Virus record (IMG/VR): IMGVR_UViG_2778261642_000006
DNA from: a virus
Lineage: Duplodnaviria > Heunggongvirae > Uroviricota > Caudoviricetes
Direction: 5' to 3' (one strand)
Length of the DNA: 42,980 bases
In this document: positions 1-42,980 of the stretch, piece by piece
Layout: every line of letters begins with the position of its first letter
Position numbering within the stretch: position 1 is the stretch's first letter
Notes under the pieces: model-generated
The model's database searches: none
What the model was told of the DNA's origin: nothing
The model's input: only the letters and a program-made list of their open reading frames with translations
Made by a program: the position numbers and the translations under genes

Positions 1-1284
1 CTACTTCTTCGCCTCTGCAACCACTTTGCTACCCACGCCGCGGTTATTGTATTCCCACATGCGGTTGTAGTTAGTGTCATTCAGATTGCGCTGTACTTCG
101 TCGTTATCATCAACGCTGCCGGTGTTACCCGCAAATGGACGATTAGAGATCACCGCATCAGCCCACGGTTTGGCTGTGTTAAAACCTTCGTTGATGGCGC
201 TATCACGGATCACTACCTGACCGTTGGTATTGGCATCAACATCCAGCGAGCGGCCCAGTTGCGCCACGCCATCACCGGAAGCATTGAAACGGCTGTTTAC
301 GGCGAGGAAACCGTAGTAAATGTTGGACAGCGTAGCCGGTGCAAACACATACGCTTCTTGCTGGGTACGGGAGTTCACCACGCGGAATTCGGTGTTATCG
401 AACACCACTGCGCCGCGACCAGAAACGATATCCACATCCCCTTCAATATAGCTGTTGGTCACCAGCGTACGTGGCTGACGATTCGTTTCCAGACGGTTCT
501 GCACACCGCTGTTGGTGACAAAGAAGGTGTTCTGACGACCGAGAATGTTGACGTTATTGATCTGCACTTTGTCGCCATCAGTACGCAGTGCCACCGCCGG
601 ATGGTTACCCGCATCTACGCTATCGCCCAGCGTGTTTTCGATGGTCAGGTTTTGCAGTTGCAGGCCATTGTTTTGTGACCAGAAGACCGCAGAGCAGAGA
701 ACACCGATACTGTCGCTGCGTTTACTCTGGCAGCTATCGTACATATACCACGCCGGTTTACCTGGCATATATTTGCCGCGCGGGTTGACGTCGTGACGCC
801 AGTCGGCAGGGCTCATGCCACCATCAAGGGAAAGCCCAATCTTCACATCAATCGGTTTTTCACCCGTACCGTACAGAGTAATTCCACCCGGAGCGGCAGG
901 GACATACACCGTTCCCTGATACTCACCAGGCATCACGGCAATATACTGGCGCTTGTTGGTACGCTTGATAATTGCCGCATCTACCGCCGCCTGAATCGTG
1001 GTATGCGTTACACCTTGAGTACCCGCCGGGCCGACAACAAAGTCAGGTTGCGCAGGCAGGGTAATCGGGGAAGGATTCCACGCTGCCGCACCTGGTGTCA
1101 GGGATGCAAAATAGTGTTGAGCATCGAAATTCTGCGCTTCTTTTGCCGACAGAATCGGGCGCGAAGAGGTACCAGGCGCGGTTTGATCAGAAGGACGTTG
1201 ATCGGGCGGTGTTGAGCTACAGGCGGTCAGCGTCACGCCAAAAGCCAATGCCAGCGCCAGACGGGAAACTGAAAATGTGTTCAC
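1..1284 (-). CDS. ybhC: Host lipoprotein YbhC-like (pectinesterase / acyl-CoA thioesterase family)
   Basis: 427-aa ORF with lipoprotein signal (LTACSS); recalled match to E. coli YbhC, the gene flanking attB-lambda; lies just outside the attL core. Confidence 0.85.
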   Translation of the reverse strand: MNTFSVSRLALALAFGVTLTACSSTPPDQRPSDQTAPGTSSRPILSAKEAQNFDAQHYFASLTPGAAAWNPSPITLPAQPDFVVGPAGTQGVTHTTIQAAVDAAIIKRTNKRQYIAVMPGEYQGTVYVPAAPGGITLYGTGEKPIDVKIGLSLDGGMSPADWRHDVNPRGKYMPGKPAWYMYDSCQSKRSDSIGVLCSAVFWSQNNGLQLQNLTIENTLGDSVDAGNHPAVALRTDGDKVQINNVNILGRQNTFFVTNSGVQNRLETNRQPRTLVTNSYIEGDVDIVSGRGAVVFDNTEFRVVNSRTQQEAYVFAPATLSNIYYGFLAVNSRFNASGDGVAQLGRSLDVDANTNGQVVIRDSAINEGFNTAKPWADAVISNRPFAGNTGSVDDNDEVQRNLNDTNYNRMWEYNNRGVGSKVVAEAKK

Positions 1285-1330
1285 AGGTTGCTCCGGGCTA
1301 TGAAATAGAAAAATGAATCCGTTGAAGCCT

Positions 1331-1345
1331 GCTTTTTTATACTAA
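1331..1345. repeat. attL core (GCTTTTTTATACTAA)
   Basis: Exact lambda att core followed by P' arm sequence (…attataaaaaagcattgcttatcaatttgttgcaacgaacaggtcactatcag…) leading into int. Confidence 0.85.
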
Positions 1346-1418
1346 GTAGGCCTTATAAAAAAGCATTGCTTATCAATTTGTTGCAACGAACAGGTCACTA
1401 TCAGTCAAAATAAAATCA

Positions 1419-2489
1419 TTATTTGATTTCAATTTTGTCCCACTCCCTGCCTCTGTCATCACGATACTGTGATGCCATGGTGTCCGACTTATGCCCGAGA
1501 AGATGTTGAGCAAACTTATCGCTTATCTGCTTCTCATAGAGTCTTGCAGACAAACTGCGCAACTCGTGAAAGGTAGGCGGATCCCCTTCGAAGGAAAGAC
1601 CTGATGCTTTTCGTGCGCGCATAAAATACCTTGATACTGTGCCGGATGAAAGCGGTTCACGACGAGTAGATGCAATTATGGTTTCTCCGCCAAGAATCTC
1701 TTTGCATTTATCAAGTGTTTCCTTCATTGATATCCCGAGAGCATCAACATGCAATGTTGTAGGGATGGCAATTTTTACGCCTGTTTTGCTTTGTTCGACA
1801 TAAAGATATCCATCTACGATATCAGACCACTTCATTTCGCATAAATCCCCAACACGCTGCCCGGTAACAACAGCCAGTTCCATTGCAAGTCTGAGCCAAC
1901 ATGGTGATGATTCTGCTGCTTGATAAATTTTCAGGTATTCGTCAGCCGTAAGTCTTGATCTCCTTACCTCTGATTTTGCTGCGCGAGTGGCAGCGACCGG
2001 GTTTGTTGTTATATGGCCTTCAGCTATTGCCTCTCGGAATGCATCGCTCAGTGTTGATCTGATTAACTTGGCTGATGCCGCCTTGCCCTCGTCTATGTAT
2101 CCATTGAGCATTGCCGCAATTTCTTTTGTGGTGATGTCTTCAAGTGGAACATCAGGTAGACCCCTCCTTATTGCTTTAATTTTGCTCATGTAATTTATGA
2201 GTGTCTTCTGCTTGATTCCTCTGCTGGCGAGGATTTTTTCGTAGCGATCAAGCCATGAATGTAACGTAACAGAATTATCACTGTTGATTCTTGCTGTCAG
2301 AGGCTTGTGTTTGTGTCCTGAAAATAACTCAATGTTGGCCTGTATAGCTTCAGTGATTGCTATCCTCCTGTCTCGGCCTAATCCAAACTCTTTACCCGTC
2401 CTTGGGTCCCTGTAGCAGTAATATCCATTGTTTCTTATATAAAGGTTAGGGGGTAAATCCCGGCGCTCATGACCTCGCCTTCTTCCCAT
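1419..2489 (-). CDS. int: Tyrosine integrase, lambda Int-like
   Basis: 356 aa; N-terminus MGRRRGHERRDLPPNLYIRNNGYYCYRDPRTGKEFGLG matches recalled lambda Int; adjacent to attL; overlaps xis as in lambda. Confidence 0.95.
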   Translation of the reverse strand: MGRRRGHERRDLPPNLYIRNNGYYCYRDPRTGKEFGLGRDRRIAITEAIQANIELFSGHKHKPLTARINSDNSVTLHSWLDRYEKILASRGIKQKTLINYMSKIKAIRRGLPDVPLEDITTKEIAAMLNGYIDEGKAASAKLIRSTLSDAFREAIAEGHITTNPVAATRAAKSEVRRSRLTADEYLKIYQAAESSPCWLRLAMELAVVTGQRVGDLCEMKWSDIVDGYLYVEQSKTGVKIAIPTTLHVDALGISMKETLDKCKEILGGETIIASTRREPLSSGTVSRYFMRARKASGLSFEGDPPTFHELRSLSARLYEKQISDKFAQHLLGHKSDTMASQYRDDRGREWDKIEIK

Positions 2490-2685
2490 TTCTGATCCTC
2501 TTCAAAAGGCTACCTGTTACTGGTCGATTTAAGTCAACCTTTACCGCTGATTCGTGGAACAGATACTCTCTTCCATCCTTAACCGGAGGAGGGAATATCC
2601 TGCATTCGCGCACCCATCGACGAACTGTTTCAAGGCTTCTTGGGCGTCGCTGGCGTGCGTTCCACTCCTGAAGTGTCAAGTACAT
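2467..2685 (-). CDS. xis: Excisionase, lambda Xis-like
   Basis: 72 aa from internal Met MYLTLQEWNARQRRPRSLETVRRWV…; matches recalled lambda Xis; the longer track ORF (to 2775) is an upstream in-frame extension. Confidence 0.9.
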   Translation of the reverse strand: MYLTLQEWNARQRRPRSLETVRRWVRECRIFPPPVKDGREYLFHESAVKVDLNRPVTGSLLKRIRNGKKARS

Positions 2686-2802
2686 CGCAAAGTCTCCGCA
2701 ATTACACGCAAGAAAAAGCCGCATTGATGCGGCGATGGTAGGTCTGGATATCATTGAGCAATGAACAGGCCTCACCGAGTGTGAGGCGGTGTTATTTCAT
2801 GG

Positions 2803-3147
2803 TTAGTCCTTGCGTAGCTCGCTGATTCTTCTGTAAGTCTCTGGTGCTTTGTTCCCGTACGTCTTCATTTCAGACTTCAACAGAGCAACGAGTGAATCCC
2901 ATTCGTTGAGGATTCCTTTGAATGCCGGAACGCGCTTTGCAACCTTGTCGAATGAATCTCTGATTTCTGGAATATGCTCAACAAGTGCAACGCATCGCCG
3001 GAAGTCTGCTGCGTCATGTGGAGCGCCGAAGTGATGACCATAGATATTCTTTTTCAGTCCACATGCGATTGAGGCAAGAGTTGCGCTACTGATGCCAACA
3101 TCGCCAGTCGATTGCCATTTCAAAACCTTCATAGCCAAATCTGACAT
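2803..3147 (-). CDS. Hypothetical protein (early-left accessory gene)
   Basis: 114-aa ORF with GGAG-type RBS, located just downstream of a minus-strand terminator hairpin. Confidence 0.55.
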   Translation of the reverse strand: MSDLAMKVLKWQSTGDVGISSATLASIACGLKKNIYGHHFGAPHDAADFRRCVALVEHIPEIRDSFDKVAKRVPAFKGILNEWDSLVALLKSEMKTYGNKAPETYRRISELRKD

Positions 3148-3160
3148 TTCTTGTCTCCAA

Positions 3161-3182
3161 TAAAAAAACCGCCATCAGGCGG
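3161..3182 (-). terminator. Intrinsic terminator (CCGCC-tgat-GGCGG + U-tract) in the early-left operon
   Basis: Forward strand reads aaaaaaaccgccatcaggcgg; on the minus strand this is a GC stem followed by TTTTTTTA. Confidence 0.6.
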
Positions 3183-3248
3183 CTTGGTGTTCTTTCAGTT
3201 CTTCAATTCGAATATTGGTTACATTGTTTTCATATATGAATAAATAAA

Positions 3249-3428
3249 TTAGCTTTTTTCGTTGCCTTCGCGTTCTTTATTAATTTTGACAAACTCGTTT
3301 TTACCACGCTCTCCAAATGCGTCTTTAGAGTCGTTGTATCCGCAATCGCAGCACACATAATCATCAGACCATCCACGCATTGTTTTTTCTTTTGCAATAT
3401 TTCCAGAACCGCATTTTGGACAAGACAT
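3249..3428 (-). CDS. Small zinc-ribbon protein (CPKC…CCDC)
   Basis: 59 aa from MSCPKCGSGN…; two Cys pairs; GGAGG RBS 7 nt upstream of the ATG. Confidence 0.5.
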   Translation of the reverse strand: MSCPKCGSGNIAKEKTMRGWSDDYVCCDCGYNDSKDAFGERGKNEFVKINKEREGNEKS

Positions 3429-3524
3429 ATCACTACCTCCAAAGCATGAGTGAGATGACAACGTAACATTGATTGGAGATTAACAATAGATTGCTGATGT
3501 AAAAGATATGTATAAGCTTCGCTA

Positions 3525-4151
3525 TCAAAGTGGAGGCTCTGGTAGCGGCATCCAGTACAAGGCGTTCCCTAACCACGATAAAGTGCCGTCGCTCAACTCC
3601 ACGTATTCCCCTTGTACCTGTCCTGCCATATACTCGCCGTGCTTTGAATAAATTAAAATCCAATCATCTTGAGCGGGCATTCGCTCACTACAGCTTATCC
3701 AACCATCCGGAGTTACCGGAGAGTTGCCGGGTTCTTTAATGTGCAATCGAGGCTCACCATCTTTTGGTTCAGGCCACTGGCGCTCCATGTTGATCTTCAA
3801 TTTATTTTCCATTGCAGCGGTAATTTCAGCATCACTGATACCAGCACGGCGCTGTGCATCCCACAACAGAAACTGCATATCAGCCCACTCGCTAAGATCG
3901 TCTGGTTCGGCTGCGGCTTCCAGTGCCTCTTTTGAGAGGTGTTTCAGTGGACCAATGGGGCCAACGCAGCCAAATGTGGAGTCAGACCATTTGGCATGCT
4001 CGTGGCGAATCTGTTCGCGTTCCAGTGATGCCAGTGCAATTCGTGCCAGTTCTTCCGCTTCTTCTGCTGGCAGTACAACGTTGCTACCAGGTCCGTATGT
4101 TTCGCGCCACTGCTTGATTGTCAGCAGTCGATCTTTGGTAATAGTGGTCAT
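3525..4151 (-). CDS. Putative MazG-like dNTP pyrophosphohydrolase with C-terminal DUF551-like domain
   Basis: 208 aa; N-terminal region resembles phage dATP/dGTP pyrophosphohydrolase, C-terminus (…DGWISCSERMPAQDDWILIYSKHGEY…YWMPLPEPP) resembles DUF551; recalled family assignment. Confidence 0.6.
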   Translation of the reverse strand: MTTITKDRLLTIKQWRETYGPGSNVVLPAEEAEELARIALASLEREQIRHEHAKWSDSTFGCVGPIGPLKHLSKEALEAAAEPDDLSEWADMQFLLWDAQRRAGISDAEITAAMENKLKINMERQWPEPKDGEPRLHIKEPGNSPVTPDGWISCSERMPAQDDWILIYSKHGEYMAGQVQGEYVELSDGTLSWLGNALYWMPLPEPPL

Positions 4152-4153
4152 AG

Positions 4154-4345
4154 CTATTTCACCTTAATCTCAACATTTCGCAGCTTTAGCTCCACTGGCA
4201 GGTCTGACTTTCCGGTTAAAGCTAATGCGAGATTTTCTGGAGTAATGAGAGCTGTTATTGTTTTCCCCATCGCCAGACGAATAATCATTCGTATCTCGCA
4301 ATCGTCACATGCTCCCGGTCGAACAATTGATATTTGTCCGTTCAT
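4154..4345 (-). CDS. Hypothetical small protein
   Basis: 63-aa ORF tightly packed between neighbouring genes (stop 3 nt from the next start). Confidence 0.45.
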   Translation of the reverse strand: MNGQISIVRPGACDDCEIRMIIRLAMGKTITALITPENLALALTGKSDLPVELKLRNVEIKVK

Positions 4346-4346
4346 C

Positions 4347-4799
4347 TCACTTCCCCTTCACACCAATGTTGGCGGCGGCGCGCTCGGCTTCACTTTGTTC
4401 CCAAAACCACTTGTGAAGCGCCATAAGCTTTTCGTCAATCGGTGCATATTTGCGATTAAAGTAGGCCTGAGCATCTTTCTCAGATTCGTCCGGTAATTCG
4501 CCAGGGCCAAACAGTGTGTTATAAATCCATGCCAGTCCGCTTTTAGCGTCGCCAGTCGATTGCCATTCGATAATGGCAGCCTGCATGACCAGAATGTTTT
4601 TCCCGATTAATAGGTCCAGTTCTTTGTACCTGTTGCGGATGTATGCATTCTCGCTTTGTAATTCAGCGTTTCGCTTCTCTGCTGCTTCTATCTCATCCAG
4701 CAGCGCGTTAGCTTCATACTCTCTCAACACCACTGTGTCGAAGCTTTCGGCCTGCTTTTTGATTTTTGCAATCAGCGCCTGTTTGTTGATGTTGCTCAT
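4347..4799 (-). CDS. Ea22-like coiled-coil protein
   Basis: 150 aa from MSNINKQ…; GGAG RBS; start overlaps upstream stop as ATGA; coiled-coil composition typical of lambdoid Ea22-like proteins. Confidence 0.55.
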   Translation of the reverse strand: MSNINKQALIAKIKKQAESFDTVVLREYEANALLDEIEAAEKRNAELQSENAYIRNRYKELDLLIGKNILVMQAAIIEWQSTGDAKSGLAWIYNTLFGPGELPDESEKDAQAYFNRKYAPIDEKLMALHKWFWEQSEAERAAANIGVKGK

Positions 4800-5113
4800 T
4801 TGGCGGACTCCTGTGCTCCAAGTTTTGCCCATACTTCAAGGCTGTTATGCGAAATCAGCGCTTCGCGAACGCATGGCCTGTAGTAGTGATGGAAAGCGAA
4901 GGTCATGCCGATCTTTGTCGGGCGATTGTGTTTGCCAAGCAATCCCAGGCGAATACAGATAGTCGTTGCCGTGTAGCCAGAGTGATAGCCAGCAGCACGC
5001 TTCATGACTGTTTCTGCCAGAATGGTGCGGAAATCAGTGCGCCCGAAATTGGTACCTTCGAAAGCGGCGTTAACCACTTCGTCTGTAAGATGTGAATCAT
5101 CAACTATGCTCAT
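4796..5113 (-). CDS. Hypothetical protein
   Basis: 105 aa from [14 protein letters not shown]…; RBS GGGGGAAG; ATGA overlaps on both sides. Confidence 0.5.
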   Translation of the reverse strand: MSIVDDSHLTDEVVNAAFEGTNFGRTDFRTILAETVMKRAAGYHSGYTATTICIRLGLLGKHNRPTKIGMTFAFHHYYRPCVREALISHNSLEVWAKLGAQESAK

Positions 5114-5637
5114 ACCGCTTCCCCCTGACGAAGCTGGGCGGCGAACTCGTCGCATACGTGCGTTAAAGAGCAAATCTGGATAGCAGGATGCTCGCGCAAC
5201 AATTCAACACCCTGCGCCCGTACTTCAGCCAGGAAAGCATCGGTGGCCGGAGTTTCAGGAATCCGTCTCCTCATCAGTTCTATTGCATGATTGAACCCGA
5301 AATCTTCAGCAAGAGATACGTCATCCATATTGTCATTGTCGTCCTCAATATCCCGTGGTTCTGGAATTGCAGACTTTATTACCGCATTCTCCGCCGCTAG
5401 CGCCGAAAACTTCTCGTGTGCCAACTTAACAGCCGCATCAGCCTGCTTAATTGACTCAATCGCTTTCTGGTGGTCTTCGGACAGAGCCGAAATCTTGGCC
5501 TCCGCTTCAGCAAATTTACGCACCAGATATTCAGCGTTTGTTTCGTTAACCTTTAAATCTCGCGGGATGCATTTACCTTTCAGAAATCCATCCATCTCAA
5601 TTAGTGACATTTGTTTCATTTCTTCCCACTCCGCCAC
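5110..5637 (-). CDS. Ea22-like coiled-coil protein (start uncertain)
   Basis: 175-aa ORF; acidic coiled-coil sequence; several candidate start Mets near 5637. Confidence 0.5.
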
Positions 5638-5798
5638 ATCGCATTCAGATATTTGTTGTCATTAACAGAGCCGAAACTATTTCTCTTAAGCAATTCCTCT
5701 CTCGATGGCATTGGCTTTACGCGTTGGCGAATAATCATTTCTGCCGGAAGAATGCCGGGATTGTATGCAAGTCCTCTCATGGTAAATTCCTCAGTCAT
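5616..5798 (-). CDS. Hypothetical small protein
   Basis: 60 aa from [15 protein letters not shown]…; start overlaps the stop of the upstream gene. Confidence 0.35.
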
Positions 5799-6084
5799 TA
5801 CTGATAGCGCCATAGCGTGAGCGGTAATTACGCAGGCGCGGGTCAATTTCAGGGAAGTGGGTATATGTGGCTTTGCGGAATGGTCGGATTGATGTCTGGT
5901 AAATTCGCTCGCGTTCTTCTTTCTCTGCAAGCCATATACAATGGCGAAATTCCTTTTCCTCTTTCGTTTCCTGCGGTAGCGACATTATCCGGTCGTAGTT
6001 TTTCCTGAATTTATCCAGCACCTCCGATACGGAATTGCCGGAACAGCGGCGCGCGTCATCCGCACCATACAGAGGCGCTGGCAT
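5791..6084 (-). CDS. Hypothetical protein
   Basis: 97-aa ORF with AGGAG RBS 7 nt upstream. Confidence 0.5.
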
Positions 6085-6097
6085 GATTTTCTCCTGA

Positions 6098-6604
6098 TTA
6101 AATAGCGTGAATAGCGTGACGAGGGAAGGGGAGAGTTACTGGTGCAAAGGGTATATCGTCGTCAAAATCCATCGGAGGTTCGTTGTGTTGTGCTGGTGAT
6201 GATTGCTGCTGTGGCTTCTGTGATTGCCTGCTGGCTGCTTGTTGTTTGCTGTCGCCAATGCCGCCAAGCATTTGCATCACGCCATTAATTCCGACATGAA
6301 CCTCGGTTGTGTAACGGTCTTGCCCTGACTGGTCTTTCCACTTTCTGGTTCTCAGCATTCCCTCGAAATAAATCTGATCACCTTTTTTCACATACTGCCC
6401 CACGACCTCAGCCAGTTTCCCGGATACAGCAACACGATGCCATTCAGTCAATTCCTTTTGCTCGCCAGTATTTTTATCTCGCCATTGTTCTGATGTGGCT
6501 ATTGTCAGGTTAGCGAACGCTGTTCCTGATGGTGAGTATCGAACTTCCGGGTCTTGTCCTACCCGACCAAGGATTATCACCTTATTTATCCCGCGAGAAC
6601 TCAT
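6098..6604 (-). CDS. ssb: Single-stranded DNA-binding protein
   Basis: [44 protein letters not shown]… OB-fold; Gln/Pro-rich tail ending DDDIPF; RBS GAGGTGGAG. Confidence 0.9.
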
Positions 6605-7068
6605 TTGCTCCACCTCTTGCCAGTTTTTATGTTGCTTATAATTGATTGAGATACACCCATGTCTTTTGCTATCTTGTACTGACTCTCTTTTTCAGAGAGT
6701 CTTTTCCTAATTTCTATAACCTGCCACTCTGTTAATTTTGCACCATGATGAGCATGACCTTTCTTGGCTCCACGATGCCTTCCTTTTGCTATCTTGTCGT
6801 CCATGTTTTCTTGCGCGCTACCTAAAAAGAGATGTTCAGGATTAACGCAGCATGGGTTATCGCATTTGTGGCAAACCATCTTCCCAGATGGAATGGGGGA
6901 GTGATAAAGCTCAAAAGCAACCCGATGAGAAAGCATTGTTACGCCAAAGGCTACAAATTTTGTGTATCCTCCTTTGTTTTTTGAATAGGTAGACTCCCAG
7001 CAACCTGTTGTTTCATTAACTTTGTAGCTGGACTCGAATCTTTTAATAATTCCGTCCAAGTGAGACAT
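6601..7068 (-). CDS. HNH endonuclease
   Basis: 155 aa; Cys/His-rich HNH-like core (…[26 protein letters not shown]…); sits between recombinase and ssb. Confidence 0.75.
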
Positions 7069-7776
7069 TTATGCCGCCTGTTTTAGTTCGTTAACTCTGA
7101 TGTTCATTACCTGAACGCATTTAGCCTGCGCCTCCTCGTTGCCAGCCATTAATTGCCAGTCACGCTGATAACGCTCGATGAGTTTTTTCTTGTCAGTTTC
7201 TGTTGACGCATAATCGCTGAAGTCTTTCAGGATTTGCTCGCAGTCAACCGATGGAGATTTCTGGTTGGTATTTTCTGGTGATGGTTTGTTATCTGATGCT
7301 GGCATTGCCCATCCCGGCAGCGATGGAGGGGACCAGTAAAATCCTGTTCCATCTTTCAGTTTTGCCCTGTGCCATCCCTGCTTTTTATCGAGAGATGTTT
7401 GTGCGAAACCTTCCTCAAGGTTATACAGATACCGACCGATTCCCCACTGAACGGCAGCACGCTTCATTGCACCGGAACGACCACCTTTGACGGCTTCTAC
7501 CTGCGTGTTTTCAGCAGCATCCCATTTGGTTACCCATTCGGAATCAATCTTGATTGATATGCCGCATTCAACTCCGCCGTTGTTGGGAATATCGCGGTAT
7601 TCATTGCGCCATCCTGCTTTGCCGCAAACATCGTCCAGGCGTTTCATGATTGCCCTGTTCGTGACATAAGCCAGCACCATAGCCCACACTTTTCCATCGC
7701 GTGTTTTACCGCTTTGCTGTATTCGCCATTCGATATCTTCAGGGCTGAATGGCTCGTCGAATTTATTCAAATTCAT
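7069..7776 (-). CDS. Rad52/Rad22-family single-strand annealing recombinase (Sak-like)
   Basis: 235 aa; …KRAAVQWGIGRYLY… motif typical of phage Rad52-like annealing proteins; occupies the bet position. Confidence 0.75.
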   Translation of the reverse strand: MNLNKFDEPFSPEDIEWRIQQSGKTRDGKVWAMVLAYVTNRAIMKRLDDVCGKAGWRNEYRDIPNNGGVECGISIKIDSEWVTKWDAAENTQVEAVKGGRSGAMKRAAVQWGIGRYLYNLEEGFAQTSLDKKQGWHRAKLKDGTGFYWSPPSLPGWAMPASDNKPSPENTNQKSPSVDCEQILKDFSDYASTETDKKKLIERYQRDWQLMAGNEEAQAKCVQVMNIRVNELKQAA

Positions 7777-7875
7777 AATTCACCTCAGAATGGACATGGC
7801 CCAAGGAAATAACGCTGATTTAATACTTCGACTCGGGACAAATTAAGGCATACCAGCATTCCTTCGCGGTCGCCA

Positions 7876-8034
7876 TTATGGCGATACAAGAGAGCTTTCT
7901 GCGTGTACATGCGTCTCTGTAACTTGCTCTCCTTCACTGTGGTTGCAAGTGACATGAATATCTCCTTCGTTACCGATTAATTCTTTCATCTGACGAATGA
8001 ATTCTTCGTCTGACCAGTTATCTGTAAAACTCAT
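7876..8034 (-). CDS. Hypothetical small protein at the kil position
   Basis: 52 aa from MSFTDNWSDEEF…; start overlaps the cIII-like stop (ATGA); position only. Confidence 0.4.
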   Translation of the reverse strand: MSFTDNWSDEEFIRQMKELIGNEGDIHVTCNHSEGEQVTETHVHAESSLVSP

Positions 8035-8201
8035 GGACGGCCTTGTTGTTTCAAAATATCCCAAAGCTTTTCGAGCAAACTTTTCATTCTTGGTTGTTTA
8101 AAGTCTGCTCCGGTTAAAATATTTTTTCGTGAATGCTGTACCGATAAAATCGGGTTGAAAGGGCGAACCGATGCCGCCCCTGCAATAGCGAACTGTTGCA
8201 T
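8031..8201 (-). CDS. cIII: cIII-like protein (putative FtsH inhibitor)
   Basis: Hand-translated 56-aa ORF MQQFAIAGAASVRPFNPILSVQHSRKNILTGADFKQPRMKSLLEKLWDILKQQGRP with GGAG RBS; resembles recalled lambda CIII (MQYAIAG…LIDILNQPG); under 60 aa so absent from the ORF track. Confidence 0.65.
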   Translation of the reverse strand: MQQFAIAGAASVRPFNPILSVQHSRKNILTGADFKQPRMKSLLEKLWDILKQQGRP

Positions 8202-8415
8202 AGGATGCTCCTTCTGTTTGATTGCATAACGAAAAACGCCTCGAGTGAAGCGTTATTGGTATGCATATAAAAAGGCCCTCACACTGGAGGGCAAAGAAGA
8301 TTTCCAATAATCAGAACAAGTCGGCTCCTGTTTAGTTACGAGCGACATTGCTCCGTGTATTCACTCGTTGGAATGAATACACAGTGCAGTGTTTATTAGT
8401 ATGCCTGTCTTTTAA

Positions 8416-8997
<582 letters not shown>

Positions 8998-9085
8998 GTG
9001 ATATAGATTTACCTTTAATTTTCTGGCGTCCTCTGCATGTTATGCCGCGTTCGCCAGGCTTGCGGTAGTAAATTCGGTTATTTAT

Positions 9086-9111
9086 GTAATAAAAACCCGC
9101 CTTAGCGGGTT
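9086..9111 (-). terminator. Intrinsic terminator after the first pL gene (tL1-like), possibly bidirectional
   Basis: AACCCGC-ctta-GCGGGTT hairpin; minus strand continues TTTTTATTAC; plus strand continues with a weaker T-rich tract. Confidence 0.65.
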
Positions 9112-9112
9112 A

Positions 9113-9556
9113 TTATTTCTTTGGATTTAGCTTTTCCATGTTCTCTGCGATCGTACCTATTCTTGACCTTATTGTTGGAACATCAATTCCTCTCTGTATG
9201 TCTACATTTAAAGACATAAGCTCTCTGCTCCATCCTGCGATCGCATCGTGAAATTGTCTTGCCCTGCTTGCTTGTCTACGTCTGCTGCTTTCAAGCTCTG
9301 TAAGCATTTGCTTTGCTTCGATCTGAGACTTGCCTTGCCCAACTCCCAATGCATCGATTGCACATTGCTTCATCTCTGCTTTTATCAAAGGGTGAAGATT
9401 TTCAGCGCCAATAAAAATTACCTCGTCTATGCTTTTAAAAAGCAGAAGGCAATCAGTAACAACTTTGGTTCTTTTATCATCACACCTTACCTCTACCGAA
9501 GGTACGCCGCCATATTGCTTAACTCTCATTGCCGTGTAAACTGTAGCACTCTTCAA
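9113..9556 (-). CDS. Hypothetical protein at the N/Nun position (not N-like)
   Basis: 147-aa ORF starting at TTG with AGGAGG RBS 5 nt upstream (or ATG 9 codons in); first gene after the pL leader; no arginine-rich N-terminal motif. Confidence 0.55.
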   Translation of the reverse strand: MKSATVYTAMRVKQYGGVPSVEVRCDDKRTKVVTDCLLLFKSIDEVIFIGAENLHPLIKAEMKQCAIDALGVGQGKSQIEAKQMLTELESSRRRQASRARQFHDAIAGWSRELMSLNVDIQRGIDVPTIRSRIGTIAENMEKLNPKK

Positions 9557-9644
9557 ATCAGCCTCCTTTTTCTTTTTCTATATCAAAAAGCTGCTTTGCT
9601 TTTTGTGACTAAAAGCAAAAAAGCCTTCTCGCTAATGAGCAGCA

Positions 9645-9706
9645 TTGCCGTTCATCCTGAACCCGCCGCGCTCCCGACGCATGGTTTAAAGACGCGCCGT
9701 TCGTCT
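9645..9706 (-). promoter_or_regulatory. Conserved leader element L (candidate nutL/put-like antitermination site)
   Basis: Minus-strand GAACGGCGCG…GCGTCGGGAGCGCGGCGGGTTCAGGATGAACGGCAATG aligns with the element after cro; followed by a stem-loop before the first pL gene. Confidence 0.45.
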
Positions 9707-9720
9707 ATGGGTTTATGATG

Positions 9721-9808
9721 TACTTAAAGTTCATTAATGTAAAGTACCAATAGTACATTTTATGGATATAAAAAGCTCACTACATCATAAGTTAGTGAAC
9801 TTTAAGGA
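9721..9808. promoter_or_regulatory. Putative OL operators / pL promoter region
   Basis: Partial copies of the OR half-site (…TTAAAGTTCA…, …ATAAGTTAGTGAACTTTAAG…) between cI and the pL leader. Confidence 0.35.
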
Positions 9809-9817
9809 AATTTATTT

Positions 9818-10525
9818 TTATCCGAATCGCTTGTAATCGATTGACTGCCTAATGAGGACTTTGGCTAGAATGTGAAGTTGCTCTTCTTCACCTTCTTCTA
9901 TGTACCATCGATCATAAGCGGCATTGTCAGAGATGACGGCAAGCCTGTTCTTTTGCATTTGCAGGCGCTTAACGTGCATTGTTTTCCCGTATACAAACAC
10001 ATAAATGCCATCGCCATCAAAACAGGTTATGGATACATCAACAAAGATCTCATCTCCCGGATTGATGGTTCCCTCCATGCTGTCACCGCGAACCGTGATG
10101 ACTTTTACGCTTTCCTGTGGCCTTCCATTAAATAAAATTCTTGCCTGCTCGGTCGTATATTCAATTGCTCTTATCTTTTCTATAAATTCATTGGAAACCA
10201 TGGTTCCTGGCCCGGCGCTCGCCTGAACATCCAATACATCAACACGATAATAATCATTTGATCTTGATAGATGATTTACCGTGATACCGTCATCATCAGC
10301 ATAGCCATGCAGATATGCAGCAGTAGTTCCCAGCACCGAAGCCAGAGATTCCATCTTGTCTTTTCTTGGTATTGACTCCCCGTTGAACCATTTACTAATG
10401 GCTTTTGGTGTGACCTTAAGCCTGACAGCTAAATCAGCCTGCCTACCATGCAAAGGTAATCCCGCTTTATCACAGGCCAGCGCAAGCCTCTGCGAGAAAG
10501 TTTCACGCTCTTTCTGTTGAACCAT
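9818..10525 (-). CDS. cI: CI-type repressor (HTH_XRE + S24/LexA-like peptidase domain)
   Basis: HTH region (…QADLAVRLKVTPKAISKWFNGESIPRKDKMESLASVLG…) and C-terminal S24 motifs (GDSMEGT…HVKRL); divergent from cro across operators; start ambiguous (in-frame ATGs near 10525, 10570, 10582). Confidence 0.8.
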   Translation of the reverse strand: MVQQKERETFSQRLALACDKAGLPLHGRQADLAVRLKVTPKAISKWFNGESIPRKDKMESLASVLGTTAAYLHGYADDDGITVNHLSRSNDYYRVDVLDVQASAGPGTMVSNEFIEKIRAIEYTTEQARILFNGRPQESVKVITVRGDSMEGTINPGDEIFVDVSITCFDGDGIYVFVYGKTMHVKRLQMQKNRLAVISDNAAYDRWYIEEGEEEQLHILAKVLIRQSIDYKRFG

Positions 10526-10589
10526 AAGTTCAACTATATTAGGTATTGACTGTACTATCAGTTCCGTCATAATATGAACCATAAGTTCA
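10517..10589. promoter_or_regulatory. OR operator region: two near-perfect 17-bp palindromes plus a degenerate middle site; pR/pRM
   Basis: TTGAACCATAAGTTCAA (~10517..10533) and ATGAACCATAAGTTCAC (~10575..10589) with TTGACTGTACTATCAGTTC between; lies between cI and cro. Confidence 0.6.
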
Positions 10590-10604
10590 CCACAGGAGAG
10601 AAGC

Positions 10605-10835
10605 ATGAACGAAGTTACGTTTGGAGAAGTTATCAAATCCGTTCGAGTTTCTGTTGTGGCTGATGTTTGTGGACTTACGCCAAAAGCCATCTATAAGTGG
10701 CTTGAGCGTGGTTCTCTGCCGCGTACCGAGTTCACTGGTGAAACCGAATATGCGGATAAGATCGCCAAGGCATCAGGCGGCAAGTACTCAGCAGCACAGA
10801 TTCGCCGTATCGGTAAACAGCAGTTTGTTATGTAA
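10605..10835 (+). CDS. cro: Cro-like repressor
   Basis: 76 aa; HTH (…VADVCGLTPKAIYKWLERGSL…); GGAGAG RBS; divergent to cI directly downstream of operators. Confidence 0.8.
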   Translation: MNEVTFGEVIKSVRVSVVADVCGLTPKAIYKWLERGSLPRTEFTGETEYADKIAKASGGKYSAAQIRRIGKQQFVM

Positions 10836-10856
10836 TAAAAATGTACTTTTAGTACC

Positions 10857-10912
10857 GAACGGCCCGGTATACGGTCGGGTGCCCGGCGTGGTCAAGGATG
10901 ACTGTCAATGGT
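10857..10912 (+). promoter_or_regulatory. Conserved leader element R (candidate nutR/put-like site)
   Basis: GAACGGCCCGGTATACGGTCGGGTGCCCGGCGTGGTCAAGGATGACTGTCAATG; ~75% identical in blocks to element L. Confidence 0.45.
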
Positions 10913-10956
10913 GCACGATAAAAACCCAAATTATTTACCTATGGAGATAGTAAGAA

Positions 10957-11256
10957 ATGACACAAGCAAGCTACAGCAAGCCAACACAGCGAGAAATTGA
11001 TCGCGCAGAAACAGATTTACTCATCAACCTGTCAACGCTTACCCAGCGCGGTCTGGCAAATATGATTGGCTGTCATGAATCGAAGATAAGCAGAACGGAC
11101 TGGAGATTTATTGCTTCGGTCTTGTGTGCTTTCGGAATGGCATCAGACATCAGTCCGATTAGCAGGGCTTTTAAGTATGCGCTTGATGGACTCACCAATA
11201 AAAAACGCCCGGTGTGCAAGACCGAGCGTTCTGATCAAATACAAATGGAATTTTAA
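10957..11256 (+). CDS. cII: CII transcriptional activator
   Basis: 99 aa; C-terminus …LTNKKRPVCKTERSDQIQMEF matches recalled lambda CII …LTNKKRPAATERSEQIQMEF. Confidence 0.9.
   Translation: MTQASYSKPTQREIDRAETDLLINLSTLTQRGLANMIGCHESKISRTDWRFIASVLCAFGMASDISPISRAFKYALDGLTNKKRPVCKTERSDQIQMEF
11198..11229 (-). terminator. OOP-like antisense RNA terminator (to) within the cII 3' end
   Basis: Minus strand reads CGCTCGG-tcttgcaca-CCGGGCG followed by TTTTTTATT, the same position as lambda to/oop. Confidence 0.5.
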
Positions 11257-11278
11257 CAACATCCAGCGAGGTAATTAT

Positions 11279-11551
11279 ATGCGAAACAAAGGCTTTAATC
11301 CACCTGATACACACAAAGAAGTTAAGCGTTTGCGCTTCCTTCGTTCCATTGATGAAAGAACTCAAATCTCTTTTGTGAAAGTTGCCAGAACTGAGCTTCT
11401 GAAGGCTGAGGCGAGGGCGTTGCTCCCGTCTCTACCAAAAGAGGAGGGATATAGGCTCATTCCAAACGCATTTCTGGAAAAGCTGCTCAAAGAAGACATA
11501 TCCGTAAGTCAGTTTAACGATGTTCTTAAGGTCTTTCGTCAAGGCAGGTAG
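11279..11551 (+). CDS. Hypothetical protein between cII and the replication initiator
   Basis: 90 aa from MRNKGFNPPDTHKEVKRLRFL…; the longer track ORF (from 11111) overlaps cII. Confidence 0.45.
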   Translation: MRNKGFNPPDTHKEVKRLRFLRSIDERTQISFVKVARTELLKAEARALLPSLPKEEGYRLIPNAFLEKLLKEDISVSQFNDVLKVFRQGR

Positions 11552-11553
11552 TT

Positions 11554-12501
11554 ATGAGCAATACAGCAAAAATCTACGATTTCAGCGCCGCACACGAGCG
11601 CAGGAGCAACAGGATGGAGAACCAGAAAACTGGTTACATTCCGTTGTACCGGAGCATTCTGAAACAGTCATGGGCGAAAGATGTTTATCTTCGCACCCTG
11701 TGGGAAAACCTTCTCCTGAATGCCGCCAGAAAGCCATACAAAGCGAATTTCAAAGGTCATGAATGGCATCTGCAACCCGGTCAACTGGTTGTGACAGCAG
11801 CTGATTTAGGTCTTCAGTTATGCGACAGGCATGGCAAGCCGGCAAGCCGTGATCAGGTTGAGCGGATGCTTCAGGTTTTTGTGAAAGAGGGGATGATCTC
11901 CATTGATGGAGAGAAGCAAAAAGGTCGTGTGATCACCATCACAAATTACCATGAATATGCTCAAAAAATGGACGATTCACCCGCACATGAAGCCGCACAA
12001 ACAACCGCACATGATGCCGCACATGATGAAGCCAGTAATGGCGCGGCATTCAGCGTACATGCCGCACATGAAAGCGCACATGAAGCCGCACAAACAACCG
12101 CACATCATGAACAAGAAGGTATTAACAAGAATATAAATAATACCCCCCTACCCCCCAATGGGGGAGGCGATGGGCAGGTTAAACCTGAACGTCGCAAGGC
12201 AGAACGCATCGACTACGAATCCTTCCTGAACGCCTACAACACCGAAGTCGGTGACAGACTTCCACACGCTGTTGCGGTCAACGAGAAACGCAAACGCCGC
12301 CTGAAGAAAATCATCCCGCAACTGAAAACGCCAAACGTGGACGGTTTCAGAGCGTATGTCAGGGCGTTTGTGCATCAGGCCAAGCCGTTTTACTTCGGAG
12401 ACAACGACACGGGCTGGGTGGCAGATTTTGATTACCTGCTGAGGGAGGATTCGTTAACGGGAGTTCGGGAAGGGAAGTTTGCAGACAGGGGGATTGCATG
12501 A
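11554..12501 (+). CDS. Replication initiator (lambda O / P22 gene 18 analogue)
   Basis: 315 aa; position after cII; contains the iteron array and its repeated [10 protein letters not shown] peptide; stop overlaps helicase start (ATGA). Confidence 0.75.
11975..12165. repeat. Putative origin of replication: CCGCACATGA-type iterons, AT-rich tract, C6/G5 inverted repeat
   Basis: At least 8 copies of (C)CGCACATGA(A/T)G within ~130 bp, then aagaatataaataata and cccccctaccccccaatggggga. Confidence 0.6.
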
Positions 12502-13874
12502 AACAGGATATCGAAGCGAGCGTTATCGGTGGCCTGCTGATTGGTGGATTAACACCAATTGCCAGTGACGTTCTGGCAACGCTTGAGCCGGAAGCGTTTT
12601 CAATTCCGCTCTACCGGAAAGCCTTCGAGGTTATCCGCAAGCAGGCGCGAAACAGAAATTTAATCGACGCGCTGATGGTTGCCGAGGCGTGCGGAGAGGA
12701 ACATTTCACGTCAATCCTGATGACCAGCAAAAACTGCCCGAGTGCCGCAAACCTGAAGGGATATGCCGGAATGGTCGCGGATAATTATCACCGCCGTCTG
12801 GTGCTGGAAATCATGGATGAAATGCGTGAACCAATTCAGAGCGGAACCATCGACGCATCGAGTCAGGCGATGGATGAACTTGTAAAGCGTCTTTCAGCCA
12901 TCAGAAAGCCCCGTGACGAGGTTAAACCTGTACGGTTAGGGGAAATCATCACTGACTACACTGACACGCTTGACAGGCGTCTGAGGAACGGAAAAGAGTC
13001 AGATACCCTGAAGACCGGAATCGAAGAACTTGACGCCATCACCGGAGGGATGAACGCAGAAGACCTGGTGATAATCGCCGCTCGTCCTGGTATGGGGAAA
13101 ACCGAGCTGGCGCTGAAGATTGCCGAAGGCGTTGCAAGCCGTGTTATTCCTGGTTCTGACGTCCGGCGCGGAGTATTGATTTTCTCGATGGAAATGAGCG
13201 CATTGCAGATTGCAGAGCGAAGCATCGCCAACGCCGGGAGGATGTCGGTTAGCGTGCTGCGAAATCCTGCATCGATGGATGACGAAGGCTGGGCGCGCGT
13301 TGCTAACGGCATGAGTCAGCTTGCAGATTTGGATGTATGGGTGGTCGATGCCTCGCGGTTATCGGTCGAAGAAATACGCTCAATCGCAGAACGGCACAAA
13401 CAGGAAAATCCAAACCTCTCACTCATCATGGCGGATTATCTTGGCCTGATTGAGAAGCCGAAAGCAGACCGCAACGACCTCGCAATTGCTCACATCTCCG
13501 GAAGCCTGAAGGCGATGGCGAAAGACCTGAAAACGCCTGTTATCTCCCTGAGTCAGCTTTCGCGCGATGTTGAGAAGCGACCAAACAAACGCCCGACAAA
13601 CGCAGATTTGCGTGATTCAGGAAGCATTGAACAGGACGCAGACTCAATCATCATGCTCTATCGGGAAGCAGTATATGACGAGAACAGTAGCGCCGCGCCA
13701 TTTGCTGAAATCATTGTGACAAAAAACCGTTTTGGCTCACTTGGTACGGTTTACCAGCGGTTCTGCAACGGACACTTTGTTGCATGTGACCAGGATGAAG
13801 CCAGACAGATTTGCACAGCATCAAATGCACCTGCTGCGCGTGGCAGACGATATGCACAAGGGGCTGACGTATGA
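12498..13874 (+). CDS. Replicative DNA helicase, DnaB-like
   Basis: 458 aa; Walker A ([12 protein letters not shown]) and DnaB-family motifs (…[17 protein letters not shown]…[13 protein letters not shown]…). Confidence 0.9.
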
Positions 13875-13900
13875 CCATCTACATCACTGAGCTAATAACA

Positions 13901-13930
13901 GGCCTGCTGGTAATCGCAGGCCTTTTTATT
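13901..13930 (+). terminator. Intrinsic terminator after the helicase (tR2-like)
   Basis: GGCCTGC-tggtaatc-GCAGGCC followed by TTTTTATTT. Confidence 0.7.
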
Positions 13931-13946
13931 TGGGGGAGAGTAAATC

Positions 13947-14153
13947 GTGGTTGAGTTGATTTTTTCTGCATTGAGGATTCTCGGTGCTATGTGGATGGTG
14001 GCGACGTTCATTGTGGTTGCCAGCAGTTTTGTCCGGCTGGTAGGCGAAGGTAAAGACCTGGTTGGTGTGCTTTTCGGTAGCATTTTCCTGTGGGTGATTA
14101 TCGGTGTTGCGCCTGTAGCTGTAGCAAAAATGGCGTGGCGTTTTGTGAGTTGA
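13947..14153 (+). CDS. Small two-helix membrane protein
   Basis: 68 aa, GTG start after GGGGGAGAG RBS; two hydrophobic segments. Confidence 0.4.
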   Translation: MVELIFSALRILGAMWMVATFIVVASSFVRLVGEGKDLVGVLFGSIFLWVIIGVAPVAVAKMAWRFVS

Positions 14154-14170
14154 ACTGAGGGTAAGTATCG

Positions 14171-14437
14171 ATGGACGAATCAAGAAAGCAGTTTGAAGAA
14201 TGGTTTAAAAACAAATATCACGTTTCAAGTGACGTGATGAAGATTATGCACATCAAGGTCGAGATTGCATGGGAGGCATGGCAGGCATCGCGAGCAGCTA
14301 TTGAAATTGAGCTGCAAAAGCCAAAGAAAGGCCCACTTCCCGGTGATTATCACATTGGCTATGACTCAGGTGCAGAATCACAATACGAAAGCGATGTAGA
14401 GGCCATCCGCGCTGCTGGGGTTAAAGTGAAGGAGTGA
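14171..14437 (+). CDS. Hypothetical protein
   Basis: 88-aa ORF in the nin region. Confidence 0.5.
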   Translation: MDESRKQFEEWFKNKYHVSSDVMKIMHIKVEIAWEAWQASRAAIEIELQKPKKGPLPGDYHIGYDSGAESQYESDVEAIRAAGVKVKE

Positions 14438-14439
14438 GT

Positions 14440-14646
14440 ATGACAAATCAGCAGCAAATAGAGTTCATCCTTGAGCAGATCCGAAAAATGCGAGAAAAGA
14501 ACCAGCCAGACATGATGGAAATATGGAGACGCCAGCAGGAAGAATACCGCAAGCATATTTTTGGTGAGAGAAAACAGGATGACTGGAGCCTATATGGCTA
14601 TGGCACCAGGACAAATAAAAACGGATATAGCCTTTACACATATTGA
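14440..14646 (+). CDS. Hypothetical protein
   Basis: 68 aa from MTNQQQIEFILEQ…; AGGAG RBS. Confidence 0.45.
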   Translation: MTNQQQIEFILEQIRKMREKNQPDMMEIWRRQQEEYRKHIFGERKQDDWSLYGYGTRTNKNGYSLYTY

Positions 14647-14654
14647 GGAATTCC

Positions 14655-15065
14655 ATGAAACAGACAATTTTCCTCAGGAGTAAGCAACAACAGCAAGCCG
14701 CAATCAACGCCATCCTCGCAACACCACTCGATAAAGACAAGCCAGTTACCATCCGCATTACTGACTACAAGCGCAACCTTGACCAGAACGCAAAATTTCA
14801 CGCGATGCTGGCGGATATCGCAAGTCAGGTTCAATGGTGCGGCAAATGGTTAAAACCAGAACAATGGAAGGTTTTGTTGATAAGCGGTCATGCAGTGGCT
14901 ACAAAGCAGGAAGCTGATGTTTTGCCCGGGCTTGAAGGCGAATACGTCAACATTCGCGAAAGCAGCGCGCAGATGAGTGTGAAGCGTATGGCAAGTCTGA
15001 TTGAGTACACGACAGCCTGGGCTATTGGTCAGGGTGTCAGATTTACCGACAGGAGGTATGAATGA
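14655..15065 (+). CDS. ninB: NinB recombination protein
   Basis: 136 aa from [11 protein letters not shown]…; …[27 protein letters not shown]… matches recalled lambda NinB pattern. Confidence 0.8.
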
Positions 15066-15238
15066 GGCGACAGCGACGAAGTTTCACCGACATCATCTGC
15101 GAAAACTGCAAATACCTTCCAACGAAACGCTCCAGAAATAAACGCAAGCCAATCCCAAAAGAATCTGACGTAAAAACCTTCAACTACACGGCTCACCTGT
15201 GGGATATCCGGTGGCTAAGACATCGTGCGAGGAAATGA
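15062..15238 (+). CDS. ninE: NinE
   Basis: Hand-translated 58 aa [58 protein letters not shown], near-identical to recalled lambda NinE; ATGA overlaps on both sides. Confidence 0.75.
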
Positions 15239-16224
15239 CGATGACTGCGTATTACAACGAAATAGATCCGTATGCAGCGCAATGGCTGCGTAACTTAATT
15301 GACGCTGGAGAAATTGCCCCCGGTTATGTAGATGAAAGGAGTATTGAAGATGTCACACCAGGTGATTTGCGAGGATTTACCCAGCACCACTTTTTTGCAG
15401 GAATCGGAGTTTGGAGCTATGCACTTAGAAAAGCAGGATGGCCAGACAACAAGAGTATCTGGACAGGAAGTTGCCCATGCCAACCTTTCAGCTCGGCAGG
15501 CAAAGGAAAAGGGGTTGATGACGAGCGGCACTTATGGCCGGCATTCTTCTGGCTTATTGAAAAATGCAATCCTGGCATCGTTATTGGCGAACAGGTTGCA
15601 AGCGCAGACGGCCTCGCTTGGCTCGACCTTGTACAAACTGACTTGGAAGGTGCGAACTACACCTCTGCAGGTACCGATATTTGCGCTGCGGGCTTCGGTT
15701 CTCCGCACATCAGGCAGCGATTGTATTGGGTGGCCTACTCCAACGACAAATATCAACTTTCAGCCAGAGACGCGCAGGGGAATTCAGAACCTATCTGGAT
15801 GCGTGAGACTAGCGGGATGGCAAACTCCTTTAGCGAACGATGCAACAGGTTCAACGCATTGCTACAGCGGAAAAGACAAGAGCGGAACCCCAAGAATCTG
15901 CTTGAAACTTCCCGGGACGGTGAAGCTATGTACCCATTACCGGTTAACGGCTTCTGGAGAGATGCAGACTGGCTTTACTGTAGAGATGAAAAATATCGTC
16001 CAGTTAGACCCGGCTCATTCCCGATGGTTAATGGCATTGCCAAAAGCTTGGGACGAGGCAAGTCCACACTGGGAAGAATGGCAAAGCGCAATCAAGATCA
16101 GCGAATTATTGGATATGGAAACGCAATCAATGCAGAAGTAGCAACGGCATTCGTGAAAGTTTGTATGGAGGTTGTTAATGCTTATCCCATCCCAATCCAT
16201 TCAATACCAGAAAGAAAGCGTTGA
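15235..16224 (+). CDS. DNA (cytosine-5)-methyltransferase, orphan
   Basis: Motif [12 protein letters not shown], catalytic PCQ ([16 protein letters not shown]), ENV-like region; no restriction endonuclease partner seen. Confidence 0.85.
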
Positions 16225-16354
16225 GCGGGCTTTAACGTGCGCTAACTGCGGTCAGAAGCTGCATGTGCTGGAAGTTCACGTGTGCTCCGATTGCTGCGCA
16301 GAACTGATGAGCGATCCGAATAGCTCGATGCACGAGGAAGAAGACGATGGCTAA
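16178..16354 (+). CDS. ninF: NinF
   Basis: 58 aa [66 protein letters not shown]; matches recalled lambda NinF. Confidence 0.75.
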   Translation: MLIPSQSIQYQKESVERALTCANCGQKLHVLEVHVCSDCCAELMSDPNSSMHEEEDDG

Positions 16355-16913
16355 ACCAGCGCGAAGACGATGTAACCGTAAAAGAGAAGATTTAACTGTT
16401 AAAAGGATATTTGAGTTACTAAGTTTCGATAAATCTACCGGGGTATTTAGATGGAAAGTTCCCACTCAGGGAAGGATAGCATTAAATAGTGTTGCTGGAA
16501 CTTTTGATTCCAACGGTTATTCAATGATCATGATAGATGGGCGTAGATATAAAACTCACATCTTAGTTTTTTACATAACTCATAATCGCTGGCCTGCTGG
16601 TCAAATTGACCACGTTAATGGAATTAGGACCGACAATAGGCCAGAAAATTTAAGAGAATGCCTGCCAATAGAAAATTCAAGAAATATAAGGATCCGAAAG
16701 AACAGCAAATCAGGTTGCAGAGGAGTTACTTGGCACAAACGACAGAAAAAATGGAATGTTAGGCTAGGTTTCCATGGCAAGAGTAAACACTTCGGATGCT
16801 TTGATGATCTGGAGTTAGCGGTACTAGTTGCTGAAGAAGCCCGAGATAAGTATTACGGTGATTTTTCCGGCAACGAAAGGAGCACTTATGCGAATCTATC
16901 GAAGGAAATGTAA
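16347..16913 (+). CDS. HNH endonuclease with AP2-like DNA-binding domain, apparently inserted at the ninG 5' end
   Basis: Begins MAKPARRRC (recalled NinG N-terminus) then HNH motifs (…[18 protein letters not shown]…) and AP2-like segment (…[31 protein letters not shown]…). Confidence 0.75.
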
Positions 16914-17490
16914 ATGTTGCAATGAATGGTTTATACCAAAATATCAAAATCAATATTGGTGTAATGAGATTTGTGGAACCAAGATAGCACTCGAACGACG
17001 AAGTAAAGAACGCGAAAAAGCGGAAAAAGCAGCAGAGAAGAAACTACGACGAGAGGAGCAGAAACAGAAAGATAAACTGAAGATTCGAAAACTCGCCTTA
17101 AAGCCCCGCAGTTACTGGATTAAACAAGCACAACAAGCCGTAAACGCCTTCATCAGAGAAAGAGACCGCGACTTACCATGTATCTCGTGCGGAACGCTCA
17201 CGTCTGCTCAGTGGGATGCCGGACATTACCGGACAACTGCTGCGGCACCTCAACTCCGATTTGATGAACGCAATATTCACAAGCAATGCGTGGTGTGCAA
17301 CCAGCACAAAAGCGGAAATCTCGTTCCGTATCGCGTCGAACTGATTAACCGCATCGGGCAGGAAGCAGTAGACGAAATCGAATCAAACCATAGCCGCCAT
17401 CGCTGGACTATCGAAGAGTGCAAGGCGATCAAGGCAGAGTACCAACAGAAACTCAAAGACCTGCGAAATAGCAGAAGTGAGGCCGCATGA
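16888..17490 (+). CDS. ninG: NinG (Rap-like recombination protein), N-terminus replaced
   Basis: From [15 protein letters not shown]…; from …[24 protein letters not shown]… onward matches recalled lambda NinG; AAGGAG RBS inside the HNH gene 3' end. Confidence 0.75.
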
Positions 17491-17693
17491 CGTTCTCAGT
17501 AAAAACCATTCCAGACATGCTCGTTGAAGCATACGGAAACCAGACAGAAGTAGCACGCAGACTGAAATGTAGTCGCGGCACGGTAAGAAAATACGTTGAT
17601 GATAAAGACGGGAAAATGCACGCCATCGTCAACGACGTTCTCATGGTTCATCGCGGATGGAGTGAAAGAGATGCGCTATTACGAAAGAATTGA
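17487..17693 (+). CDS. ninH: NinH
   Basis: 68 aa [37 protein letters not shown]… matches recalled lambda NinH. Confidence 0.8.
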
Positions 17694-18342
17694 TGGCAGC
17701 AAATACCGAAATGTTTGGGTAGTTGGCGATCTGCACGGATGCTACACGAACCTGATGAAAAAACTGGAGACGATAGGATTCGACACCAAAAAAGACCTGC
17801 TTATCTCGGTGGGCGATTTGGTTGATCGCGGTACAGAGAACGTCGAATGTCTGGAATTAATCACATTCCCCTGGTTCCGAGCTGTACGTGGAAACCATGA
17901 GCAAATGATGATTGATGGCTTATCAGAGCGTGGAAACGTCAATCACTGGCTGTTTAATGGCGGTGGCTGGTTCTTTAATCTCGATTACGACAAAGAAATT
18001 CTGGCTAAAGCTCTTGCCCATAAAGCAGATGAACTTCCGTTAATCATCGAACTGGTGAGCGAAGGTAAAAAATATGTCATCTGCCACGCCGATTATCCCT
18101 GTGACGAATACGAGTTTGGAAAGCCAGTTGATCATCAGCAGGTAATCTGGAACCGCGAACGAATCAGCAACTCACAAGACGGGATCGTGAAAGAAATCAA
18201 AGGAGCGGACACGTTCATCTTTGGTCATACGCCAGCAGTGAAACCACTCAAGTTTGCCAACCAGATGTATATCGATACCGGCGCAGTGTTCTGCGGAAAC
18301 CTCACATTGATTCAGGTACAGGGAGAAGGCGCATGGGCATAA
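17671..18342 (+). CDS. ninI: Ser/Thr protein phosphatase (NinI, lambda PPase-like)
   Basis: From [28 protein letters not shown]…; metallophosphatase motifs GDLHG, GDLVDRG, GNHE. Confidence 0.9.
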
Positions 18343-18851
18343 GAGAACTAAACCTCACCAAAGAGCAGCACGAGTGGCTGAATGGCTGGCTTGAACTGTG
18401 GGGAGCATGGGTTTATTCAGGTCGTCTGGAAAAGCGCATGAGCAGCGTAATAGCTAAGTTCATGGAGAGCGTAGAGCCGGGAAGAGTTATGACAAGGCCA
18501 ATGTGTAATGATGATGATGGAATGTTGATTTCTCAGGTCGTCGATTCCGTCATGTACATTGACAAGAAAGCCTTTGGCATCCTCCTCAGCTACTACGCTC
18601 ATGGTTCATCTAAGCGAGCAATTGCATCCTACTATCACGAGACTGCAAAGCCACGCAAGATGTGTGGGCGTGGTGGCGAGGGATGGAGAAAACCTTCACT
18701 GGCAACCTGTAGAAACGAAATTGACGATATCCTGAAAGCGTCATTATTTGTTTTGTACCAACCAATGAAAAATGCTTTCAAAATGCGTAAACGTGTTGAG
18801 AAAGTTAAGCATGTTGCTGTTAAAAGTCTTGACATGCAATTAGCCATTTAG
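18333..18851 (+). CDS. Q: Late-gene antiterminator Q (non-lambda Q family)
   Basis: 172 aa; directly upstream of pR'-like promoter and tR'; composition resembles the Q family of phage 21/82 type; mainly positional. Confidence 0.6.
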
Positions 18852-18858
18852 CCATAAT
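18829..18858 (+). promoter_or_regulatory. Late promoter pR'-like (TTGACA, 17-18 nt spacer, CATAAT)
   Basis: gtcTTGACAtgcaattagccatttagcCATAATat at the 3' end of Q, ~45 nt upstream of the tR' hairpin. Confidence 0.6.
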
Positions 18859-18898
18859 ATTCACATATGCTGCTGCTTTTGCATTCAGCAACCATCAC

Positions 18899-18924
18899 AA
18901 GCCCACCTCCTGTGGGCTTTTTTG
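18899..18924 (+). terminator. tR'-like intrinsic terminator
   Basis: AAGCCCAC-ctcct-GTGGGCTT followed by TTTTTTGC. Confidence 0.75.
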
Positions 18925-19045
18925 CATTCGCGTGCAATCAAAACAAGAGTCTTAGTGATATGGGCCTGAGATATGGTGGTGGAAACATCGCTCCGCTCTT
19001 GGCTGTCATATCTACGCGAACAGGCTCTATCCCTAAGGTAAAGCG

Positions 19046-19558
19046 ATGAAAGAAATAAAATTAACGCCAGAAATGGTGCTTTCTGTTGTTGATTACAATC
19101 CATCGTCAGGCGACTTTCACTGGAGATGGAGGCAGGGGAGAGAGAGGACCACTTTGACATGGAACTCTCGTTTTGCTTTCAAGAAATGCTCATCAATAAA
19201 TTCTGATGGGTATTTAATGATTATGATTAATGGTAAAGCATACCCTGCTCACAGACTGGCATGGTTGATTGTTTATGGCACCATGCCCGATGGTTTTATT
19301 GATCACATCAACAGGGTAAGAACAGATAACCGGATATCAAATCTTCGTCTTGTCACTCATTCCGAAAATATGCAAAACAGGAAAATTCAGAAGAATAATA
19401 AATCTGGATACCGTGGCGTGTCTTGGGATGCTAAGTACGGGAAATGGAGAGCAAGAATTAATGCGTCTGGAAAGTGTATTAACCTTGGATACCATGACAC
19501 TGCCGAACTTGCCGCTGCGGCTTTTGAGGCAGCCAGAATGAAATATCATACCGTTTAA
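19046..19558 (+). CDS. HNH endonuclease with AP2-like domain (paralogue of 16347..16913)
   Basis: 170 aa; shares HNH block (…IDHINRVRTDNRISNLR…) and AP2-like block (…SGYRGVSWDAKYGKWRARINASGKCINLGYH…) with the ninG-associated copy. Confidence 0.8.
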   Translation: MKEIKLTPEMVLSVVDYNPSSGDFHWRWRQGRERTTLTWNSRFAFKKCSSINSDGYLMIMINGKAYPAHRLAWLIVYGTMPDGFIDHINRVRTDNRISNLRLVTHSENMQNRKIQKNNKSGYRGVSWDAKYGKWRARINASGKCINLGYHDTAELAAAAFEAARMKYHTV

Positions 19559-19612
19559 AGATGTAAGCTGCCGTTAGTGACTCTTAAGTTGCAACGGTGG
19601 CTTTTTTTATTT

Positions 19613-19687
19613 GGGTCAGTCGTATAAAGGTCATTACGGAAGGCTGTTAACCTTCTTATCGTGGTTCGAGTCCACGCTGTCCCGCCA
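19613..19687 (+). tRNA. tRNA-like gene, anticodon GUU (Asn) by manual folding
   Basis: Acceptor GGGTCAG/CTGTCCC (1 mismatch), weak D-stem, anticodon arm GAAGG-CTGTTAA-CCTTC, T-arm CGTGG-TTCGAGT-CCACG, discriminator G, CCA. Confidence 0.5.
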
Positions 19688-19692
19688 AATAT

Positions 19693-19768
19693 GCTGGTTT
19701 AGCTCCAATGGTAGAGCAGTCGCCTTGTAAGCGAATGGGTAGCGGTTCAAGTCCGTTAACCAGCACCA
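19693..19768 (+). tRNA. tRNA, anticodon UGU (Thr) by manual folding
   Basis: 76 nt; acceptor GCTGGTT/AACCAGC, D-arm GCTC…GAGC, anticodon loop CTTGTAA, T-loop TTCAAGT, discriminator A, CCA. Confidence 0.6.
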
Positions 19769-20011
19769 TAACTGAGCCGTAGCCACTGGCTATCCTGAAT
19801 TCATCAGTGATAGTTATGCTGCGGCCTTCTACACATGACCATCGTGAAAGCGGGTGGCAAGAGGCTGCGCTAACAACCTCCTGCCGTTTTGCCCGTGCAT
19901 ATCGGTCACGAACAAATCTGATTACTAAACACAGTAGCCTGGATTTGTTCTATCAGTAATCGACCTTATTCCTAATTAAATAGAGCAAATCCCCTTATTG
20001 GGGGGTAAGAC

Positions 20012-20335
20012 ATGAAGATGCCAGAAAAACATGACCTGTTAGCCGCCATTCTCGCGGCAAAGGAACAAGGCATCGGGGCAATCCTTGCGTTTGCAATGGC
20101 GTACCTTCGCGGCAGATACAATGGTGGTGCGTTTACAAAAACAGTAATCGACGCAACGATGTGCGCCATTATCGCCTGGTTCATTCGTGACCTTCTCGAC
20201 TTCGCCGGACTAAGTAGCAATCTCGCTTATATAACGAGCGTGTTCATCGGCTACATCGGTACTGACTCGATTGGTTCGCTTATCAAACGCTTCGCTGCTA
20301 AAAAAGCCGGAGTAGAAGATGGTGGAAATCAATAA
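20012..20335 (+). CDS. S: Holin S (lambda S107/S105 dual start)
   Basis: [34 protein letters not shown]… essentially identical to recalled lambda S. Confidence 0.95.
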
Positions 20336-20795
20336 TCAACGTAAGGCGTTCCTCGATATGCTGGCGTGGTCAGAGGGAACTGATAACGGACGTCAGAAAA
20401 CCAGAAATCATGGTTATGACGTCATTGTAGGTGGTGAGCTATTCACTGATTACTCCGATCACCCTCGTAAACTTGTCACGCTAAACCCCAAACTCAAATC
20501 AACAGCAGCCGGACGCTACCAGCTTCTTTCCCGTTGGTGGGATGCCTATCGTAAGCAGCTTGGCCTGAAAGACTTCTCTCCGAAAAGCCAGGACGCTGTG
20601 GCACTGCAACAGATTAAAGAGCGTGGCGCTTTACCGATGATTGATCGCGGTGATATCCGTCAGGCAATCGACCGTTGCAGCAATATCTGGGCTTCACTGC
20701 CGGGCGCTGGTTATGGTCAGTTCGAGCATAAGGCTGACAACCTGATTGCAAAATTCAAAGAAGCAGGCGGAACGGTCAGAGAGATTGAGGTATGA
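20319..20795 (+). CDS. R: Endolysin R (lytic transglycosylase)
   Basis: [51 protein letters not shown]… matches recalled lambda R. Confidence 0.95.
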
Positions 20796-21259
20796 GCAGA
20801 GTCACCGCGATTATCTCCGCTCTGGTTATCTGCATCATCGTCTGCCTGTCGTGGGTTGTTAATCATTACCGTGATAACGCCATCGCCTACAAGGAGCAGC
20901 GCGATAAAAAAGTCAGAGAGCTGAAGCAGGCGACTGCCACCATTACTGACATGCAGCAGCGCCAGCGCGATGCTGATGCACTCGATGCTAAATACACGAA
21001 GGAGTTAGCTGATGCGAAAGCTGAAAATGATGCTCTTCGGCGCAAGCTTGATAATGGTGGCAGGGTGCTCGTCAAAGGAAAATGCCCTGTGCCATCCTCA
21101 GACGAAACCTCCAGCGCCTCCGGCATGGGCAATGATGCCACCGTCGAACTCTCTCCAGTTGCTGGACGAAACGTTCTCGGTATCCGGGACGGAATTATCC
21201 GCGACCAAACAGCACTGAGAACGCTTCAGGAGTACATCAGGACGCAATGCCTTCGATGA
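20792..21259 (+). CDS. Rz: Spanin inner-membrane subunit Rz
   Basis: [34 protein letters not shown]… matches recalled lambda Rz N-terminus; C-terminus diverges. Confidence 0.9.
21012..21218 (+). CDS. Rz1: Spanin outer-membrane lipoprotein Rz1 (embedded in Rz, +1 frame)
   Basis: [21 protein letters not shown]… lipobox followed by proline-rich region, entirely within Rz. Confidence 0.8.
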
Positions 21260-21480
21260 TAGCGATAATTTTACTCATCATCCTTCACATCTGGCTCTGT
21301 AGACAGGGTGGTGATCACTTCTGGAGTAAATCCAGATTAAACATCTCATTGCTGATGCTTGATATTGAGCATCTGGCGCGCGGTAAGGGGCTGCGTTGAG
21401 ATAAGAGCCAGTCATCACAAACACCAGGATTTAGCCTCGCATTCGCGGGGTTTTTTATTCCCAACTCCATAGGTAATTTT

Positions 21481-21960
21481 ATGACCCAGCATATTGGCGT
21501 AAAACTGATTAACGCCTTTCCGATGACGAGACAGGCATATAACGATTTTCGTGGCTGGCAGCTTCCTGCCGGAGAAAACGGCGAGGACGAAGGCTATCTG
21601 GTTGAATATCTGGATGGCGGAAAACCTAACACCGATCGCTTTGATGGCTACGTTAGCTGGAGTCCAAAAGAAGTATTCGAAAAGGCTTATCGTCCGGTAT
21701 CAGGGTTAAGTTTCGGCCTTGCCATGGAAGCGTTAAAACAGGGCAAAAGTTTGCAGCGGGCAGGATGGAATGGGAAAGACCAGTTTGTTTATCTCGTGAA
21801 AGGGGAAAAATTAGCGTCTGCGTTGGGTTATGGCTTTGGCGAATATGTTGGCGAGCCAACTTTCAATGACACGCTTGTATTGAAAAACTCACAGAACCGC
21901 CTTGCTACATGGGTTCCATCCATTGGCGACCTGATGGCTGAAGACTGGCAAATCATTTAA
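21481..21960 (+). CDS. Hypothetical protein, C-terminal half DUF2829-like (possible Tad2-like)
   Basis: 159 aa; …AMEALKQGKSLQRAGWNGKDQFVYLV…WVPSIGDLMAEDWQII resembles my recollection of the DUF2829 pattern; N-terminal ~70 aa unassigned. Confidence 0.45.
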   Translation: MTQHIGVKLINAFPMTRQAYNDFRGWQLPAGENGEDEGYLVEYLDGGKPNTDRFDGYVSWSPKEVFEKAYRPVSGLSFGLAMEALKQGKSLQRAGWNGKDQFVYLVKGEKLASALGYGFGEYVGEPTFNDTLVLKNSQNRLATWVPSIGDLMAEDWQII

Positions 21961-22263
21961 CCATGTAGGCATTACAAAGCCTATCTACGGGTGGGCTTGA
22001 TAATGAAACCGGAGTTAATTTCTGGTCACTAATTAACGGCAGTACAGCGAAACAACCCAAGCCAGTAAGTGGGGAAATAACACTGGCAGCCACTGAAAGA
22101 TGAACCTCCAGCCTTATGGCAAAAAAGATTCTTTGTGGTGGCGGACTGATGGAAAGACATCGGTTATTGCAGAGGCCATTCAATGAATGGTCTCGACAAT
22201 GGCTTATACCCTACACGGGATAACTTAACTGATATCCCTTTTAACGGATAAACGGAGCCAACA

Positions 22264-22506
22264 ATGGCAGAGATTATTCCCATGACTGAAGAACAGAAAT
22301 TCCAGTTAGAGATTTACAAGCTGGTCATGAACCAGAGCGCAGCCGCAGAGGAAGCATTTCAATTCATCGGCACTGACGCGTTGAAGCTTGAGCTATTCAA
22401 AATTCACTTCCAGTCAGGCGGCGCTAATTCAGATATCACGACCCGCACAATCGAAGCGGTGCGTAAATCGAAGGAAGCGTTAGACCTGTTCACCACCGGA
22501 GCATGA
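22264..22506 (+). CDS. Hypothetical protein
   Basis: 80-aa ORF upstream of terminase genes. Confidence 0.45.
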   Translation: MAEIIPMTEEQKFQLEIYKLVMNQSAAAEEAFQFIGTDALKLELFKIHFQSGGANSDITTRTIEAVRKSKEALDLFTTGA

Positions 22507-22507
22507 T

Positions 22508-22699
22508 GTGAGTCGCGTAATAATTTTGGGTAAGGAGAAGAAATTCCCAATTACTCAAGAGCTATACGAGAGGCTGGAAAGCGTCATCCATGATTATGGT
22601 GAAATCAGTGTATGTGAGGCGATTGGTACACTCGAATTGCTGAAGCAGTCATTGATTGAAAGCATGAAGAGCCAACGACCTGAAATGACAATTAAGTGA
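22508..22699 (+). CDS. Hypothetical protein
   Basis: 63-aa ORF starting 2 nt after the upstream stop. Confidence 0.45.
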   Translation: MSRVIILGKEKKFPITQELYERLESVIHDYGEISVCEAIGTLELLKQSLIESMKSQRPEMTIK

Positions 22700-22706
22700 G
22701 ATGAAT

Positions 22707-23129
22707 ATGGCGACTGAACCAAAAGCTGGTCGCCCCTCTGATTATATGCCGGAGGTGGCTGACGATATCTGCTCGTTGCTTTCTTCTGGCGAGAGCTTGC
22801 TGAAAGTATGCAGGCGCCCAGGTATGCCGGATAAGTCCACTGTTTTCCGCTGGTTGGCAAAGCATGAGGATTTTCGCGACAAGTACGCGAAGGCAACTGA
22901 GGCACGAGCTGATTCTATTTTCGAAGAGATATTCGAAATTGCTGACAATGCGATTCCAGATGCTGCTGAGGTGGCAAAGGCAAGACTTCGCGTTGATACC
23001 CGCAAATGGGCGCTGGCCAGAATGAATCCCCGTAAGTATGGCGACAAGGTAACTAACGAGCTTGTCGGTAAGGACGGCGGCGCAATCCAGATTGAAACAT
23101 CACCGATGAGTACTCTATTCGGAAAATGA
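22707..23129 (+). CDS. Terminase small subunit
   Basis: 140 aa from MATEPKAGRPSDYMPEVADDICSLLSSGESLLKVCRRPGMPDKSTVFRWL… (HTH-like); directly upstream of large terminase with overlapping stop/start. Confidence 0.7.
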   Translation: MATEPKAGRPSDYMPEVADDICSLLSSGESLLKVCRRPGMPDKSTVFRWLAKHEDFRDKYAKATEARADSIFEEIFEIADNAIPDAAEVAKARLRVDTRKWALARMNPRKYGDKVTNELVGKDGGAIQIETSPMSTLFGK

Positions 23130-24541
23130 CCTCGATTAATCCTATCTTTGAACCGTTCATTGAGGCGCATCGCTACAAAGTCGCCAAAGGCGGTCGAGGT
23201 AGCGGTAAGTCATGGGCAATTGCGAGGCTGCTTGTTGAAGCGGCGCGTCGGCAGCCAGTGCGTATTCTCTGCGCTCGTGAACTGCAAAACAGTATCAGCG
23301 ATTCGGTAATCAGGTTACTTGAAGATACCATCGAGCGGGAAGGGTATTCGGCTGAGTTTGAAATTCAGCGTTCCATGATTCGTCATCTCGGAACGAATGC
23401 TGAATTCATGTTCTACGGCATCAAAAACAACCCGACGAAGATTAAATCGCTCGAAGGCATTGATATCTGCTGGGTGGAAGAAGCGGAAGCGGTAACGAAG
23501 GAATCATGGGATATCCTGATACCAACCATCCGCAAGCCATTTTCCGAAATATGGGTGAGCTTTAACCCGAAAAACATCCTCGACGATACCTATCAGCGAT
23601 TCGTCGTAAATCCTCCAGATGATATTTGCCTGCTGACGGTGAACTACACCGACAACCCGCACTTTCCTGAAGTTCTCCGTCTGGAGATGGAAGAGTGTAA
23701 ACGCAGAAATCCGACCCTGTATCGTCACATCTGGCTTGGTGAGCCAGTGAGCGCAAGTGATATGGCAATCATCAAACGTGAATGGCTTGAAGCCGCAACC
23801 GATGCGCACAAGAAACTAGGATGGAAAGCGAAAGGCGCTGTTGTTTCTGCACATGACCCGTCAGATACAGGGCCGGATGCTAAAGGTTATGCATCGCGTC
23901 ACGGTTCGGTTGTTAAGCGCATTGCCGAAGGTCTGCTGATGGACATCAACGAGGGTGCTGACTGGGCTACTTCGCTGGCGATTGAAGACGGCGCTGACCA
24001 TTACCTGTGGGATGGTGATGGTGTTGGTGCCGGGCTACGCAGACAGACAACGGAAGCGTTCTCCGGCAAGAAAATCACCGCCACGATGTTCAAGGGCAGC
24101 GAATCGCCATTCGATGAAGATGCACCGTATCAGGCCGGAGCATGGGCTGATGAAGTCGTACAGGGCGACAACGTTCGCACTATTGGCGATGTATTCCGCA
24201 ATAAGCGAGCGTAATTCTATTACGCGCTGGCTGACAGGCTGTATCTGACATATCGGGCGGTTGTTCACGGTGAGTATGCAGACCCAGACGACATGCTGAG
24301 TTTCGACAAAGAAGCGATAGGCGAGAAGATGCTGGAGAAGCTGTTTGCAGAACTGACGCAGATTCAGCGCAAATTCAATAACAACGGGAAGCTGGAGCTT
24401 ATGACTAAGGTCGAAATGAAGCAGAAGCTCGGTATTCCATCTCCTAACCTGGCTGATGCACTGATGATGTGTATGCATTGCCCGGAGTCGGCTGCGCAAC
24501 CCGACTATTCCAGTTACTCAATTCCTTGTGGTGTAGGTTGA
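23126..24541 (+). pseudogene. Terminase large subunit interrupted by in-frame TAA at 24212..24214
   Basis: Walker A VAKGGRGSGKS; 362-aa ORF ends at TAA, and the same frame continues without frameshift (FYYALADRLYLTYRAVVHGEYADPDDMLSFDKEAIG…) to 24541, 2 nt before the portal start. Confidence 0.7.
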
Positions 24542-24542
24542 T

Positions 24543-26741
24543 ATGGCAGAAAAAAAGATGACTGACTGGCATCGCAAGGTGCTGTGCAACTTTGATAATG
24601 CCTGGTCAGCAACGCAGGATATGCGTGAGCAGATTATTGAGGCTCAGCGTTTCGTCCGGGTGTCCGGCGCACAGTGGGAAGGCAGCACAAACGCTGGTTA
24701 CTCATTTGATGAAGGCAGGTTTGAGCATTATCCGCGTTTTGAACTGAATAAGATTTCCCGTGAATGTGATCGCATCATTGGCGAGTATCGGCAGAATCGC
24801 ATCAGCGTTAAATTCAGGCCAAAGGATGACAAGGCATCGGAAGCGTTAGCCGAAAAGATGAACGGCAAATTCCGCGCTGATTATCAGGAAACATCCGGTG
24901 GCGAAGCGTGTGATAACGCATTTGATGATGCTGTAACGGGCGGATTCGGTTGTTTCCGCATGTGTGCTGATTACGAAGATGAAATGGATCCGAGTAACGA
25001 GCAGCGACGCATCAGTCTTCTTCCTGTTTACGACCCAGCGACATGCGTCTTCTTCGATCAGGACAGCAAGCAATATGACCGCTCTGATGCTATGTGGGCT
25101 ATGGAAATGTTCTCCATGACGCCTAAAGCGTTCGAGGCTGAATACCCTGATTCCATCGCGGCAAGCCTTTCTCGTGATGACACTGGCACTCAATATGACT
25201 GGTCAACTCCTGATGCCATCTATGTTGGACGCTACTACGAAGTTCGCATAGAGAAGGTGAAGCTCACGGCGTGGCGCAACCCTGTTAGCGGAGAAACGGC
25301 AATCTATGATGAAGAGCAAATCAAAGATATTGTCGACGAACTGACCGATGGTGCATTCGAACTGATTGGCGAGCGAACGGTGAAGAAGCGCCGCGTTTAT
25401 TGCGGTCTTCTGTCTGGCGCTGAATGGCTGGAAGAACCGAAGCGTATTCCGGGCGAACATATTCCTCTCATCCCGGTATATGGGCGTCGCTCATTTGTTG
25501 ATAATCAGGAGCGAATCGAAGGCCACGCAGCAAAAGCGATGGATGCACAGCGTCTTGAGAACCTGATGGTTTCCATGATTGCAGATAACGCCACTCAGGC
25601 TGGCGGTGATGGCATTCCTATCGTGGATGTTGATTTCATTCCCGGCCCATTAATGAATCACTGGGCAGAGAGGAATAAGAAAAGACCTGCAGTTCTTCCT
25701 ATGACCAGCAAGAAGGACAAAAACGGAACAGTCATTTCAGAAGCTCAGGTTGCTGGCTGGACACCTCCGACACAAATGCCTCCTGCTCTTGCCGGGCTAT
25801 TGCAGTACACCGGAACTGCTATTCAGCAAATTACAGGCGCGTCGCAGCTTGAGAACATGCCGAGCAACGTCGCTACTGATACCGTTGATAGCATCTTTAA
25901 CCGGATGGATACGCAGTCCTATATCTACATGGACAACATGGCTAAATCCATGCGTCGCGCTGGCGTTGTGTGGCTTTCTATGGCGCGTGAAGTCTATGGC
26001 AGCGATACGCCGATGCGTATCGTTAATGAGGACGGCAGCGATGACGTGGCGCTGATGACTGGTGAAGTGATTGACCGTCAGACAGGGCAGGTTATCGCGC
26101 TTAACGACCTTTCGCAGGGTAACTATGAAGTGACTGTCGATGTTGGTCAGTCGTTCGCTACTCGCCGTGATGCAACGGTTAAGTCGTTACTTTCCATGCT
26201 GGCACTTATCCCGCCAGGAACGCCGAAGCATGACCTTGTATCGTCGATGATTCTCGACAATATGGACGGCGAAGGGATGGAGGACCTTAAAGAATACAAC
26301 CGCAATCAGTTGCTTCTGTCTGGCGTTATCAAGCCGAGAACGCCAGAAGAGCAGCAAATGGTTGAGCAGGCGAAACAACAACAGGCCAGTCAGCCAGATC
26401 CGGCTATGGTTGCTGCGCAAGGTCAGCTTCTTGCTGGTCAGGCTGAATTGCAGAAAGCGCAGAACGAACAGGCAGCCATTCAGGTTAAAGCATTCCAGGC
26501 ACAGACTGATGCTCAGGTTGCAGCGGCAAATGTTGTGAAAATCCTCGCATCTGCCGATAGCCAGCAGAAATCTGATATCCGCGAGGCTCTGAAACTGCTC
26601 GGACAGTTCCAGCAACAGCAAGGAGACAATGCCCGTGCTGATGCAGAGCTTGTCCTGAAAAGTCAGGCACAGGGCCATGCGCAGCGCATGGACATCAGCA
26701 GCATCCTGCAAAAACCAACTCAGCAACAACCACAGCAGTAA
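24543..26741 (+). CDS. Portal protein (P22 gp1 family)
   Basis: 732 aa; conserved blocks shared with recalled P22 portal (…KRRRVY…GEHIP…PV…, C-terminal …RMDI…ILQ…). Confidence 0.9.
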   Translation: MAEKKMTDWHRKVLCNFDNAWSATQDMREQIIEAQRFVRVSGAQWEGSTNAGYSFDEGRFEHYPRFELNKISRECDRIIGEYRQNRISVKFRPKDDKASEALAEKMNGKFRADYQETSGGEACDNAFDDAVTGGFGCFRMCADYEDEMDPSNEQRRISLLPVYDPATCVFFDQDSKQYDRSDAMWAMEMFSMTPKAFEAEYPDSIAASLSRDDTGTQYDWSTPDAIYVGRYYEVRIEKVKLTAWRNPVSGETAIYDEEQIKDIVDELTDGAFELIGERTVKKRRVYCGLLSGAEWLEEPKRIPGEHIPLIPVYGRRSFVDNQERIEGHAAKAMDAQRLENLMVSMIADNATQAGGDGIPIVDVDFIPGPLMNHWAERNKKRPAVLPMTSKKDKNGTVISEAQVAGWTPPTQMPPALAGLLQYTGTAIQQITGASQLENMPSNVATDTVDSIFNRMDTQSYIYMDNMAKSMRRAGVVWLSMAREVYGSDTPMRIVNEDGSDDVALMTGEVIDRQTGQVIALNDLSQGNYEVTVDVGQSFATRRDATVKSLLSMLALIPPGTPKHDLVSSMILDNMDGEGMEDLKEYNRNQLLLSGVIKPRTPEEQQMVEQAKQQQASQPDPAMVAAQGQLLAGQAELQKAQNEQAAIQVKAFQAQTDAQVAAANVVKILASADSQQKSDIREALKLLGQFQQQQGDNARADAELVLKSQAQGHAQRMDISSILQKPTQQQPQQ

Positions 26742-26831
26742 TTAACCCATAACGTGCAATGGCTGTCTTTATGAGGCCTGGCACCCTATTGCCTTCCGAT
26801 GGGCTGAACATCGAGTAAACAGGGGTAACAA

Positions 26832-27725
26832 ATGGATCAGATGGCAGAAAACACACCAGAAGTTGAAATCGAAACCGACGCGTCAGAGCAGATTCCTGAT
26901 GATGTCGAACTGGCTGAAGAAGTCGAAACAGAAGATGGCAGTGAGTCCTCCGGCAATGATGCAGAGGAAGCTACTGAAACTGATGACGACGAATCAGAGC
27001 AGGAATTCTACTTTGGTGACGAAAAGCTGGATTCGCCAACCAGCGAAGATGGCGCAGAGCATGGACTGGTAAAACACCTGCGCAAGACGATTAAAGAGAA
27101 AGACCGCGAACTGAAAGAGCTGATGCGTCAGTCTCAGAAACCCGTCGAGCAGCAGCCGGTAATCACTCAACCACCGCGAATGCCAAAACTGGATGATGAG
27201 GACATCGGTTTCGATGAAGAAATCTATCAGCAACGTATGGCTAAGTGGGCAGAGGAAAACGGCAAATACCAGGAGCAAGTACGAGAGCGGAAACGAGAGG
27301 AAGAGGCGCGTACCGCAACTCTTCAGCAGAAAGCAGCCAATTACATGCAGAGAGTAAAAGCACTGAAAGTGGCTGGCTACCAGGATGCAGAGCAGGCTGT
27401 ACGCGAAGATGTTCCTGTTCATATTCAGGACATGATCCTTCTTGAGTCAGAGAAGCCGGAAATCGTTGTTCTGGCGCTCGGCCGCAACGCTGAACTGCGC
27501 AAGCAACTGGCAGAAGCTACCAACCCCGTAGCAATTGGTCGTCTGCTGGAACGTATCGAATCGAAGGCCAGAATCATGCCAAAAGCAAAAACCACGGCAG
27601 CCACAACCCCGACAGTTAAGGGGAGCAACGGCGCAGTAATCAATAACCTCGACAAACTGAAAGCCAAGGCGCTGGAAACTGGTGACTGGACGCCGTATTT
27701 CGCCGCTAAAAAGGCAAAAAAATAA
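26832..27725 (+). CDS. Scaffolding protein (P22 gp8-like)
   Basis: 297 aa; highly acidic N-terminus, coiled-coil middle, basic C-terminus; between portal and coat. Confidence 0.75.
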   Translation: MDQMAENTPEVEIETDASEQIPDDVELAEEVETEDGSESSGNDAEEATETDDDESEQEFYFGDEKLDSPTSEDGAEHGLVKHLRKTIKEKDRELKELMRQSQKPVEQQPVITQPPRMPKLDDEDIGFDEEIYQQRMAKWAEENGKYQEQVRERKREEEARTATLQQKAANYMQRVKALKVAGYQDAEQAVREDVPVHIQDMILLESEKPEIVVLALGRNAELRKQLAEATNPVAIGRLLERIESKARIMPKAKTTAATTPTVKGSNGAVINNLDKLKAKALETGDWTPYFAAKKAKK

Positions 27726-27743
27726 CCTATCGGAGCATTAAGC

Positions 27744-28997
27744 ATGGCTAACCAATTAGCAAAAGACCTTGAAATCATGTTCGAAAACTACGTTGAAGGC
27801 TTTGAGGCCGCCTGCGTAGTTTCCCGTAACGCTAAAAAATTCCGTCCCGGTGATACAGCAATGCAGCGAGCAGGTGATGTTCTGTATCGTCCGCAGCATT
27901 ACCACATGAACATTGAGGAAGGCCTCGACCTCAGCAGCAAAACACCAACAGCACTGGTTCAGCGCCTTGTTCCTTCTGTGTTCAAGGAGCCGAAAAACAT
28001 TCTGTACACTCTGGATGCGCGTGAAATGCGTGACCCGGAACATAAAACTGAAGCTGGTCGCGCCGCAGGTATGCGCCTTGCTGCACAGATTGACTCTGAC
28101 CTGATTTCCATGGTCACGCAGCGTGCTACTAACGTGATCACAATGGCTGACTCAACCACTGGTTCACAGGGCCGTGATTTGTGGAACTGTGCGGCAGGTA
28201 TTGATGCCACCATGACGGCGATTGGTGTACCACAGGGTATCAACCGCCGCTCTTTCTGGAACCCCTTCAACTATAAAGACCTTGCTGGCGAGCTTGGTCA
28301 CCGTGCTTATGCTCAGGGCGCAACCCTGACAGCATACGAAAAAGCGCAGATCCCTCCGGTTGCGTCCTTCGATAGCTACAAGACCGATATTTCCGGTCGT
28401 GTTCCGAAGGGTACAGCAACTTCCATTACGCTGGCAGCAGCACCTGCGCACAAGGTTGAAGCGAAAGATGCTAACGATATGCCAGTGGATAACCGACAGG
28501 GGACCATTACGGTATCTGCTGAAGGTTTGCAGGTTGGCGATGCGTTTACCATCGCAGGGGTGAATTCCGTACACCAGATCACCAAAGATACCACCGGGCA
28601 GCCGCAGGTATTCCGCGTTCTGGCAGTTAGCGGAACGACAGTAACTATATCCCCGAAAATTCTGCCGCCTGACAACGCGGATGTCGCCAGCCGTCCATAT
28701 GCAAACGTTGATGCTAATGCGGCAAGTAGCGCAGCAATCACCATTCTCAACAAAAATGCCGCACCGGCTAACCTGTTCTGGGCTGATGGTTCTGTTGAAC
28801 TGATGTACGGCAAACTGGCGTTCCCGACTGGTCAGGGTCCACAGGTAATGACAGCAACCACCGAGCAGGGCGCTACGCTGATCATGTCTTATGCCTTCGA
28901 CCACATCAAAGGCGTAACCACTGCTCGTTTCACCACTCTGTACGGTTGCTCTGTACTTGTTCCTGAATATACGGGCATCGTTATTGCCGGGCAGTAA
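27744..28997 (+). CDS. Major capsid (coat) protein, P22 gp5-like
   Basis: 417 aa; size and position after scaffold; followed by a strong terminator. Confidence 0.8.
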   Translation: MANQLAKDLEIMFENYVEGFEAACVVSRNAKKFRPGDTAMQRAGDVLYRPQHYHMNIEEGLDLSSKTPTALVQRLVPSVFKEPKNILYTLDAREMRDPEHKTEAGRAAGMRLAAQIDSDLISMVTQRATNVITMADSTTGSQGRDLWNCAAGIDATMTAIGVPQGINRRSFWNPFNYKDLAGELGHRAYAQGATLTAYEKAQIPPVASFDSYKTDISGRVPKGTATSITLAAAPAHKVEAKDANDMPVDNRQGTITVSAEGLQVGDAFTIAGVNSVHQITKDTTGQPQVFRVLAVSGTTVTISPKILPPDNADVASRPYANVDANAASSAAITILNKNAAPANLFWADGSVELMYGKLAFPTGQGPQVMTATTEQGATLIMSYAFDHIKGVTTARFTTLYGCSVLVPEYTGIVIAGQ

Positions 28998-29004
28998 TTT
29001 TGGT

Positions 29005-29027
29005 GGGGCTTCGGCCCCATTTTTATT
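29005..29027 (+). terminator. Intrinsic terminator after the coat gene
   Basis: GGGGC-ttcg-GCCCC followed by ATTTTTATT. Confidence 0.8.
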
Positions 29028-29038
29028 GGGAGAAGACA

Positions 29039-29227
29039 ATGGCACGAACAATGCTCTATAAGCCGGGCAACATGATCACCTGTGGTCAGTTTGCTGTCGA
29101 TTACATCATTGTTGATGACGAAGAAGTTAAATCTCACCTGAAAAAAGGCTGGGTAAAAACTCCTGAAGAAACCGCAACGAAGCAAAAAGTGGCTAAGGCG
29201 GAAGAAGATGGCGAAAACGAAGGGTGA
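29039..29227 (+). CDS. Hypothetical small protein
   Basis: 62 aa from MARTMLYKPGNMITCGQ…; immediately downstream of the coat terminator. Confidence 0.4.
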   Translation: MARTMLYKPGNMITCGQFAVDYIIVDDEEVKSHLKKGWVKTPEETATKQKVAKAEEDGENEG

Positions 29228-29669
29228 TCTCGTTCTTAAGGCTTTACGAAAAGCCGGGCTGTATTCCAATGCCACGTTGACAGATGCCGACCCTCAGGCA
29301 ATTGAAGATGCCATTAATGACCTCGAAGACATGATGGCAGCATGGCAGGCGAAAGGTATCGAGCTTGGATATCAGTTTGCTGATACAGAAAACGGCATCA
29401 TGCCGTTACCTGACGATGATTCAGGTATCCCTGCATGGGCAAATGATGGCGTCGCTTTGAAGCTCGCTGTGCAGGTGTGCATGGATAACGTCATTCAGCC
29501 GTCGGATGCTCTCCTGACCGCTGCTGACAGTGCATATCAGACAATCTGTATCGCTTTAACAAAAATACCACCACTTGAGCGACGAAATGACATGCCTCGC
29601 GGTAGTGGTAACAAAAGCGCGTTTACGTGGAATCGGTTTTACATCGAGAAAGATGATCCGAGTACGTGA
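29208..29669 (+). CDS. Tail accessory / head-completion protein (P22 gp4-like)
   Basis: 153 aa; N-terminus [46 protein letters not shown] resembles recalled P22 gp4. Confidence 0.75.
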   Translation: [153 protein letters not shown]

Positions 29670-29678
29670 GGTGAATAA

Positions 29679-31097
29679 ATGCCGATTCAGCAACTTCCGC
29701 TTATGAAAGGTGTCGGCAAAGATTTCCGAAACGCCGACTATATCGACTATCTGCCAGTGAATATGTTGGCTACACCCAAAGAAATCCTTAACAGCAGCGG
29801 ATATCTTCGTTCATTCCCGGGCATTGCCAAACGTTCTGATGTGAACGGAGTATCGCGAGGCGTCGAGTACAACATGGCGCAGAATGCTGTTTATCGCGTG
29901 TGTGGTGGAAAGCTGTACAAAGGAGAAAGTGAAGTCGGTGATGTTGCCGGAAGTGGTCGCGTATCAATGGCGCATGGTCGGACATCACAGGCGGTAGGCG
30001 TTAATGGTCAACTGGTCGAGTATCGCTATGATGGCACGGTTAAAACCGTCTCAAACTGGCCTACAGACAGCGGATTCACACAGTATGAGTTAGGTTCAGT
30101 TCGCGACATTACGCGCTTACGTGGCCGTTATGCGTGGTCAAAAGACGGCACCGATTCATGGTTTATCACTGACCTTGAAGACGAATCGCATCCTGACCGA
30201 TACAGCGCACAATATCGCGCAGAATCACAGCCTGACGGCATCATCGGAATCGGAACATGGCGAGACTTCATCGTCTGCTTTGGTACATCGACTATTGAAT
30301 ATTTCTCCCTGACTGGTGCAACCACAGTTGGTGCTGCTTTGTATGTCGCACAGCCATCGCTGATGGTGCAGAAAGGCATTGCCGGGACTTACTGCAAAAC
30401 ACCATTCGCTGATTCTTATGCGTTCATCAGCAATCCGGCAACGGGTGCGCCGTCTGTGTACATCATCGGTTCCGGGCAGGTGTCACCAATCGCCAGCGCG
30501 AGCATTGAGAAAATTCTTCGCACCTACACTGCTGATGAACTGGCTGATGGCGTAATGGAATCGCTGCGGTTTGATGCTCATGAATTGCTGATTATCCATC
30601 TTCCGCGTCACGTCCTCGTGTACGACGCATCTTCAAGCGCCAATGGTCCGCAATGGTGTGTGTTGAAAACAGGCCTGTATGACGATGTGTACCGCGCTAT
30701 CGACTTCATTTACGAAGGCAATCAGATAACGTGCGGCGATAAGCTGGAATCCGTGACCGGGAAATTGCAGTTCGATATCAGCAGCCAGTACGACAAGCAG
30801 CAGGAACACCTGCTGTTTACTCCACTATTCAAAGCAGATAACGCCAGAGTTTTCGACCTTGAGGTTGAATCGTCAACTGGCGTTGCGCAGTACGCCGACC
30901 GCCTGTTCCTCTCTGCAACCACTGACGGCATAAATTACGGACGTGAGCAGATGATTGAGCAGAATGAACCGTTCGTTTACGACAAGCGTGTTTTGTGGAA
31001 GCGAGTAGGGCGCATCAGGAAAAATGTCGGCTTCAAACTTCGCGTTATCACGAAGTCACCTGTAACTCTGTCTGGCGCTCAGATAAGGATTGAGTAA
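29679..31097 (+). CDS. Tail hub protein (P22 gp10-like)
   Basis: 472 aa, same length as P22 gp10; position between gp4-like and needle. Confidence 0.75.
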
Positions 31098-31945
31098 TGG
31101 CGGATTCATCACTGAATAATCCTGTAGCGGTTCAGGCTACGCGCCTTGATGCTTCAATTTTGCCACGCAATATATTCAGCCAGTCTTACCTGCTGTATGT
31201 CATTAATCAGGGGGCTGATGTAGGCGCAATTGCCGGGAAGGCAAATCAGGCTGGTCAGGGCGCTTATGACGCGCAGGTAAGGAACGATGAGCAGGATGTG
31301 ATTCTCGCTGACCATGAGCAGCGAATTTCTGCTGCGGAAGCAACGCTTGTTAATCATGAGGAGCGAATCAGCCAGGCAGAATCAACTCTTCAGGACCATG
31401 AAACACGAATCGCTCAGAATGAAAGCGATATTGCGTCGCTTGATACCAGAGTTCAGTCGCTGGAATCGCAGGTTTCAGACCATGAAACGCGCATCGATGC
31501 TCTGGAGTATGCAACTACTCGCAAGAAGTCAGAGGTTGTTTACTCTGGCGTATCTGTAACCATCCCGACAGCGCCGACCAACCTTGTTAGCCTGCTGAAA
31601 ACGCTCACGCCGTCATCTGGCACGTTGACACCATTCTTCGACACCGTTAACAACAAGATGGTTGTGTTCAACGAGAACAAAACCTTGTTCTTCAAGCTGT
31701 CGATCGTCGGGACGTGGCCCAGCGGAACCGCCAACAGGTCAATGCAGCTAACATTCTCCGGTTCTGTTCCTGACACACTGGTAAGCAGTCGCAACTCGGC
31801 GACAACAACCGATAACATCTTGTTAGCTACGTTCTTCAGCGTGGATAAAGACGGCTTTCTTGCCACAAATGGCAGCACGTTAACCATTCAGTCGAATGGT
31901 GCGGCGTTTACTGCCACAACCATCAAAATCATTGCGGAACAATGA
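31097..31945 (+). CDS. Tail needle protein (P22 gp26-like) with divergent C-terminal domain
   Basis: N-terminus [61 protein letters not shown] matches recalled gp26; heptad coiled coil; different C-terminal knob. Confidence 0.85.
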
Positions 31946-32331
31946 CAAACATAGACGCTATTACTGGCTCACAATTAATGAGATTGTGGGGTGTTAGCTC
32001 GTGGATTGATCCGGGGGCTAACTATTATTTGTGGGATGGGTGTTGCGTATTTGCCATGGTGAAACAATCAGGCTTCTATGACATCCATGTTGCAATGGAT
32101 AAACGAAGATGGAGTGAGTGCAGAAAAGCTGGTGAATCAATTCTTAAAATGTTTGGCCACCATAAATTGCGGGCGGTAATAATCAGCGACAGGCCAAGAG
32201 TATGCAACTATGCCAGGAGAATGGGGTTTGGTGAGCGAACGTTACAAACCCTAAGGACTGTAGATGGGCGCGAAAGCGCCTTTTTTATTATGTGGCGTGA
32301 TCCGGGGGAATATCATGGGCGGAGCAATTAA
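31942..32331 (+). CDS. Hypothetical virion-associated protein (P22 gp14 position)
   Basis: 129-aa ORF; assignment by position only. Confidence 0.4.
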
Positions 32332-32977
32332 AGGTGTAACAAATGCTGCCAGCGGGATACTTGGTGGAATAGGTGCCAATTCTGCGAGCAAAGAGTACAA
32401 AAAAGCTAATGACAGGCAGCAAAACCTTCAGGAGCAAATGTATCAGCAGCAGATAGCGTTTGGAAAACCTTATCGTGAAGTTGGCGAATCAGCTTTACCA
32501 CGTTTGCAAAAGCTTGCTGGCATTCCTATTGATCGAAATAAATTATTAGGAGACTACTTTAATTCGCAAGAATTCAAACTCCTAAATGATCAGGCTCGTT
32601 ATAGTGGGCTTGCATCTGCTGAAGCTACAGGCGGTCTTGGGTCAACGGCTACTGGAAATATGCTGGCTTCTATTGCCCCTCAATTAGGCCAGCAATATCT
32701 TTCCATGAAGACAGCAGAGCAGCAGGATATGTATAACCAGTTAATGGGGTTAACGAATGTTGGGTTAACTGCTGCTGGTATGGGTAGTGCGGCATCGGCA
32801 AATAACTCAAATGTTTTAACGTCACTTATAGGTGAATCAGGGCAAATCAGGGGGGCGCAAAAAGCCTTACCATGGCAGACGGCAGCCAGTGCTAACTCAT
32901 CATTAGGTAATGGCGCATCTCAGGATGTTAACTCTTTCACTAACATGTTTGGTGGATTTTTAGGAGGATTATTCTGA
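32315..32977 (+). CDS. Ejection (internal virion) protein, gp7 position
   Basis: 220 aa from [13 protein letters not shown]…; Gly/Ala/Ser/Gln-rich; GGGGG RBS; positional analogy to P22 gp7. Confidence 0.55.
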   Translation: MGGAIKGVTNAASGILGGIGANSASKEYKKANDRQQNLQEQMYQQQIAFGKPYREVGESALPRLQKLAGIPIDRNKLLGDYFNSQEFKLLNDQARYSGLASAEATGGLGSTATGNMLASIAPQLGQQYLSMKTAEQQDMYNQLMGLTNVGLTAAGMGSAASANNSNVLTSLIGESGQIRGAQKALPWQTAASANSSLGNGASQDVNSFTNMFGGFLGGLF

Positions 32978-34314
32978 TGGCTTATAGTATTGGCAGCCCA
33001 TTAAATCTGATGTCATTAGTTCCTGACTTCAGACTGGAAGGATTGAAAGAAGCTCAAACCTTTGCCACGACACAGCAAGGTATAGCGCAGGGAATAGATA
33101 ACCAGCGGGCTATTCGACAGGATGCCAGACAGCAGGAATTCTATAAAGCTATGAATGAAACTCCTCCTGAACAAATAGCTTCTCTGCGTAGAAAATTCCC
33201 TGAGTTTACTCAGGCTATACAACAGGAGTTAGGTATTCAGAGTGCTGAGCATTCAGCATTTGTTAATTCAGCTTTAAATAAAATATCAATTGCTGCATCT
33301 ACAGGAAATCCAAATGAAATTGCAAATGCTCTGAATAGCAACAGCGCAGCATTATTAAGTCTTGGTGTGAGTAAGGATGATGCATGGCAGCTTTATCAAC
33401 AGGATCCGGCCAGGTTTAATAGTCTGTTAAATGCTAGCCGCCTTGCCACTCTGCCTATGGATAAACAGTTTGATGTGCAGCATCAACGCGATCAGCTTAA
33501 TGAGACAATCCGCAGCAATAAAGCTGGGGAAGGTTTACAGGCGCAAAGCATTGCTGTTAGCCGTGAAAACTCCCTGCGCACTGCTGGAGGTGCTGTTCCT
33601 GCATCTGTTAAAGAATATCAATATTTCAACAGCCTGTCTCCAGAGCAACAAAAGACATATCTTCGTGTTCGAGGCCGTCCTGATGCTGGCGGGGAGAATG
33701 TTGTGCAACTGGCAGATGGCAGAACGGTAACGGTTGGTAAGAAGCTTCACGGCGCTGGTGCTAACGCGTTCTACGAAGGAATAGACAACGAGGGCAATAT
33801 GATTCGCGTCCCCGCCAGTTCTATTGCTGCTCCGGCTACATCGGCAGCTAATGCGCAGAATTACGAAATGAAGAAAGATCTTGATGCAATTTCTGGCGCA
33901 TCAATTGACGATCTTGGCTTCATGACAGGTATTACAGGTTCTTCAGGTTCTTTTGCTCTTGGTGCAGATATTCGTAGCCGGGCATCTGGTGTTGAGGAGA
34001 GGAGGCTATACAACGCTGCACAGCGAATCATGGGCAAAATGCAAAATCAGGGGATTGCAGCAGCCCGAGATATGGGGGCATCTGGCATCAACACCGAAGC
34101 AGAGGCTAATAGGTATTTTCAGGGTATGCCAAAGCCTGATTTCTCAAGTCCTGAAGCGCTGCAACAATCAATGCGCGACATTCAGCAATATACCGACAAT
34201 TACAACCAGCAATATAACGTTAATGTTGGTAAATCTCAGCGGCAGCAATCTCAACCTACACAGGTATCACAGCCAGCAGCCAGCAGTAACTTTTCTTCAC
34301 TATGGGGTGATTAA
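32977..34314 (+). CDS. Ejection (internal virion) protein, gp20 position
   Basis: 445 aa, Gln/Ala/Ser-rich; size and order as P22 gp20. Confidence 0.6.
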
Positions 34315-36482
34315 TGGCTAAAGCATGGAAAGATGTTATCGCCTCTCCACAGTATCAGGCGTTAACTGAAGAACAGAAAGCACAGGCTCAAGCGCAATAT
34401 TTTGATGAGGTTGTTGCCCCTAAGGCTGGTGACAAATGGGCTGAAGCAAGAGATCAGTTTTATGCAGCATACCCTCCGCCTCAGCAGCAGAAAGAAGAAC
34501 CATCATTGATGCAACAAGCTGGTGATTGGCTCACAGGCGGTCAAAGTGCAGGGCAAATTGCAGAGCAGGCTGGTCGTGGTCTGGTAAACATACCATTTGA
34601 CGTATTGCAGGGTGGCGCAAGTCTGATTAATGCAATCAGTCAGGGGCTTGGTGGGCCCAAGGTTTTGGATGATGTCTATCGTCCAGTCGATCGACCGACA
34701 GACCCTTACGCGCAAGCCGGTGAAACAATTGGTGGGTATCTCCTGCCAATTGGCACAGCGGCAAAAGCTGCTGGAGCGCCAGCAAAGCTCGCTGGAGATA
34801 TCAGTTCCGCAGGAAACATGATTGCAGGTTCTCTTGCTGATGCTGCAAATCAGGAGGGTGATTTTGCACAAAATGCTGCCATTAACGGTGGTATCAATAT
34901 TGGTGCTCAAGGCGTTCTTTCAGGTGTCGGGCGCGTTATTGCGCCAAGGGTTTCACAGGCTCTTGGTGGTGCAGCACTGAATTCTGCTAATGATGTTTCG
35001 AAAATGGCAAAGTCAGGTACAGGAAGAGAGATTATTGCCAGACAGTCAGCTAACGTGTCAGACGAAATAGCAAAAGCAGCAGATACTGCTGGAATAGATA
35101 TCAACGCATTAACTCCTGGCATGAGATCAGGTAGTCGTGGTCTTGCTCAGGCGGAGGGGATTCTGGCGTCAAAGCCCGGAATTACACAGGATGCACACAC
35201 CAAAGCATTCAGTGAAATAGAGTCGAAATTTAACTCAGCATTGGATGAGTTTGGGGCTGAAGCAGGAACTGCATCAGAAAAAAGTGCAGCCATAAAACAG
35301 AGGGTTTTGGCAAGCATTGATAAAATGAAAAATTCAGAAAAGGCCGCATGGGATAGCGTCCGCTCCACGATGCCTGACGCAAAGGCCAGAATGTCAAACC
35401 TGAACGCTACAATTCAGGGTGATATTTTGGCTGGCATGCCGCTAACTCCTGAGATGAAACAATTCGCATCTGCTTATGCTAAAACTGGTAAAAAAGGAAT
35501 CACGTTTGATGCCATGAAGGCATGGCGAAGTAAACTTGCTGACGCAGAGCAGAAGTATATAAGGTCTGGTGAGGCAAATACGGCAAGGCGCATGGCTGAG
35601 CTTCGTGATGCAGCAACGGAAGATATGCGCATAATGGCTCAAAATGGCGGTTTTCTTGATGACTGGCAAAAAGCTAATGACCTGTCAAAGGCAAGATTTA
35701 CAGCACAAGAACAGGCTGAAGCAGCGTTTGGCAGAGACCTTGCAACTGATCAGTTGGTAAATAATGGCTCTAAGGCGTTACAGGGCTCAGCAAAAAGTGG
35801 AACAGGTCAGTTCCATAAAATAATAAGCGCCCTACCTGAGTCGGAACGCGCGCCAGCAATTGCATCAATATTACAAGATGCAATGTCGCAAGGGGTACGC
35901 GGAGGTAAGTCTGAAGAGGCTGGAATTAAGCATATCGCGACTATTCTTACCCCACAAAACGTGAAGGCAATTAGTCGATATTCTCCAGAACTTGGCAGGA
36001 TTACAAGTTCATACGGAGAACTTGCAAGAGCAGCAACAAAGCCACTTCGATATGTTGAACAGACAGGGCGATCTATGCCAGCCATTAGCACTCTTGAGAA
36101 TGGCCTTCATCCAGTTTTAGAGAGCGCATTGTCTGGCGCTTTTAGAACTACTGGCACTATCGCAGGGTTCTCTGGAGGAGGCGTTATTGGAGCAATAGCG
36201 GGTGGCGCTGCAGGTGGAGCAATTGATGCAATGGCAAAAGGAGCGATAGCGAAATTATCCGCAACTAGAAGCGGTCGTTACGCTATTGAAAAGGCTGTTC
36301 AAGAGGCAACAAAGGCAGTTAAGGTTGGGGCAAGTGATGGTGCATTAGCGGCGGCGGAACGCAGATTTATGGCAAATAAGGCCGCCGTAAAAGCAATACG
36401 CGAGGCACTAGGAAACGAAGAGTTCCAGCGTTTAGCAAGGGCTGGAATTGTGGCATCGCTAAGCGGAATGGCACAGGAGTAA
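34314..36482 (+). CDS. Ejection (internal virion) protein, gp16 position
   Basis: 722 aa, Ala/Gly-rich with Gly-rich C-terminal segment; order as P22 gp16. Confidence 0.6.
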
Positions 36483-36812
36483 TTAGTCATCCATGGATGG
36501 ATTGAGCTTATCTCGTGTTGATGTGGCAATTTTCCCAACATTTTTCAACCAAGATTTTAAGAAGGATATGTCGTCCTTAATATCATGAATATCCTCATTC
36601 TTTATACGATCAACCTTATCCTCTAGGCTCTCTATAGAACGCTCAATGCTAGACAGAGAGATTTTTAAGTCTCCTTGATCACGTTCCAGTGAGGATTTGA
36701 GAGCACAATATTCGTTTTCTAGAATTCCTATTTTTTTTGTTAGAGAGTGCATTCGATACTCATACACCAAACCAGAAACGACTAATGCAGCCAACAGAAA
36801 CCATTCAAGCAC
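36483..36812 (-). CDS. Hypothetical membrane-anchored coiled-coil protein (sieA-position accessory gene)
   Basis: 109 aa from GTG with AAGGAGG RBS 5 nt upstream; N-terminal hydrophobic helix (LEWFLLAALVVSGLVYEY) then heptad-rich region. Confidence 0.5.
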   Translation of the reverse strand: MLEWFLLAALVVSGLVYEYRMHSLTKKIGILENEYCALKSSLERDQGDLKISLSSIERSIESLEDKVDRIKNEDIHDIKDDISFLKSWLKNVGKIATSTRDKLNPSMDD

Positions 36813-36842
36813 ACCAACCTCCTTAGTTTTGCGCAGGATACC

Positions 36843-37208
36843 ATGAAAAAAGTTAACATTGGAAACGTACCAAAGATGCTCGTTCCGCTCTTTGAGAGCG
36901 GTACAATTGTGTTTTGTAGAGACTTTCCAGAATGGCAACGCCTGCATCAAAAACTTGGCGTTGACGTGCATGACTCGGACGCCAACGGAGCGTCTCATAC
37001 AATGAGTAGCGAGAATGGTGTTTTGCATGTGATAGGCGTGTTCAATGGCAAACTATCTACTATTGCCCATGAGTGCGCTCACATGGCATTCGATATCTGC
37101 TCAAGGGTAGGTGTTGATGTTGAACCAGGAAGAGCCAACGAGACTTACTGCTACTTAATGAGCAGGCTTGTTGAGTTCTGCGAGCGACATATCAAAAAGC
37201 CGGAGTGA
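36843..37208 (+). CDS. Hypothetical protein with HEXXH zinc-metallopeptidase-like motif
   Basis: 121 aa; …STIAHECAHMAFDI…; divergent from the membrane gene with only ~30 bp between starts. Confidence 0.5.
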   Translation: MKKVNIGNVPKMLVPLFESGTIVFCRDFPEWQRLHQKLGVDVHDSDANGASHTMSSENGVLHVIGVFNGKLSTIAHECAHMAFDICSRVGVDVEPGRANETYCYLMSRLVEFCERHIKKPE

Positions 37209-37221
37209 CCCGGCTTGATTA

Positions 37222-37401
37222 TTACTTTTTGCTGTCTGGAGTTCGCTTATCCAATACCCAGCCATGACCTGGCTTTGTTGTTGGTGGAAGCCTTTCGTTG
37301 TCCTTGACGGTTGCAAAATTGTCTTTCTTACCGCCGCGTGGGCCAACTTCTTGGTATATTCCGCCGTTTTTTCCTGTGTTTTCACCTGGTTTTTTCGCCA
37401 T
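37222..37401 (-). CDS. Small YjzC-like protein
   Basis: 59 aa MAKKPGENTGKNGGIYQEVGPRGG…; GAGGT RBS; Gly/Pro/Lys-rich pattern recalled for YjzC-family proteins. Confidence 0.45.
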   Translation of the reverse strand: MAKKPGENTGKNGGIYQEVGPRGGKKDNFATVKDNERLPPTTKPGHGWVLDKRTPDSKK

Positions 37402-37500
37402 GATATACCTCAACATACACCCGTTATTGGGCGATTAAATATTGATCTCATTTTATAAGTAGTCAATATGGCCCAGGTAAATGCAAAAATTAACCCACCT

Positions 37501-37752
37501 TCAGGTGGGTTTTTTGTACAAATCCTTCAGCGTATCAAACACCATCTTCTTAACAAGCTCTGACTGCTCATCAGCGATGCGTTCCGCATCGTCTCGATAG
37601 CCTGAAATTTTGGATGGCTTTGATACAGCATCAGTCACTATCTGAACTAATTCTGAATTAAGAGAGCGACCATTGGATTTGGCTCGCTGTTTTAGTTTTT
37701 CCTTTAATTCGTAAGGTAGCCGCAGATTAAATTGCGGGTCATCTCTTCCCAT
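37501..37752 (-). CDS. mnt: Mnt repressor (ribbon-helix-helix, P22 immI)
   Basis: 83 aa MGRDDPQFNLRLPYELKEKLKQRAKSNGRSLNSELVQIVTDAVSKPSKISGYRDDAERIADEQSELVKKMVFDTLKDLYKKPT, closely matching recalled P22 Mnt. Confidence 0.9.
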   Translation of the reverse strand: MGRDDPQFNLRLPYELKEKLKQRAKSNGRSLNSELVQIVTDAVSKPSKISGYRDDAERIADEQSELVKKMVFDTLKDLYKKPT

Positions 37753-37815
37753 TCTTGATGCCTCGCTTTTGTGAGTGGATCGGCATCTTATTATCTGCTG
37801 GTTGCATCCTCAATA

Positions 37816-37830
37816 AGACCACAGTGGTCT
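37816..37830. promoter_or_regulatory. Putative Mnt operator (AGACCAC-A-GTGGTCT palindrome)
   Basis: Perfect 15-bp inverted repeat between mnt and the tailspike start, where P22 has Omnt/Pant. Confidence 0.55.
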
Positions 37831-37898
37831 CTTTGTTTGATTAATAATGCATCACTGTGGCAATGCTGCGGCGATTCCTTGTATCTGGAGCAAATTAA

Positions 37899-40550
37899 AT
37901 GACAGACATTACAGCCAATGTTGTAGTGAGTATGCCTTCGCAACTCTTCACTATGGCGCGTTCTTTTAAAGCCGTAGCCAATGGCAAAATTTATATCGGT
38001 AAAATTGACACTGACCCGGTAAATCCTGAAAACCGGATTCAGGTTTATGTGGAGAACGAAGACGGCTCTCACGTTCCTGTATCGCAGCCAATCATCATTA
38101 ACGCTGCCGGATATCCTGTATATAACGGACAGATTGCCAAATTCGTTACTGTACAGGGCCATTCTATGGCTGTTTATGATGCGTATGGTTCGCAGCAGTT
38201 CTATTTTCCAAACATTCTGAAATATGATCCTGATCAGTTTAAACAAGAACTAGAGAATAAATTTAACAATGGTTCAACTCCATCAATTATAAATTATAAG
38301 TACGGTCTTCCAGAAGAAGTAGACGGAGCAACACAAAGGACGCTACAGGATAAACTTGATGACCATGTAAATGTTCGCGATTTTGGTGCAAAAGGGGATG
38401 GCATTACTGACGATACAGACGCAATAACAAGTGCCATCATTTACTGCGCATCTAACGGAAAACGCCTGAAGTGGGATTCTGGTGTGTATTTGATTAGCCG
38501 CATAAAATGCGGCGGGGATAATTATAACTATGACTGGGTAGCTGATGGCAAGGTTGTCTTAAAGTCAACCGCAAAAGAGCCTCTTGGCCCAAACTGGATT
38601 GATGATTATTTCATAAGACTCGAAGGTGGAGATGCCACGCCAATTGACTATAATTCAACAATAAATCCTGGTGACACATCAATATCAATTAACTCAGCAT
38701 ACTCTGTTGATGCAGGCGATATAATTATGATTCATGGCAATCGCTTAATTCAGACAGATAATAGAGGACAGGCTTGTGAAGGTGAAATGCATGTTGTTAC
38801 TGCTTTTGATAATGCAACAAAAAAAGCGGAGATATCAGGTGCATTTTATTTTTTCTACTCTGCGAGCAATGATTACTCAACGACCGTAACAGCATCTGTA
38901 TCCGGAGGTGAATTCTCATTTGGTAATGATGCAACATTAACAAAACAATACAATCAGGTAAAAGTAACAGGTGTCACCGGAGCTAACGCCGGAACATCAA
39001 GATACATAACTCATTGGGATTACGACACTAAAACAGCAAAATTTGAATATGCTCAGGGACCATTCCCGTTTAAACCATCTGTTGGAGACGTGTTTAAAAT
39101 CACAAGAAAGGCAAATATATATAAAAGAAAACCATGCTACGGCAGAATTGTTGGTGATTTCAATTTTGAAAGACCTGTCACGCAGAACGCATCTCCTGGT
39201 GATTTGGGGTTCCGTGGTCTTGTGATAGATGGCGCTGTTGATATGCATATAGAAGGAATAAAACTAATCGGCTTTTCAGAAACTGGAATTTTTCTTGAGT
39301 CATGCTACAGAACGAAAATAATAGAACCATATATTGAATACTCAAACCGTGCATATGATTTAACAAACGGCACTGGTTATGGTGTTGAAATATACAATAG
39401 CAGCTATTGCACAGTCGTGGATATGATAGCATTTGCTTGCAGGAGGGGGCTTGATGTAAGCGGGACTCAAATGGTATCACTGTATAATAACATTATAAAT
39501 CCAACGATGATGGGTGGTGGAACTGCATATGATGGAGTTAAATTTTTCCCTGATGGCGATACAAGAAATTCATGTTGCGGTGGACACGGCCCATCATACG
39601 AAACAACTTTTACAGGCGGCAATTCAGTCAATTTGTATTATGCTGGTGTAATACGCGGATTAAATGAAGTGTATGATGGAATGAACGCCAGGGGATTTAG
39701 CGGCCCGGCTCCTTTTTTTGTAAGATATAGTGGTGGTGGGTTCACGATTCAGAACTGTAATTATATTGATGGTTTTACTGAGATGTCTTTGCCATACAAC
39801 TTGAGGTACAAACCTGTGAATGCAACTCAACGTAATCACAGACCTCTTGTTTTTATTGAAACAACTCTGGCACAGACAGACAGAAACTCTTACTATAAAG
39901 AACTTCCTGTTGTTATTAAAAATAATACCGCAAGGACTGTTCTCAAGGGCTTTTTACGTTTTGAGGTTAATGATGGCCTCACCCCTCTAATCCAAAATAT
40001 TTATTTTGGTGGTAATTTATGTATGGCGAACCCAGAAACATCAGACTCTGTATCAGGGCAAACAGAGGCAGTAATGGTTTATTCATCTGTTCCTGGTGCA
40101 ATAATTGTTCGAAATTTCCATGATCTTGGCGGTAACAGAATTGTTCCTGTTGGAGCAGGATACAGATACTGCGGTATGTTCAACACGCCAGATGGAATAG
40201 CAGGAACAATAGTTCAACCAGACGGAAAATATCTAATAACACTTGAAGCCAACAAATCTACAAGTATCCTTGTTGGTGGATACGTACCATGTGTTCGCCT
40301 TGATATGCACGACATACTTGATATTCATGGGGTAATTGCAGTTGGTGTTCTTATTCATCGTGGTGAGGCAATTGATTTTTCTCCTTTAAAAGAAATTAAT
40401 AAGCAAAATGTTGTATTGAAAACCGGAGTTCTTTCAGATAATGATGGTGATGAAAATAACTTAAATATTTCGTTTGACTTTGCAACCATATATTTAAGCA
40501 ACAAGATGCCAAATAAGATTCAACTATCTATTGAAGTATCAGGAGTGTAA
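37899..40550 (+). CDS. Tailspike protein: P22-type head-binding domain plus long divergent beta-helix receptor-binding domain
   Basis: N-terminus [59 protein letters not shown]… matches recalled P22 gp9 N-terminus; 883 aa total. Confidence 0.9.
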
Positions 40551-40586
40551 TTGTATCAATTTGCTAAATTAAAAAAGGATAAAAAT

Positions 40587-40874
40587 ATGGATACAACACC
40601 AATAACACATGCAGTATGCGCGGTTATTGCGCAGATACTGGTTGGCCTTTCTACCGGAAACTGGGCTTACGGTGCGATAGCCGGTTGTACGTTCTTCATT
40701 GCGCGTGAACACACCCAGGCAGAATATCGCTGGATAGAAAAGTTTGGGAAAGGGAAACGCATCAACATGCCGTGGTGGGGAGGTTTTGATCCACGCGTGT
40801 GGGATGTGGGAAGTCTGTTGGATTTTTCTTTCCCAATTATCGGATGCTTATTGGTATGGATTCTTGCATCGTAG
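40587..40874 (+). CDS. Hypothetical small membrane protein downstream of tailspike
   Basis: 95 aa from MDTTPITHAVCAVIAQILVGLSTGNWAYGAIAGCTFFIA…; AAGGA RBS; two hydrophobic segments. Confidence 0.45.
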   Translation: MDTTPITHAVCAVIAQILVGLSTGNWAYGAIAGCTFFIAREHTQAEYRWIEKFGKGKRINMPWWGGFDPRVWDVGSLLDFSFPIIGCLLVWILAS

Positions 40875-40970
40875 CGAACACATAATTACCGATGAAACAA
40901 AACTGAGACACACAAAGCTTTGCACTGGATTGCGAGGCGTTGCGCTTCTCTGGAGTGCGACAGGTTTGAT

Positions 40971-41013
40971 GACAAAAAATTAGCGCAAGAAGACAAAAAC
41001 CACCTTGCGCTAA
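40971..41013 (-). terminator. lambda sib/tI-like hairpin in the attP P-arm
   Basis: TTAGCGCAAG…CTTGCGCTAA stem preceded on the forward strand by an A-run (U-tract on minus strand); surrounding sequence matches recalled lambda attP arm. Confidence 0.55.
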
Positions 41014-41159
41014 TGCTCTGTTACAGGTCACTAATACCATCTAAGTAGTTGATTCATAGTGACTGCATATGTTGTGTTTTACAGTATTATCTAGTCTATT
41101 TTTTATACGAAATGAAATGTAATATATTGATATTTATAACATTTTACGTTTCTCGTTCA

Positions 41160-41174
41160 GCTTTTTTATACTAA
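41160..41174. repeat. attR core (GCTTTTTTATACTAA)
   Basis: Exact repeat of the attL core, followed by attB-like …cttgagcgaaacggg. Confidence 0.85.
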
Positions 41175-41264
41175 CTTGAGCGAAACGGGAAGGTAAAAAG
41201 ACAAAAAGTTGTTTTTAATACCTTTAAGTGATACCAGATGGCATTGCGCCATCTGGCAGAGTGA

Positions 41265-41741
41265 TTAACTAAACATCGCAGTAATCGAGGCACTCGCCAG
41301 AGAGTGAAAATGAACGTTAAACCCGACCATCGCGCCGCTGGCACCTTCATCGACATCAATACGTTCTACATCCAGCGCGTGAACGGTAAAAATGTAGCGA
41401 TGGGTTTCGCCTTTCGGCGGCGCTGCGCCATCGTACCCGGTTTTACCAAAGTCGGTACGCGTCTGCAAAACGCCGTCTGGCATAGCTACCAGACCAGAGC
41501 CAAACCCTTGCGGTAATACGCGGGTATCAGCGGGTAAATTAACAACTACCCAGTGCCACCAGCCGGAGCCGGTTGGCGCATCCGGGTCATAGCAGGTGAC
41601 AACAAAACTTTTCGTTCCCACAGGAACATCATCCCACGCCAGATGCGGTGAAATATTATCGCCATCGTAACCCATGCCGTTAAAGACATGACGATGCGGC
41701 AGCTTATCGCCATCGCGCAGATCGTTACTGATGAGTTTCAT
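41265..41741 (-). CDS. ybhB: Host PEBP/UPF0098-family protein YbhB-like
   Basis: 158 aa; PEBP-like motifs (…CYDPDAPTGSGWWHWVVVNLP…); recalled as the gene on the bio side of attB-lambda. Confidence 0.85.
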   Translation of the reverse strand: MKLISNDLRDGDKLPHRHVFNGMGYDGDNISPHLAWDDVPVGTKSFVVTCYDPDAPTGSGWWHWVVVNLPADTRVLPQGFGSGLVAMPDGVLQTRTDFGKTGYDGAAPPKGETHRYIFTVHALDVERIDVDEGASGAMVGFNVHFHSLASASITAMFS

Positions 41742-41849
41742 TAGAATGCCTCCGGGAAACCTCGGCCTTCAGACCGGGGAGGAAAGGAGGCGGTTTTCCG
41801 ACTAACTGTACTTTGCATAATCACATTTTCCTCTTTAGTATGTGAACAC

Positions 41850-42980
41850 ATGAAACGCGCATATAAATACCGGTTTTACCCGACAACTGAGCAGGCTGAG
41901 CTTTTAGCTCAGACGTTTGGCTGTGTGCGCTTCGTCTACAATTCCATCCTTCGTTGGCGTACCGATGCGTACTACGAGCGAAAAGAAAAGATCGGTTATC
42001 TACAGGCCAACGCTCGCCTTACGGCGCTCAAAAAAGAGCCTGAATACATATGGCTGAATGATGTTTCCTGCGTTCCCCTCCAGCAGTCGTTGCGCCACCA
42101 ACAAGCCGCCTTTGCTAACTTCTTTGCCGGACGAGCTGCATATCCGGCTTTCAAAAGCAAACGGCACAAACAGGTGGCTGAGTTCACTGCCAGCGCGTTT
42201 AAACACCGTGACGGCGAGTTGTATATAGCAAAGAGCAAGTCGCCGCTGGATGTTCGCTGGAGTCGAGAATTACCATCTGCGCCGTCAACCGTTACCATTT
42301 CCAGAGATAGCGCTGGCAGGTACTTTGTTTCCTGCCTGTGTGAGTTTGAACCTGTATCAATGCCTGTTACCGCTAAAACGGTCGGCATTGATGTGGGCTT
42401 AAAAGATTTATTCGTCACCGATACCGGATTCAAAACCGACAATCCCCGCCACACCGCTAAATATGCGAAGCGATTAACGCTGCTACAGCGACGTTTAAGC
42501 AGGAAGCAAAAAGGCTCAAGAAACCGTATTAAAGCCCGCTTAAAGGTCGCCCGACTCCACGCGAAAATCGCCGATTGCCGGATGGACAATCTGCACAAGT
42601 TGTCCCGCAAACTGATTAACGAAAACCAAGTTGTTTGCGTCGAATCCCTCAAGGTGAAAAACATGATCCGCAACCCGAAGCTGTCTAAAGCAATAGCTGA
42701 CGCAGGCTGGAGCGAACTTGTTCGCCAGCTCCAGTACAAAGGCAAATGGGCCGGGCGGTCAGTGGTCGCCATTGACCAGTATTTACCGTCCTCAAAATGC
42801 TGTAGTTGCTGCGGTTTCACCATGCAAAAAATGCCTCTTAATGTTCGTAAATGGCACTGCCCTGAATGCGGCGCAGACCATGATCGCGACATTAACGCGG
42901 CACGTAATATTAAAGCTGCCGGGCTGGCAGTGTTAGCCCACGGAGAGCCTGTAAACCCTGAATCGCAGCACGCGGCTTAG
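41850..42980 (+). CDS. tnpB: IS200/IS605-family TnpB (OrfB) RuvC-like nuclease
   Basis: 376 aa; N-terminus MKRAYKYRFYPTTEQ; RuvC-like motifs (GIDVGLKDLFV, …DHDRDINAARNI) and zinc finger (CCSCCG…CPECG); stop codon is the last 3 nt of the window. Confidence 0.85.
   Translation: MKRAYKYRFYPTTEQAELLAQTFGCVRFVYNSILRWRTDAYYERKEKIGYLQANARLTALKKEPEYIWLNDVSCVPLQQSLRHQQAAFANFFAGRAAYPAFKSKRHKQVAEFTASAFKHRDGELYIAKSKSPLDVRWSRELPSAPSTVTISRDSAGRYFVSCLCEFEPVSMPVTAKTVGIDVGLKDLFVTDTGFKTDNPRHTAKYAKRLTLLQRRLSRKQKGSRNRIKARLKVARLHAKIADCRMDNLHKLSRKLINENQVVCVESLKVKNMIRNPKLSKAIADAGWSELVRQLQYKGKWAGRSVVAIDQYLPSSKCCSCCGFTMQKMPLNVRKWHCPECGADHDRDINAARNIKAAGLAVLAHGEPVNPESQHAA

What the first reader, a model, noticed from the sequence alone, without database searches (positions are those of the whole stretch)
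9113..9556. Unknown 147-aa protein occupies the N/Nun slot as first gene of the pL operon
It has a strong AGGAGG RBS (TTG start) and is followed immediately by an intrinsic terminator, yet lacks any arginine-rich antiterminator motif. The first pL-transcribed gene is expressed very early and, in HK022, is an exclusion factor (Nun). This is a candidate novel early regulator or superinfection-exclusion/defence protein.
Basis: inference. Interest (0 to 1): 0.6.

Follow-up and report, generated by a model that had tools for sequence, protein, structure and literature searches.

The report
Uncharacterised early phage gene after putL
This is a real, conserved but functionally unknown 147-aa phage protein that is made at the very start of leftward early transcription in a prophage that uses HK022-type RNA (put) antitermination; it neither replaces nor resembles N or Nun, and in relatives it always sits just after the antitermination element and just before the first terminator.

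Summary
ORF 9113-9556(-), with an AGGAGG RBS, a TTG start and an intrinsic terminator 1 nt after the stop, is the first gene after pL.

The immunity region is about 99% HK022 (cI/OL/pL/putL; putR region 100%). N is therefore absent because antitermination is RNA-based. Only a 30-codon N remnant survives, at 8993-9082.

The protein belongs to a small Enterobacterales phage family (PHROG 13686, unknown function). It is under strong purifying selection and is present in 21 of 5426 complete E. coli genomes.

I examined 39 loci. The gene directly follows putL in 20 of them, one of which also carries a nun homologue between putL and the gene. It directly follows a genuine N gene in 19. So it has its own slot, last gene before tL1, and is not an N/Nun substitute. 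A terminator hairpin follows it in 25 of 27 distinct downstream sequences.

My best reading is an accessory immediate-early lytic protein, possibly nucleic-acid-binding. Its mechanism is unproven. Interest is moderate.

The parts
9113..9556 (-). orf147 coding sequence (147 aa, TTG start): PHROG 13686 family, function unknown
   Evidence: annotated as hypothetical protein WP_021556103.1 in E. coli YP3, which matches this stretch of the window at 100%
9562..9567 (-). Shine-Dalgarno AGGAGG, 5 nt before the TTG start
   Evidence: read directly from the sequence; the same RBS and TTG are present in all E. coli copies
9086..9111 (-). Intrinsic terminator (tL1-equivalent): 7-bp stem with 5 G-C pairs, 4-nt loop and a T-run. 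The A-tract on the other side makes it look bidirectional, so it may also terminate the convergent ORF at 8494-8997(+).
   Evidence: the equivalent hairpin follows nun in HK022; a hairpin is present in 25 of 27 distinct downstream sequences of homologues
9585..9625 (-). A/U-rich hairpin followed by U5, between putL and the RBS. It is identical in HK022 and its role is unknown.
9636..9705 (-). putL, the HK022-type antiterminator RNA
   Evidence: the surrounding 325 nt are 99.4% identical to HK022, O276 and HK75 records in which putL is annotated; alignment; blastn
9715..9743 (-). pL promoter (-35 TTTACA, -10 CATCAT), overlapping the OL operators
   Evidence: matches the pL annotation of HK022 X16093 and of HK75
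9818..10525 (-). HK022-type cI repressor
8993..9082 (-). Remnant of the 3' end of a lambda-type N gene (residues 104-133 of lambda N), lying downstream of the terminator. It is a recombination scar and not a functional gene.
   Evidence: tblastn 80% identity, E=1e-11; PGAP annotates it as an N pseudogene in strain YP3
10836..10956 (+). cro-cII intergenic region containing putR, 100% identical to HK022

Best explanation
orf147 is an accessory immediate-early gene of the leftward early operon.

Shown:
- It is transcribed from pL directly behind the antitermination determinant. Here that is HK022-type putL RNA. In relatives it is an N gene, or putL plus nun.
- It ends at the first leftward terminator (tL1-equivalent). 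It is therefore made in the first minutes of infection or induction, whether or not terminators are yet being read through.
- It encodes a soluble, basic (pI about 9.5) two-domain protein under strong purifying selection. The N-terminal part is a 4-stranded beta-sheet plus helix. The C-terminal part is a long helical hairpin whose central helix, ELESSRxRQASRARQF...AGWS, is almost invariant from Erwinia phages to E. coli phages.
- It is not an antiterminator of the N family and it is not Nun.

Inferred:
- It has no promoter of its own, so it is probably silent in the repressed prophage and acts during lytic development.
- Its rarity and mosaic distribution make it dispensable, meaning an accessory gene.
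- The combination of strong sequence conservation, basic charge, an Arg-rich helix, a weakly SpoVG-like domain and a predominantly weak TTG/GVG start suggests a low-abundance factor. Such a factor would bind nucleic acid, most likely RNA of the early transcripts, or a conserved core host component of transcription or RNA metabolism. A rapidly evolving defence system is a less likely target.

The mechanism I commit to is a nucleic-acid-binding or transcription-associated early modulator. I put that specific step at only about 0.3.
For: Anatomy.

HK022-type pL/putL/putR, and no intact N or Nun in the window.

Family and selection:
- PHROG 13686, E=4e-92.
- 15 clusters at 90% identity among 5.8 billion proteins.
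- Only 4 clusters at 50% identity in an exhaustive HMM search of 1.84 billion proteins.
- dN/dS 0.02-0.16.

Context in 39 loci:
- 20 carry putL upstream and 19 carry N upstream. Four representative N genes pass the Pfam N_peptide/N36 cut-offs.
- L028 has putL, then a Nun homologue (58% identity), then the gene.
- Gaps to the upstream N or nun are mostly 2-21 nt.
- 25 of 27 distinct downstream sequences have a terminator hairpin 0-40 nt after the stop. Stems differ in several lineages, e.g. GGTCGC/GCGGCC and CCCCG/CGGGG.
- In Salmonella phage MG40 a terminator separates the repressor-side genes from the pL-N-orf147 unit.

Charge: pI 9.4-9.7 for the whole protein and about 10.4 for the C-terminal half, in all members.

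Rarity: 21 of 5426 complete E. coli genomes, all copies at least 98.7% identical.
Against: - No experimental or homology-based functional evidence exists.
- The SpoVG resemblance is not supported by sequence. Pfam finds no SpoVG match in any member, and hhalign gives probability 0.3%.
- Basic charge and Arg-rich helices are also common in pure protein-protein coiled coils.
- Linkage to antitermination modules could be purely positional, a convenient recombination-bounded slot.
- The absence of a dedicated promoter rests on a crude consensus scan that also fails to find the published PNun promoter in HK022. Low-level prophage expression is therefore not excluded.
- The same slot holds Nun, an exclusion factor, in HK022 and HK75, which argues by location for a phage-competition role.
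Confidence: 0.45

Rival explanations
1. Counter-defence or host-takeover inhibitor. In this reading the protein is an immediate-early stoichiometric binder that neutralises a host defence or a host enzyme (restriction, RecBCD-like nuclease, protease, abortive-infection sensor) before the rest of the phage programme starts. Known analogues in early operons are Ocr, Ral, Gam and Abc.
For: - It has the earliest possible expression position, before tL1.
- It is sporadic and accessory: 21 of 5426 E. coli genomes.
- It shares the pL operon with anti-RecBCD and recombination genes.
Against: - There is no similarity to any known anti-defence protein.
- The predominant TTG/GTG start codon argues for low abundance, which is unusual for a stoichiometric inhibitor.
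- Very strong conservation of one helix across genera fits a conserved core target better than a variable defence system.
Confidence: 0.22
2. Superinfection-exclusion or defence protein acting against other phages. It would be a functional analogue of Nun in the same genomic slot, expressed at a low level in lysogens or early after induction.
For: - It replaces nun exactly between putL and the shared terminator, relative to HK022.
- The slot is variable among put phages: nun in HK022 and HK75, PHROG 5305 in APC_JM3.2, orf147 here.
- The unit is terminator-bounded, like a moron.
- The Arg-rich helix could bind RNA.
Against: - There is no PADLOC hit.
- No promoter is evident, and there is little room for one. 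Only about 20 nt of leader are specific to this cassette.
- In 19 loci it lies 2-84 nt behind N inside the repressed pL operon.
- It co-occurs with a Nun homologue in L028, so it is not simply an alternative to Nun.
- It has no transmembrane segment, so it is not a SieB- or Imm-type membrane excluder (sequence).
Confidence: 0.18
3. A novel protein antiterminator that substitutes for N at nut-like or put sites.
For: It is the first pL gene in this window. It has an internal Arg-rich helix.
Against: - putL and putR are intact and essentially identical to those of HK022, where RNA alone suffices (PMC9378689).
- In 19 loci the gene coexists with a bona fide N.
- There is no homology to N or Nun.
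- It is absent from HK022 and HK75, which antiterminate normally.
Confidence: 0.03

Closest known systems
HK022 Nun (transcription-arrest exclusion factor)
   Same: Same physical position in an HK022-immunity phage: directly after pL and putL, and before the same AACCCGC..GCGGGTT terminator. Both are small, basic, non-essential accessory proteins that contain an Arg-rich helix.
   Different: - There is no sequence relation.
- The Arg-rich segment is internal (residues 87-102), not N-terminal.
- There is no C-terminal KKW RNAP-blocking tail.
- The roughly 170-nt nun-specific leader, where PNun should lie (placement inferred), is absent.
- It coexists with a Nun homologue in L028.
Lambda N family (Pfam PF25694 N_peptide / PF11438 N36)
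   Same: It is an immediate-early pL gene located before tL1. It is physically adjacent to N in 19 related loci.
   Different: It gives no Pfam hit and hhalign probability is 0.1%. It has a structured two-domain fold, whereas N is disordered. It is not needed for antitermination in put phages.
PHROG 13686 (phage protein family of unknown function)
   Same: Full-length match, 147 of 147 profile positions, E=4e-92. Members include Erwinia phage phiEt88 gp46, Salmonella phage MG40 gp42 and a Flyfo siphovirus Tbat2_3 protein.
   Different: None. This is the family. It has no assigned function and no literature.
SpoVG (PF04026; bacterial DNA/RNA-binding regulator)
Lambdoid 'morons' (Hendrix/Juhala definition)
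   Same: A single accessory gene inserted between conserved neighbours, followed by its own terminator and with a mosaic distribution.
   Different: No promoter of its own was detected. It appears to depend on pL, so it would not be expressed from the repressed prophage as classical morons are.

Membership tests
Lambda N antiterminator family | Match to Pfam N_peptide (PF25694) or N36 (PF11438), or profile similarity to N proteins | tested here: not met
   Pfam scan at E<=1 gave no hit. hhalign of the family profile against an N/Nun alignment gave probability 0.1%. Neighbouring true N genes do pass the Pfam cut-offs.
Lambda N antiterminator family | N-terminal arginine-rich motif that binds boxB of nut sites | tested here: not met
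   The N-terminus is a predicted beta-strand. The only Arg-rich segment is internal, at residues 87-102. The window has put sites, not nut sites. RNA binding itself cannot be tested with these tools.
HK022 Nun | Sequence similarity to Nun, including the ARM and the C-terminal ..KKW tail | tested here: not met
   tblastn of Nun against the window found nothing at this locus. The C-terminus is ...EKLNPKK with no terminal Trp. A real Nun homologue sits upstream of the family member in L028.
PHROG 13686 | Full-length HMM match | tested here: met
   E=4.1e-92, residues 1-147 against profile positions 1-147.
SpoVG (PF04026) | Pfam HMM or profile-profile match | tested here: not met
   No SpoVG hit in any of 16 members at E<=10. 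hhalign probability 0.3%.
SpoVG (PF04026) | SpoVG fold (beta-sheet plus C-terminal helix) | tested here: inconclusive
Known anti-phage defence proteins (PADLOC-DB) | HMM match to a defence-system component | tested here: not met
   0 families at E<=1.
Moron (autonomously expressed prophage accessory gene) | Own promoter upstream and own terminator downstream | tested here: inconclusive
   The terminator is present. No sigma-70-like promoter was found between putL and the RBS, and only about 20 nt of cassette-specific leader exist. However, the scan is crude and also misses the published PNun in HK022.
HK022-type put RNA antitermination (the system surrounding the gene) | putL just downstream of pL, and putR between cro and cII | tested here: met
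   The 325-nt stretch spanning cI 3' end, OL, pL and putL is 99.4% identical to HK022, where putL is annotated in related records. The putR region is 100% identical to HK022 over 121 nt. Activity itself is not testable here.

The most novel reading that the evidence does not exclude
The family is a previously unrecognised third kind of immediate-early lambdoid function. It would be an RNA-binding, transcription-elongation-associated factor, with a SpoVG-like domain plus an Arg-rich helix. It would act on RNA polymerase complexes or early transcripts just after they have been modified by N or by put RNA. Possible roles are tuning read-through at tL1, protecting early RNA, or arresting a competitor's transcription in a Nun-like but non-homologous way. 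This would explain why the gene is always placed between an antitermination determinant of any type (N, put, put+nun) and the first terminator.
Probability: 0.13. Interest if true: 0.75.

Novelty: new member of a known kind. Interest (0 to 1): 0.38.

Why it matters
In the lambda paradigm, only N and cro are immediate-early genes. This family adds a conserved extra gene to the N-independent part of the pL transcript in about 40 Enterobacterales phages. It keeps that position whether antitermination is protein-based (N) or RNA-based (put).

The slot is the one that holds Nun in HK022. It is therefore a plausible place for functions in phage-phage competition or early transcription control.

The protein has no detectable relatives of known function or fold, so any activity found would be new. 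It is small, soluble and easy to test in E. coli K-12 with standard lambdoid genetics.

If it turns out to be an ordinary accessory binder, the value is limited to annotating PHROG 13686.

Tried and rejected
Searches that gave nothing for orf147:
- Pfam, NCBIfam and PADLOC scans. The only weak signals were DUF5760 at E=0.01 in 7 of 16 members and TIGR03623 at E=0.04, both treated as noise.
- A profile search of PDB sequences. The best hit was the hnRNP D0 RRM at E=1.2, rejected as not significant and of different topology.
- Foldseek against BFVD, which gave nothing at E<0.001.
- The afdb50 library was not available.
- A literature search by accession numbers and PHROG id returned 0 papers.
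- King et al. 2000 on the nun promoters could not be read. It is cited only through the reference list of PMC5386594 and from my own recollection of its abstract.

The SpoVG lead:
- A homologue search with a SpoVG query returned only near-identical staphylococcal sequences, so no diverse profile could be built. That was a wasted search.
- hhalign against two SpoVG sequences was not significant.

The N-ARM fusion protein P0018 and the short variant P0017:
- I considered them as evidence of a functional N link.
- I rejected this because their loci are decayed prophage regions with several N 3'-end remnants and internal deletions.
- They still show the N, then gene, then terminator order.

Other points rejected or set aside:
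- The overlapping + strand ORF 9248..9718 is the antisense of a conserved gene and was dismissed.
- The promoter scan is too crude to settle prophage expression.

Full report
**1. What is in the sequence**

The ORF at 9113..9556 on the minus strand encodes 147 aa from a TTG start. An AGGAGG Shine-Dalgarno lies at 9562-9567, 5 nt before the TTG. One nucleotide after the stop codon there is a 7-bp hairpin with 5 G-C pairs and a 4-nt loop, followed by a T-run (9086-9111).

**2. The surrounding system is HK022-type, which explains the missing N**

Window 9576-9900 is 99.4% identical to HK022, O276 and HK75 records in which cI, OL, pL and putL are annotated. A pairwise alignment with HK022 shows three things:
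- Identity runs from cI through pL and putL to about 20 nt before the orf147 RBS.
- The two phages are then unrelated, nun in one and orf147 in the other.
- Identity returns at the terminator hairpin (AACCCGCTnAGGCGGGTTT).

The cro-cII interval that contains putR is 100% identical to HK022.

tblastn with lambda-type and P22-type N proteins and with Nun finds no intact gene in the 43-kb window. It finds only a fragment equal to residues 104-133 of lambda N at 9082-8993, downstream of the terminator. PGAP annotates that fragment as an N pseudogene in E. coli YP3, whose chromosome matches this stretch of the window at 100%.

HK022 put RNAs make RNA polymerase terminator-resistant without any phage protein (PMC9378689). 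So the first pL gene here is not filling in for N. The N function is supplied in cis by RNA.

**3. The gene is real and belongs to a small, tightly conserved family**

- It matches PHROG 13686 (unknown function) end to end, E=4e-92.
- A word-indexed search of 5.8 billion proteins found 15 clusters, from Escherichia, Salmonella, Cronobacter and Enterobacter genomes, a bat-faeces siphovirus and unnamed metagenome contigs.
- An exhaustive HMM search of 1.84 billion representatives found only 4 clusters at the 50% level.
- Phage records with the gene are Wanchaivirus PDP110P2 (99%), Salmonella phages MG40 and S.Inf 5-2 (80%), Flyfo siphovirus Tbat2_3 (75%) and Erwinia phage phiEt88 (63%).
- Where synonymous divergence could be estimated, dN/dS is 0.02-0.16. 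In most pairs synonymous sites are saturated while 60-80% of residues are kept.
- The gene is rare. It occurs in 21 of 5426 complete E. coli genomes, all at 98.7% identity or more.
- Residues 1-9 (MKS...YTA) are conserved and the SD precedes the TTG, so the TTG start is preferred over the internal ATG at codon 10 that some databases use.

**4. Genomic context across 39 loci is the most informative result**

I oriented the window, five annotated records and 33 IMG/VR or genome loci on the gene. I then examined what lies upstream and downstream.

- In 20 loci an HK022-like putL (93-100% identity) lies upstream. This includes Erwinia phage phiEt88, whose protein is only 63% identical.
- In 19 loci the gene is preceded, at 2-84 nt, by a gene with an obvious N-type arginine-rich N-terminus. 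Four representatives pass the Pfam N_peptide/N36 gathering cut-offs.
- In one putL locus (L028) a 111-aa protein lies between putL and the gene. It is 58% identical to HK022 Nun (E=9e-46) and has the C-terminal KKW.
- In 25 of 27 distinct downstream sequences a terminator hairpin starts 0-40 nt after the stop. Stem sequences differ in some lineages.
- Even the two decayed variants found by the exhaustive search (P0017, P0018) lie behind N remnants and before the same hairpin.

The family therefore has its own fixed slot. It is the last gene before the first leftward terminator, directly behind whatever antitermination determinant the phage uses. It co-occurs with N and with Nun, so it is not their substitute.

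In put phages that lack it, the slot holds nun (HK022, HK75) or another unknown gene, PHROG 5305 in APC_JM3.2.

**5. Expression logic (inferred)**

Only about 20 nt of cassette-specific leader precede the RBS in the window. In most N or nun loci the gap is 2-21 nt. In MG40 a terminator separates the repressor-side genes from pL-N-orf147. The consensus scan finds only pL and pRM on this strand.

In HK022, nun is preceded by about 170 nt that are absent here and in L028. From my recollection of King et al. 2000 (J Bacteriol 182:456), which I could not read here, nun is transcribed in lysogens from its own promoter just upstream of the coding sequence. That would place the promoter in this segment.

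I therefore infer that orf147 is pL-driven. It would be repressed in the lysogen and made at once on infection or induction, and in N phages before N has acted.

The inference is not secure. The scan also fails to see PNun in HK022.

**6. The protein**

- AlphaFold2 with the family alignment gives pLDDT 85.4. Strands are at 5-15, 18-27, 32-40 and 46-49. Helices are at 56-72, 76-121 (long) and 126-143.
- The N-terminal 75 residues modelled alone give pLDDT 87.6.
- All members are basic, with pI 9.4-9.7 overall and about 10.4 for the C-terminal half.
- The most conserved stretch is E87-N117 of the long helix, including R92, R94, R98, Q101, F102, G108 and W109.
- There is no hydrophobic segment long enough to span a membrane (sequence).
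- By eye the strand order and an invariant His-Pro before the helix resemble SpoVG's '..AHPIN..' motif. Pfam and hhalign give no support. This remains a lead only.
- There is no relation to N or Nun, PADLOC, NCBIfam or PDB sequences.

**7. How it most likely works**

Shown: it is an accessory, strongly constrained, soluble basic protein. It is encoded in the immediate-early, pre-terminator part of the pL transcript.

Inferred: it acts early in lytic growth. Several features point to a low-copy factor that binds nucleic acid or a conserved core host component of transcription or RNA metabolism:
- extreme conservation of one helix across host genera;
- basic charge;
- frequent TTG or GTG start codons;
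- fixed placement next to antitermination modules of three kinds.

I give this specific mechanism about 0.3.

The rivals are:
- a counter-defence or host-takeover inhibitor, about 0.22;
- a Nun-like exclusion function, about 0.18, supported mainly by sharing Nun's slot;
- a new antiterminator, about 0.03, nearly excluded because put sites are intact and the gene coexists with N.

**8. Novelty and score**

The family is already catalogued (PHROG 13686; 'hypothetical protein' in RefSeq) and no function or paper exists for it.

What is new here is the context rule: always between N, put or nun and tL1. Also new is the recognition that this window is an HK022-immunity, put-dependent phage in which nun has been exchanged for this gene.

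That makes it a new member of the known class of lambdoid early accessory genes, not a new kind of system. Interest is moderate at 0.38. It is a cheap and well-defined experimental target, and there is a small chance (about 0.13) that it is a new type of early transcription or RNA factor.

Noticed in passing
window 8993-9082 (-): A 30-codon remnant of the 3' end of a lambda-type N gene lies just downstream of the orf147 terminator (80% aa identity to lambda N residues 104-133). It marks the recombination joint where an HK022-type immunity/putL/orf147 module replaced a nutL-N module.
   Followed up: yes
window 8494-8997 (+): A 167-aa ORF convergent with the pL operon, belonging to PHROG 1244 (unknown function, E=5e-53). 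It has a coiled-coil region and a C-terminal CxxC...CxxC zinc-ribbon-like motif, and a weak PADLOC PDC-M53B hit (E=0.012). It ends facing the same, apparently bidirectional, terminator as orf147. The same sequence lies next to N in phages HK446 and ev099, where a hypothetical protein is annotated. Its opposite orientation inside the early left operon suggests an independently expressed, possibly prophage-expressed, accessory gene.
   Followed up: partly
window 9585-9625 (-): An 18-bp A/U-rich hairpin followed by U5 lies between putL and the orf147 RBS. It is identical in HK022 and HK75. It looks like a weak intrinsic terminator or pause element immediately after putL, and I could not assign it a role.
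   Followed up: partly
L045 1195-1491 (protein P0018) and L043 3225-3545 (P0017): P0018 is a 98-aa protein that fuses an N-type arginine-rich N-terminus (Pfam N36) to residues about 49-107 of this family. P0017 is a 106-aa truncated family variant. Both lie in decayed prophage regions with N 3'-end remnants upstream and the usual terminator downstream. They are probably deletion products and not a functional fusion.
   Followed up: partly
L028 3644-3979 (IMGVR_UViG_3300011739_000034): A Nun homologue, 58% identical to HK022 Nun with a conserved ARM and a C-terminal KKW. It sits only about 170 nt after putL and lacks the long nun leader of HK022. It is followed directly by the orf147 homologue and then the terminator.
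   Followed up: partly
L008 1706-1930 (Escherichia phage APC_JM3.2): In this put-containing phage the slot after putL holds a different 74-aa protein (PHROG 5305, unknown function). This shows that the position behind putL is a variable accessory-gene site.
   Followed up: partly
L040 4001-4270 (IMGVR_UViG_2534682078_000036): One otherwise 99%-identical copy of the gene is interrupted, with a premature stop after 89 codons. The gene can therefore be lost without loss of the prophage.
   Followed up: no
window 19613-19765 (+): Two adjacent tRNA genes (Rfam tRNA, 55 and 61 bits) lie in the late or Q-proximal part of the prophage.
   Followed up: no
window 6601-7068 (-): An HNH endonuclease gene is inserted between the Erf/Rad52-like recombinase (7069-7776) and ssb (6098-6613) in the pL operon. 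An HNH endonuclease gene also follows the orf147 homologue in Salmonella phage MG40.
   Followed up: no
P0002 (Cronobacter, 177 aa) and phiEt88 gp46 (L004 3971-4444): Database start codons for some family members are set too far upstream, so the annotated proteins run into the putL-proximal leader. Other members (P0008-P0010, 138 aa) are annotated from the internal Met10.
   Followed up: yes

What the first reader, a model, noticed from the sequence alone, without database searches (positions are those of the whole stretch)
9645..10912. Conserved ~60-nt element in both early leaders, with no recognisable N gene
The pL leader (minus strand, ~9645..9706) and the segment just after cro (~10857..10912) share ordered blocks GAACGGC…CG…GTCGGG…GC.CGGCG…TCA.GGATGA…CAATG. 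No ORF resembling lambda N, P22 gp24 or HK022 Nun is present. This arrangement recalls HK022-type put RNA antitermination, or a divergent nut pair for an unrecognised factor.
Basis: partly seen in the sequence, partly recalled or inferred. Interest (0 to 1): 0.65.

Follow-up and report, generated by a model that had tools for sequence, protein, structure and literature searches.

The report
Exact copies of HK022 putL/putR
The two similar ~65-nt leader elements are base-for-base copies of phage HK022's putL and putR antiterminator RNAs, a well-studied system with a solved cryo-EM structure, sitting in an E. coli prophage that carries the HK022 immunity region; the finding is real but already known.

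Summary
Window 9576..11212 is 99.2% identical to the phage HK022 immunity region. The two elements are HK022 putL (window 9637..9706, minus strand, +3..+72 of the pL transcript) and putR (10853..10916, plus strand, between cro and cII), each 100% identical to the HK022 sequence.

- **Similarity:** it is far above chance (0 of 2000 shuffles reach the observed score).
- **Structure:** all 23 base pairs I inferred from the putL cryo-EM description are kept in putR, seven of them through changes on both sides. Seventeen putL variants from other phages add further covariation.
- **Other copies:** a covariance model built from putL-type sequences alone finds putR (E 1e-8) and nothing else in the window.
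- **N, Nun and nut:** there is no intact N or Nun gene and no boxA/boxB. The only trace is a 30-codon C-terminal remnant of a lambda-type N gene (8993..9082).
- **The Nun slot:** it holds a 147-aa ORF of unknown function. Most put-carrying phage contigs also lack a recognisable Nun, so this is not unusual.
- **Late genes:** an ordinary Q antiterminator is present.

Verdict: already known and ordinary, so low interest. The rival idea, a divergent nut pair serving an unknown factor, is rejected.

The parts
9715..9743 (-). pL promoter (-35 TTTACA at 9738..9743, -10 CATCAT at 9715..9720); transcription start about 9708
   Evidence: Positions transferred from the annotation of phage O276 (window = locus + 8075). 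The same pair of hexamers was found by the promoter scan. The start at 9708 comes from matching the cryo-EM numbering A3GACG7 to the sequence. There is one A/G difference from HK022 at 9712 (position -4).
9637..9706 (-). putL antiterminator RNA (+3..+72 of the pL transcript): stem I (helix 3-7/15-19 plus helix 10-14/30-34) and stem II (36-72)
   Evidence: 100% identical to HK022, O276 and HK75 putL. Annotated as putL in O276 and HK75. The covariance model scores it at 100.8 bits. Covariation across 17 variants supports the fold.
9681..9686 (-). -10-like AACCAT (+23..+28) inside putL, proposed site of a sigma70-dependent pause; it ends at the critical U28
   Evidence: Position and proposed role come from PMC9378689. 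The sequence was read directly.
9614..9615 (-). C94/U95 pause site that putL suppresses in vitro
   Evidence: PMC9378689 numbering mapped onto alignment A2, which is identical to HK022 here.
9580..9629 (-). A/U-rich hairpin followed by UUUUU, terminator-like; it lies in the last stretch shared with HK022, whose homology ends at about 9576
   Evidence: MFE -17 kcal/mol, z = -2.8 against shuffles. Conserved in HK022, HK75 and O276. A terminator function is inferred, not shown.
9113..9556 (-). 147-aa ORF of unknown function in the slot where HK022 has nun (TTG start preceded by AGGAGG)
   Evidence: Matches phrog_13686 end to end at E 4e-92, function unknown. No Pfam, NCBIfam or PADLOC hit. No match to Nun or N.
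9094..9111 (.). Bidirectional intrinsic terminator-like hairpin after the 147-aa ORF; a barrier on the pL transcript
   Evidence: Terminator scan, both strands. Fold -13.3 kcal/mol, z = -4.2.
8993..9082 (-). Remnant of a lambda-type N gene (last 30 codons only)
   Evidence: 24 of 30 residues identical to lambda N residues 104-133. PGAP labels it a pseudogene, 'antitermination protein N, incomplete', in E. coli YP3.
9818..10525 (-). cI repressor (HK022 type)
10546..10573 (+). pR promoter (TTGACT, 16-nt spacer, CATAAT)
   Evidence: O276 annotation and promoter scan.
10605..10835 (+). cro (HK022 type)
10842..10856 (+). OFR operator (TGTACTTTTAGTACC); its right end overlaps the first bases of putR
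   Evidence: Transferred from the HK75 annotation 'similar to HK022 OFR' through alignment A3.
10853..10916 (+). putR antiterminator RNA, about 273 nt downstream of the pR start, between cro and cII
   Evidence: 100% identical to HK022 and O276 putR. Annotated as putR in O276 and HK75. Found by the putL-only covariance model at 44.7 bits, E 1.4e-8. All 23 putL pairs are preserved, 7 of them by double changes.
10957..11256 (+). cII
   Evidence: Pfam Phage_CII, E 2e-35.
13900..13923 (+). Strong terminator-like hairpin after the DnaB-type helicase gene; a barrier on the pR transcript before the nin region
   Evidence: Terminator scan. Fold -15.7 kcal/mol, z = -2.9.
18333..18919 (+). Late control, separate from put: Q antiterminator gene (18333..18851), pR'-like promoter (18829..18858), terminator (18899..18919)
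   Evidence: Pfam Phage_antitermQ, E 8e-26. Promoter and terminator scan.

Best explanation
The two elements are the putL and putR sites of phage HK022, carried on an HK022-type immunity module in a mosaic prophage with P22-like structural genes, next to ybhC in E. coli. When RNA polymerase transcribes each site from pL or pR, the nascent RNA folds into a V-shaped two-stem structure. It binds the zinc-binding domain of the beta' subunit and the beta flap tip of the same polymerase at the RNA exit channel. This holds the enzyme in a non-swiveled state and hinders formation of terminator hairpins. The polymerase then reads through pauses and through intrinsic and Rho-dependent terminators for many kilobases. 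No phage protein is needed and there is no N/nut system. In this window the modified polymerase would read through the hairpins at 9580..9629, 9094..9111 and about 8235..8292 leftward, and 13900..13923 rightward. That allows expression of the recombination genes on the left, and of the nin genes and Q on the right. What is shown here: sequence identity, position, fold conservation, absence of N, Nun and nut, and terminator-like sites downstream. What is taken from the literature on the identical RNA: polymerase binding and antitermination. What is inferred: that it operates in this prophage.
For: - Identity: 99.2% to HK022 over window 9576..11212. putL and putR are 100% identical to HK022, and O276 and HK75 annotate the same bases as putL/putR.
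- Position: putL starts at +3 of the pL transcript and putR lies about 273 nt from the pR start. This matches the published 'just downstream of PL' and '~270 nt downstream of the PR start'.
- Critical residues: every residue named as critical in the cryo-EM and mutagenesis study is present, because the sequence is identical (A3-G7, A9, U28, G35, G43-G47, G45, A64, the unpaired U68, and the C94/U95 pause).
- Fold within the window: all 23 pairs of the putL fold are kept in putR, with 7 double-sided and 1 single-sided change.
- Fold across phages: in 17 distinct putL variants, 96.7% of cells pair, against 23-54% for slid controls. Six pairs change on both sides. The covariation score is 0.173 against 0.058 +/- 0.011 in shuffles (0 of 500 reach it).
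- Number of copies: the putL-only covariance model hits putR at E 1.4e-8, and the next hit has E about 0.9.
- No N/nut system: no boxB or boxA above chance, and no intact N or Nun.
- Barriers: terminator-like hairpins lie downstream on both transcripts.
Against: - Nothing in the sequence argues against it.
- Minimum-free-energy folding alone does not single the elements out (z = -0.73 and +0.23). It predicts the older stem I model rather than the cryo-EM fold.
- Rfam has no put family, so there is no curated-model confirmation.
- Helix 10-14/30-34 and the top of stem II never vary in my sample. The search pattern fixed those bases, so they carry no covariation evidence.
- My list of base pairs is inferred from the paper's text, not read from its figure or coordinates.
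- Function in this particular prophage was not tested. nun, the usual neighbour in HK022, is absent.
Confidence: 0.93

Rival explanations
1. A divergent nut-like pair that recruits an unrecognised phage antitermination protein, for example the 147-aa ORF that occupies the N/Nun slot immediately downstream of putL.
For: The 147-aa ORF is the first gene of the pL operon, as N is in lambda, and has no known function. It follows a putL-type element in 15 of 74 phage loci.
Against: HK022 has the identical putL and putR without this ORF, and there the RNA works with purified RNA polymerase alone. Of the 74 putL-type loci, 59 lack the ORF. There is no boxA or boxB. The ORF has no arginine-rich N-terminal motif like N or Nun and no similarity to either.
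Confidence: 0.02
2. The similarity is a duplicated operator or coding fragment with no function in the leader RNA.
For: Operator-like GTAC repeats (oL1 and OFR) lie just upstream of both elements, and OFR overlaps the first bases of putR.
Against: The shared blocks lie downstream of the operators, outside any ORF, and on the transcribed strand of each divergent operon. The differences between the two copies are concentrated in paired positions and are compensatory (7 double changes, 0 broken pairs). That pattern is expected for an RNA structure, not for a protein-binding DNA site or a coding remnant.
Confidence: 0.01
3. The put sites are intact relics in a defective prophage and are no longer used.
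For: There is an N-gene remnant, and the module borders show past recombination. The sister prophage in E. coli YP3 has a broken helicase gene.
Against: In the window the immunity genes, replication genes (intact 458-aa helicase ORF at 12498..13874), Q, the lysis genes and P22-like morphogenesis genes are all present. Both put sites and both promoters are unmutated relative to HK022 apart from one base at -4.
Confidence: 0.05

Closest known systems
Phage HK022 putL / putR (polymerase-utilisation RNAs; cryo-EM structure PDB 7XUE, Hwang et al. 2022, PMC9378689)
   Same: Identical sequence, identical promoters, operators, cI, cro and cII, and identical position in both early operons.
   Different: The gene after putL is a 147-aa ORF of unknown function instead of nun, and homology to HK022 stops about 60 nt after putL. 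The rest of the phage is P22-like (Kapi1, CUS-3, Sf101) rather than HK022/HK97-like. There is one base change at -4 of pL.
put sites of phages HK75 and O276 and of other lambdoid prophages (King et al. 2011, cited in PMC9378689 as the source of 'ten known put sequences')
   Same: Same family and same architecture. HK75 putL is identical and its putR differs at 2 positions.
   Different: Those phages carry nun. The King 2011 paper itself could not be read here.
Lambda N / nutL-nutR antitermination
   Same: Same genomic logic: one site in each early leader, upstream of terminators, making RNA polymerase terminator-resistant.
   Different: nut RNA needs the N protein and host Nus factors, whereas put RNA acts alone. 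The window has no boxA or boxB and only a 30-codon fragment of N.

Membership tests
HK022-type put antiterminator RNA | Sequence homology to the experimentally defined putL and putR | tested here: met
   100% identity of both elements to HK022. The flanking 1.64 kb is 99.2% identical.
HK022-type put antiterminator RNA | One copy in each early operon on the transcribed strand: putL just after the pL start, putR about 270 nt after the pR start | tested here: met
   putL spans +3..+72 of the pL transcript. putR begins about 273 nt after the inferred pR start, between cro and cII.
HK022-type put antiterminator RNA | Two-stem fold (stem I with helix 3-7/15-19 and helix 10-14/30-34; stem II 36-72 with unpaired U68), maintained by compensatory change | tested here: met
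   23 of 23 pairs are kept between putL and putR, 7 by double changes. Across 17 putL variants 96.7% of cells pair, 6 pairs change on both sides, and 0 of 500 shuffles reach the covariation score. Caveats: the pair list was inferred from the text of PMC9378689, and some helices are invariant because the search pattern fixed them.
HK022-type put antiterminator RNA | Residues shown by mutagenesis to be required (A3-G7, A9, U28, G35, G45, A64, G43-G47) | tested here: met
   All are present in putL by identity. U28, G35 and A64 are invariant in all 17 variants.
HK022-type put antiterminator RNA | Terminators downstream that must be read through | tested here: met
   Terminator-like hairpins lie on the pL path (9580..9629, 9094..9111, 8275..8292, 8235..8254) and on the pR path (13900..13923). 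This is pattern-level evidence only.
HK022-type put antiterminator RNA | Acts in cis, without phage proteins, by binding the beta' zinc-binding domain of RNA polymerase | not testable with these tools
   Known for the identical RNA (PMC9378689). Testing it in this prophage needs a reporter or in vitro transcription assay.
HK022-type put antiterminator RNA | Accompanied by nun (typical of HK022 but not a defining feature) | tested here: not met
   No Nun homologue in the window. Only 12 of 74 putL-type loci have a recognisable Nun within 1.5 kb downstream, so Nun is not a family requirement.
Lambda-type N / nut antitermination | boxA and boxB in both early leaders | tested here: not met
   The boxB pattern gives 1 hit with 3 mismatches, at 29135, against 1.97 expected by chance. 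The boxA pattern gives 10 hits against 10.7 expected, none of them in the leaders. Only lambda-type consensus sequences were searched.
Lambda-type N / nut antitermination | Intact N gene as the first gene of the pL operon | tested here: not met
   Only the last 30 codons survive, at 8993..9082.

The most novel reading that the evidence does not exclude
The 147-aa ORF that replaces nun directly downstream of putL might be a new prophage-expressed exclusion factor or transcription factor, functionally analogous to Nun. It recurs in that slot in 15 of 74 put-carrying phage contigs, once together with nun. It would mark a second put-linked accessory cassette. The put elements themselves would remain ordinary.
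Probability: 0.1. Interest if true: 0.45.

Novelty: already known. Interest (0 to 1): 0.1.

Why it matters
It matters little beyond correct annotation. The window should be labelled as carrying HK022 putL and putR, and the prophage as using RNA-only early antitermination plus Q for late genes. There are two modest by-products. First, put modules circulate among lambdoid phages of different morphotypes (here P22-like), and mostly without a recognisable nun. Second, Rfam has no put family, so automated annotation misses these elements. The 24 distinct variants aligned here (17 putL-type, 7 putR-type, from 31 found) could seed such a model.

Tried and rejected
- **Rfam scan** of 8500..12500 at E <= 10: no relevant family, and put is not in Rfam.
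- **Single-sequence MFE folding:** the energies are not different from shuffles (z = -0.73 and +0.23), and the predicted stem I is the superseded model. Thermodynamics alone was therefore not used as evidence.
- **MAFFT alignment of putL with putR:** it misplaced the gap in the stem I loop. I compared L with R using a hand-anchored mapping and ran the pair-count tool on putL-type sequences only.
- **King et al. 2011**, the paper describing other put sites: not held in the library.
- **Search pattern on IMG/VR:** it also returned about a dozen GC-rich chance matches lacking the CAAT block and any phage leader context (for example L017, L025, L031, L036). These were excluded.
- **147-aa ORF:** no hit in Pfam, NCBIfam or PADLOC, and none in PHROGs beyond an unnamed family. 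The AlphaFold model (pLDDT 84) has no Foldseek match in the PDB at E <= 0.001.
- **ORF 8494..8997:** it occupies the place of lambda sieB but shows no similarity to it.
- **The 120-aa protein after putL in E. coli MBT-5**, annotated 'antitermination N domain protein': no BLAST similarity to Nun or to lambda N.

Full report
**What is there**

The region is the immunity region of a lambdoid prophage.
- cI lies at 9818..10525 (minus strand), cro at 10605..10835 and cII at 10957..11256.
- A megablast of window 9000..11300 against phage genomes shows that window 9576..11212 is 99.2% identical to phage HK022. It is 99.1% identical to phage O276 and 95.3% identical to HK75.
- The O276 and HK75 records annotate putL and putR inside this block.
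- Transferred to the window (window = locus + 8075), the older annotation gives putL at 9637..9699 (-) and putR at 10860..10916 (+).
- With the cryo-EM numbering of Hwang et al. 2022 (PMC9378689), the pL transcript starts at 9708. putL (A3..C72) is then 9637..9706 and the equivalent putR is 10853..10916.
- Alignments with HK022, HK75 and O276 show that both window elements are 100% identical to HK022 putL and putR. The only nearby difference is one base at -4 of pL.

**Is the observation more than chance?**

Yes.
- The local alignment of the two leaders scores 35, against 13.6 +/- 2.2 for dinucleotide shuffles (0 of 2000 reach 35). Each element is the other's best non-self match in the window.
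- The differences between the two copies fall where an RNA structure predicts. I mapped the 23 base pairs that I inferred from the published description onto putR: helix 3-7/15-19, helix 10-14/30-34, and stem II 36-72 with U68 unpaired.
- All 23 pairs are kept in putR. Seven are kept through changes on both sides and one through a change on one side.

**Related sequences**

- A pattern made of three conserved blocks found 94 stretches in IMG/VR viral contigs. After removing chance matches, these gave 21 distinct putL-type and 10 distinct putR-type sequences.
- I aligned 17 distinct putL variants, which differ within +1..+72. On that alignment the structure pairs in 96.7% of cells, against 23-54% when partners are slid by 1-3 columns.
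- Six pairs show changes on both sides. The covariation score is 0.173 against 0.058 +/- 0.011 in shuffles (0 of 500 reach it).
- One helix and the top of stem II are invariant because the search pattern fixed them, so they say nothing either way.
- A covariance model built from putL-type sequences only finds putL in the whole window (100.8 bits) and putR (44.7 bits, E 1.4e-8). The next best hit has E about 0.9. There are therefore exactly two put sites and no third.
- putL-like sequences occur in 37 of 5426 complete E. coli genomes.

**How it works**

The mechanism is established for the identical RNA and inferred for this prophage.
- According to PMC9378689, put RNA acts in cis on the polymerase that made it, without any phage protein.
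- It binds the beta' zinc-binding domain and the beta flap tip at the RNA exit channel, and it counteracts swiveling.
- It suppresses pausing and both intrinsic and Rho-dependent termination, over distances of at least 10 kb.
- The window retains the sequence features named in that paper: the C94/U95 pause site (9615/9614), the -10-like AACCAT at +23..+28 (9681..9686), U28, G35, A64 and U68.
- Terminator-like hairpins lie downstream on both transcripts. On the pL path they are at 9580..9629 (shared with HK022), 9094..9111, 8275..8292 and 8235..8254. On the pR path there is one at 13900..13923.
- Late transcription has its own ordinary Q-type antiterminator (18333..18851), with a pR'-like promoter and a terminator.

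**N, Nun and nut**

- tblastn with lambda N and HK022 Nun finds no Nun. For N it finds only the last 30 codons (8993..9082, 80% identical to the lambda N C-terminus).
- PGAP calls the same stretch an incomplete N pseudogene in the near-identical prophage of E. coli YP3.
- boxB and boxA patterns occur no more often than chance and not in the leaders.
- Homology with HK022 ends about 60 nt after putL. In place of nun there is a 147-aa ORF (9113..9556) of unknown function.
- This is not unusual. Among 74 putL-type loci with enough downstream sequence, 12 have Nun and 15 have this ORF. One locus, counted in both groups, has both. Four have another small protein, and 44 have none of the four reference proteins used as queries.

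**Rivals**

- A nut-like pair serving an unknown factor is rejected. HK022 has the identical RNAs without the 147-aa ORF, and they work with purified polymerase.
- A duplicated operator or coding fragment is rejected because the differences between the copies are compensatory in an RNA fold.
- A relic in a dead prophage cannot be excluded by sequence alone. It is unlikely, because the window carries apparently intact immunity, replication, Q, lysis and P22-like morphogenesis genes.

**Comparison and verdict**

This is a member of the HK022 put family by every feature that can be tested in silico. Only the biochemical feature, factor-independent binding to the beta' zinc-binding domain, cannot be tested here. 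It is not an N/nut system. Interest is low. The only loose end is the function of the 147-aa ORF in the Nun slot.

Noticed in passing
window 9113..9556 (-): A 147-aa ORF of unknown function is the first gene after putL, where HK022 has nun. It belongs to a small family confined to Enterobacteriaceae prophages (15 clusters). The AlphaFold model (pLDDT 84) shows a four-stranded sheet plus three helices, one of them 46 residues long, and has no PDB fold match. There is no defence-system, Pfam or NCBIfam hit.
   Followed up: partly
window 8993..9082 (-), together with terminator 9094..9111: The last 30 codons of a lambda-type N gene survive just downstream of the 147-aa ORF. The same ORF-plus-remnant arrangement recurs in 12 of the 15 loci that have the ORF after a putL-type element, so the two appear to move together as one cassette.
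   Followed up: partly
L068 (IMG/VR contig 3300011739_000034), downstream of its putL: One phage contig has both a Nun homologue (58% identity) and a 147-aa ORF homologue (78%) in tandem after putL.
   Followed up: no
L008:3204-3566 (E. coli MBT-5); also L015, L066, L087: A 120-aa protein that PGAP names 'antitermination N domain protein' follows a putL variant. It shows no BLAST similarity to lambda N or HK022 Nun and has no NCBIfam or PADLOC hit.
   Followed up: partly
alignment A5, column 31 (putL position A27); variants from L059, L037, L057, L085: Four of 17 distinct putL variants change or delete A27, the fifth base of the -10-like NANNAT at +23..+28. PMC9378689 reports that hexamer as identical in all known putL sequences. 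U28 is invariant in all 17.
   Followed up: no
window 1..42980 as a whole: The prophage lies next to ybhC. It combines a tyrosine integrase, an Erf/Rad52-type recombination module, HK022 immunity, a DnaB-type helicase, a nin region and Q with P22-like (Kapi1, CUS-3, Sf101) morphogenesis genes. put RNAs therefore control a phage with podovirus-type structural genes here.
   Followed up: partly
window 19046..19558 (+): An ORF with HNH endonuclease and AP2 domains sits between the Q/pR'/terminator region and the holin gene, that is, inside the late leader.
   Followed up: no
window 8494..8997 (+): A 167-aa ORF (phrog_1244, function unknown) is oriented against pL transcription, in the position that sieB occupies next to N in lambda. 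It shows no similarity to lambda SieB.
   Followed up: partly
L006, L007 (E. coli O111 strains): In many Shiga-toxin-producing E. coli (STEC) genomes, a putL variant with compensatory changes in helix 3-7/15-19, a putR and the 147-aa ORF are combined with a different repressor (XRE family, 243 aa). The put module therefore recombines independently of immunity specificity.
   Followed up: partly

What the first reader, a model, noticed from the sequence alone, without database searches (positions are those of the whole stretch)
10517..10589. Operator palindromes and ambiguous cI start
Two near-identical 17-bp palindromes (TTGAACCATAAGTTCAA, ATGAACCATAAGTTCAC) flank a degenerate middle site, like OR3-OR2-OR1. 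The first in-frame ATG upstream of the HTH (~10525) lies at the centre of the cro-distal palindrome; other in-frame ATGs (~10570, ~10582) would put operators inside the coding region. The true start and promoter geometry are therefore unclear.
Basis: seen in the sequence. Interest (0 to 1): 0.4.

Follow-up and report, generated by a model that had tools for sequence, protein, structure and literature searches.

The report
Phage HK022 right operator and cI start
This is the long-known right operator (OR3-OR2-OR1) of coliphage HK022's immunity region, and the repressor gene starts at the ATG in the middle of OR3, very probably on a leaderless message, so the "ambiguous start" is only apparent.

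Summary
An exact 15-bp repeat, TGAACCATAAGTTCA, lies at 10518-10532 and 10575-10589 and flanks a degenerate copy at 10551-10565. In-frame ATGs lie at 10525, 10570 and 10582.

The segment is 99.9% identical to the phage HK022 immunity region. In GenBank X16093 (1989) these three sites are already annotated as oR sites, and cI starts at the ATG inside OR3 (235 aa).

Comparison of 58 distinct related operator regions resolves the start:
- The ATG at the dyad centre of OR3 is invariant, even in relatives whose operators use different half-sites (TAAC/GTTA, GTAC/GTAC).
- The upstream ATGs are by-products of the PR -10 hexamer (CATAAT) and of the OR1 centre. They are lost in several lineages, or cut off from the start by an in-frame stop.
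- The 45-66 nt upstream show no codon periodicity.
- A TAxxxT -10 hexamer sits at a fixed 7 nt before the ATG, and no candidate start has a Shine-Dalgarno sequence. This fits a leaderless PRM transcript, as in lambda.
- A published clone that begins 21 nt upstream of this ATG makes functional repressor.

Compared with lambda, OR3 sits on +1 of PRM and OR2 covers its -35 region.

Verdict: already known, low interest.

The parts
10518..10532 (.). OR3: TGAACCATAAGTTCA. Its dyad centre (10525) is the A of the cI ATG. It overlaps the predicted +1 of PRM and directly abuts its -10 hexamer.
   Evidence: Annotated oR site in X16093 (3000-3014, offset +7518). Exact repeat of OR1. The half-sites covary with the HTH in relatives.
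10551..10565 (.). OR2: TGTACTATCAGTTCC, the degenerate middle operator. It lies in the PR spacer, and its centre carries the PRM -35-like hexamer.
   Evidence: Annotated oR site in X16093 (3033-3047). Exact match to TGWAC-N5-GTWCM. Conserved at -32 in relatives.
10575..10589 (.). OR1: TGAACCATAAGTTCA. It lies immediately downstream of the PR -10 and covers the predicted PR start.
   Evidence: Annotated oR site in X16093 (3057-3071).
10546..10573 (+). PR promoter: -35 TTGACT (10546-10551), 16-bp spacer, -10 CATAAT (10568-10573). The reverse complement of the -10 creates the in-frame ATG at 10570.
   Evidence: Promoter scan, 10 of 12 matches. Same hexamers annotated in X16093, O276 and HK75.
10533..10538 (-). 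PRM (PM) -10 hexamer TATAGT, 7 nt upstream of the cI ATG.
   Evidence: Promoter scan. TAxxxT is fixed at -13..-8 in 83% of 58 distinct relatives, a sharp positional peak. The segment is labelled 'PM-10' in the supplement of PMC8053113.
10556..10561 (-). PRM -35-like hexamer CTGATA (4 of 6 matches, 17-bp spacer), lying in the centre of OR2. This assignment is inferred.
   Evidence: Promoter scan. The OR2 centre is CTGATA or CTGAAA in 48 of 48 distinct GAAC-type relatives, whereas the OR1 site shows 13 variants across its centre and right half-site.
9818..10525 (-). cI repressor gene, 235 aa, N-terminal HTH plus C-terminal S24 (LexA-like) self-cleavage domain. Codons 1-3 (ATG GTT CAA) form the centre and right half of OR3.
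   Evidence: Pfam PF01381 and PF00717. CDS limits in X16093, AF069308, HK75, O276 and RefSeq.
10605..10835 (+). cro gene (76 aa) with a Shine-Dalgarno sequence (GGAGAG).
   Evidence: Annotated cro. Anti-SD duplex of -7.4 kcal/mol.
9719..9733 (.). OL1: TGTACTTAAAGTTCA, between the PL -35 (9738-9743) and -10 (9715-9720).
   Evidence: X16093 oL site and pL hexamers.
9743..9757 (.). OL2: AGTACCAATAGTACA.
   Evidence: X16093 oL site. One mismatch to the consensus.
9796..9810 (.). Candidate OL3: TGAACTTTAAGGAAA, an inverted partial copy of OL1, 53 bp centre-to-centre from OL2.
   Evidence: Inverted repeat I1. PMC8053113 mentions 53 bp between OL2 and OL3. The HK75 record places oL3 elsewhere, so the position is uncertain.
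10842..10856 (.). OFR: TGTACTTTTAGTACC, an extra repressor site just downstream of cro.
   Evidence: Exact consensus match. The HK75 record annotates OFR at the equivalent position. PMC8053113 cites a CI operator about 300 bp downstream of OR that is involved in immunity.

Best explanation
The segment is the right operator and promoter region of the phage HK022 immunity module, carried here by a mosaic P22-like prophage or phage.

Three repressor sites of consensus TG(A/T)AC-N5-GT(A/T)C(A/C) lie between the divergent genes cI and cro. OR1 and OR2 bracket the -10 hexamer of PR (TTGACT-16-CATAAT), so repressor bound to them, 24 bp apart as in lambda, shuts off cro and lytic transcription.

cI starts at the ATG at 10525, which lies exactly on the dyad of OR3. 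The maintenance promoter has its -10 hexamer TATAGT at 10538-10533, 7 nt upstream. Transcription therefore most probably begins at or 1 nt before the A of the ATG, giving a leaderless cI mRNA as at lambda PRM. Repressor (or Cro) bound to OR3 sits on +1 next to the -10 and shuts PRM off, which is negative autoregulation.

The other in-frame ATGs are accidents of regulatory sequence. The ATG at 10570 is the reverse complement of the PR -10 CATAAT. The ATG at 10582 is the same CAT centre in OR1, which duplicates OR3.

Shown here: the identity with HK022, the site positions, conservation of the start, the non-coding evolution of the extension, and the lack of a Shine-Dalgarno sequence.

Inferred: the exact 5' end, the -35 assignment, and who binds where at what concentration.
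For: Identity: 99.9% over 1385 nt to HK022 (X16093.1, AF069308.1). The oR sites, pR hexamers, cI and cro are annotated at exactly these positions.

Protein families: HTH_3 plus Peptidase_S24 for cI, and Phage_CII downstream.

Operators:
- An exact 15-nt repeat.
- All exact consensus matches cluster in the immunity region.
- In relatives with a different HTH, the three sites change half-site together: GAAC/GTTC, TAAC/GTTA, GTAC/GTAC. One copy stays centred on the ATG.

Start codon:
- The ATG is invariant in 48 of 48 distinct GAAC-type OR3 sites, while the two centre bases before it take 8 different dinucleotides. The same ATG appears in only 1 of 48 distinct OR1 sequences.
- The -15 ATG is absent in several lineages, the -19 ATG occurs only in HK022-like phages, and the TAAC type has a stop 2 codons upstream.
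- Entropy by codon position is 0.39/0.44/0.50 upstream against 0.39/0.17/1.34 in the HTH block.

Leaderless message:
- A minus-strand promoter-like site, CTGATA-17-TATAGT.
- TAxxxT at -13..-8 in 83% of 58 relatives, a single sharp peak.
- Anti-SD duplex energy is 0.4 kcal/mol at 10525 and at best -2.8 for any cI candidate, against -6.4 to -9.4 for cro, cII, O and P.

Function: a clone that begins 21 nt upstream of this ATG ('PM-10' marked) yields CI that loops HK022 OL and OR in vivo.

Annotation: RefSeq PGAP aa.
Against: No 5'-end or N-terminal protein data could be read here. The primary papers (Oberto 1989, Cam 1991, Carlson and Little 1993) are not in the library.

The minus-strand frame is open for 55 codons upstream, and most automatic calls of homologues are 250 or 254 aa.

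The A of the ATG is the 8th base after the -10 hexamer, not the modal 7th, so a 1-nt leader is equally possible.

The -35-like hexamer is weak and lies inside OR2 (centre at -33). It is therefore unclear how PRM fires when OR2 is occupied.

On the antisense PRE transcript the upstream AUGs are present, and they could give some extended protein.
Confidence: 0.88

Rival explanations
1. The repressor is really a longer protein (250, 254 or 290 aa) that starts at an upstream in-frame ATG (10570, 10582 or 10690). The operators and PR would then lie inside its coding region.
For: The frame is open for 55 codons upstream. Gene callers assign 250 or 254 aa to most homologues, and the extension looks conserved as peptide, MTEL[IK]V[QH].... 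A weak GGTG lies 4 nt before ATG 10582, at -2.8 kcal/mol.
Against: The apparent peptide conservation is just OR2 plus the PR -35 and -10 read in frame, with no excess variation at codon position 3 (0.39/0.44/0.50 against 0.39/0.17/1.34 in real coding sequence).

The -15 ATG is lost in L011, L014, L019 and L134-L145, among others. The -19 ATG is confined to HK022-like phages. A stop lies 2 codons upstream in TAAC-type relatives and 6-13 codons upstream in most GTAC-type relatives.

A clone lacking these ATGs gives functional CI. All curated records use 10525.
Confidence: 0.04
2. There are two isoforms. The maintenance transcript from PRM gives the 235-aa leaderless product. The establishment transcript from PRE (antisense through cro) also initiates at 10582 or 10570, giving N-terminally extended repressor with altered DNA binding.
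For: pE is annotated at window 10947-10975 on the minus strand, so its transcript carries all the upstream in-frame AUGs. ATG 10525 has no Shine-Dalgarno sequence to favour it on a leadered RNA, and 10582 has the best, though weak, one.
Against: The upstream starts are not conserved and show no coding signature, so any such product would be incidental rather than selected.

A leadered vector transcript carrying only ATG 10525 and its native 21-nt upstream sequence is translated well enough to give function.
Confidence: 0.07
3. The palindromes are not repressor sites. They would be chance inverted repeats or binding sites for another factor.
For: Nothing specific. No binding assay could be run here.
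Against: An exact 15-nt repeat. Enrichment over shuffles and clustering at PL, PR, PRM and after cro. The half-sites change in step with the repressor HTH in relatives. The sites are annotated as repressor sites in HK022 and HK75 records. HK022 CI loops OL-OR DNA in vivo.
Confidence: 0.01

Closest known systems
Phage HK022 immunity region (oR1-oR2-oR3, pR, PM, cI, cro; GenBank X16093.1 and AF069308.1; Oberto, Weisberg and Gottesman 1989, J Mol Biol 207:675)
   Same: The sequence is 99.9% identical over 1385 nt, and identical across the whole cI-cro intergenic region as far as compared, 85 nt upstream of the cI ATG. The operators, PR hexamers, cI start and cro start coincide base for base with the annotation.
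   Different: Only the genomic context differs. Left of about 9576 and right of about 10960 the window is not HK022. It is a mosaic most like P22-like coliphages (Kapi1, CUS-3) and an E. coli YP3 prophage. nun is replaced by a 147-aa ORF.
Phage lambda OR/PRM/PR switch with leaderless cI mRNA
   Same: Divergent cI (HTH plus S24) and cro, with three operators between them. OR1 and OR2 are 24 bp apart centre to centre and overlap PR. OR3 controls PRM negatively. cI lacks a Shine-Dalgarno sequence, and a -10 hexamer lies 6-7 nt before the ATG, which is the leaderless arrangement. The lambda coordinates come; the leaderless status of lambda cI comes from PMC10491246 (abstract).
   Different: In lambda the OR3 centre is 19 bp upstream of the cI ATG, between the PRM hexamers, and the OR2 centre is at -42. 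Here the OR3 centre is on the ATG itself and the OR2 centre is at -33, over the -35 region. The OR2-OR3 spacing is 33 bp instead of 23.

OR1 and OR3 have identical 15-bp cores here, whereas the lambda sites all differ. The sites are 15 bp with a 5-bp asymmetric centre, against 17 bp in lambda. There is no sequence similarity between the two sets of operators.
Phage HK75 and uncharacterised enterobacterial prophage repressors (250-aa 'XRE/LexA family' calls)
   Same: They share the operator architecture: three sites at about -56, -32 and 0 relative to the cI ATG, with the -10 hexamer at -13..-8.
   Different: They are 45-95% identical. Some use other half-sites (TAAC/GTTA, GTAC/GTAC) with a changed HTH. 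Their database start codons are often placed 15 or 19 codons too far upstream.

Membership tests
HK022 immunity type (imm HK022) | Near-identical cI, cro and operator DNA | tested here: met
   99.9% identity over 1385 nt to X16093.1 and AF069308.1. cI translation is 100% identical by tblastn, and the upstream sequence is identical.
HK022 immunity type (imm HK022) | Operator set OR1-3, OL1-2 and OFR at the annotated positions | tested here: met
   Positions map with an offset of +7518 onto the X16093 features. Exact consensus matches at 9719, 10518, 10551, 10575 and 10842.
Lambdoid tripartite OR genetic switch | Divergent repressor (HTH plus S24 self-cleaving domain) and cro, with cII downstream | tested here: met
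   Pfam PF01381, PF00717 and PF05269; gene order.
Lambdoid tripartite OR genetic switch | Three operators in the cI-cro intergenic region, two of them overlapping PR | tested here: met
   OR2 lies in the PR spacer and OR1 just after the PR -10.
Lambdoid tripartite OR genetic switch | Lambda-like PRM geometry: OR3 between the PRM hexamers and OR2 centred near -42, abutting the -35 | tested here: not met
   The OR3 dyad lies on the ATG and predicted +1. The OR2 centre is at -33, over the -35-like hexamer. In lambda the values are -19 and -42.
Lambdoid tripartite OR genetic switch | Repressor actually binds the sites cooperatively and regulates PR and PRM | not testable with these tools
   Only indirect support is available: half-site and HTH covariation, and the published statement that HK022 CI binds cooperatively to adjacent operators and loops OL-OR (PMC8053113).
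Leaderless mRNA genes (lambda cI type) | No Shine-Dalgarno sequence upstream of the start | tested here: met
   Anti-SD duplex of +0.4 kcal/mol at ATG 10525, against -6.4 to -9.4 for the neighbouring genes.
Leaderless mRNA genes (lambda cI type) | Promoter -10 hexamer placed so that transcription starts at the A of the AUG | tested here: met
   TATAGT ends 7 nt before the ATG. TAxxxT is fixed at that offset in 83% of 58 relatives.
Leaderless mRNA genes (lambda cI type) | Mapped 5' end coincides with the start codon | not testable with these tools
   No transcript data are available. Cam et al. 1991 is not held in the library.

The most novel reading that the evidence does not exclude
In this repressor family the -35 element of the maintenance promoter (CTGATA, CTGAAA or CTGACA) is built into the non-contacted centre of OR2, one helical turn closer to the start than in lambda. 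Repressor on OR2 and sigma region 4 would then have to share the same 15 bp from opposite faces of the helix. The identical OR1 and OR3 sites would be told apart only by their spacing to OR2 (24 against 33 bp). That would be a way of coupling repressor occupancy to PRM activity distinct from the lambda -42 contact.
Probability: 0.15. Interest if true: 0.45.

Novelty: already known. Interest (0 to 1): 0.12.

Why it matters
For biology it matters little, because the HK022 operators and cI start have been on record since 1989.

It has some practical value for annotation. Gene callers systematically over-extend this repressor family by 15 or 19 codons: most database entries are 250 or 254 aa, and only some, including several NCBI records, are 235 aa. 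The cause is that the PR -10 hexamer and the OR1 centre happen to encode in-frame ATGs in an open frame.

The family comparison gives a simple rule for correcting those entries. The true start is the ATG on the dyad of the promoter-distal operator, 7 nt after a TAxxxT hexamer.

Tried and rejected
- Primary papers on HK022 promoters and repressor binding (Cam et al. 1991, J Bacteriol 173:734; Carlson and Little 1993, PMC206910) are not held. Full-text searches for HK022 with leaderless, PRM or OR2 found no paper that maps the cI 5' end. One search was wasted on 'OR3' matching olfactory-receptor papers.
- PMC4631060 mentions HK022 and leaderless mRNAs only in unrelated contexts.
- An Rfam scan of 9000-11300 gave only a sub-threshold sRNA hit (STnc370, E = 0.18), so the put RNAs seem to have no Rfam family.
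- A first attempt at a periodicity control on the codons immediately after the ATG failed, because too little downstream sequence had been extracted. The ungapped 30-codon HTH block was used instead.
- The oL3 coordinates in the HK75 record point to GGTATAAAAAGCTCA, which does not resemble the consensus. I did not adopt them, and I propose 9796-9810 only as a candidate.
- The near-match TGAACATCCAATACA inside cI (10224-10238, one mismatch) was considered as an extra operator. I set it aside as probably chance, since 12.6 such hits are expected in the window.

Full report
**What is in the sequence**

The window between 10500 and 10610 contains TTGAACCATAAGTTCAA at 10517-10533 and ATGAACCATAAGTTCAC at 10574-10590. 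Their common core, TGAACCATAAGTTCA, is an exact 15-nt direct repeat 57 nt apart. It is the only direct-repeat family in 9600-10900.

Each copy is an inverted repeat of 5-6 bp arms (TGAAC/GTTCA) around an asymmetric 5-bp centre, CATAA. Between the two lies a degenerate copy, TGTACTATCAGTTCC, at 10551-10565.

TGAAC-N5-GTTCA with up to one mismatch occurs 7 times in the window against 1.8 expected, and 0 of 100 shuffles reach 7. The five exact matches to the looser consensus TGWAC-N5-GTWCM all lie between 9719 and 10856.

On the minus strand an ORF of 290 codons runs from 10690 to 9818. Its in-frame ATGs are at 10690, 10606, 10582, 10570 and 10525.

**What it is**

The stretch 9576-10960 is 99.9% identical to the immunity region of coliphage HK022 (X16093.1, AF069308.1). 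It is 95% identical to phage HK75.

Features of X16093 map onto the window with an offset of +7518:

| Feature | X16093 | Window |
|---|---|---|
| cI CDS (minus strand) | 2300-3007 | 9818-10525 |
| oR site (OR3) | 3000-3014 | 10518-10532 |
| oR site (OR2) | 3033-3047 | 10551-10565 |
| oR site (OR1) | 3057-3071 | 10575-10589 |
| pR -35 | 3028-3033 | 10546-10551 |
| pR -10 | 3050-3055 | 10568-10573 |
| cro start | 3087 | 10605 |

The HK75 and O276 records name the sites oR3, oR2 and oR1. They also annotate oL1-3, OFR, putL, putR and pE.

Pfam confirms HTH_3 plus Peptidase_S24 for the repressor and Phage_CII for the gene after cro.

The rest of the window is not HK022. It is a mosaic closest to P22-like coliphages such as Kapi1 and CUS-3. 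The immunity region is 100% identical to a prophage of E. coli YP3.

**The start codon**

All curated records (X16093, AF069308, HK75, O276) and RefSeq PGAP (WP_024226607.1) start cI at the ATG at 10525, giving 235 aa. In the large protein collection, however, most homologues are called as 250 or 254 aa. These correspond to starts at the equivalents of 10570 and 10582, and their N-terminal extensions look conserved, MTEL[IK]V[QH]....

To resolve it I fetched 160 related loci from genomes and viral contigs. With the four phage records already fetched, 98 loci aligned from the cI N-terminus. They gave 76 distinct sequences over 155 nt upstream plus 45 nt of coding sequence, or 58 over -70..+9 among those with an ATG-GT start. 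Four results follow.

1. **Only one start is conserved.** The ATG on the dyad of the promoter-distal operator is present in every relative that shares the N-terminal domain. The -15 ATG is absent in several lineages, including L011, L014, L019 and L134-L145. The -19 ATG occurs only in HK022-like phages. Relatives with TTAAC-type operators have an in-frame TAA two codons upstream. Most GTAC-type relatives have a stop 6-13 codons upstream.

2. **The ATG is constrained beyond its operator role.** In 48 distinct GAAC-type sequences the OR3 centre reads NN-ATG. The two free positions take 8 different dinucleotides, and the ATG is invariant. OR1 as a whole shows 13 variants and carries ATG in only one, the HK022 type. 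The ATG in OR3 is therefore constrained by something other than operator function, namely its use as the start codon.

3. **The upstream extension does not evolve as coding sequence.** Column entropy by codon position is 0.39/0.44/0.50 for the 45 nt upstream. It is 0.39/0.17/1.34 for an ungapped 30-codon block of the HTH in the same sequences. The conserved blocks upstream are exactly OR1, the PR -10, OR2 and the PR -35. The apparent peptide TELIVQS is simply OR2 plus TTGACT read in frame.

4. **The upstream ATGs have trivial origins.** The ATG at 10570 is the reverse complement of the PR -10 CATAAT. The ATG at 10582 is the CAT in the centre of OR1, which duplicates OR3.

One published experiment adds independent support. 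In the 'loopometer' study, HK022 cI was expressed from a clone that begins 21 nt upstream of this ATG (…tacctaata(a)tagttgaacttATGGTTCAACAGAAA…, marked 'PM-10'). It produced CI that loops HK022 OL and OR in vivo (PMC8053113). A protein starting at 10525 is therefore functional.

**Promoter geometry**

The consensus scan finds PR as TTGACT-16-CATAAT (10 of 12 matches). It finds one minus-strand site in the operator region, CTGATA (10561-10556)-17-TATAGT (10538-10533).

TATAGT ends 7 nt before the ATG. Across 58 distinct relatives covering all operator types, the hexamer at -13..-8 averages 4.5 of 6 matches to TATAAT. It has A2 and T6 in 83% of them, and no other offset comes close. In the GAAC group, T(-13), A(-12) and T(-8) have near-zero entropy inside an otherwise variable spacer.

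No candidate cI start has a Shine-Dalgarno sequence. The anti-SD duplex energy is +0.4 kcal/mol at 10525 and at best -2.8 at 10570 and 10582. For cro, cII, O and P it is -6.4 to -9.4.

The simplest reading is a leaderless cI mRNA, or one with a 1-nt leader, from PRM. Lambda is the precedent: its cI mRNA from pRM is leaderless (PMC10491246, abstract). This step is inferred. I could not read the paper that mapped the HK022 promoters.

**How it most likely works**

- Repressor on OR1 and OR2 (centres 24 bp apart, as in lambda) covers the PR spacer, the region just after the -10, and +1. This blocks cro and lytic transcription.
- OR3, whose 15-bp core is identical to that of OR1, is centred on +1 of PRM and abuts its -10. 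Occupancy by repressor at high concentration, or by Cro, should shut off cI transcription.
- Because the OR1 and OR3 cores are identical, they would be discriminated by context: OR2 is 24 bp from OR1 but 33 bp from OR3. This point rests on the geometry and on the published statement that HK022 CI binds cooperatively to adjacent operators. No binding data were available here.

**That the sites are operators**

Covariation supports this. Relatives with a changed HTH carry TAAC-N5-GTTA or GTAC-N5-GTAC at the OR1 position and at the cI ATG, and the TAAC type carries it at the OR2 position as well. One copy is always centred on the cI ATG. In these relatives codons 2-3 of cI change with the half-site, from GTT CAA to GTA CAG or GTT AAA.

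**Comparison with lambda**

In lambda, OR3 is centred 19 bp upstream of the cI ATG and OR2 42 bp upstream, with operator spacings of 23 and 24 bp. Here the values are 0 and 33 bp, with spacings of 33 and 24 bp.

OR2 therefore lies over the -35-like hexamer of PRM instead of beside it. Its centre (CTGATA or CTGAAA; CTGAAA or CTGACA in the TAAC type) is far more conserved than the OR1 centre. Whether OR2-bound repressor activates, tolerates or hinders PRM cannot be decided from sequence.

**Verdict**

The finding rediscovers the HK022 OR region, which was annotated in 1989. The operator interpretation is right, and the 'ambiguous start' is resolved in favour of 10525. Novelty: already known. Interest is low, apart from a practical note that many database entries for this repressor family are over-extended at the N-terminus.

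Noticed in passing
window 1-9575 and 10960-25000: The window is not HK022 as a whole. Only about 9576-10960 matches HK022 at 99.9%. The flanks are mosaic and closest to P22-like coliphages (Kapi1, CUS-3, 720R6) at 95-97% over parts. The immunity segment 9700-10860 is 100% identical to a prophage in E. coli YP3.
   Followed up: partly
window 9113-9556 (minus strand): HK022 carries nun downstream of PL and putL. This window instead has a 147-aa ORF with no Pfam hit, annotated 'hypothetical protein' in E. coli YP3. Beyond it, YP3 has a fragment annotated as a partial antitermination protein N pseudogene. So an HK022-type, put-RNA immunity module sits next to a remnant of an N-type module.
   Followed up: no
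window about 9637-9699 and 10855-10916: The putL and putR antiterminator RNA sites of HK022 fall in the conserved segment, by coordinate transfer from the HK75 and O276 records. An Rfam scan found no family for them.
   Followed up: partly
window 9796-9810, against L003 1190-1204: The HK75 GenBank record places oL3 on GGTATAAAAAGCTCA, which does not fit the operator consensus. An inverted partial copy of OL1, TGAACTTTAAGGAAA, lies 53 bp centre-to-centre from OL2. That spacing matches the '53 bp between OL2 and OL3' quoted in PMC8053113. The database annotation of oL3 may be misplaced.
   Followed up: partly
protein collection hits P0001-P0100: Most automatically called homologues of this repressor are 250 or 254 aa, that is 15 or 19 codons too long. 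Some NCBI entries carry 250 aa as well, for example from Salmonella Lubbock and Pectobacterium parmentieri, and others carry 235 aa.
   Followed up: yes
L020 and L038 (Rahnella, Citrobacter); L043-L052 (Dryocola, Cedecea, Buttiauxella, Enterobacter): Relatives at 45-55% identity keep the same switch layout but use other operator half-sites (TTAAC/GTTAA and GTAC/GTAC) with altered HTH sequences. The GTAC type seems to lack an OR2 at -32.
   Followed up: partly
window 10568-10590 against 10518-10538: PR and PRM are nearly mirror-symmetric. Each has its -10 hexamer followed, within 0-1 nt, by the same 15-bp operator. Each predicted start (A10581 on the plus strand, A10525 on the minus strand) lies at or next to the operator dyad.
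   Followed up: no

What the first reader, a model, noticed from the sequence alone, without database searches (positions are those of the whole stretch)
11198..11290. OOP-like antisense RNA terminator embedded in the cII 3' end
A 7-bp GC stem with U-tract on the minus strand sits over the codons for …TNKKRP…, the same place as the lambda oop terminator. The promoter should lie ~77 nt away inside the next gene's start region; I could not identify a convincing -35/-10.
Basis: partly seen in the sequence, partly recalled or inferred. Interest (0 to 1): 0.35.

Follow-up and report, generated by a model that had tools for sequence, protein, structure and literature searches.

The report
Short-form oop antisense RNA gene
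This is the phage's copy of the classic lambda "oop" antisense RNA gene, which opposes the lysogeny activator CII; it is an ordinary, well-known element, here in a shorter allele that lacks lambda's 5' hairpin and LexA-type box.

Summary
A 12-bp hairpin (11232..11202) plus a U-tract sits on the minus strand over cII codons K82-S92. It is the third most stable of 145 T-tract hairpins in the window. The 3' ~45 nt are near-identical to lambda oop/tO. A covariance model built only from lambda-type oop sequences hits the window once, at 11270..11199(-), with 47.6 bits and E~5e-8.

It aligns with lambda's mutationally validated pO -10 and overlaps the next gene's ATG, as in lambda. [C/T]ATAAT is kept in 106 of 108 unique junctions, ahead of at least 8 unrelated downstream genes.

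The predicted RNA is ~69 nt (11267->11199), not 77. Its 5' ~24 nt are a different, 12-nt-shorter allele. This allele lacks the CTGT-N8-CCAG LexA-like box (54/54 long forms have it, 0/52 short forms) and lacks stem-loop I.

The most likely function is that of lambda OOP: cis-antisense pairing with cII mRNA, RNase III cleavage, less CII and a bias towards lysis. No transcript data exist for the short form. The element is ordinary and of low interest; the short allele is a minor point worth testing.

The parts
11199..11267 (-). Predicted oop-type antisense RNA, ~69 nt: 5'-GCUGGAUGUUGUUAAAAUUCCAUUUGUAUUUGAUCAGAACGCUCGGUCUUGCACACCGGGCGUUUUUUA-3'
   Evidence: The CM built from long-form oop hits 11270..11199(-) at 47.6 bits, E 5.4e-8, the only hit in 43 kb. 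The 3' end is placed by alignment to the lambda oop 3' end at 38599. The 5' end is inferred: G at 11267 is the 7th nt after the -10 hexamer, and lambda +1 is the 8th. No transcript data are available.
11202..11232 (-). tO-type intrinsic terminator hairpin (12-bp stem, 7-nt loop)
   Evidence: dG -16.5, z -4.4. Rank 3 of 145 T-tract hairpins in the window. The stem arms are identical to the lambda tO arms; the loop is 3 nt longer, an allele shared with imm21 and UPF_BP1.
11199..11205 (-). U-tract of the terminator (U6 then A); this is AAA AAA (K82 K83) on the coding strand
   Evidence: Sequence; invariant in alignment A1.
11274..11279 (-). pO -10 hexamer TATAAT, overlapping the A of the ATG (11279-11281) of the next gene
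   Evidence: Aligns with lambda ATTATG 38683-38688. In lambda, the LK (38683) and MH (ATTAT->CGCGC) mutations abolish oop function (PMC5869508; PMC3349717). [C/T]ATAAT is present in 106 of 108 unique junctions. Only 11 TATAAT occur in 86 kb of both strands.
11297..11302 (-). Candidate pO -35, TGGATT (3/6 to TTGACA), 17-bp spacer; lies inside the downstream ORF
   Evidence: This is weak, as in all family members (lambda TTGAGT is 4/6). Inferred only.
11199..11256 (.). 58-bp overlap of the antisense RNA with the cII 3' end (last 19 codons plus stop); a further 11 nt cover the cII-orf intergenic spacer up to the orf's Shine-Dalgarno
   Evidence: and the sequence. The lambda overlap is 55 nt including the stop (PMC3349717).
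10957..11256 (+). cII (target gene), 99 aa
   Evidence: Pfam PF05269 Phage_CII, 121 bits; phrog_191 CII-like activator. The C-terminal ...LTNKKRP..TERSDQIQMEF matches the lambda CII tail.
11279..11551 (+). 90-aa ORF (phrog_2519, unknown function) whose start region carries pO
   Evidence: It corresponds in position to the O start in lambda and to orf48/gp53-type small ORFs in P22/HK97-type phages.

Best explanation
Window 11199-11302 (minus strand) is the pO-oop-tO unit of this P22-like lambdoid coliphage.

Proposed mechanism:
1. A sigma-70 promoter (TGGATT-17-TATAAT) sits on the start codon of the gene after cII and fires leftward from about G11267.
2. The transcript runs ~69 nt antisense across the cII-orf spacer and the last 19 codons of cII.
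3. It stops at a strong intrinsic terminator embedded in codons K82-S92.
4. By homology with lambda OOP, the RNA pairs perfectly with the 3' end of the pR-derived cII mRNA. The duplex is cut by RNase III and cII mRNA decays. Less CII means less pRE/pI activation and a shift towards lytic growth.
5. Convergent pO/pR transcription may also damp rightward read-through into the replication genes.

What is shown here: homology of the terminator, 3' body and -10; position; uniqueness in the window; conservation across many junctions.

What is inferred: that the promoter fires in this allele, the exact 5' end, RNase III dependence and the phenotypic effect.

Unlike lambda, P22 and BTP1, this allele lacks the CTGT-N8-CCAG LexA-type box at +1 and the 5' stem-loop I. 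Its expression is therefore predicted to be SOS-independent.
For: Homology:
- blastn to lambda 38591-38649, 87% identity, E 2e-10. HK629 and HK633 records annotate lambda oop under the match.
- Lambda oop 38675->38599 (77 nt) was extracted and aligned.
- A CM trained only on 25 long-form oop RNAs gives one hit in 43 kb on either strand, 11270..11199(-), 47.6 bits, E 5.4e-8, with all terminator pairs intact.

Terminator:
- 12 bp, dG -16.5 kcal/mol, z -4.4; rank 3 of 145.

Promoter:
- TATAAT aligns with lambda's -10, which is validated by the LK and MH mutations.
- [C/T]ATAAT is kept in 106 of 108 unique junctions. It sits between the SD and ATG of at least 8 unrelated downstream genes and in at least 5 different spacer contexts.
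- BTP1 has the same -10 and 5' region joined to a non-homologous terminator. This argues that the antisense unit is selected, not just the CII tail.
- A site scoring 9/12 or better in the expected register has a chance of ~0.002.

Tail versus body:
- Window vs lambda cII shows 44% nt and 33% third-position identity in the body, against 84% and 68% in the tail.

Transcripts in relatives:
- P22 oop, 63 nt, by sRNA-seq (PMC13397905).
- OOP-BTP1 in transcriptome and dRNA-seq data (PMC7067206).

Mechanism in lambda:
- PMC12197685, PMC3349717, PMC2327240, PMC5869508, PMC3985674.
Against: - There is no transcript evidence for the short 5' allele. The phages with experimental oop RNAs (lambda, P22, BTP1) all have the long 5' form.
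- The -35 is weak (3/6).
- In lambda a 45-bp pO is nearly inactive, and sequences 45-94 bp upstream inside O are needed (PMC5869508). Here that region lies in an unrelated gene.
- Within this cII allele family, third-codon diversity in the overlap (0.146) is not lower than in the gene body (0.068). That test gives no sign of extra RNA-level constraint.
- The stems are invariant, so there is no compensatory covariation.
- Conservation of the CII tail could partly reflect protein function, since the C-terminal residues affect CII activity and regulation. It could also reflect its role as a recombination linker between modules.
- In lambda, OOP has at most a minor role in removing CII after SOS induction (PMC2327240).
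Confidence: 0.85

Rival explanations
1. Relic or passenger. The hairpin and the -10-like hexamer persist only because they are embedded in constrained sequence: the CII C-terminal tail, and the SD-ATG spacer of the next gene. This conserved stretch also serves as a recombination linker between immunity and replication modules. In the short allele, pO is too weak to make a functional amount of RNA.
For: - Weak -35.
- Lambda pO needs upstream O sequence that is absent here.
- No excess third-position conservation in the overlap within the allele family.
- No covariation.
- Mosaic joints fall exactly in this segment, with long and short 5' forms, two terminator-loop alleles and several downstream genes combined freely.
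Against: - ATAAT is retained in 106 of 108 junctions across at least 5 different spacer contexts and at least 8 downstream genes. An SD-ATG spacer has no coding or ribosomal reason to be ATTAT.
- The short allele has improved the -10 to a perfect TATAAT.
- BTP1 keeps the promoter and 5' part with a non-homologous terminator and still makes the RNA.
Confidence: 0.1
2. Promoter-centred function. What matters is pO firing against pR (transcriptional interference, or control of transcriptional activation of the nearby origin), with the RNA product being secondary. This has been proposed for lambda's 'dual promoter system'.
For: - In lambda, pO activity modulates pR read-through and plasmid replication independently of oop RNA level (PMC3985674).
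- Here pO lies ~700 bp upstream of a block of 12-nt repeats inside the Phage_rep_O gene, which look like origin iterons.
Against: - This does not exclude the antisense role. It does not explain why a strong terminator and the cII overlap are conserved so precisely.
- OOP supplied in trans from plasmids blocks CII function in lambda and in hybrids (PMC3349717 and PMC5869508).
Confidence: 0.2
3. A chance hairpin in coding sequence with no relation to oop.
For: Terminator-like sites are only ~2-fold enriched over shuffles in the local scan.
Against: - E 2e-10 homology to lambda oop.
- A unique CM hit at E 5e-8.
- Rank 3 of 145.
- The same element is found in hundreds of phages and prophages.
Confidence: 0.01

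Closest known systems
Bacteriophage lambda OOP RNA (pO-oop-tO; 77 nt, lambda 38675->38599)
   Same: - Position and orientation are the same: antisense to the last ~19 codons of cII plus the spacer, with the promoter on the ATG of the next gene.
- The terminator arms and U-tract are identical, and the 3' ~45 nt are ~90% identical.
- The -10 is homologous.
- The CII tail is the same, ...LTNKKRP..TERS(D/E)QIQMEF.

   Different: - The RNA is ~69 nt rather than 77.
- The 5' ~24 nt are a different allele, 12 nt shorter, diverging from the last cII codon and stop onward (TTT TAA vs TTC TGA).
- There is no CTGT-N8-CCAG LexA-like box.
- Stem-loop I is absent. Its 3' arm CUGGAUUU has become UUGUAUUU through two synonymous changes.
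- The terminator loop is 3 nt longer (an extra codon in CII).
- The -10 is TATAAT rather than CATAAT, and the -35 is TGGATT rather than TTGAGT.
- The downstream gene is a phrog_2519 ORF, not O.

P22 oop (63 nt, antisense to c1) and OOP-BTP1 of Salmonella prophage BTP1
   Same: Both are P22-like phages with the same gene order (cro-cII/c1-small orf or O-like-DnaB-type helicase). Both make an antisense RNA over the cII/c1 3' end from a CATAAT -10 at the next gene's start, and both RNAs have been detected experimentally.
   Different: P22 and BTP1 carry the long 5' form with the CTGT..CCAG box, joined to a non-homologous terminator and c1 tail. The window has the opposite combination: a short 5' form with a lambda-type terminator.
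oop-like sequences of Stx-converting phages and HK-series lambdoid phages
   Same: The 141-nt junction is 100% identical in many Stx2a phages and in O121:H19 prophages. Reviews already state that oop-like sequences occur in the cII-O regions of Stx phages (PMC5488031; PMC12197685). HK629 and HK633 records annotate oop.
   Different: The papers I could read treat Stx-phage OOP as the 77-nt lambda-like RNA. I found no description of the short, box-less allele and no transcript mapping for it.

Membership tests
lambdoid oop antisense RNA (pO-oop-tO) | [quoted passage not shown] | tested here: met
   The target ORF is Pfam Phage_CII at 121 bits. The predicted RNA overlaps its last 58 nt including the stop. 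The geometry is the same as in lambda (PMC3349717).
lambdoid oop antisense RNA (pO-oop-tO) | Sequence homology to lambda oop | tested here: met
   87% identity over 59 nt, E 2e-10. The CM from long-form oop scores 47.6 bits, E 5.4e-8, with a single hit. Homology is strong for the 3' ~45 nt and weak for the 5' ~24 nt.
lambdoid oop antisense RNA (pO-oop-tO) | Self-terminating at an intrinsic terminator (tO) inside cII codons | tested here: met
   12-bp stem plus U6; dG -16.5, z -4.4; rank 3 of 145. The arms are identical to lambda tO.
lambdoid oop antisense RNA (pO-oop-tO) | pO promoter with its -10 at the start codon of the gene after cII, homologous to the mutationally defined lambda -10 | tested here: met
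   TATAAT 11279..11274 aligns with lambda ATTATG 38683-88. It is conserved in 106 of 108 junctions. Promoter activity itself was not tested.
lambdoid oop antisense RNA (pO-oop-tO) | 77-nt RNA with two stem-loops (5' stem-loop I plus the terminator) | tested here: not met
   The predicted RNA is ~69 nt. Only a 4+2-bp 5' hairpin is predicted, against 10-11 bp in lambda, and variants break it rather than compensate. P22 oop is also not 77 nt (63 nt), so this is a lambda-specific trait and not a family-defining one.
lambdoid oop antisense RNA (pO-oop-tO) | LexA-binding sequence in oop-pO (reported for lambda) | tested here: not met
   CTGT-N8-[A/C]CAG is present in 54 of 54 long-form and 0 of 52 short-form junctions. 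The only match in the window is at 21291. The existence of a LexA site in lambda oop-pO is stated in PMC5869508. Placing it at -2..+14 is my inference from the motif.
lambdoid oop antisense RNA (pO-oop-tO) | The RNA is actually made, and it lowers cII expression through RNase III | not testable with these tools
   Experimental support exists only for lambda, P22 and BTP1. None was found for this allele.
Rfam-curated RNA family | A match reaching the gathering score of any Rfam 15 model | tested here: not met
   No hit at the locus even at E<=10. Rfam appears to hold no oop family, so this says nothing against membership.

The most novel reading that the evidence does not exclude
The short 5' allele may be a functionally distinct regulatory version of oop. 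It lacks the LexA-type box (which also resembles a DnaA box) and stem-loop I, and it has a consensus -10. It would then be expressed constitutively, or in proportion to gene dosage, instead of being SOS-gated. Its stability and polyadenylation behaviour could also differ. Its 3' 45 nt match lambda-type oop, so it could act in trans on the cII mRNA of other lambdoid (including Stx) phages in polylysogens. That would shift their lysis-lysogeny choice and, indirectly, toxin-phage behaviour.
Probability: 0.3. Interest if true: 0.35.

Novelty: new member of a known kind. Interest (0 to 1): 0.18.

Why it matters
The main value is for annotation. Rfam has no oop model, and PGAP labels only the two flanking CDSs in the 673 of 5426 complete E. 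coli genomes that carry this junction. This classic regulator therefore goes unannotated.

Biologically, oop tunes CII and hence the lysis-lysogeny decision. The survey shows two freely recombining 5' alleles, of which only one carries the LexA-type box. The box-less allele is the one found in many Stx2a and O121:H19 prophages. If the difference is functional, it would be one small determinant of how these prophages respond to SOS-inducing conditions.

None of this changes the textbook picture.

Tried and rejected
1. **Rfam scan** at E<=10 over 9000-14000 gave nothing at the locus. The only nearby weak hit (STnc370, 30 bits against a gathering score of 54) is an unrelated terminator at 9071-9121.

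2. **Extra constraint in the overlap.** I sampled 64 unique cII loci by protein similarity, so they were not selected on the hairpin. Third-position diversity was 0.146 in the overlap against 0.068 in the body (Mann-Whitney p 0.92). The test gives no support. The sample is too closely related (>=90% aa), and the overlap is a recombination joint.

3. **Compensatory covariation in the terminator.** The stems are invariant, so there is none to count.

4. **A conserved alternative 5' hairpin in short forms.** UGGA/UCCA is only 4 bp, and natural variants disrupt it without compensation. I rejected it.

5. **Direct transcript evidence via BTP1 and P22.** Both turned out to have the long 5' form, so they do not vouch for the short one.

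6. **Species-level genome scan for host range.** The hits in Bradyrhizobium, Planctomycetota, Shewanella, Pseudomonas and others are tiny contigs, or ~48.4-48.5-kb contigs at ~1x coverage, plus one cloning vector. I read these as lambda control DNA or vector contamination, which says nothing about host range.

7. **Literature search for oop work in Stx phages.** The search 'oop' + 'Shiga toxin-converting' + 'polyadenylation' returned nothing in the held library. PMC3640518 mentions LexA only in another context.

8. **Rightward terminator.** The plus-strand hairpin was rejected as one because it has no U-tract and is weaker.

Full report
**Context**

The window is a mosaic P22-like (Lederbergvirus-type) coliphage or prophage. 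Its best whole-region relatives are Kapi1, CUS-3, Huey and JEP4, at 31-42% coverage and ~95-97% identity.

Around the finding the gene order is:
- cI-like repressor, 9818-10690 (-)
- cro-like gene, 10605-10835 (+)
- cII, 10957-11256 (+) (Pfam Phage_CII 121 bits; phrog_191)
- a 90-aa ORF, 11279-11551 (phrog_2519, unknown function)
- a Phage_rep_O gene, 11554-12501
- a DnaB-type helicase, 12498-13874

**The observation**

On the minus strand the sequence 5'-AGAACGCUCGGU CUUGCAC ACCGGGCGUUUU UUA forms a 12-bp stem (6 G-C) with a 7-nt loop at 11232..11202. A U6 run follows at 11205..11200.

It lies over cII codons K82-S92, and the U-tract corresponds to the two Lys codons AAA AAA.

The hairpin alone folds at -16.5 kcal/mol, with z = -4.4 and 0 of 200 shuffles as stable. 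It ranks third among all 145 runs of at least 5 T on both strands of the window. The plus-strand version is weaker and has no U-tract, so termination is leftward only.

**Identity**

Rfam has no matching family, so I tested homology directly.

- Sensitive blastn of 11180-11320 against 50,697 phage records found 168 records. In lambda, window 11191-11252 matches 38591-38649 at 87% identity, E 2e-10. The HK629 and HK633 records annotate 'lambda oop RNA' under the match.
- I extracted lambda oop (38675->38599, 77 nt, 5' G) and its upstream region from J02459. I then aligned the minus strands of 12 phages, anchored on the cII stop.
- The terminator arms, the U-tract and the body ...UCCAU.UG.AUUUG.U.AGAACGCUCGGU...CCGGGCGUUUUUU are invariant or nearly so.
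- A covariance model built only from 25 unique lambda-type (long) oop RNAs, none from the window's class, finds exactly one hit in the 43-kb window on either strand. The hit is 11270..11199 (-), 47.6 bits, E ~5e-8, with every terminator pair formed.

In lambda the pO -10 is ATTATG (38683-38688; CATAAT on the oop strand), 7 nt upstream of +1. The LK point mutation and the MH change (ATTAT->CGCGC) abolish oop function (PMC3349717; PMC5869508).

In alignment A1 this hexamer is the invariant ATAAT. In the window it is a perfect TATAAT at 11279..11274. It overlaps the A of the next gene's ATG, just as lambda's overlaps the O start.

The best -35 is TGGATT (11302..11297, 17-bp spacer, 3/6). The total of 9/12 equals that of lambda's TTGAGT-17-CATAAT.

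The window holds only 11 TATAAT in 86 kb of both strands. A site scoring 9/12 or better in the register predicted from lambda has a chance of ~0.002.

For a wider sample I scanned IMG/VR for the terminator core and also collected loci by CII protein similarity. Of 108 unique junctions, 106 carry [C/T]ATAAT between the Shine-Dalgarno and the ATG of whatever follows cII. That covers at least 8 unrelated N-termini and at least 5 different spacer contexts. A Shine-Dalgarno-to-ATG spacer has no other obvious reason to be ATTAT.

BTP1 has the same -10 and 5' region fused to a non-homologous terminator, and an OOP RNA was seen there in transcriptome data. P22 oop was recovered by sRNA-seq as a 63-nt RNA. 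Together these argue that the antisense unit is what is conserved, not merely the CII tail.

**How the window differs from lambda**

From the last cII codon and stop onward (TTT TAA vs TTC TGA), the 5' ~24 nt of the RNA are a different allele that is 12 nt shorter. The terminator loop is 3 nt longer, adding one codon to CII, an allele shared with imm21 and UPF_BP1. With +1 at G11267 (the 7th nt after the -10; inferred) and the 3' end at 11199 (by alignment), the RNA is ~69 nt, not 77.

Two lambda features are missing.

1. **The LexA-type box.** The motif CTGT-N8-[A/C]CAG spans -2..+14 in lambda as CTGTTGATAGATCCAG. It is present in 54 of 54 long-form junctions, with a variable centre and fixed CTGT/CCAG ends. 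It is absent from 0 of 52 short forms, and no such motif lies near oop in the window. PMC5869508 states that a LexA-binding sequence lies within oop-pO, citing Lewis et al. 1994. Equating it with this motif is my inference.

2. **Stem-loop I.** Lambda OOP folds a 10-11-bp 5' hairpin. The window RNA has only a 4+2-bp one, and natural variants break it without compensation. The 3' arm of stem-loop I (CUGGAU, codons I-Q as ATC CAG) is intact in 24 of 25 long forms but only 14 of 32 short forms. In the rest it is changed by synonymous substitutions (ATA CAA, as in the window). Fisher p is ~4e-5 on unique variants, which are not phylogenetically independent. This fits a constraint on stem-loop I that is relaxed once the 5' arm is gone.

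**Mechanism**

Shown here: homology, position, terminator strength, conservation of the -10, and a perfect 69-nt complementarity to the cII 3' end and spacer, which follows from the cis arrangement.

Taken from lambda work: OOP pairs with cII mRNA, RNase III cleaves the duplex, cII expression falls and lytic growth is favoured. OOP supplied in trans gives a cII-minus phenotype even on imm21 and lambda/P22 hybrids. pO firing also interferes with pR read-through and modulates replication.

Inferred for this window: that the promoter is active, the exact 5' end, and independence from SOS.

**Weak points**

- There are no transcript data for the short allele.
- The -35 is weak.
- Lambda pO needs sequence 45-94 bp upstream inside O, and that region is unrelated here.
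- Within the cII allele family the overlap is not more conserved at third positions than the gene body.
- The contrast between allele families is strong: window vs lambda shows 33% third-position identity in the body and 68% in the tail. Modular recombination could also produce that pattern.

**Distribution**

The 121-nt junction occurs in 673 of 5426 complete E. coli genomes. In 371 the match covers at least 80% of the query. It is exact in O121:H19 strains, and many Stx2a phages carry it at 100% identity. PGAP annotates only the two CDSs there.

The species-level genome scan returned mostly lambda control-DNA or vector contamination in non-enteric assemblies.

**Verdict**

This is a genuine oop/tO homologue with an identifiable pO. 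It is a textbook element, already reported for lambda, P22, BTP1 and (as 'oop-like sequences') Stx phages. The only mildly new point is that it belongs to a common short 5' allele lacking the LexA-type box and stem-loop I. I found no description or transcript map of that allele. Interest is low.

Noticed in passing
window 11969-12123 (+), inside the Phage_rep_O gene 11554-12501: There are about nine copies of a 12-nt unit, CCGCACA[T/A]GA[A/T]G, in two blocks (11981-12030 and 12062-12111). They encode His/Ala-rich 'HEAAQTTAH' repeats. They look like origin iterons inside the initiator gene, as in lambda O, and lie ~700 bp to the right of pO.
   Followed up: partly
window 9071-9121 (+) and T-run at 9095 (-): A weak sub-threshold Rfam hit to sRNA STnc370 (30.2 bits against a gathering score of 54, E 0.39). 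It is essentially a GC-rich hairpin, AACCCGCCUUAGCGGGUU, flanked by A/T runs on both strands. It is probably a bidirectional terminator at the left edge of the immunity region.
   Followed up: no
L029, L017, L022, L051 and others (junction survey); the -35 position of pO: Several apparently unrelated genes downstream of cII share a Y-Q-(E/D)-K motif at residues ~8-11 (TACCAGGA). On the oop strand this reads TCCTGGTA and falls at the pO -35 position. This may be a DNA-level promoter constraint imprinted on different proteins, or a shared N-terminal module.
   Followed up: no
L213-L246 (genome-contig scan): Exact lambda-type oop terminator cores appear in assemblies of Bradyrhizobium, Planctomycetota, Shewanella, Pseudomonas, Kitasatospora, cyanobacteria and others. 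They sit on tiny contigs, or on ~48.4-48.5-kb contigs at ~1x coverage, and on one pSEVA plasmid. This pattern is what lambda control-DNA or cloning-vector contamination of public assemblies would produce.
   Followed up: partly
L164 (IMG/VR locus) oop region: This is a natural recombinant. It has the long 5' form, with the 5' arm of stem-loop I and the LexA-type box, but the window-type 3' arm (UUGUAUUU). It would have a broken stem-loop I, which shows that crossovers occur inside the oop body itself.
   Followed up: no
window 9818-10690 (-): The longest cI-like ORF (290 aa) starts well upstream of the conserved 'MVQQKERETF...' repressor start and overlaps the cro start region. The true start is probably internal.
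   Followed up: no

What the first reader, a model, noticed from the sequence alone, without database searches (positions are those of the whole stretch)
11975..12165. Iteron array and AT-rich tract inside the replication initiator gene
Eight or more CCGCACATGA-type repeats (encoding the repeated [10 protein letters not shown] peptide), then an AT-rich stretch and a C6/G5 inverted repeat, resemble a lambda-style origin inside the O gene.
Basis: partly seen in the sequence, partly recalled or inferred. Interest (0 to 1): 0.35.

Follow-up and report, generated by a model that had tools for sequence, protein, structure and literature searches.

The report
Replication origin inside phage initiator gene
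This is almost certainly the replication origin of a P22-like E. coli prophage, sitting inside its own initiator gene as in phage lambda; that layout is textbook, though the short, same-direction repeats are an unstudied version of the initiator's binding sites.

Summary
Window 11981-12109 holds eight in-frame 12-bp units with the core CCGC(A/G)CAT. They form two blocks of four, all on the + strand. Next come a 37-nt tract of 78% A+T (12106-12142) and C6-C6-G5 with the palindrome CCCCCAATGGGGG (12152-12164).

All of this lies in the linker of a 315-aa Phage_rep_O initiator (11554-12501), just upstream of a DnaB-like helicase gene.

- The repeats always accompany this N-terminal winged-helix domain.
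- They are conserved as DNA rather than as peptide. A third-codon-position C is among the best-conserved bases, while the first base of the same codon is nearly random.
- The repeat subtype (A or G at core position 5) tracks residue 100 (Asp or His) in the predicted recognition helix in 49 of 49 loci.
- The N-terminal-plus-repeat module is joined, within the AT tract, to at least three different right-hand modules. Here it is the P22/HK97 type, which P22's record annotates as rep_origin.

It differs from lambda and P22 in one respect. The sites are 8-nt head-to-tail direct repeats, not ~18-bp inverted repeats.

Nothing is shown experimentally. It is an ordinary new member of a known kind and is present in about 5% of complete E. 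coli genomes.

The parts
11554..12501 (+). O-type replication initiator gene (315 aa) that contains the origin
   Evidence: The ORF is. Pfam Phage_rep_O matches aa 20-132 at E 3.4e-15. The gene is 98% identical to 'replication protein O' of CUS-3, JEP4, Gally and about 50 Stx2a phages.
11611..11949 (+). N-terminal winged-helix DNA-binding domain of the initiator (aa 20-132). The predicted recognition helix is aa 99-111, nt 11848-11886.
   Evidence: AlphaFold2 model: H44-56, H82-88, H99-111, and a beta-hairpin wing at 115-129, with pLDDT 76-89 over aa 31-130. Foldseek matches are weak (E >= 0.007) but mostly winged-helix DNA binders such as MarR, CodY, ArsR, CRP and ORC. Residues 82 and 100 co-vary with the repeat subtype.
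11981..12028 (+). Iteron block 1: four 12-nt units, with cores CCGCACAT, CCGCACAA, CCGCACAT, CCGCACAT
   Evidence: The equivalent block of 3 or 4 units is present in 49 related prophage loci.
12029..12061 (+). Conserved 33-nt spacer between the blocks (GAAGCCAGTAATGGCGCGGC...), with a degenerate GCGTACAT at 12053-12060
   Evidence: The distance from the last unit of block 1 to the first unit of block 2 is 45 nt in the large majority of the loci scored, under a heuristic block finder that mis-scored a few loci including the window itself. The spacer consensus ..CCAGTAATGGCGCGGC.. is conserved. Its function is unknown.
12062..12109 (+). Iteron block 2: four 12-nt units, with cores CCGCACAT, GCGCACAT, CCGCACAA, CCGCACAT
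   Evidence: Units 2-4 repeat units 1-3 of block 1 exactly over 31 nt.
12106..12142 (+). AT-rich tract, 78% A+T and A-rich on the top strand: the presumed DNA-unwinding element. It also contains the mosaic junction at about 12127-12142.
   Evidence: The least stable 40-mer of the operon starts at 12104. GC is 27.5% with positive AT skew. BLAST breakpoints fall at query 574-584. See also the alignment with HK97, P22, Mulock and lambda.
12143..12164 (+). C6-TA-C6-AAT-G5 element with the palindrome CCCCCAATGGGGG (12152-12164). It is the positional counterpart of the lambda palindrome.
   Evidence: The same element lies inside the rep_origin annotated in P22, in HK97 and in L125 and L136. Other right-hand module types carry other inverted repeats with stems up to 10 bp at this position.
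12165..12501 (+). C-terminal domain of the initiator, of the P22 gp18 / HK97 gp54 type. It is presumed to contact the phage helicase.
   Evidence: From window 12127 on it is 95% identical in DNA to HK97, ST104, HK544 and BTP1, and 67% identical to P22. See the protein alignment. In the records inspected (CUS-3, HK97, P22) it is followed by a DnaB-like helicase gene.
12498..13874 (+). DnaB-like replicative helicase gene (458 aa), the partner of the initiator
   Evidence: Pfam DnaB_C at E 9.5e-78 and DnaB N-terminal domain at E 7e-13. It is the homologue of P22 gene 12 and HK97 gp55.

Best explanation
This is the theta-replication origin of a P22-like E. coli prophage, embedded in the linker-coding part of its own O-type initiator gene.

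Proposed mechanism; every step is inferred and none is shown experimentally:
1. The initiator's N-terminal winged-helix domain binds the eight head-to-tail CCGC(A/G)CAT units, arranged as two blocks of four. Residue 100, at the start of the recognition helix, probably reads core position 5.
2. The resulting nucleoprotein complex destabilises the adjacent A-rich tract at 12106-12142, which is the least stable DNA of the operon.
3. The C-terminal domain, of the P22 gp18 / HK97 gp54 type, brings in the phage's own DnaB-like helicase, encoded immediately downstream. This takes the place of the lambda P-plus-host-DnaB route.
4. The C5-C5-G5 palindrome belongs to the right-hand, helicase-side module. 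Its role is unknown.
5. The repeated AH-rich peptide is largely a by-product of the DNA repeats lying in a tolerant inter-domain linker.
For: (a) Gene identity and context: Phage_rep_O plus a DnaB-like helicase downstream of cI/cro/cII.

(b) Architecture: the arrangement is the same as the annotated ori-lambda iterons (PMC3349717: four 18-bp iterons plus a 38-bp high-AT tract at 39034-39160 inside O) and the annotated P22 rep_origin in gene 18. The right half is homologous to P22 and HK97.

(c) Association with the domain: in 49 prophage loci from many Enterobacterales genera, with N-terminal identity of 61-87%, the domain is always followed by in-frame 12-nt units. Most loci have 3+3 or 4+4 units.

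(d) DNA-level constraint: in 339 units the core C at codon position 3 scores 1.87 bits, while the first base of the same codon scores 0.26 bits. The usual drop in conservation at third codon positions, 0.9 against about 1.5 bits in the flanking coding DNA, disappears in the repeat region, where it is 1.33-1.35 against 1.33-1.44.

(e) Concerted evolution: units are nearly uniform within a genome, either CCGCACAT or CCGCGCAT/CCGAGCAT. The subtype matches Asp or His at residue 100 in 49 of 49 loci, and residue 82 likewise, with at least 5 switches on a tree of the domain. Residue 100 is the second residue of the predicted recognition helix.

(f) Modularity: the same N-terminal-plus-repeat module is joined to lambda-type, 'HWNSPEAWEEFL'-type and P22/HK97-type right halves, with the junction in the AT tract.

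(g) The AT tract is the least stable 40-mer in the operon.
Against: There is no experimental evidence for this origin or for binding of this initiator to these repeats. The P22 rep_origin annotation is itself 'by similarity to lambda'.

The units are direct repeats with an 8-nt core and no inverted copy. Lambda iterons, by contrast, are 19-bp imperfect inverted repeats bound by O dimers (PMC7466680). The binding mode therefore cannot simply be carried over from lambda.

The A/G difference at core position 5 is a synonymous Ala codon change. The subtype switches look like exchange of a cassette spanning aa ~75-125 plus the repeats. The residue-100 association could thus reflect physical linkage rather than direct base readout.

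The palindrome alone is not statistically remarkable.
Confidence: 0.85

Rival explanations
1. The repeats are only a protein feature: a repetitive Ala/His-rich flexible linker between the two initiator domains, generated by slippage. They have no role as DNA, and the origin lies elsewhere or consists only of the AT-rich/C5-G5 part.
For: All units are in frame and encode x-A-H-x. Unit number varies between close relatives, which suggests slippage. The A/G core difference is synonymous.
Against: The best-conserved base of the unit is a third-codon-position C whose codon encodes A, T, P, S or G. His is nearly always CAT and Ala only GCA or GCG, uniform within a genome. The peptide differs widely between relatives ([16 protein letters not shown] versus AHNTALKPAHGE) while the DNA core persists.
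Confidence: 0.05
2. The repeats are bound by the initiator but act mainly as a regulatory or titration array, for example autoregulation of O translation or transcription, copy-number control by handcuffing, or exclusion of related phages. They would not be the site where replication starts.
For: Lambda iterons on a plasmid inhibit lambda-type replication (PMC3349717). Two of the six iterons of Stx phages are weakly bound yet still required (PMC7466680). The two-block layout with a conserved spacer has no lambda precedent.
Against: The repeats directly adjoin the least stable DNA of the operon and an inverted repeat, in the position of the annotated lambda and P22 origins. No other candidate origin was noticed. 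This rival is compatible with, rather than exclusive of, an origin function.
Confidence: 0.06
3. The repeats are recognised by a different protein, either a host factor or the small unknown-function ORF just upstream of O, and not by the initiator.
For: Binding was not tested. An uncharacterised ORF of about 90 aa lies between cII and O.
Against: The repeats travel with the O N-terminal domain across hosts from Escherichia to Xenorhabdus, and across different upstream genes such as the antirepressor or DNA-binding protein in Yersinia and Klebsiella phages. Their subtype tracks residues in the O winged-helix. No DnaA box lies near.
Confidence: 0.03

Closest known systems
ori-lambda inside gene O of phage lambda (four iterons plus an AT-rich tract plus a palindrome; O N-terminal domain binds, C-terminal domain recruits P-DnaB)
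   Same: The origin lies inside the initiator gene between the Phage_rep_O N-terminal domain and the C-terminal domain. The order is repeats, then an A-rich AT tract, then an inverted repeat. It is transcribed from the early rightward operon. Counting the two arms of each lambda inverted repeat as separate sites (my inference), both carry eight monomer-size sites, 4 x 2 half-sites in lambda and 8 units here. The N-terminal-plus-iteron module and the C-terminal module are exchangeable (PMC3349717, PMC7466680).
   Different: Lambda iterons are 18-19-bp imperfect inverted repeats. Here the units are 8-nt cores in head-to-tail orientation with a 12-nt period, arranged in two blocks separated by a conserved 33-nt spacer. 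The partner here is a phage DnaB-like helicase, not a P-type loader. The palindrome sequence is unrelated.
P22 gene 18 origin (annotated rep_origin NC_002371 32840-32984) and the equivalent region of HK97 gp54
   Same: The right half is the same: an A-rich tract ending in ATACCCCC..ACCCCC..GGGGG, the same type of C-terminal domain (95% DNA identity to HK97, 67% to P22), and a DnaB-like helicase gene next.
   Different: P22 and HK97 have other N-terminal domains and other iterons that are dyad-symmetric, for example TTTACC..GGTAAA in P22 and TTAGCC..GGCTAA in HK97. The left part of the AT tract also differs.
Klebsiella phage Mulock and Yersinia phage vB_YenM_210.17 O genes, and 47 related prophage loci found here
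   Same: They have the same N-terminal domain family (74-82% aa identity) and the same CCGCACAT repeat blocks, spacer and CATCATGAACAAGAAGG junction.
   Different: Their right half is lambda-type: AAAAGATCTTCGTCCGAGAATTCTGACGAATCC, a lambda-like C-terminal domain ending ..NTDW..GV.., and a P-type loader gene.
Phage L gene 18: six imprecise 11-bp repeats (TGTCCAACGGA) proposed as its origin (Zaworski et al. 2020, PMC8022706)
   Same: Short-period repeats lie inside an O-like initiator gene of a P22-like phage and are proposed as the origin on sequence grounds.
   Different: The repeat sequence is unrelated and the initiator only distantly related. I did not analyse that locus here.
Iteron origins of theta plasmids (pSC101, R6K, P1, F), recalled from my own knowledge of the field
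   Same: These have head-to-tail direct repeats bound by winged-helix initiators next to an AT-rich unwinding element.
   Different: Plasmid iterons are about 17-22 bp and usually lie outside the rep gene. The initiator family is different. This is a functional analogy only and was not tested here.

Membership tests
Lambdoid-phage origin embedded in an O-type initiator gene (broad class) | The host gene encodes a Phage_rep_O-type initiator in the early rightward operon, followed by a helicase or helicase-loader gene | tested here: met
   Pfam PF04492 at E 3.4e-15. A DnaB-like helicase gene follows. cI, cro and cII lie upstream.
Lambdoid-phage origin embedded in an O-type initiator gene (broad class) | An array of repeated sites lies in the linker-coding region between the N- and C-terminal domains | tested here: met
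   Eight units at 11981-12109, corresponding to aa 143-186, lie between the Pfam domain (aa 20-132) and the C-terminal module.
Lambdoid-phage origin embedded in an O-type initiator gene (broad class) | An AT-rich, easily unwound tract lies directly downstream of the repeats | tested here: met
   12106-12142 is 78% A+T and holds the least stable 40-mer of the operon.
Lambdoid-phage origin embedded in an O-type initiator gene (broad class) | The repeat type goes with the N-terminal domain type and is independent of the C-terminal or partner type | tested here: met
   49 loci share the N-terminal family and repeats but have at least 3 right-hand modules. HK97 and P22 share the right half but have other iterons.
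Lambdoid-phage origin embedded in an O-type initiator gene (broad class) | The initiator binds the repeats, and the fragment supports initiator-dependent replication | not testable with these tools
   This needs EMSA or footprinting and a plasmid ori assay. No paper on this origin was found in the held library.
ori-lambda type in the strict sense (lambda, 933W, P27; P22 and HK97 have the same site geometry) | The iterons are roughly 18-19-bp imperfect inverted repeats, each bound by an O dimer | tested here: not met
   All eight cores are on the + strand, and no reverse-complement copy exists within 11900-12200. The repeat finder reports no inverted pair. The units are 12-nt-period direct repeats.
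ori-lambda type in the strict sense (lambda, 933W, P27; P22 and HK97 have the same site geometry) | An inverted repeat lies to the right of the AT-rich tract | tested here: inconclusive
   CCCCCAATGGGGG is present and conserved in P22, HK97, L125 and L136. As a single 6-bp stem, however, it is reached by 20 of 200 shuffles.
P22 gp18 / HK97 gp54-type right-hand origin module | A-rich tract ending in the C5..C5..G5 element, followed by a gp18/gp54-type C-terminal domain and a DnaB-like helicase gene | tested here: met
   95% DNA identity to HK97 from window 12127 to 12501. The element aligns with the P22 annotated rep_origin. The helicase is identified.

The most novel reading that the evidence does not exclude
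In this reading the initiator family assembles on DNA differently from lambda O. Winged-helix domains would bind head-to-tail to 8-nt cores every 12 bp, in two blocks of 3-4 separated by a fixed, conserved 33-nt spacer that may bind another factor or set a loop. A single recognition-helix residue, Asp100 or His100, would read core position 5 as A or G. That would make this family a natural, repeatedly used specificity switch for origin recognition in lambdoid phages.
Probability: 0.3. Interest if true: 0.45.

Novelty: new member of a known kind. Interest (0 to 1): 0.25.

Why it matters
An origin inside the O gene is textbook for lambdoid phages, so the main value is annotation. This replication module occurs in about 5% of complete E. 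coli genomes, in CUS-3/Kapi1-like phages and in about 50 sequenced Stx2a phages. In the records whose features I saw it is labelled only as 'replication protein', with no origin marked.

Two smaller points could interest replication specialists:
- The binding sites are short direct repeats rather than the inverted-repeat iterons of lambda, P22 and HK97, which implies a different assembly geometry for a homologous initiator domain.
- The perfect Asp/His-100 versus A/G association across 49 loci gives a cheap, testable hypothesis for how origin specificity is read and switched.

The AT tract is also a clear example of a mosaic joint placed at a functional boundary.

Tried and rejected
- Rfam at gathering thresholds on the whole window found only two tRNAs elsewhere and no RNA family at the locus.
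- The promoter/terminator scan found no promoter-like site in the origin. Two weak 5-bp 'terminator-like' hits on the - strand inside the repeats (12091-12074, 11982-11970) are consistent with chance.
- No DnaA box (TTWTNCACA) lies within the O gene or near it.
- A sequence search of PDB chains with the initiator gave no hit at E <= 1. Foldseek hits are weak and only indicate a winged-helix fold.
- The viral-contig scan with the single N-terminal protein returned only 99-100% identical copies, which were useless for conservation tests. The genome-contig scan with a 3-sequence alignment gave the informative set.
- A literature search for the motif string returned unrelated papers. The Eru-typing papers on Stx phages (PMC8044961, PMC8951638) classify the neighbouring genes but do not analyse origins.
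- I tried to isolate residue 100 as the sole specificity determinant. Sister-pair comparison shows the switches involve a cassette of changes across aa ~75-125, so linkage cannot be excluded.
- Database protein hits could not test the A/G subtype out of sample, because the difference is synonymous and few His-100 proteins include the linker.
- I considered a lambda-like dyad within or between units. Only a trivial CATG or GCA-N5-TGC is present in some units, and it is not conserved in relatives.

Full report
**What is in the sequence**

Window 11554-12501 (+) is a 315-aa ORF. Its residues 20-132 match Pfam Phage_rep_O at E 3.4e-15. It is preceded by cI (minus strand), cro and cII (Pfam Phage_CII, E 2.4e-35) and followed, with a 4-nt overlap, by a 458-aa DnaB-like helicase gene (DnaB_C, E 9.5e-78). 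The window as a whole is a P22-like prophage of E. coli; the closest records are Kapi1 and CUS-3.

Inside the ORF are eight 12-nt units that start at 11981, 11993, 12005, 12017, 12062, 12074, 12086 and 12098. Their cores are CCGCACAT (five units), CCGCACAA (two) and GCGCACAT (one). All eight are on the + strand and in the same reading frame. A degenerate GCGTACAT lies at 12053. A 31-nt stretch occurs twice, at 11982-12012 and 12075-12105.

Seven of the eleven exact CCGCACA sites of the 43-kb window lie here. Eight matches at up to one mismatch fall in 125 nt, where my estimate from the window's background is about 0.13.

A 37-nt tract follows at 12106-12142. It is 78% A+T with 21 A against 8 T on the top strand. 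The 40-mer starting at 12104 is the least stable of the whole cII-O-helicase operon and lies in the top 0.18% of the window.

Next come C6 (12143-12148), C6 (12151-12156) and G5 (12160-12164), which contain the palindrome CCCCCAATGGGGG.

**How common it is, and where the mosaic joint lies**

The gene is 98% identical to the 'replication protein O' genes of CUS-3, JEP4, Gally, TL-2011a and about 50 Stx2a-converting phages. The origin segment is present at 80% coverage or more in 272 of 5,426 complete E. coli genomes, annotated only as 'replication protein'.

A more sensitive BLAST splits the gene at query position 574-584, which is window 12127-12137, inside the AT tract:
- HK97, ST104, HK544, BTP1 and others share only the downstream part, at 95% identity; P22 shares it at 67%.
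- Klebsiella phage Mulock and Yersinia phage vB_YenM_210.17 share only the upstream part, at 75-80% identity.

Reading these loci shows what the two parts are. Mulock and the Yersinia phage have the same repeats, the same spacer and the same CATCATGAACAAGAAGG junction. They then continue with the lambda-type AAAAGATCTTCGTCCGAGAATTCTGACGAATCC palindrome, a lambda-like C-terminal domain and a P-type loader gene.

HK97 and P22 have quite different, dyad-symmetric iterons. They share the same ...AAATACCCCC..ACCCCC..GGGGG element and C-terminal domain as the window, followed by a DnaB-like helicase gene. The RefSeq record of P22 annotates exactly this stretch of gene 18 (32840-32984) as rep_origin, 'similar to phage lambda'. 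The lambda record annotates four 'ori iteron' sites inside O.

**Is the repeat array a DNA element or only a repetitive peptide?**

A genome-contig scan with a small alignment of the N-terminal domain returned 53 prophage loci. They come from Escherichia, Enterobacter, Citrobacter, Klebsiella-related genera, Yersinia, Xenorhabdus, Brenneria, Sodalis, Pantoea, Tatumella, Morganella and others, at 61-87% amino-acid identity.

In all 49 usable loci the domain is followed by in-frame 12-nt units. Most loci have 3+3 or 4+4 units. The distance between the last unit of block 1 and the first of block 2 is fixed at 45 nt in nearly all of them, and the spacer is conserved.

A position matrix of 339 units gives three results:
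- The two best-conserved bases are a C at codon position 3 (1.87 bits) and the following G (1.88 bits).
- The first base of that same codon is nearly random (0.26 bits), and the codon encodes Ala, Thr, Pro, Ser or Gly.
- His is almost always CAT.

In the 60 nt of ordinary coding sequence just upstream, third positions are much less conserved than first and second positions (0.9 against about 1.5-1.6 bits). In the repeat region this contrast vanishes (1.33-1.35 against 1.33-1.44). The encoded peptide also differs widely between relatives while the DNA core stays. This is the signature of selection on the DNA sequence. The AH-rich peptide is mostly its by-product in a tolerant linker.

**Link to the initiator's DNA-binding domain**

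Within a genome the units are nearly uniform. In 19 loci they are CCGCACAT and in 30 loci CCGCGCAT/CCGAGCAT. This subtype matches residue 100 of the initiator in 49 of 49 loci: Asp with A, His with G. Residue 82 matches as well: Ala against Ser/Thr/Leu.

On a neighbour-joining tree of the domain built without these two columns, the subtype changes at least five times. An AlphaFold2 model gives a winged-helix fold with helices 44-56, 82-88 and 99-111 and a beta-hairpin wing at 115-129. It used 22 sequences and has pLDDT 76-89 over residues 31-130. Residue 100 is therefore the second residue of the predicted recognition helix, and residue 82 is the first residue of the preceding helix. Foldseek hits to the PDB are weak (E >= 0.007), but many are to winged-helix DNA binders, alongside ribosomal proteins.

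There is a caveat. Sister-pair comparisons show that the switches come with a cluster of changes across residues ~75-125. They therefore look like exchange of a cassette containing the helix-turn-helix, the wing and the repeats. The association is what functional coupling predicts, but physical linkage could also produce it. The A/G difference is itself a synonymous Ala codon change.

**Modularity**

The same N-terminal-plus-repeat module is joined to at least three right-hand modules, recognised by their C-terminal ends..NNTDWI.GV.. (lambda-like)..HWNSPEAWEEFL, and ..[16 protein letters not shown] (P22/HK97-like).

Each right-hand module type brings its own AT-rich continuation and its own inverted repeat. 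The perfect-stem scan finds significant stems for two types:
- 10-bp stems, ATCTAATAAT/ATTATTAGAT, in the Xenorhabdus loci.
- 9-bp stems, ATTAAATAC/GTATTTAAT, in the Citrobacter-type loci.

The lambda-type right halves carry the imperfect palindrome read directly. The scan scores that palindrome at chance level because it is imperfect. The window's type carries C5/G5.

The order of repeats, AT tract and inverted repeat is therefore a conserved architecture. The AT tract is also the recombination joint between an origin-recognition module and a helicase-recruitment module. This mirrors what is established for lambda. There the origin lies in the middle of O and consists of iterons plus an AT-rich tract, and two iterons plus the AT tract suffice for unwinding (PMC7466680; PMC3349717).

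**Most likely mechanism**

All steps below are inferred and none has been shown experimentally.
- The N-terminal winged-helix domain of the initiator occupies the eight units.
- The resulting complex opens the adjacent A-rich tract.
- The P22/HK97-type C-terminal domain brings in the phage-encoded DnaB-like helicase.

I put this at 0.85. The rivals are lower: a purely protein-level repeat (0.05), a mainly regulatory or titration array (0.06, and not exclusive of an origin function), and recognition by another protein (0.03).

**Comparison with what is known**

As an origin embedded in an O-type initiator gene it meets every sequence-testable feature of the class. It does not meet one feature of ori-lambda in the strict sense, a feature shared by P22 and HK97: inverted-repeat iterons of about 18-19 bp. 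Its sites are 8-nt cores in head-to-tail orientation with a 12-nt period, and no reverse-complement copy exists in the region.

A comparable short-period array, six imprecise 11-bp repeats, has been proposed as the origin in gene 18 of phage L (PMC8022706). So even this variation has precedent. I found no paper in the held library and no rep_origin annotation for this particular repeat family in the records whose features I saw. That is absence in those sources only.

**Verdict**

It is an ordinary, widespread member of a textbook kind of element, and the score is low. The residual interest lies in the direct-repeat site geometry and the Asp/His-100 versus A/G association, both of which are easy to test.

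Noticed in passing
window 11202-11232 (- strand): A strong hairpin plus T-run lies antisense to the 3' end of cII (12 pairs, then TTTTTTATT). Its position and sequence resemble the oop terminator annotated in P22 and known in lambda, so an oop-like antisense RNA is probably encoded here.
   Followed up: no
window 19613-19768 (+): Two adjacent tRNA genes, tRNA-Asn(GTT) and tRNA-Thr(TGT), lie in the late-regulatory part of this P22-like prophage.
   Followed up: no
window ~11280-11551 (+): An ORF of roughly 90 aa lies between cII and O, in the place of P22 orf48 and HK97 gp53. It has no Pfam match.
   Followed up: no
window 12029-12061; the same position in L002, L003 and L086-L134: The 33-nt spacer between the two repeat blocks (..GCCAGTAATGGCGCGGC..) keeps its length and much of its sequence across genera. 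The block-to-block distance is fixed at 45 nt in nearly all loci. No explanation was found, such as a host-factor site or a looping constraint.
   Followed up: partly
proteins P0001-P0073 (homologues of window 11554-11973): Most database homologues returned for the N-terminal query are 'partial' proteins ending at about aa 150-210, apparently on contigs that stop in the iteron/AT-rich region. Some gene calls read the repeats in another frame (P0017, P0018, P0039). P0009 switches to unrelated sequence inside block 1. Near-identical relatives differ in unit number (P0003 and P0005 have 3 units in block 1). The origin appears to be an assembly break point and a recombination hotspot.
   Followed up: partly
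window 11588-11595 (+): One extra core-like site, CCGCACAC, lies near the 5' end of the O gene, about 390 nt upstream of the array. It may be chance.
   Followed up: no
L093 (Scandinavium MAG), right of the AT tract: This locus has a P22-type C-terminal domain but lacks the C5..G5 element. In its place is a different 7-bp-stem inverted repeat, GTCATCT-GA-AGATGAC, so the inverted repeat is kept while its sequence is not.
   Followed up: partly

Follow-up and report, generated by a model that had tools for sequence, protein, structure and literature searches.

The junction at which the replication genes of this prophage give way to the nin region, located within the 42,980-nt window analysed here (the whole stretch of DNA under study), very probably has the standard lambdoid arrangement (probability of about 0.8). 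It combines the tR2 terminator, the micro-ORF ninA and a small membrane-protein gene of the PHROG 1165 family. The module itself is already known: in lambda, tR2 lies inside ninA, and both elements had been named and annotated before. The contribution made here is comparative evidence, drawn from sequence variation and gene context, which supports the view that ninA is translated and constrained. For genome annotation, the locus can be labelled simply ninA / tR2 / PHROG 1165, because the region is a textbook lambdoid regulatory checkpoint. The original prediction, made from the sequence alone, recognised the micro-ORF, the terminator and the membrane protein as features; their identity with lambda tR2 and ninA went unrecognised.

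Window positions 13871–13940 match lambda positions 40568–40637 at 69 of 70 bases. On the lambda side, this match runs from the ren stop through the tR2 terminator. Gene order across the locus is cI, cro, cII, O, DnaB, the 70-bp block, NinB, methylase, HNH, NinG, NinI and Q, so that tR2 has cII, O and DnaB upstream and NinB, NinG, NinI and Q downstream (Table 1). Within the early-right operon, the DnaB-like helicase comes last among the replication genes; its stop is the TGA at 13872–13874. The block is present in 421 phage records, mostly at 95–100% identity, between flanking genes that are unrelated. A 601-bp query (13850–14450) matched approximately 2,049 of 5,426 complete E. coli genomes. 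Hits in a hairpin-anchored scan of GTDB genomes were for the most part contaminating lambda DNA or unrelated terminators with the same stem; true copies of the block were confined to Escherichia species and Shimwellia, so the scan added little divergence. Rfam searches over the window gave no family in the locus region, the sole matches being two tRNAs elsewhere.

Table 1. Features at the boundary between replication and nin genes, in window coordinates.
Feature	Position	Strand	Evidence or remark
DnaB-like replicative helicase	12498–13874	+	Pfam DnaB_C, E = 9.5e-78; DnaB N-terminal domain, E = 7e-13
Shine-Dalgarno-like AAGGGG	13858–13863	+	In the helicase 3' end, 7 nt 5' of the ninA ATG
ninA micro-ORF, 27 codons	13871–13954	+	PHROG 5907, E = 1.3e-18
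tR2 hairpin	13900–13923	+	AGGCCTGC, loop TGGTAATC, GCAGGCCT; terminator scan
tR2 U-tract TTTTATTT	13924–13931	+	Directly 3' of the hairpin
GGGGGAGAG	13932–13940	+	Conserved 3' end of the block; Shine-Dalgarno for the following gene
68-aa two-helix membrane protein gene, GTG start	13947–14153	+	PHROG 1165, E = 7.5e-37
Q	18333–18851

In lambda, most pR-initiated transcription stops at tR2, past the replication genes; expression of the nin genes and Q awaits antitermination, and passage of tR2 in vivo requires N or a nin deletion. In the terminator scan, the present element has a stem of eight pairs, six of them G-C, that closes an 8-nt loop and leads into TTTTATTT. Folded alone, the hairpin reaches −15.7 kcal/mol (z = −3.0 against shuffles), and the same element carries the tR2 annotation in the HK620 and Lahn3 records. 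Its identity to lambda at 69 of 70 bases and the identical gene order suggest that tR2 would terminate transcription in the present prophage as well. As is general for intrinsic terminators, the terminated RNA should end in the U-tract, upstream of the ninA stop. The element GGGGGAGAG that closes the block has an anti-Shine-Dalgarno energy of −8.9 kcal/mol, within the top 1.1% of background. It is kept ahead of at least eight different downstream genes, including the 68-aa gene here and ninB in lambda. A search of the prophage for an N-type antiterminator found only what remains of the C-terminus of lambda N; the position of N is occupied by a 147-aa protein of unassigned family, followed by this remnant.

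The micro-ORF was originally described as coupled to the helicase stop and as spanning the terminator hairpin, and both descriptions hold. Its ATG overlaps the helicase TGA as ATGA (13871–13874), the hairpin and the TTTTATTT tract lie wholly inside the frame, and its TGA stop overlaps the GTG of the 68-aa gene by 8 nt (GTGGTTGA). The Shine-Dalgarno-like AAGGGG ahead of the start pairs with the anti-Shine-Dalgarno sequence at −8.1 kcal/mol and ranks within the top 1.7% of the window background. The match to PHROG 5907 covers residues 1–26 of the 27-position profile. The corresponding ORF is annotated as ninA or NinA protein in HK620 (there with tR2 marked inside it) and HK630, P22 NinA (YP_063725) has 26 aa, and ninA is counted among the nin genes of lambda and P22 (PMC8022706). 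Residues I3 to W21 of the encoded peptide form a hydrophobic core, and basic residues come after it. Standard gene callers usually leave ninA out, and its PGAP annotation was absent from the three E. coli records examined. A 27-codon ORF is unremarkable by itself, because there are 107 ORFs of 20 aa or more overlapping the surrounding 6 kb. What goes beyond chance is its conservation.

Conservation of the frame in related prophages had been named as a check alongside the original prediction, and it was found. Seven unrelated upstream gene ends, the present one and six others, carry a Shine-Dalgarno sequence 6–8 nt before the ninA ATG (Fisher combined p = 9e-8). Each of these upstream stops overlaps or abuts the start as ATGA, TGATG or TAAATG. 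At the other end, most of 200 copies have a ninA stop that either overlaps the start of the following gene or directly adjoins it, and about eight different downstream genes are involved, the lambda-type ninB class (approximately 60 copies) not being directly scorable in this tally. The frame also remains open through three hairpin alleles: the lambda-type one present here and those of the HK97 and L262 types. Between the latter two, a compensatory replacement of a T-A by a C-G pair leaves the codons of both arms synonymous. Two stem substitutions, C33T and A48G, are likewise synonymous and wobble-preserving.

Codon variation points in the same direction. A survey of 325 ninA copies, which make up 56 haplotypes, found 16 substitution types in codons 2–10, of which 10 are synonymous (p = 0.002–0.007). 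All 11 variable sites lie at first or third codon positions (p = 0.0024). These p-values are approximate, given the small number of types and the recombination that relates the sequences. The other forward frames have no synonymous excess. All six replacement substitutions are conservative, and the P22 allele differs at five positions in the first 27 nt, four of them synonymous and one I9V. The reverse-strand frame in register with the ninA third positions has a synonymous excess too (8 of 16, p = 0.0065), so the codon test alone fails to single out the plus frame. The plus frame is singled out by the Shine-Dalgarno sequence, the ATG and the stop-start geometry. An antisense ORF at 13879–13971 was considered as a possible origin of this codon signal and rejected, as no conserved start exists for it outside the present downstream context; its frame does share the synonymous excess.

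These observations are consistent with a model in which the block would serve both as a terminator and as a ribosome relay. In such a model, tR2 would end most pR-initiated transcripts once the replication genes have been copied, and expression of Q and the nin genes would depend on RNA polymerase modified by the antitermination system of the phage. Ribosomes leaving the helicase would reinitiate at the overlapping ninA ATG, helped by its own Shine-Dalgarno sequence. On read-through RNA, they would cross the hairpin and terminate atop the start codon of the next gene. The nin genes would thereby be translationally linked to the replication genes, in the manner of a 'chain of interlinked genes' architecture. 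Comparative evidence argues for ninA translation here, and in lambda a reporter found the NinA initiation site 'not weak' (PMC4824070); the relay role is inferred. On terminated RNA, ninA translation would be non-stop because the RNA ends before the ninA stop, and it should then trigger tmRNA rescue and mRNA decay. Non-stop translation halves the expression of the upstream reporter in the lambda system (PMC4824070), which by analogy suggests that such decay may operate in the present prophage.

Whether the peptide itself matters is a separate question. NinA could be a functional single-pass membrane peptide, for example a regulator, an exclusion factor or a weak toxin, with production gated by antitermination because its stop codon is present only on read-through transcripts; we regard this as possible, yet doubtful. 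The pattern in codons 2–10 amounts to purifying selection at the amino acid level, the hydrophobic core with its basic residues would suit a membrane peptide, and the 8-nt loop, which is free to vary in a terminator, has only three substitution types. An allele split by a homing endonuclease again encodes a hydrophobic peptide, of 34 aa. However, the hairpin-encoded half is completely different from one hairpin allele to another (LLVIAG against AIYTVA), so part of the hydrophobicity of NinA is a by-product of the terminator sequence, and T-rich terminator sequence automatically yields hydrophobic codons. The C-terminal tail also changes with the downstream gene. Natural disruptions persist, including a 1-nt deletion after ATGAC (5 loci), the homing-endonuclease insertion (27 loci), extra T or G bases and premature stops. 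Since these frameshifted, truncated and split alleles exist, the lambda nin5 deletion takes out ninA and a P22 lysogen deleted for ninA-ninH was constructed, ninA is nonessential.

The suggestion in the original prediction that the small ORFs might encode a toxin found no backing. PADLOC, Pfam and NCBIfam returned no family for ninA or the 68-aa ORF, only PHROGs without assigned function being matched, and no promoter-like site for an antisense partner was present on either strand between 13400 and 14700. Toxicity was not reported for the lambda reporter that expresses the ORF (PMC4824070). It is unlikely that ninA is dual-coded, with a terminator, a ribosome relay and a functional membrane-peptide gene of about 26 aa in one 70-bp sequence. 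If it were, full-length NinA would come only from antiterminated RNA, and the terminated RNA would constitute a built-in, tmRNA-recruiting non-stop message. As pure speculation, such a message may bear on the unexplained dependence of the lambda-immP22 hybrid phage on trans-translation (PMC2862035). As a locus, ninA offers a clean natural case in which coding, RNA-structure and translational-coupling constraints would share one short sequence.

An attenuator role for the terminator had also been raised. In its ribosome-dependent form, the rate of ninA translation or of helicase coupling would set tR2 formation and tune entry into the nin genes and Q, which appears improbable. The ORF does cross the hairpin, and a closely trailing ribosome is able to suppress tR2, with a model interference distance of about 27 nt (PMC4824070); the helicase stop lies 25 nt before the hairpin here, near that distance. 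Nevertheless, silencing the ninA start in the lambda reporter shifts tR2 efficiency by only about 10% (PMC4824070). As ninA translation thus lowers termination only slightly, the pair is unlikely to be a classical attenuator switch. Efficiency reaches approximately 0.8–0.9 once the upstream stop is at least 18–30 nt away, and with the natural upstream sequence a spacing of 18 nt already yields about 0.8 (PMC4824070). No anti-terminator pairing was seen in a 101-nt fold (z = 0.05), in which only the terminator hairpin is stable, and the upstream sequences are unrelated among phages. In any case, translation does not defeat tR2, because transcription in lambda gets past it in vivo only with N or after a nin deletion.

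Very improbable is the reading of ninA as a meaningless, untranslated and unselected by-product of a block kept only as terminator and recombination linker: ORFs of this size are common by chance, gene callers usually omit it, and much of the conservation could reflect recent recombinational spread because the block is a mosaic joint common to unrelated flanks, but against this stand the Shine-Dalgarno sequences in seven non-homologous upstream contexts, the stop-start overlaps at both ends, the codon periodicity, the frame maintained through three different hairpins and an initiation site that is active experimentally in lambda (PMC4824070).

The GTG-initiated gene behind the terminator, described originally as encoding a 68-aa two-helix membrane protein, is real and conserved. 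It is the first nin-region gene in the present prophage, lies directly 3' of tR2 in 79 of 79 assessable loci, and is intact with a GTG start in all 39 distinct alleles. The PHROG 1165 match is full length (residues 1–68 of 68). The protein is strongly hydrophobic (GRAVY 1.56), and AlphaFold2 predicts a helical hairpin of residues 2–33 and 38–67 (pLDDT 91.6). Alignments, hydropathy and the AlphaFold2 model together indicate two transmembrane helices, a short G-x-G-K-D loop and a conserved AKxAWRF C-terminus. Length is likewise constrained: homologues at 33–46% identity still have 63–68 aa, and 68 aa is the length in most of the 120 protein clusters listed among 199 found.

Further searches added little on function. 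Copies recovered by a related-locus search with the 68-aa alignment were all 91–100% identical, and an exhaustive protein search yielded just 16 representative clusters, without a functional lead, so the family is narrow. A PDB sequence-profile search with the family gave no match, Foldseek of the AlphaFold2 model against viral structures returned generic helical hairpins only (E ≥ 0.8), and the gene context of the distant relative P0128 offered no functional lead. The annotation is "hypothetical" in every source, including PGAP in E. coli. Other nonessential nin-region genes are thought to modulate host functions. By analogy, and with low confidence, we guess that this one may modulate host membrane function. 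It would be a conserved accessory two-pass inner-membrane protein, produced only after antitermination. The protein is widespread in prophages of E. coli and Salmonella.

Comparison with known systems places the locus among lambdoid junctions. Type I toxins such as Ibs, ShoB, TisB and Hok resemble NinA in their size (19–50 aa) and single hydrophobic helix. In contrast to them, ninA has no antisense RNA partner, promoter of its own or family match, and it sits among translationally coupled genes of a polycistronic phage operon; we know of no toxicity of ninA. Leader-peptide attenuators (trp, pyrBI) share with it a short translated ORF beside an intrinsic terminator, where a ribosome can in principle interfere. 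They differ in that ninA is without alternative hairpins or regulatory codons and spans the terminator, whereas their ORFs end before it, and measurements show tR2 to be little affected by translation.

The micro-ORFs of the HK97 and HK446 gp56 type stand closer. They have the ninA 5' end and the coupling to the helicase stop found here, and they too cross a terminator hairpin and T-tract. Their hairpin is a different one (GGGCTA...TAGCCC, T6) and their ORF is longer (26–32 aa); because the hairpin sequence differs, the middle of the peptide differs as well (AIYTVA). The ninA genes of lambda, P22 and HK620 (HK620p26) share with the present one the start MTIYITEL... and the ATGA-type coupling to the upstream stop. 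As here, they read through tR2 and overlap the next start with their stop. Their C-terminal tails, VNRG here, GKS in lambda and GKT in P22, are set by the downstream gene. The upstream gene is a DnaB-type helicase here, as in P22 and HK620, and ren in lambda; the downstream gene is the 68-aa PHROG 1165 gene here and ninB in lambda. Lambda tR2 itself, between ren and ninB at about 40.6 kb, occupies the same place past the replication genes and ahead of the nin genes and Q, and its hairpin, loop, U-tract and GGGGGAGAG are all identical in the present prophage.

The micro-ORF ninA and the intrinsic terminator inside it, tR2, lie in the early-right operon of a lambdoid prophage. ninA comprises 27 codons, and its start overlaps the helicase stop as ATGA. 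The terminator-like hairpin, AGGCCTGC-TGGTAATC-GCAGGCCT, is followed by TTTTATTT and has a folding energy of -15.7 kcal/mol (z = -3.0 against shuffles). A GTG-initiated ORF for a 68-aa protein overlaps the ninA stop by 8 nt. All of these features, as described in the original prediction, are present. Between NinB and the Q-type antiterminator, the order is DNA methylase, HNH endonuclease, NinG/Rap, and NinI phosphatase. Two further small nin-region genes extend the chain of overlapping genes. The first encodes an 88-aa protein (PHROG 343; phiTE_015 family in PGAP) and shares a GTGA stop-start overlap at 14434-14437 with the second, which encodes a 70-aa protein (PHROG 18758). A phiTE_015-like gene related to the former stands directly after tR2 in other phages. 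The N position is a mosaic joint: it is filled by a 147-aa ORF (PHROG 13686, no family of known role), and past the two stop codons that close this ORF, in the same frame, lie the last 30 residues of a lambda-type N, a remnant with 87% identity to HK446 N. The two tRNA genes downstream of Q likewise occur in many Stx-type lambdoid phages.

Features of the window and of loci gathered for comparison (L numbers)
Feature	Sequence	Coordinates	Strand
Lambda-type N remnant	window	8993-9082	minus
147-aa ORF	window	9113-9556	minus
CI-like repressor	window	9818-10690	minus
cro	window	10605-10835	
cII	window	10957-11256	
O-type initiator	window	11554-12501	
DnaB-type helicase	window	12498-13874	
ninA	window	13871-13954	plus
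70-bp block	window	13871-13940	
tR2 hairpin	window	13900-13923	
68-aa protein gene	window	13947-14153	plus
88-aa and 70-aa protein genes	window	14171-14646	plus
NinB (after the ninA/tR2 region)	window	14643-15065	
HNH endonuclease (AP2-like domain)	window	16347-16913	plus
Q-type antiterminator	window	18333-18851	
Two tRNA genes	window	19613-19765	plus
HK446 hairpin allele	L257	7782-7880	
GGCCAC...GTGGCC hairpin allele	L262	about 992-1090	
HNH insertion in ninA/tR2 block	L205; also L014, L091, L120, L170, L176, others	1760-2453 (L205)	
GTDB contigs with exact lambda sequence	L211, L217, L219, L221, L222, L227, L229, L234, L238, L240, L244, L245, L249		

Copies of the 70-bp block, mostly 95-100% identical and flanked by unrelated genes, are present in 421 phage records, and about 2,049 of 5,426 complete E. 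coli genomes match a 601-bp query across the locus (13850-14450). For comparison, 325 ninA copies from IMG/VR, phage records, and E. coli genomes, representing 56 haplotypes of the 5' half, were retrieved with anchors at various points of the block, together with an anchor-free set obtained via the 68-aa protein. The block is preceded by any of seven non-homologous gene ends: those of lambda ren, two types of helicase, a toprim protein, and three more. A Shine-Dalgarno sequence lies 6-8 nt 5' of the ninA ATG in 7/7 contexts, with anti-SD energies within the top 0.2-7.6% of the window background (Fisher p = 9e-8), and each upstream stop falls on or adjoins the ATG as ATGA, TGATG, or TAAATG. At the other end, about eight different genes can follow, and in most of 200 copies the ninA stop either overlaps or directly adjoins the start of the gene that does. 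The forms include GTGGNTGA (68-aa family), GTGA (phiTE_015-like gene), TAAATG, and ATGA (ninB), the last scored by eye in the lambda-type class (about 60 copies), where the automated tally mis-called the ninB start.

The codon pattern also bears on whether ninA is there by chance. Codons 2-10 are outside the hairpin; read in the ATG frame, 10/16 distinct substitution types there are synonymous, against an expected fraction of 0.26-0.30 (p = 0.002-0.007), a test based on few substitution types in copies related by recombination. The other two forward frames lack this excess. It does appear (8/16, p = 0.0065) in the reverse frame whose third positions coincide with those of ninA, so the codon test alone is not strand-specific. 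The 11 variable sites in codons 2-10 include no second codon position (p = 0.0024), and each of the six replacements is conservative (T/A, I/V, L/I, I/M). Within its first 27 nt, the P22 allele departs from the window at five positions, with four changes synonymous and one giving I9V. In the lambda-type stem, the two changes seen (C33T and A48G) are synonymous and leave the bases paired as G-U wobbles.

Two other hairpins occur behind the same ninA 5' end: an HK97/HK446 type, GGGCTA...TAGCCC with T6, in 92 loci, and a rarer third type, GGCCAC...GTGGCC. These two types differ by a compensatory T-A to C-G pair, synonymous on both arms. The frame is open through all three hairpin types, which bears out the expected conservation in relatives. 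Hairpin-encoded residues differ between alleles (LLVIAG versus AIYTVA), and part of the NinA hydrophobicity therefore merely reflects the terminator sequence.

Natural disruptions of ninA also exist: a 1-nt deletion just past ATGAC (5 loci), an additional T in the T-tract or G after it, and premature stops. About 27 IMG/VR loci have ninA split after approximately codon 11 by the gene for an HNH homing endonuclease of 203 aa. The endonuclease's TAA stop abuts the tR2 hairpin directly, and a 34-aa hydrophobic hybrid ORF remains. The highly conserved block looks like a homing target. The HNH gene in the window's nin region is of the same general type.

In the favoured reading, which is likely, tR2 is the gate. 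On antiterminated transcripts, ninA would be a translated relay, taking ribosomes from the last replication gene over the terminator to the first nin start; on terminated transcripts, it would be a built-in non-stop ORF. Function of the NinA peptide itself seems unlikely, the amino-acid-level constraint on codons 2-10 keeping the idea alive.

The terminator had also been proposed as an attenuator. Li et al. measured tR2 in vivo with its natural lambda upstream sequence and found termination of ~0.8 at 18 nt from the upstream stop and ~0.9 beyond 30 nt (PMC4824070); the stop lies 25 nt 5' of the hairpin in the window, as in lambda. Construct W48 carried the NinA initiation site; since expression of the upstream reporter fell by half through non-stop translation on terminated RNA, the site was judged 'not weak' (PMC4824070). 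When the NinA SD or ATG was silenced, reporter expression was restored, and termination efficiency shifted by only ~10% (PMC4824070). No competing RNA structure was seen at tR2, and sequences upstream of the block are unrelated between phages. Lambda itself gets past tR2 only with N or a nin deletion. Together with the reporter result, these points argue against a classical attenuator. The toxin proposal is not supported either: Pfam, NCBIfam, and PADLOC searches returned no match for ninA or the 68-aa protein, and ninA is disrupted in natural alleles and deleted both in lambda nin5, which spans ren through ninH (PMC3349717), and in a P22 lysogen built with a ninA-ninH deletion (PMC11016777). 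The original prediction is thus partly supported: coupling, terminator, and membrane protein are real, but the toxin and attenuator proposals lack support.

The product of the 68-aa gene is predicted to be expressed only after antitermination. Among loci retrieved via the protein alone, the gene lies directly 3' of the hairpin in 79/79 assessable cases. All 39 distinct alleles are intact with a GTG start, and variation is biased to synonymous changes (23/57, p = 0.004). The protein matches PHROG 1165 (E = 7.5e-37), a family of no known function. Homologues at 54% and 46% identity (HK620, Salmonella P22-like phages) and at 33-38% are 63-68 aa long, with a G-x-G-K-D loop and the C-terminal motif AKxAWRF in common. 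The AlphaFold2 model is a helical hairpin of high confidence (pLDDT 91.6); Foldseek against viral structures and a PDB profile search returned nothing informative. A search found 199 protein clusters, all of them among the matches listed (120/199) being 'hypothetical' proteins of Escherichia and Salmonella, and the family forms only 16 clusters among 1.8 billion representatives. The product is a real, narrow-range accessory membrane protein.

The element itself is already known as lambda/P22 ninA with tR2, and the gene behind it belongs to a PHROG family without known function (PHROG 1165, above). The NinA peptide matches PHROG 5907 (E = 1.3e-18), likewise a family of no known function. The block is identical to phage lambda at 69/70 positions, from the ATGA at the ren stop through hairpin and U-tract to GGGGGAGAG. 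The exact lambda ren-tR2-ninB sequence also appears in GTDB contigs of unrelated taxa, including Bradyrhizobium, Psychrobacter, Pseudoxanthomonas, Paenibacillus, Nocardioides, and Chromatium; these are mostly short, several are flagged low-coverage, and they almost certainly represent lambda DNA contamination. In E. coli records, PGAP leaves a 73-nt ninA/tR2 gap without annotation and calls the 68-aa gene a 'hypothetical protein'. The phage L genome paper lists ninA with the nonessential nin genes of lambda and P22 and describes ATGA stop-start overlaps as typical of the nin region, with Kroger and Hobom 1982 as source (PMC8022706). What remains new is comparative evidence that one 70-bp sequence is constrained simultaneously as terminator, coding sequence, and translational coupler. 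Its counterparts are the 84-nt ORF of HK620, annotated ninA ('similar to Bacteriophage P22 NinA') with a 'terminator tR2' regulatory feature inside; the 'NinA protein' of HK630; the 'tR2, early terminator' of the Lahn3 record; and the 26-aa P22 NinA (YP_063725), encoded between gene 12 and ninB.

Follow-up and report, generated by a model that had tools for sequence, protein, structure and literature searches.

The window analysed here is a stretch of 42,980 nucleotides from a Caudoviricetes virus record (IMGVR_UViG_2778261642_000006). The methylase ORF sits in a P22-like E. coli prophage, and the rest of the window has ordinary lambdoid/P22-like content. An earlier note on this DNA had described an ORF with motifs of a C5-MTase (cytosine-5 DNA methyltransferase) between ninE and ninF. 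This description stands: the ORF, here called α, runs from ATG to TGA exactly as proposed, and its neighbours match the NinE and NinF Pfam families (Table 1). Upstream of α lie NinB (PF05772, E=4e-55) and then NinE, while NinF, a protein with HNH_3 and AP2 domains, NinG, NinH, a phosphatase and Q follow downstream. The second ATG of α (15241) is the likely start, as it has the better spacing to a GAGGAA element, and it is also the RefSeq start. The methylase 3′ end overlaps the start of ninF, as had been claimed, and the overlap measures 47 nt. It is this long because a TAG codon of close relatives is a TAT here, which adds 13 residues to α. The 3′ ends were aligned in relatives L001–L007 and L042, and the relative P0001 terminates at ...VVNA. 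Nested within α, in the +1 frame, is a second ORF, which we call β.

Table 1. Positions of the genes, motifs and signals at the methylase locus, numbered along the window
Feature	Position	Strand	Remarks
Terminator-like hairpin preceding the nin genes	13900..13923	+	Consensus scan; delayed-early expression context, inferred from lambda biology
ninE	15062..15238	+	PF05322, E=4e-43; stop overlaps the first α ATG as ATGA
α ORF	15235..16224	+	329 aa; ATG 15235 to TGA 16222–16224; C5 DNA methyltransferase catalytic subunit (predicted)
α motif II-like and motif III-like, residues 6–40	15250..15354	+	Placed before motif I
β Shine-Dalgarno AAAGGAG (predicted)	15335..15341	+	Formed by α codons E34-R35-S36 (rare AGG Arg and AGT Ser)
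β ORF	15350..16141	+	263 aa; +1 frame, wholly inside α; proposed DNA-recognition/motif IX subunit
α motif I (AdoMet loop and helix A), residues 53–69	15391..15441	+	Displaced, between motifs III and IV
α motif IV, catalytic Cys82	15466..15492	+	Invariant P81 C82 Q83; aligned to HhaI P80-C81
β conserved region, residues 45–121	15482..15712	+	Dual-coded with α motifs IV–VIII
α motif VI, GEQV	15586..15597	+	Invariant; EQV replaces ENV
α motif VIII	15706..15735	+	Aligned to HhaI QKRERIYMI
β W-x-T-P modules	15728..15829	+	GWPTP 15728–15742, AGWQTP 15812–15829
α spacer, residues 172–236	15748..15942	+	Low-complexity; stays open, protein unconserved; frame-shadow of the β modules
α conserved block, residues 237–263	15943..16023	+	Dual-coded with the β C-terminal region
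β motif-IX-like element, residues 218–236	16001..16057	+	Conserved in 126/148 homologues
α motif X	16114..16155	+	G295 and N296 invariant; Asn296 retained; helix pLDDT ~91
ninF	16178..16354	+	PF05810; ATG start as in the RefSeq annotation of the identical locus
α read-through tail, 13 codons and stop	16183..16224	+	TAT here, TAG (16183–16185) in close relatives
HNH_3 and AP2 homing-type endonuclease	16347..16913	+	Pfam; phrog_99, E=2e-71; outside the methylase unit

The α protein scores 52.4 bits on the C5-MTase family PF00145, where the cut-off is 22 (E=7e-14), and matches phrog_363 with an E-value of 6e-92. The NCBIfam dcm model TIGR00675 yields 42 bits, which is under its cut-off of 100.65. 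With hhalign, the HhaI family aligns across α 39–171 (E=8.5e-15). The residues F54-x-G56-x-G58, P81-C82-Q83, E119-Q120-V121, R160-x-R162 and G295-N296 are invariant in the family, so the C5-MTase identity put forward in the earlier note withstands a careful alignment with all catalytic residues kept. The motif VI substitution of Gln for Asn is shared by 243 of the 244 relatives that have the motif. By these matches, α is a C5-MTase-type core with intact catalytic motifs.

The same fold is found in the likewise phage-borne CmoX enzymes, and α could in principle transfer a carboxymethyl group from Cx-SAM, which is made by E. coli CmoA, instead of a methyl group. However, the defining trait of CmoX is an Arg where motif X otherwise has its Asn (HhaI N304), and CmoX has CmoA/CmoY partners (PMC12783734). 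The present methylase has neither. Its Asn296 is retained, an Asn occupies this position in 196 of 200 relatives, and neither CmoA nor a ligase was seen among the neighbours. A carboxymethyl-transferring enzyme is thus extremely improbable.

The motifs of α are ordered II-III-I-IV-VI-VIII-X, which differs from the canonical collinear order I through X. hhalign pairs α 6–16 with HhaI 37–47, and the TIGR00675 alignment begins at profile position 25. Motif I pairs with HhaI 15–33 in both MAFFT and hhalign, leaving a 35-residue gap at HhaI motifs II–III. The order II before I before IV holds in 221/221 relatives. Native α scores 49.6 bits against PF00145 with an alignment only from motif IV, whereas placing residues 43–76 ahead of residues 1–42 raises the score to 63.1 bits and makes the alignment collinear over profile positions 5–164. 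Control deletions and shuffles reached 48–57 bits. Against HhaI from the PDB, the same swap lifts the score from 31.5 to 41.6 bits. Single-sequence phmmer comparisons of swapped and native α with HhaI gave only small differences, and the Pfam profile test is the more informative of the two. The N-terminal 47 residues and the motif I segment were each too short to score on their own against Pfam or the PDB. As aligned, motif I is displaced behind motifs II–III across the whole family.

Natural exceptions to the I–X order are the circularly permuted enzymes M.BssHII, M.Alw26I, M2.Eco31I, M.Esp3I and M2.BsaI (PMC5944983). These likewise break the motif order, but through a permutation of the whole protein that brings IX–X to the front, whereas in α two adjacent segments of the AdoMet half are swapped in a non-circular manner. 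Membership of the circularly permuted group (type H) was considered and rejected, as motif X of α is C-terminal and IX–X do not precede motif I, the criterion given in PMC5944983. The II-III-I swap is a kind of rearrangement absent from the known natural C5-MTase permutations listed there.

PF00145 aligns to α over motifs IV–VIII only (profile positions 64–196 of 324), and neither a target recognition domain (TRD) nor motif IX is recognisable in the α frame. The segment that separates motifs VIII and X is a spacer with 36% identity that is alignable in 99 of 233 relatives, and the region ranges from 50 to 278 aa in length. Its dN/dS is 0.75–2.45. In an AlphaFold2 model, residues ~172–238 have a pLDDT below 50; in a second model from a more diverse alignment the catalytic half improved, while residues 174–296 still had low confidence. 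The spacer is nevertheless stop-free in 30/30 divergent homologues, against 2–8 stops expected, and its openness given β has a summed log10 P of –56. In this region the two frames mirror each other: M195-A-N-S-F-S-E-R of α is W157-Q-T-P-L-A-N-D of β read one base earlier. The block that follows the spacer (α 237–263) has ~61% identity across the family, and its entropy is low in each of the three codon phases.

The β frame starts with AAAGGAG-N8-ATG, embedded in the codons of α motif III. Of 132 homologues, 83 carry GGAG, and every one of these also has the ATG; GGAG occurs in 0 of the 29 homologues that lack this start codon. At the Arg codon that contributes to the Shine-Dalgarno sequence, AGG is used in 44% of cases, compared with 9% at other Arg codons. 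In at least 95% of homologues, the last upstream stop in the +1 frame lies no further than α residue 40, and downstream of it the frame is open in 148/148 homologues, with a median of 299 codons versus 54 for the +2 frame. When α codons were resampled synonymously, 5.8 stops were expected in the +1 frame and 0 were found (P=0.0008), whereas the control frame had 16 observed and 15.9 expected. Across 30 divergent homologues the +1 frame is stop-free in 29 (summed log10 P=–65).

Selection acts on the two frames in turn. The most variable codon phase changes from the α wobble to the β wobble over α 171–240 and 261–280. Over β 126–195, compared with relative L008, the β-frame dN/dS is 0.03, where that of α is 2.45. 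In the conserved β region (residues 45–121) some columns are invariant or near-invariant, both wobble phases are damped and the β-frame dN/dS is 0.4–0.6. β residues 1–45 are unconstrained.

It could be argued that the +1 ORF is not expressed and that its openness and conservation are a by-product of the constraint on α or of base composition. β is called hypothetical by most sources; it is recognised neither by Pfam nor in RefSeq, which annotates α alone at the two E. coli loci examined. A by-product would, however, leave the +1 and +2 frames alike, whereas only +1 is depleted of stops. Nor would it account for strong β-frame constraint where α is unconstrained, or for a Shine-Dalgarno sequence that covaries with the start codon at α-synonymous sites. 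We regard this explanation as very unlikely. By the comparative evidence, β is a gene conserved under purifying selection with its own predicted ribosome-binding site. Since such a gene is nested in the +1 frame, the ORF as annotated probably encodes no more than the catalytic subunit of the enzyme.

The function of β is less directly indicated. W-x-T-P modules occur in 140 of 148 homologues, with 1–6 modules each. Searches of 55 β sequences against Pfam gave no matches, the β profile had no match in the PDB, and NCBIfam searches yielded nothing meaningful. β does match phrog_1008 (E=6e-23) and phrog_31772, both of which are labelled DNA methyltransferase. The best hhalign match of the β profile to the HhaI family falls on HhaI 274–292, which is motif IX, at a non-significant E-value of 0.2–0.26, so the likeness is one of pattern only. 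Chimeras with β spliced between motifs VIII and X of α had no higher Pfam score and no better coverage of motifs IX–X, and this route lends no support.

A different reading of the same data would be that α alone is a complete, minimal orphan C5-MTase that uses the block 237–293 as its recognition element, and that β, overprinted on it, does something else, for instance as an accessory that binds DNA or as a protein against host defences. No catalytic motif is missing from α, motif X is there too, and α might be active alone because the conserved block 237–263, which shows α-type codon-phase variation, could be a minimal recognition element. The lack of a significant methyltransferase match for β in Pfam or the PDB is also in line with this. 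On the other hand, no C5-MTase is known to function unless a TRD and motif IX are present on some chain, and AlphaFold2 shows no confident small domain in α. The C-terminus of β, in turn, fits the motif IX pattern, the PHROG labels assign the β families to methyltransferases, and M.EcoHK31I provides a precedent for such a division (PMC2836561). On balance, a self-sufficient α seems unlikely, and β probably supplies the DNA-recognition part that α is missing, as far as sequence comparison can tell.

The two frames might alternatively be joined by programmed frameshifting into one fused enzyme, with the catalytic motifs from frame 0, the TRD and motif IX from +1 and possibly frame 0 again for motif X. 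Frame-switched products do exist in the databases (13 of 149 cluster representatives, for example P0136); P0381 consists of exactly the α N-terminus, β and α motif X, and P0384 and P0385 resemble it. The simplest explanation for these fusions is an indel from sequencing or assembly. Frameshifting would require two shifts in one gene, β has a Shine-Dalgarno sequence and ATG of its own, with perfect co-occurrence, and a frameshift would not need the α spacer to be open as it is in all 30 homologues. Moreover, the conserved start of β overlaps α motifs IV–VIII, and a fusion would therefore lose either motif VIII or the conserved N-terminal region of β: swapping in the β-frame sequence at α motif VIII takes the Pfam score of 52.6 bits down to 34.8 bits. 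A frameshifted fusion is accordingly quite improbable, and two separately initiated polypeptides remain the preferred reading.

The proposed division of labour is reminiscent of M.EcoHK31I, a likeness that we draw from its published description. This enzyme also consists of two polypeptides, and its β subunit is encoded wholly within α in another frame and holds motif IX (PMC2836561). The first ~42 residues of that subunit are dispensable (PMC2836561), which parallels the unconstrained residues 1–45 of the β described here. However, M.EcoHK31I is a heterodimeric methylase of a Type II restriction-modification pair that recognises YGGCCR, whereas the present enzyme is a phage orphan. The α subunit of M.EcoHK31I is said to contain a TRD, and the present α has no recognisable one. 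The present β is also longer and carries the W-x-T-P modules, and the order II-III-I-IV is a further difference.

When comparing α with M.HhaI and other monomeric C5-MTases of PF00145, the fold and the catalytic residues are the same (FxGxG, PC, the motif VI Glu, RxR and GN). Enzymes of the M.HhaI type are single chains with collinear motifs I–X and a TRD between VIII and IX. In the present α, motif I is displaced, EQV replaces ENV, and the catalytic chain has no TRD or motif IX. The subunits of M.AquI come from adjacent rather than nested genes, with motifs IX and X located on the second one. M.AquI is likewise a C5-MTase split into a catalytic part and a part with the TRD and IX–X (PMC5944983). 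M.BatI of Bacillus anthracis is likewise a prophage orphan that is silent in the lysogenic state and shows activity upon expression (PMC8936443), but it belongs to a different sequence family and is described as the product of the single batIM gene, a nested gene being unmentioned in PMC8936443.

The earlier note had considered the methylase an orphan without an adjacent cognate endonuclease, and a survey of 151 related loci bears this out. Each neighbouring gene family is present in at most 13% of them, and no such family resembles a restriction nuclease. One could still propose a restriction-modification pair with the HNH-family nuclease one gene downstream of α. Its HNH_3 and AP2 domains, however, form a homing-type architecture, and another HNH-AP2-type copy is found at 19046–19558. 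The nuclease gene is missing next to an identical methylase in strains K56-43-un and YP3 and is present in prophages that have no methylase. The HNH-AP2 gene is a separate mobile insert, and its pairing with the methylase has next to no plausibility. With no recurrent nuclease beside the family in the 151 loci and the HNH-AP2 neighbour unlinked, we rejected a Type II restriction-modification system.

Taken as a whole, we consider it somewhat more probable than the alternatives together that the locus is a dual-coding gene for a two-polypeptide orphan phage C5-MTase of the M.EcoHK31I type, a delayed-early nin product that would protect progeny DNA. We infer that α assembles with β and that β acts in recognition, and likewise the expression timing and the protective role. 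α would provide the AdoMet-binding and catalytic core from frame 0 (motifs II, III, I, IV, VI, VIII and X), and its spacer between motifs VIII and X would only need to remain open. β, which has a conserved region near its N-terminus, W-x-T-P-x-A-x-D modules in variable number and the motif-IX-like C-terminus, would bind α and provide the small domain for target recognition together with motif IX, as in M.EcoHK31I. The assembled enzyme would flip the target cytosine, Cys82 would attack C6, and the methyl group would pass from AdoMet to C5.

Because the gene sits in the nin operon, we propose that the methylase is made only after antitermination, in lytic growth or upon induction. Replicating phage DNA would then be methylated, and the progeny would therefore resist restriction in the next host. 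Protective methylation would fit the position of the gene. 5mC could, in addition, make a phage vulnerable to McrA, McrBC or Mrr. The other function suggested by the earlier note, an epigenetic role in the lysogen, draws no support from this arrangement. A consensus scan detected no plus-strand promoter-like site before the methylase gene, which abuts or overlaps both neighbours and lies in the nin operon between the terminator-like hairpin and Q; both promoter and terminator were called by consensus matching only. Given this position and the lack of a promoter-like site of its own, the methylase should, by analogy with lambda, be silent under repressor control.

The methylase family is not confined to this prophage. 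Its phage carriers include epsilon15, the kagunaviruses K1ind1 and K1ind2 and Rhodobacter phages, and related E. coli prophages carry it as well. The N-terminal module forms at least 4,280 clusters when grouped at 50% identity, and the family occurs in 223 phage genomes. The same +1 nesting is found in epsilon15, K1ind2 and RcPeripeteia; in K1ind2 the nested gene is annotated as ‘Mte8-like protein’, a name that is an annotation label only. In four of five inspected phage loci, the β-type region is read in +1 relative to the annotated methylase CDS. The fifth, Cy-LDV1, has a short match that lies mostly outside the annotated methyltransferase CDS. Among these five loci, down to the weakest matches, no single-frame relative carrying the β-type region was found. 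We found no description of the nested gene or of the motif swap of this methylase family in the literature.

We therefore put forward, at slightly better than even confidence, a very large phage-borne family of orphan C5-MTases built from two overprinted genes, with the II-III-I swap, a specificity subunit encoded in the +1 frame over ~260–300 codons, and a specificity set by the number of W-x-T-P modules. If this holds, gene callers and REBASE-style predictions that take the α ORF as the whole enzyme would be systematically incomplete, and standard annotation would have missed a two-gene arrangement in thousands of phages. Should β be the recognition subunit, cloning, expressing or annotating α alone would mislead on these enzymes, and both frames would have to be considered when 5mC motifs of methylomes are assigned to genes in Enterobacteria and many other Proteobacteria. 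Because two α-silent point mutations would turn β off, the idea lends itself to an easy test.

Among overlapping gene pairs on the same strand in bacterial viruses, the α/β pair would also be one of the longest and one of the most widely distributed. It offers a clean, deeply conserved overlap of ~790 nt in which selection alternates between the frames, which makes it a useful case for asking how one sequence can be shared by two proteins. The number of β modules is linked to the length of the α spacer, which suggests a simple route by which these phages may change methylation specificity in the face of restriction systems.

The α chain, the annotated catalytic chain of a C5 DNA methyltransferase ("the methylase"), lies between ninE and ninF as the earlier note had described. 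This is confirmed by the ORF call, by a PF00145 match (E=7e-14, 52.4 bits vs a cut-off of 22), by a phrog_363 'DNA methyltransferase' match spanning the full length of α (E=6e-92) and by M.HhaI (HhaI) as best match among solved structures. The locus is a lambdoid nin region, with ninB/ninE upstream and ninF/ninG/ninH/Q downstream (Pfam, E 1e-14 to 1e-85), in a prophage that adjoins ybhC, has an integrase and carries a P22-like structural half. The methylase allele is rare: among 5,426 complete E. coli genomes, 11 carry it, all in the order ninE-methylase-ninF. Elsewhere in the window, the replication-protein ORF 11554-12501 contains a His/Ala-rich repeated stretch with long shadow ORFs over the repeat on both strands.

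Features of the methylase locus and its surroundings in the window
Feature	Position	Strand	Remarks
Terminator-like hairpin	13900-13923		
α ORF	15235-16224	+	ATG to TGA; 329 aa
+1-frame ORF	15332-16141		269 codons; inside methylase gene; ORF list
β start	ATG 15350		AAAGGAG 15335-15341 upstream, 8-nt spacer
HNH_3+AP2 protein gene	16347-16913		sole nuclease near methylase; Pfam, phrog
PR'-like promoter	18829-18858		end of Q; TTGACA-18-CATAAT; near-consensus sigma-70, 11/12 matches
Strong terminator-like hairpin	18899-18919		after PR'-like promoter
Second HNH_3+AP2 homing-type gene	19046-19558		downstream of PR'-like terminator
tRNA-Asn (GTT) and tRNA-Thr (TGT) genes	19613-19768	+	downstream of Q and PR'-like promoter

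The ninE stop shares ATGA with the first α ATG. Within window 15229-15243, GAGGAA lies immediately 5' of this codon and 6 nt 5' of a second ATG at 15241, which is better spaced. RefSeq starts the gene at 15241, and the family N-terminus (MTAYYNEID) likewise points to it as the likely real start. At the 3' end, the overlap with ninF (ATG 16178) noted earlier is borne out and measures 47 nt. Close relatives have an α stop TAG at 16183-16185, giving the ATGCTTAG overlap of 8 nt, while the window and strain K56-43-un carry TAT there and α is 13 residues longer. This single G-to-T change also replaces Ser by Ile at residue 3 of NinF.

The Pfam alignment of α is limited to residues 75-202 (motifs IV-VIII), and that of the NCBIfam dcm model begins at motif II (profile position 25). 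The α N-terminus resembles HhaI VYSNEWDKYAQEVYEMN (motif II) and aligned separately to HhaI 37-47. An FxGxG loop at residues 53-69, directly before motif IV, was aligned by MAFFT and hhalign to HhaI motif I, with a 35-residue gap at HhaI motifs II-III. Native α 1-171 scored 49.6 bits on PF00145, with the alignment starting only at motif IV; placing residues 43-76 before 1-42 yielded 63.1 bits, collinear over profile 5-164. Deletion of either segment gave 50.7 and 52.3 bits, and shuffling of either 51-57 bits. Against PDB HhaI, the same swap gave 41.6 bits instead of 31.5, the alignment then running from HhaI 11 to 174. The predicted secondary structure (E5-8, H12-23, E30-33, h42-45, E50-54, H57-66, E75-79) reads as β2-αB-β3-turn-β1-αA-β4. 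The order II<I<IV is found in 221 of 221 relatives with all three motifs located, and 243 of 244 have EQV as motif VI. Because all cofactor-binding residues are invariant, we infer the three-dimensional strand order of α. The natural departures from the I-X order published for C5 methyltransferases permute the whole protein circularly and put IX-X first (PMC5944983); the local motif swap of α differs from these.

A recognition domain is missing from the annotated frame, in which neither a target-recognition domain (TRD) nor motif IX can be recognised. After motif VIII, residues 172-236 are of low complexity, have pLDDT <50 in both models and could be aligned in only 99 of 233 relatives, at 36% identity; across the family this region measures 50-278 aa. 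The dN/dS of this spacer is 0.75-2.45 vs 0.07-0.22 in the catalytic half. The first 85 α residues are 75-88% identical between clusters differing by >50% overall, and match at least 4,280 clusters at E<=1e-3 (877 at E<=1e-30). A recurring G-[MLV]-[AG]-[ND] motif of α is the W-x-T-P of the nested +1 frame (β, 263 aa) read one base earlier, as in α M195-ANSFSER and β W157-QTPLAND.

β is very probably a real, selected gene. Its frame is open in all 148 homologous genes, with a median of 299 codons vs 54 in the +2 frame. When synonymous α codons 40-300 were resampled with the phage's own codon usage, 5.8 +1 stops were expected and none was observed (P=0.0008); the +2 control had 16 vs 15.9 expected. 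Among 30 homologues of <62% mutual identity, 29 lack a +1 stop where 2-10 were expected, with the +2 control roughly at expectation. Conversely, given the β protein, 2-8 stops were expected in the α spacer and none was found in 30/30. The summed log10 P values of -65 and -56, respectively, overstate independence, as the homologues are related. Both frames are stop-depleted and are therefore kept open by selection. Codon-phase entropy is dominated by the α wobble position at α 1-110 and 281-320 and by that of β at 171-240 and 261-280, with both damped at 111-160 and 241-270. Compared with the 86%-identical locus L008, β has a dN of 0.02, a dS of 0.77 and a dN/dS of 0.03 where that of α is 2.45; β residues 1-45 are unconstrained (dN/dS >= 1). 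Conserved β elements include GSTLY.LTWK..TP and LRAS..RTS, repeated (A)GW.TP.A.D units (140/148 homologues) and a motif-IX-like element (126/148). At window 15943-16023, α 237-263 and β 197-225 (RLT..GEM.TG....QL.PAHS) are both strongly conserved at once.

At least 95% of 124 non-redundant homologues have their last upstream +1 stop no later than α residue 40. The GGAG preceding the β ATG is formed by α codons R35-S36. R35 is AGG in 44% of homologues vs 9% at the remaining Arg positions of these genes, and S36 is AGY in 80% vs 45% for Ser elsewhere. Of 103 homologues with the β ATG, 83 have GGAG; of 29 without the ATG, none does. This covariation at α-silent sites argues for independent initiation of β rather than frameshifting.

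Gene callers have produced 3,904 clusters of β-frame proteins, nearly all unnamed or 'hypothetical'. The β-like PHROGs families phrog_1008 (E=6e-23) and phrog_31772 are labelled DNA methyltransferase, and tblastn found β in 223 phage genomes, in every case at a place annotated as a methylase. Its +1 position relative to the annotated gene recurs in epsilon15, K1ind2 and Rhodobacter phage RcPeripeteia. GenBank annotates the nested ORF of K1ind2 (GU196280, 943-1740) as 'putative Mte8-like protein', a name whose origin was not traced in the literature searched. RefSeq annotates only α in the two E. coli loci with the methylase gene that were examined, and our literature search found no paper describing the nested arrangement for this methylase family. 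Some database proteins combine the chains in a single frame: P0384, P0385 and P0136 run from the α N-terminus into the β frame, and P0381 (350 aa, metagenome; 4 member sequences) continues into α motif X, without α motif VIII and with a lower Pfam score. Either assembly indels or true 'de-overlapped' variants could account for such proteins.

The closest precedent for this nesting in the phage methylase is M.EcoHK31I, whose β chain, which bears motif IX, is read wholly from a different frame within the α gene; the enzyme needs both chains, and the first 42 β residues are dispensable (PMC2836561). By analogy, and because neither a TRD nor motif IX is seen in α and the β end is motif-IX-like, we propose that α and β would assemble into an active methyltransferase in which the modular W-x-T-P region of β would read the target. 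It seems reasonably likely that β serves as the recognition/motif IX subunit. Aligned by hhalign to the HhaI family, the β profile matches best exactly at motif IX (HhaI 274-292), but at a non-significant E=0.2, vs 0.77 for the reversed control. Pfam and PDB searches of β gave no matches, and spliced α/β chimeras did not improve Pfam coverage. CmoX-type chemistry was rejected: in CmoX, Arg replaces the motif X Asn to bind Cx-SAM, and this Asn is invariant in α. The chemistry should for that reason be ordinary methyl transfer.

The earlier view of the methylase as an orphan holds. The HNH_3+AP2 protein was rejected as a restriction partner, since methylase and HNH gene occur independently in other prophages: K56-43-un and YP3 have the identical methylase without it, and many prophages have it without the methylase. 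The HNH_3+AP2 gene behaves as a homing-type insert; since prophages that match in other respects lack it, it seems to be a recently inserted mobile element. It sits between ninF and ninG, its 3' end overlapping a ninG ORF called from TTG 16828. In 151 related loci (viral contigs and species-representative genomes) whose ORFs were called and clustered, no neighbour family was found one or two genes away from the methylase in >13% of loci. Recurrent neighbours are replication proteins, N6-adenine methylases (DPPW/DPPY types), a RuvC-like resolvase and a SNF2 helicase. The methylase family ranges over Gamma-, Beta-, Alpha-, Delta- and Epsilonproteobacteria and beyond.

Upstream of the methylase gene, its strand has no promoter-like site, and the promoter and hairpin at the end of Q form the expected PR'/tR' late-control arrangement. 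Following the logic of lambda, the methylase would be expressed as a delayed-early gene, and not before antitermination. The missing promoter-like site and this lambda-type position argue against the epigenetic role in the lysogen that had also been suggested. The silence expected in the repressed lysogen may be likened to that of M.BatI, a Bacillus prophage orphan that is silent in its host (PMC8936443). Delayed-early synthesis would fit self-protection of replicating phage DNA, and an orphan, protective methylase appears a reasonable reading.

The methylase gene codes in two frames, and the annotated α ORF probably represents just the catalytic subunit, with a rearranged cofactor-binding half. 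A nested two-chain C5 methyltransferase was already known from M.EcoHK31I; here the arrangement extends to a very large phage family.
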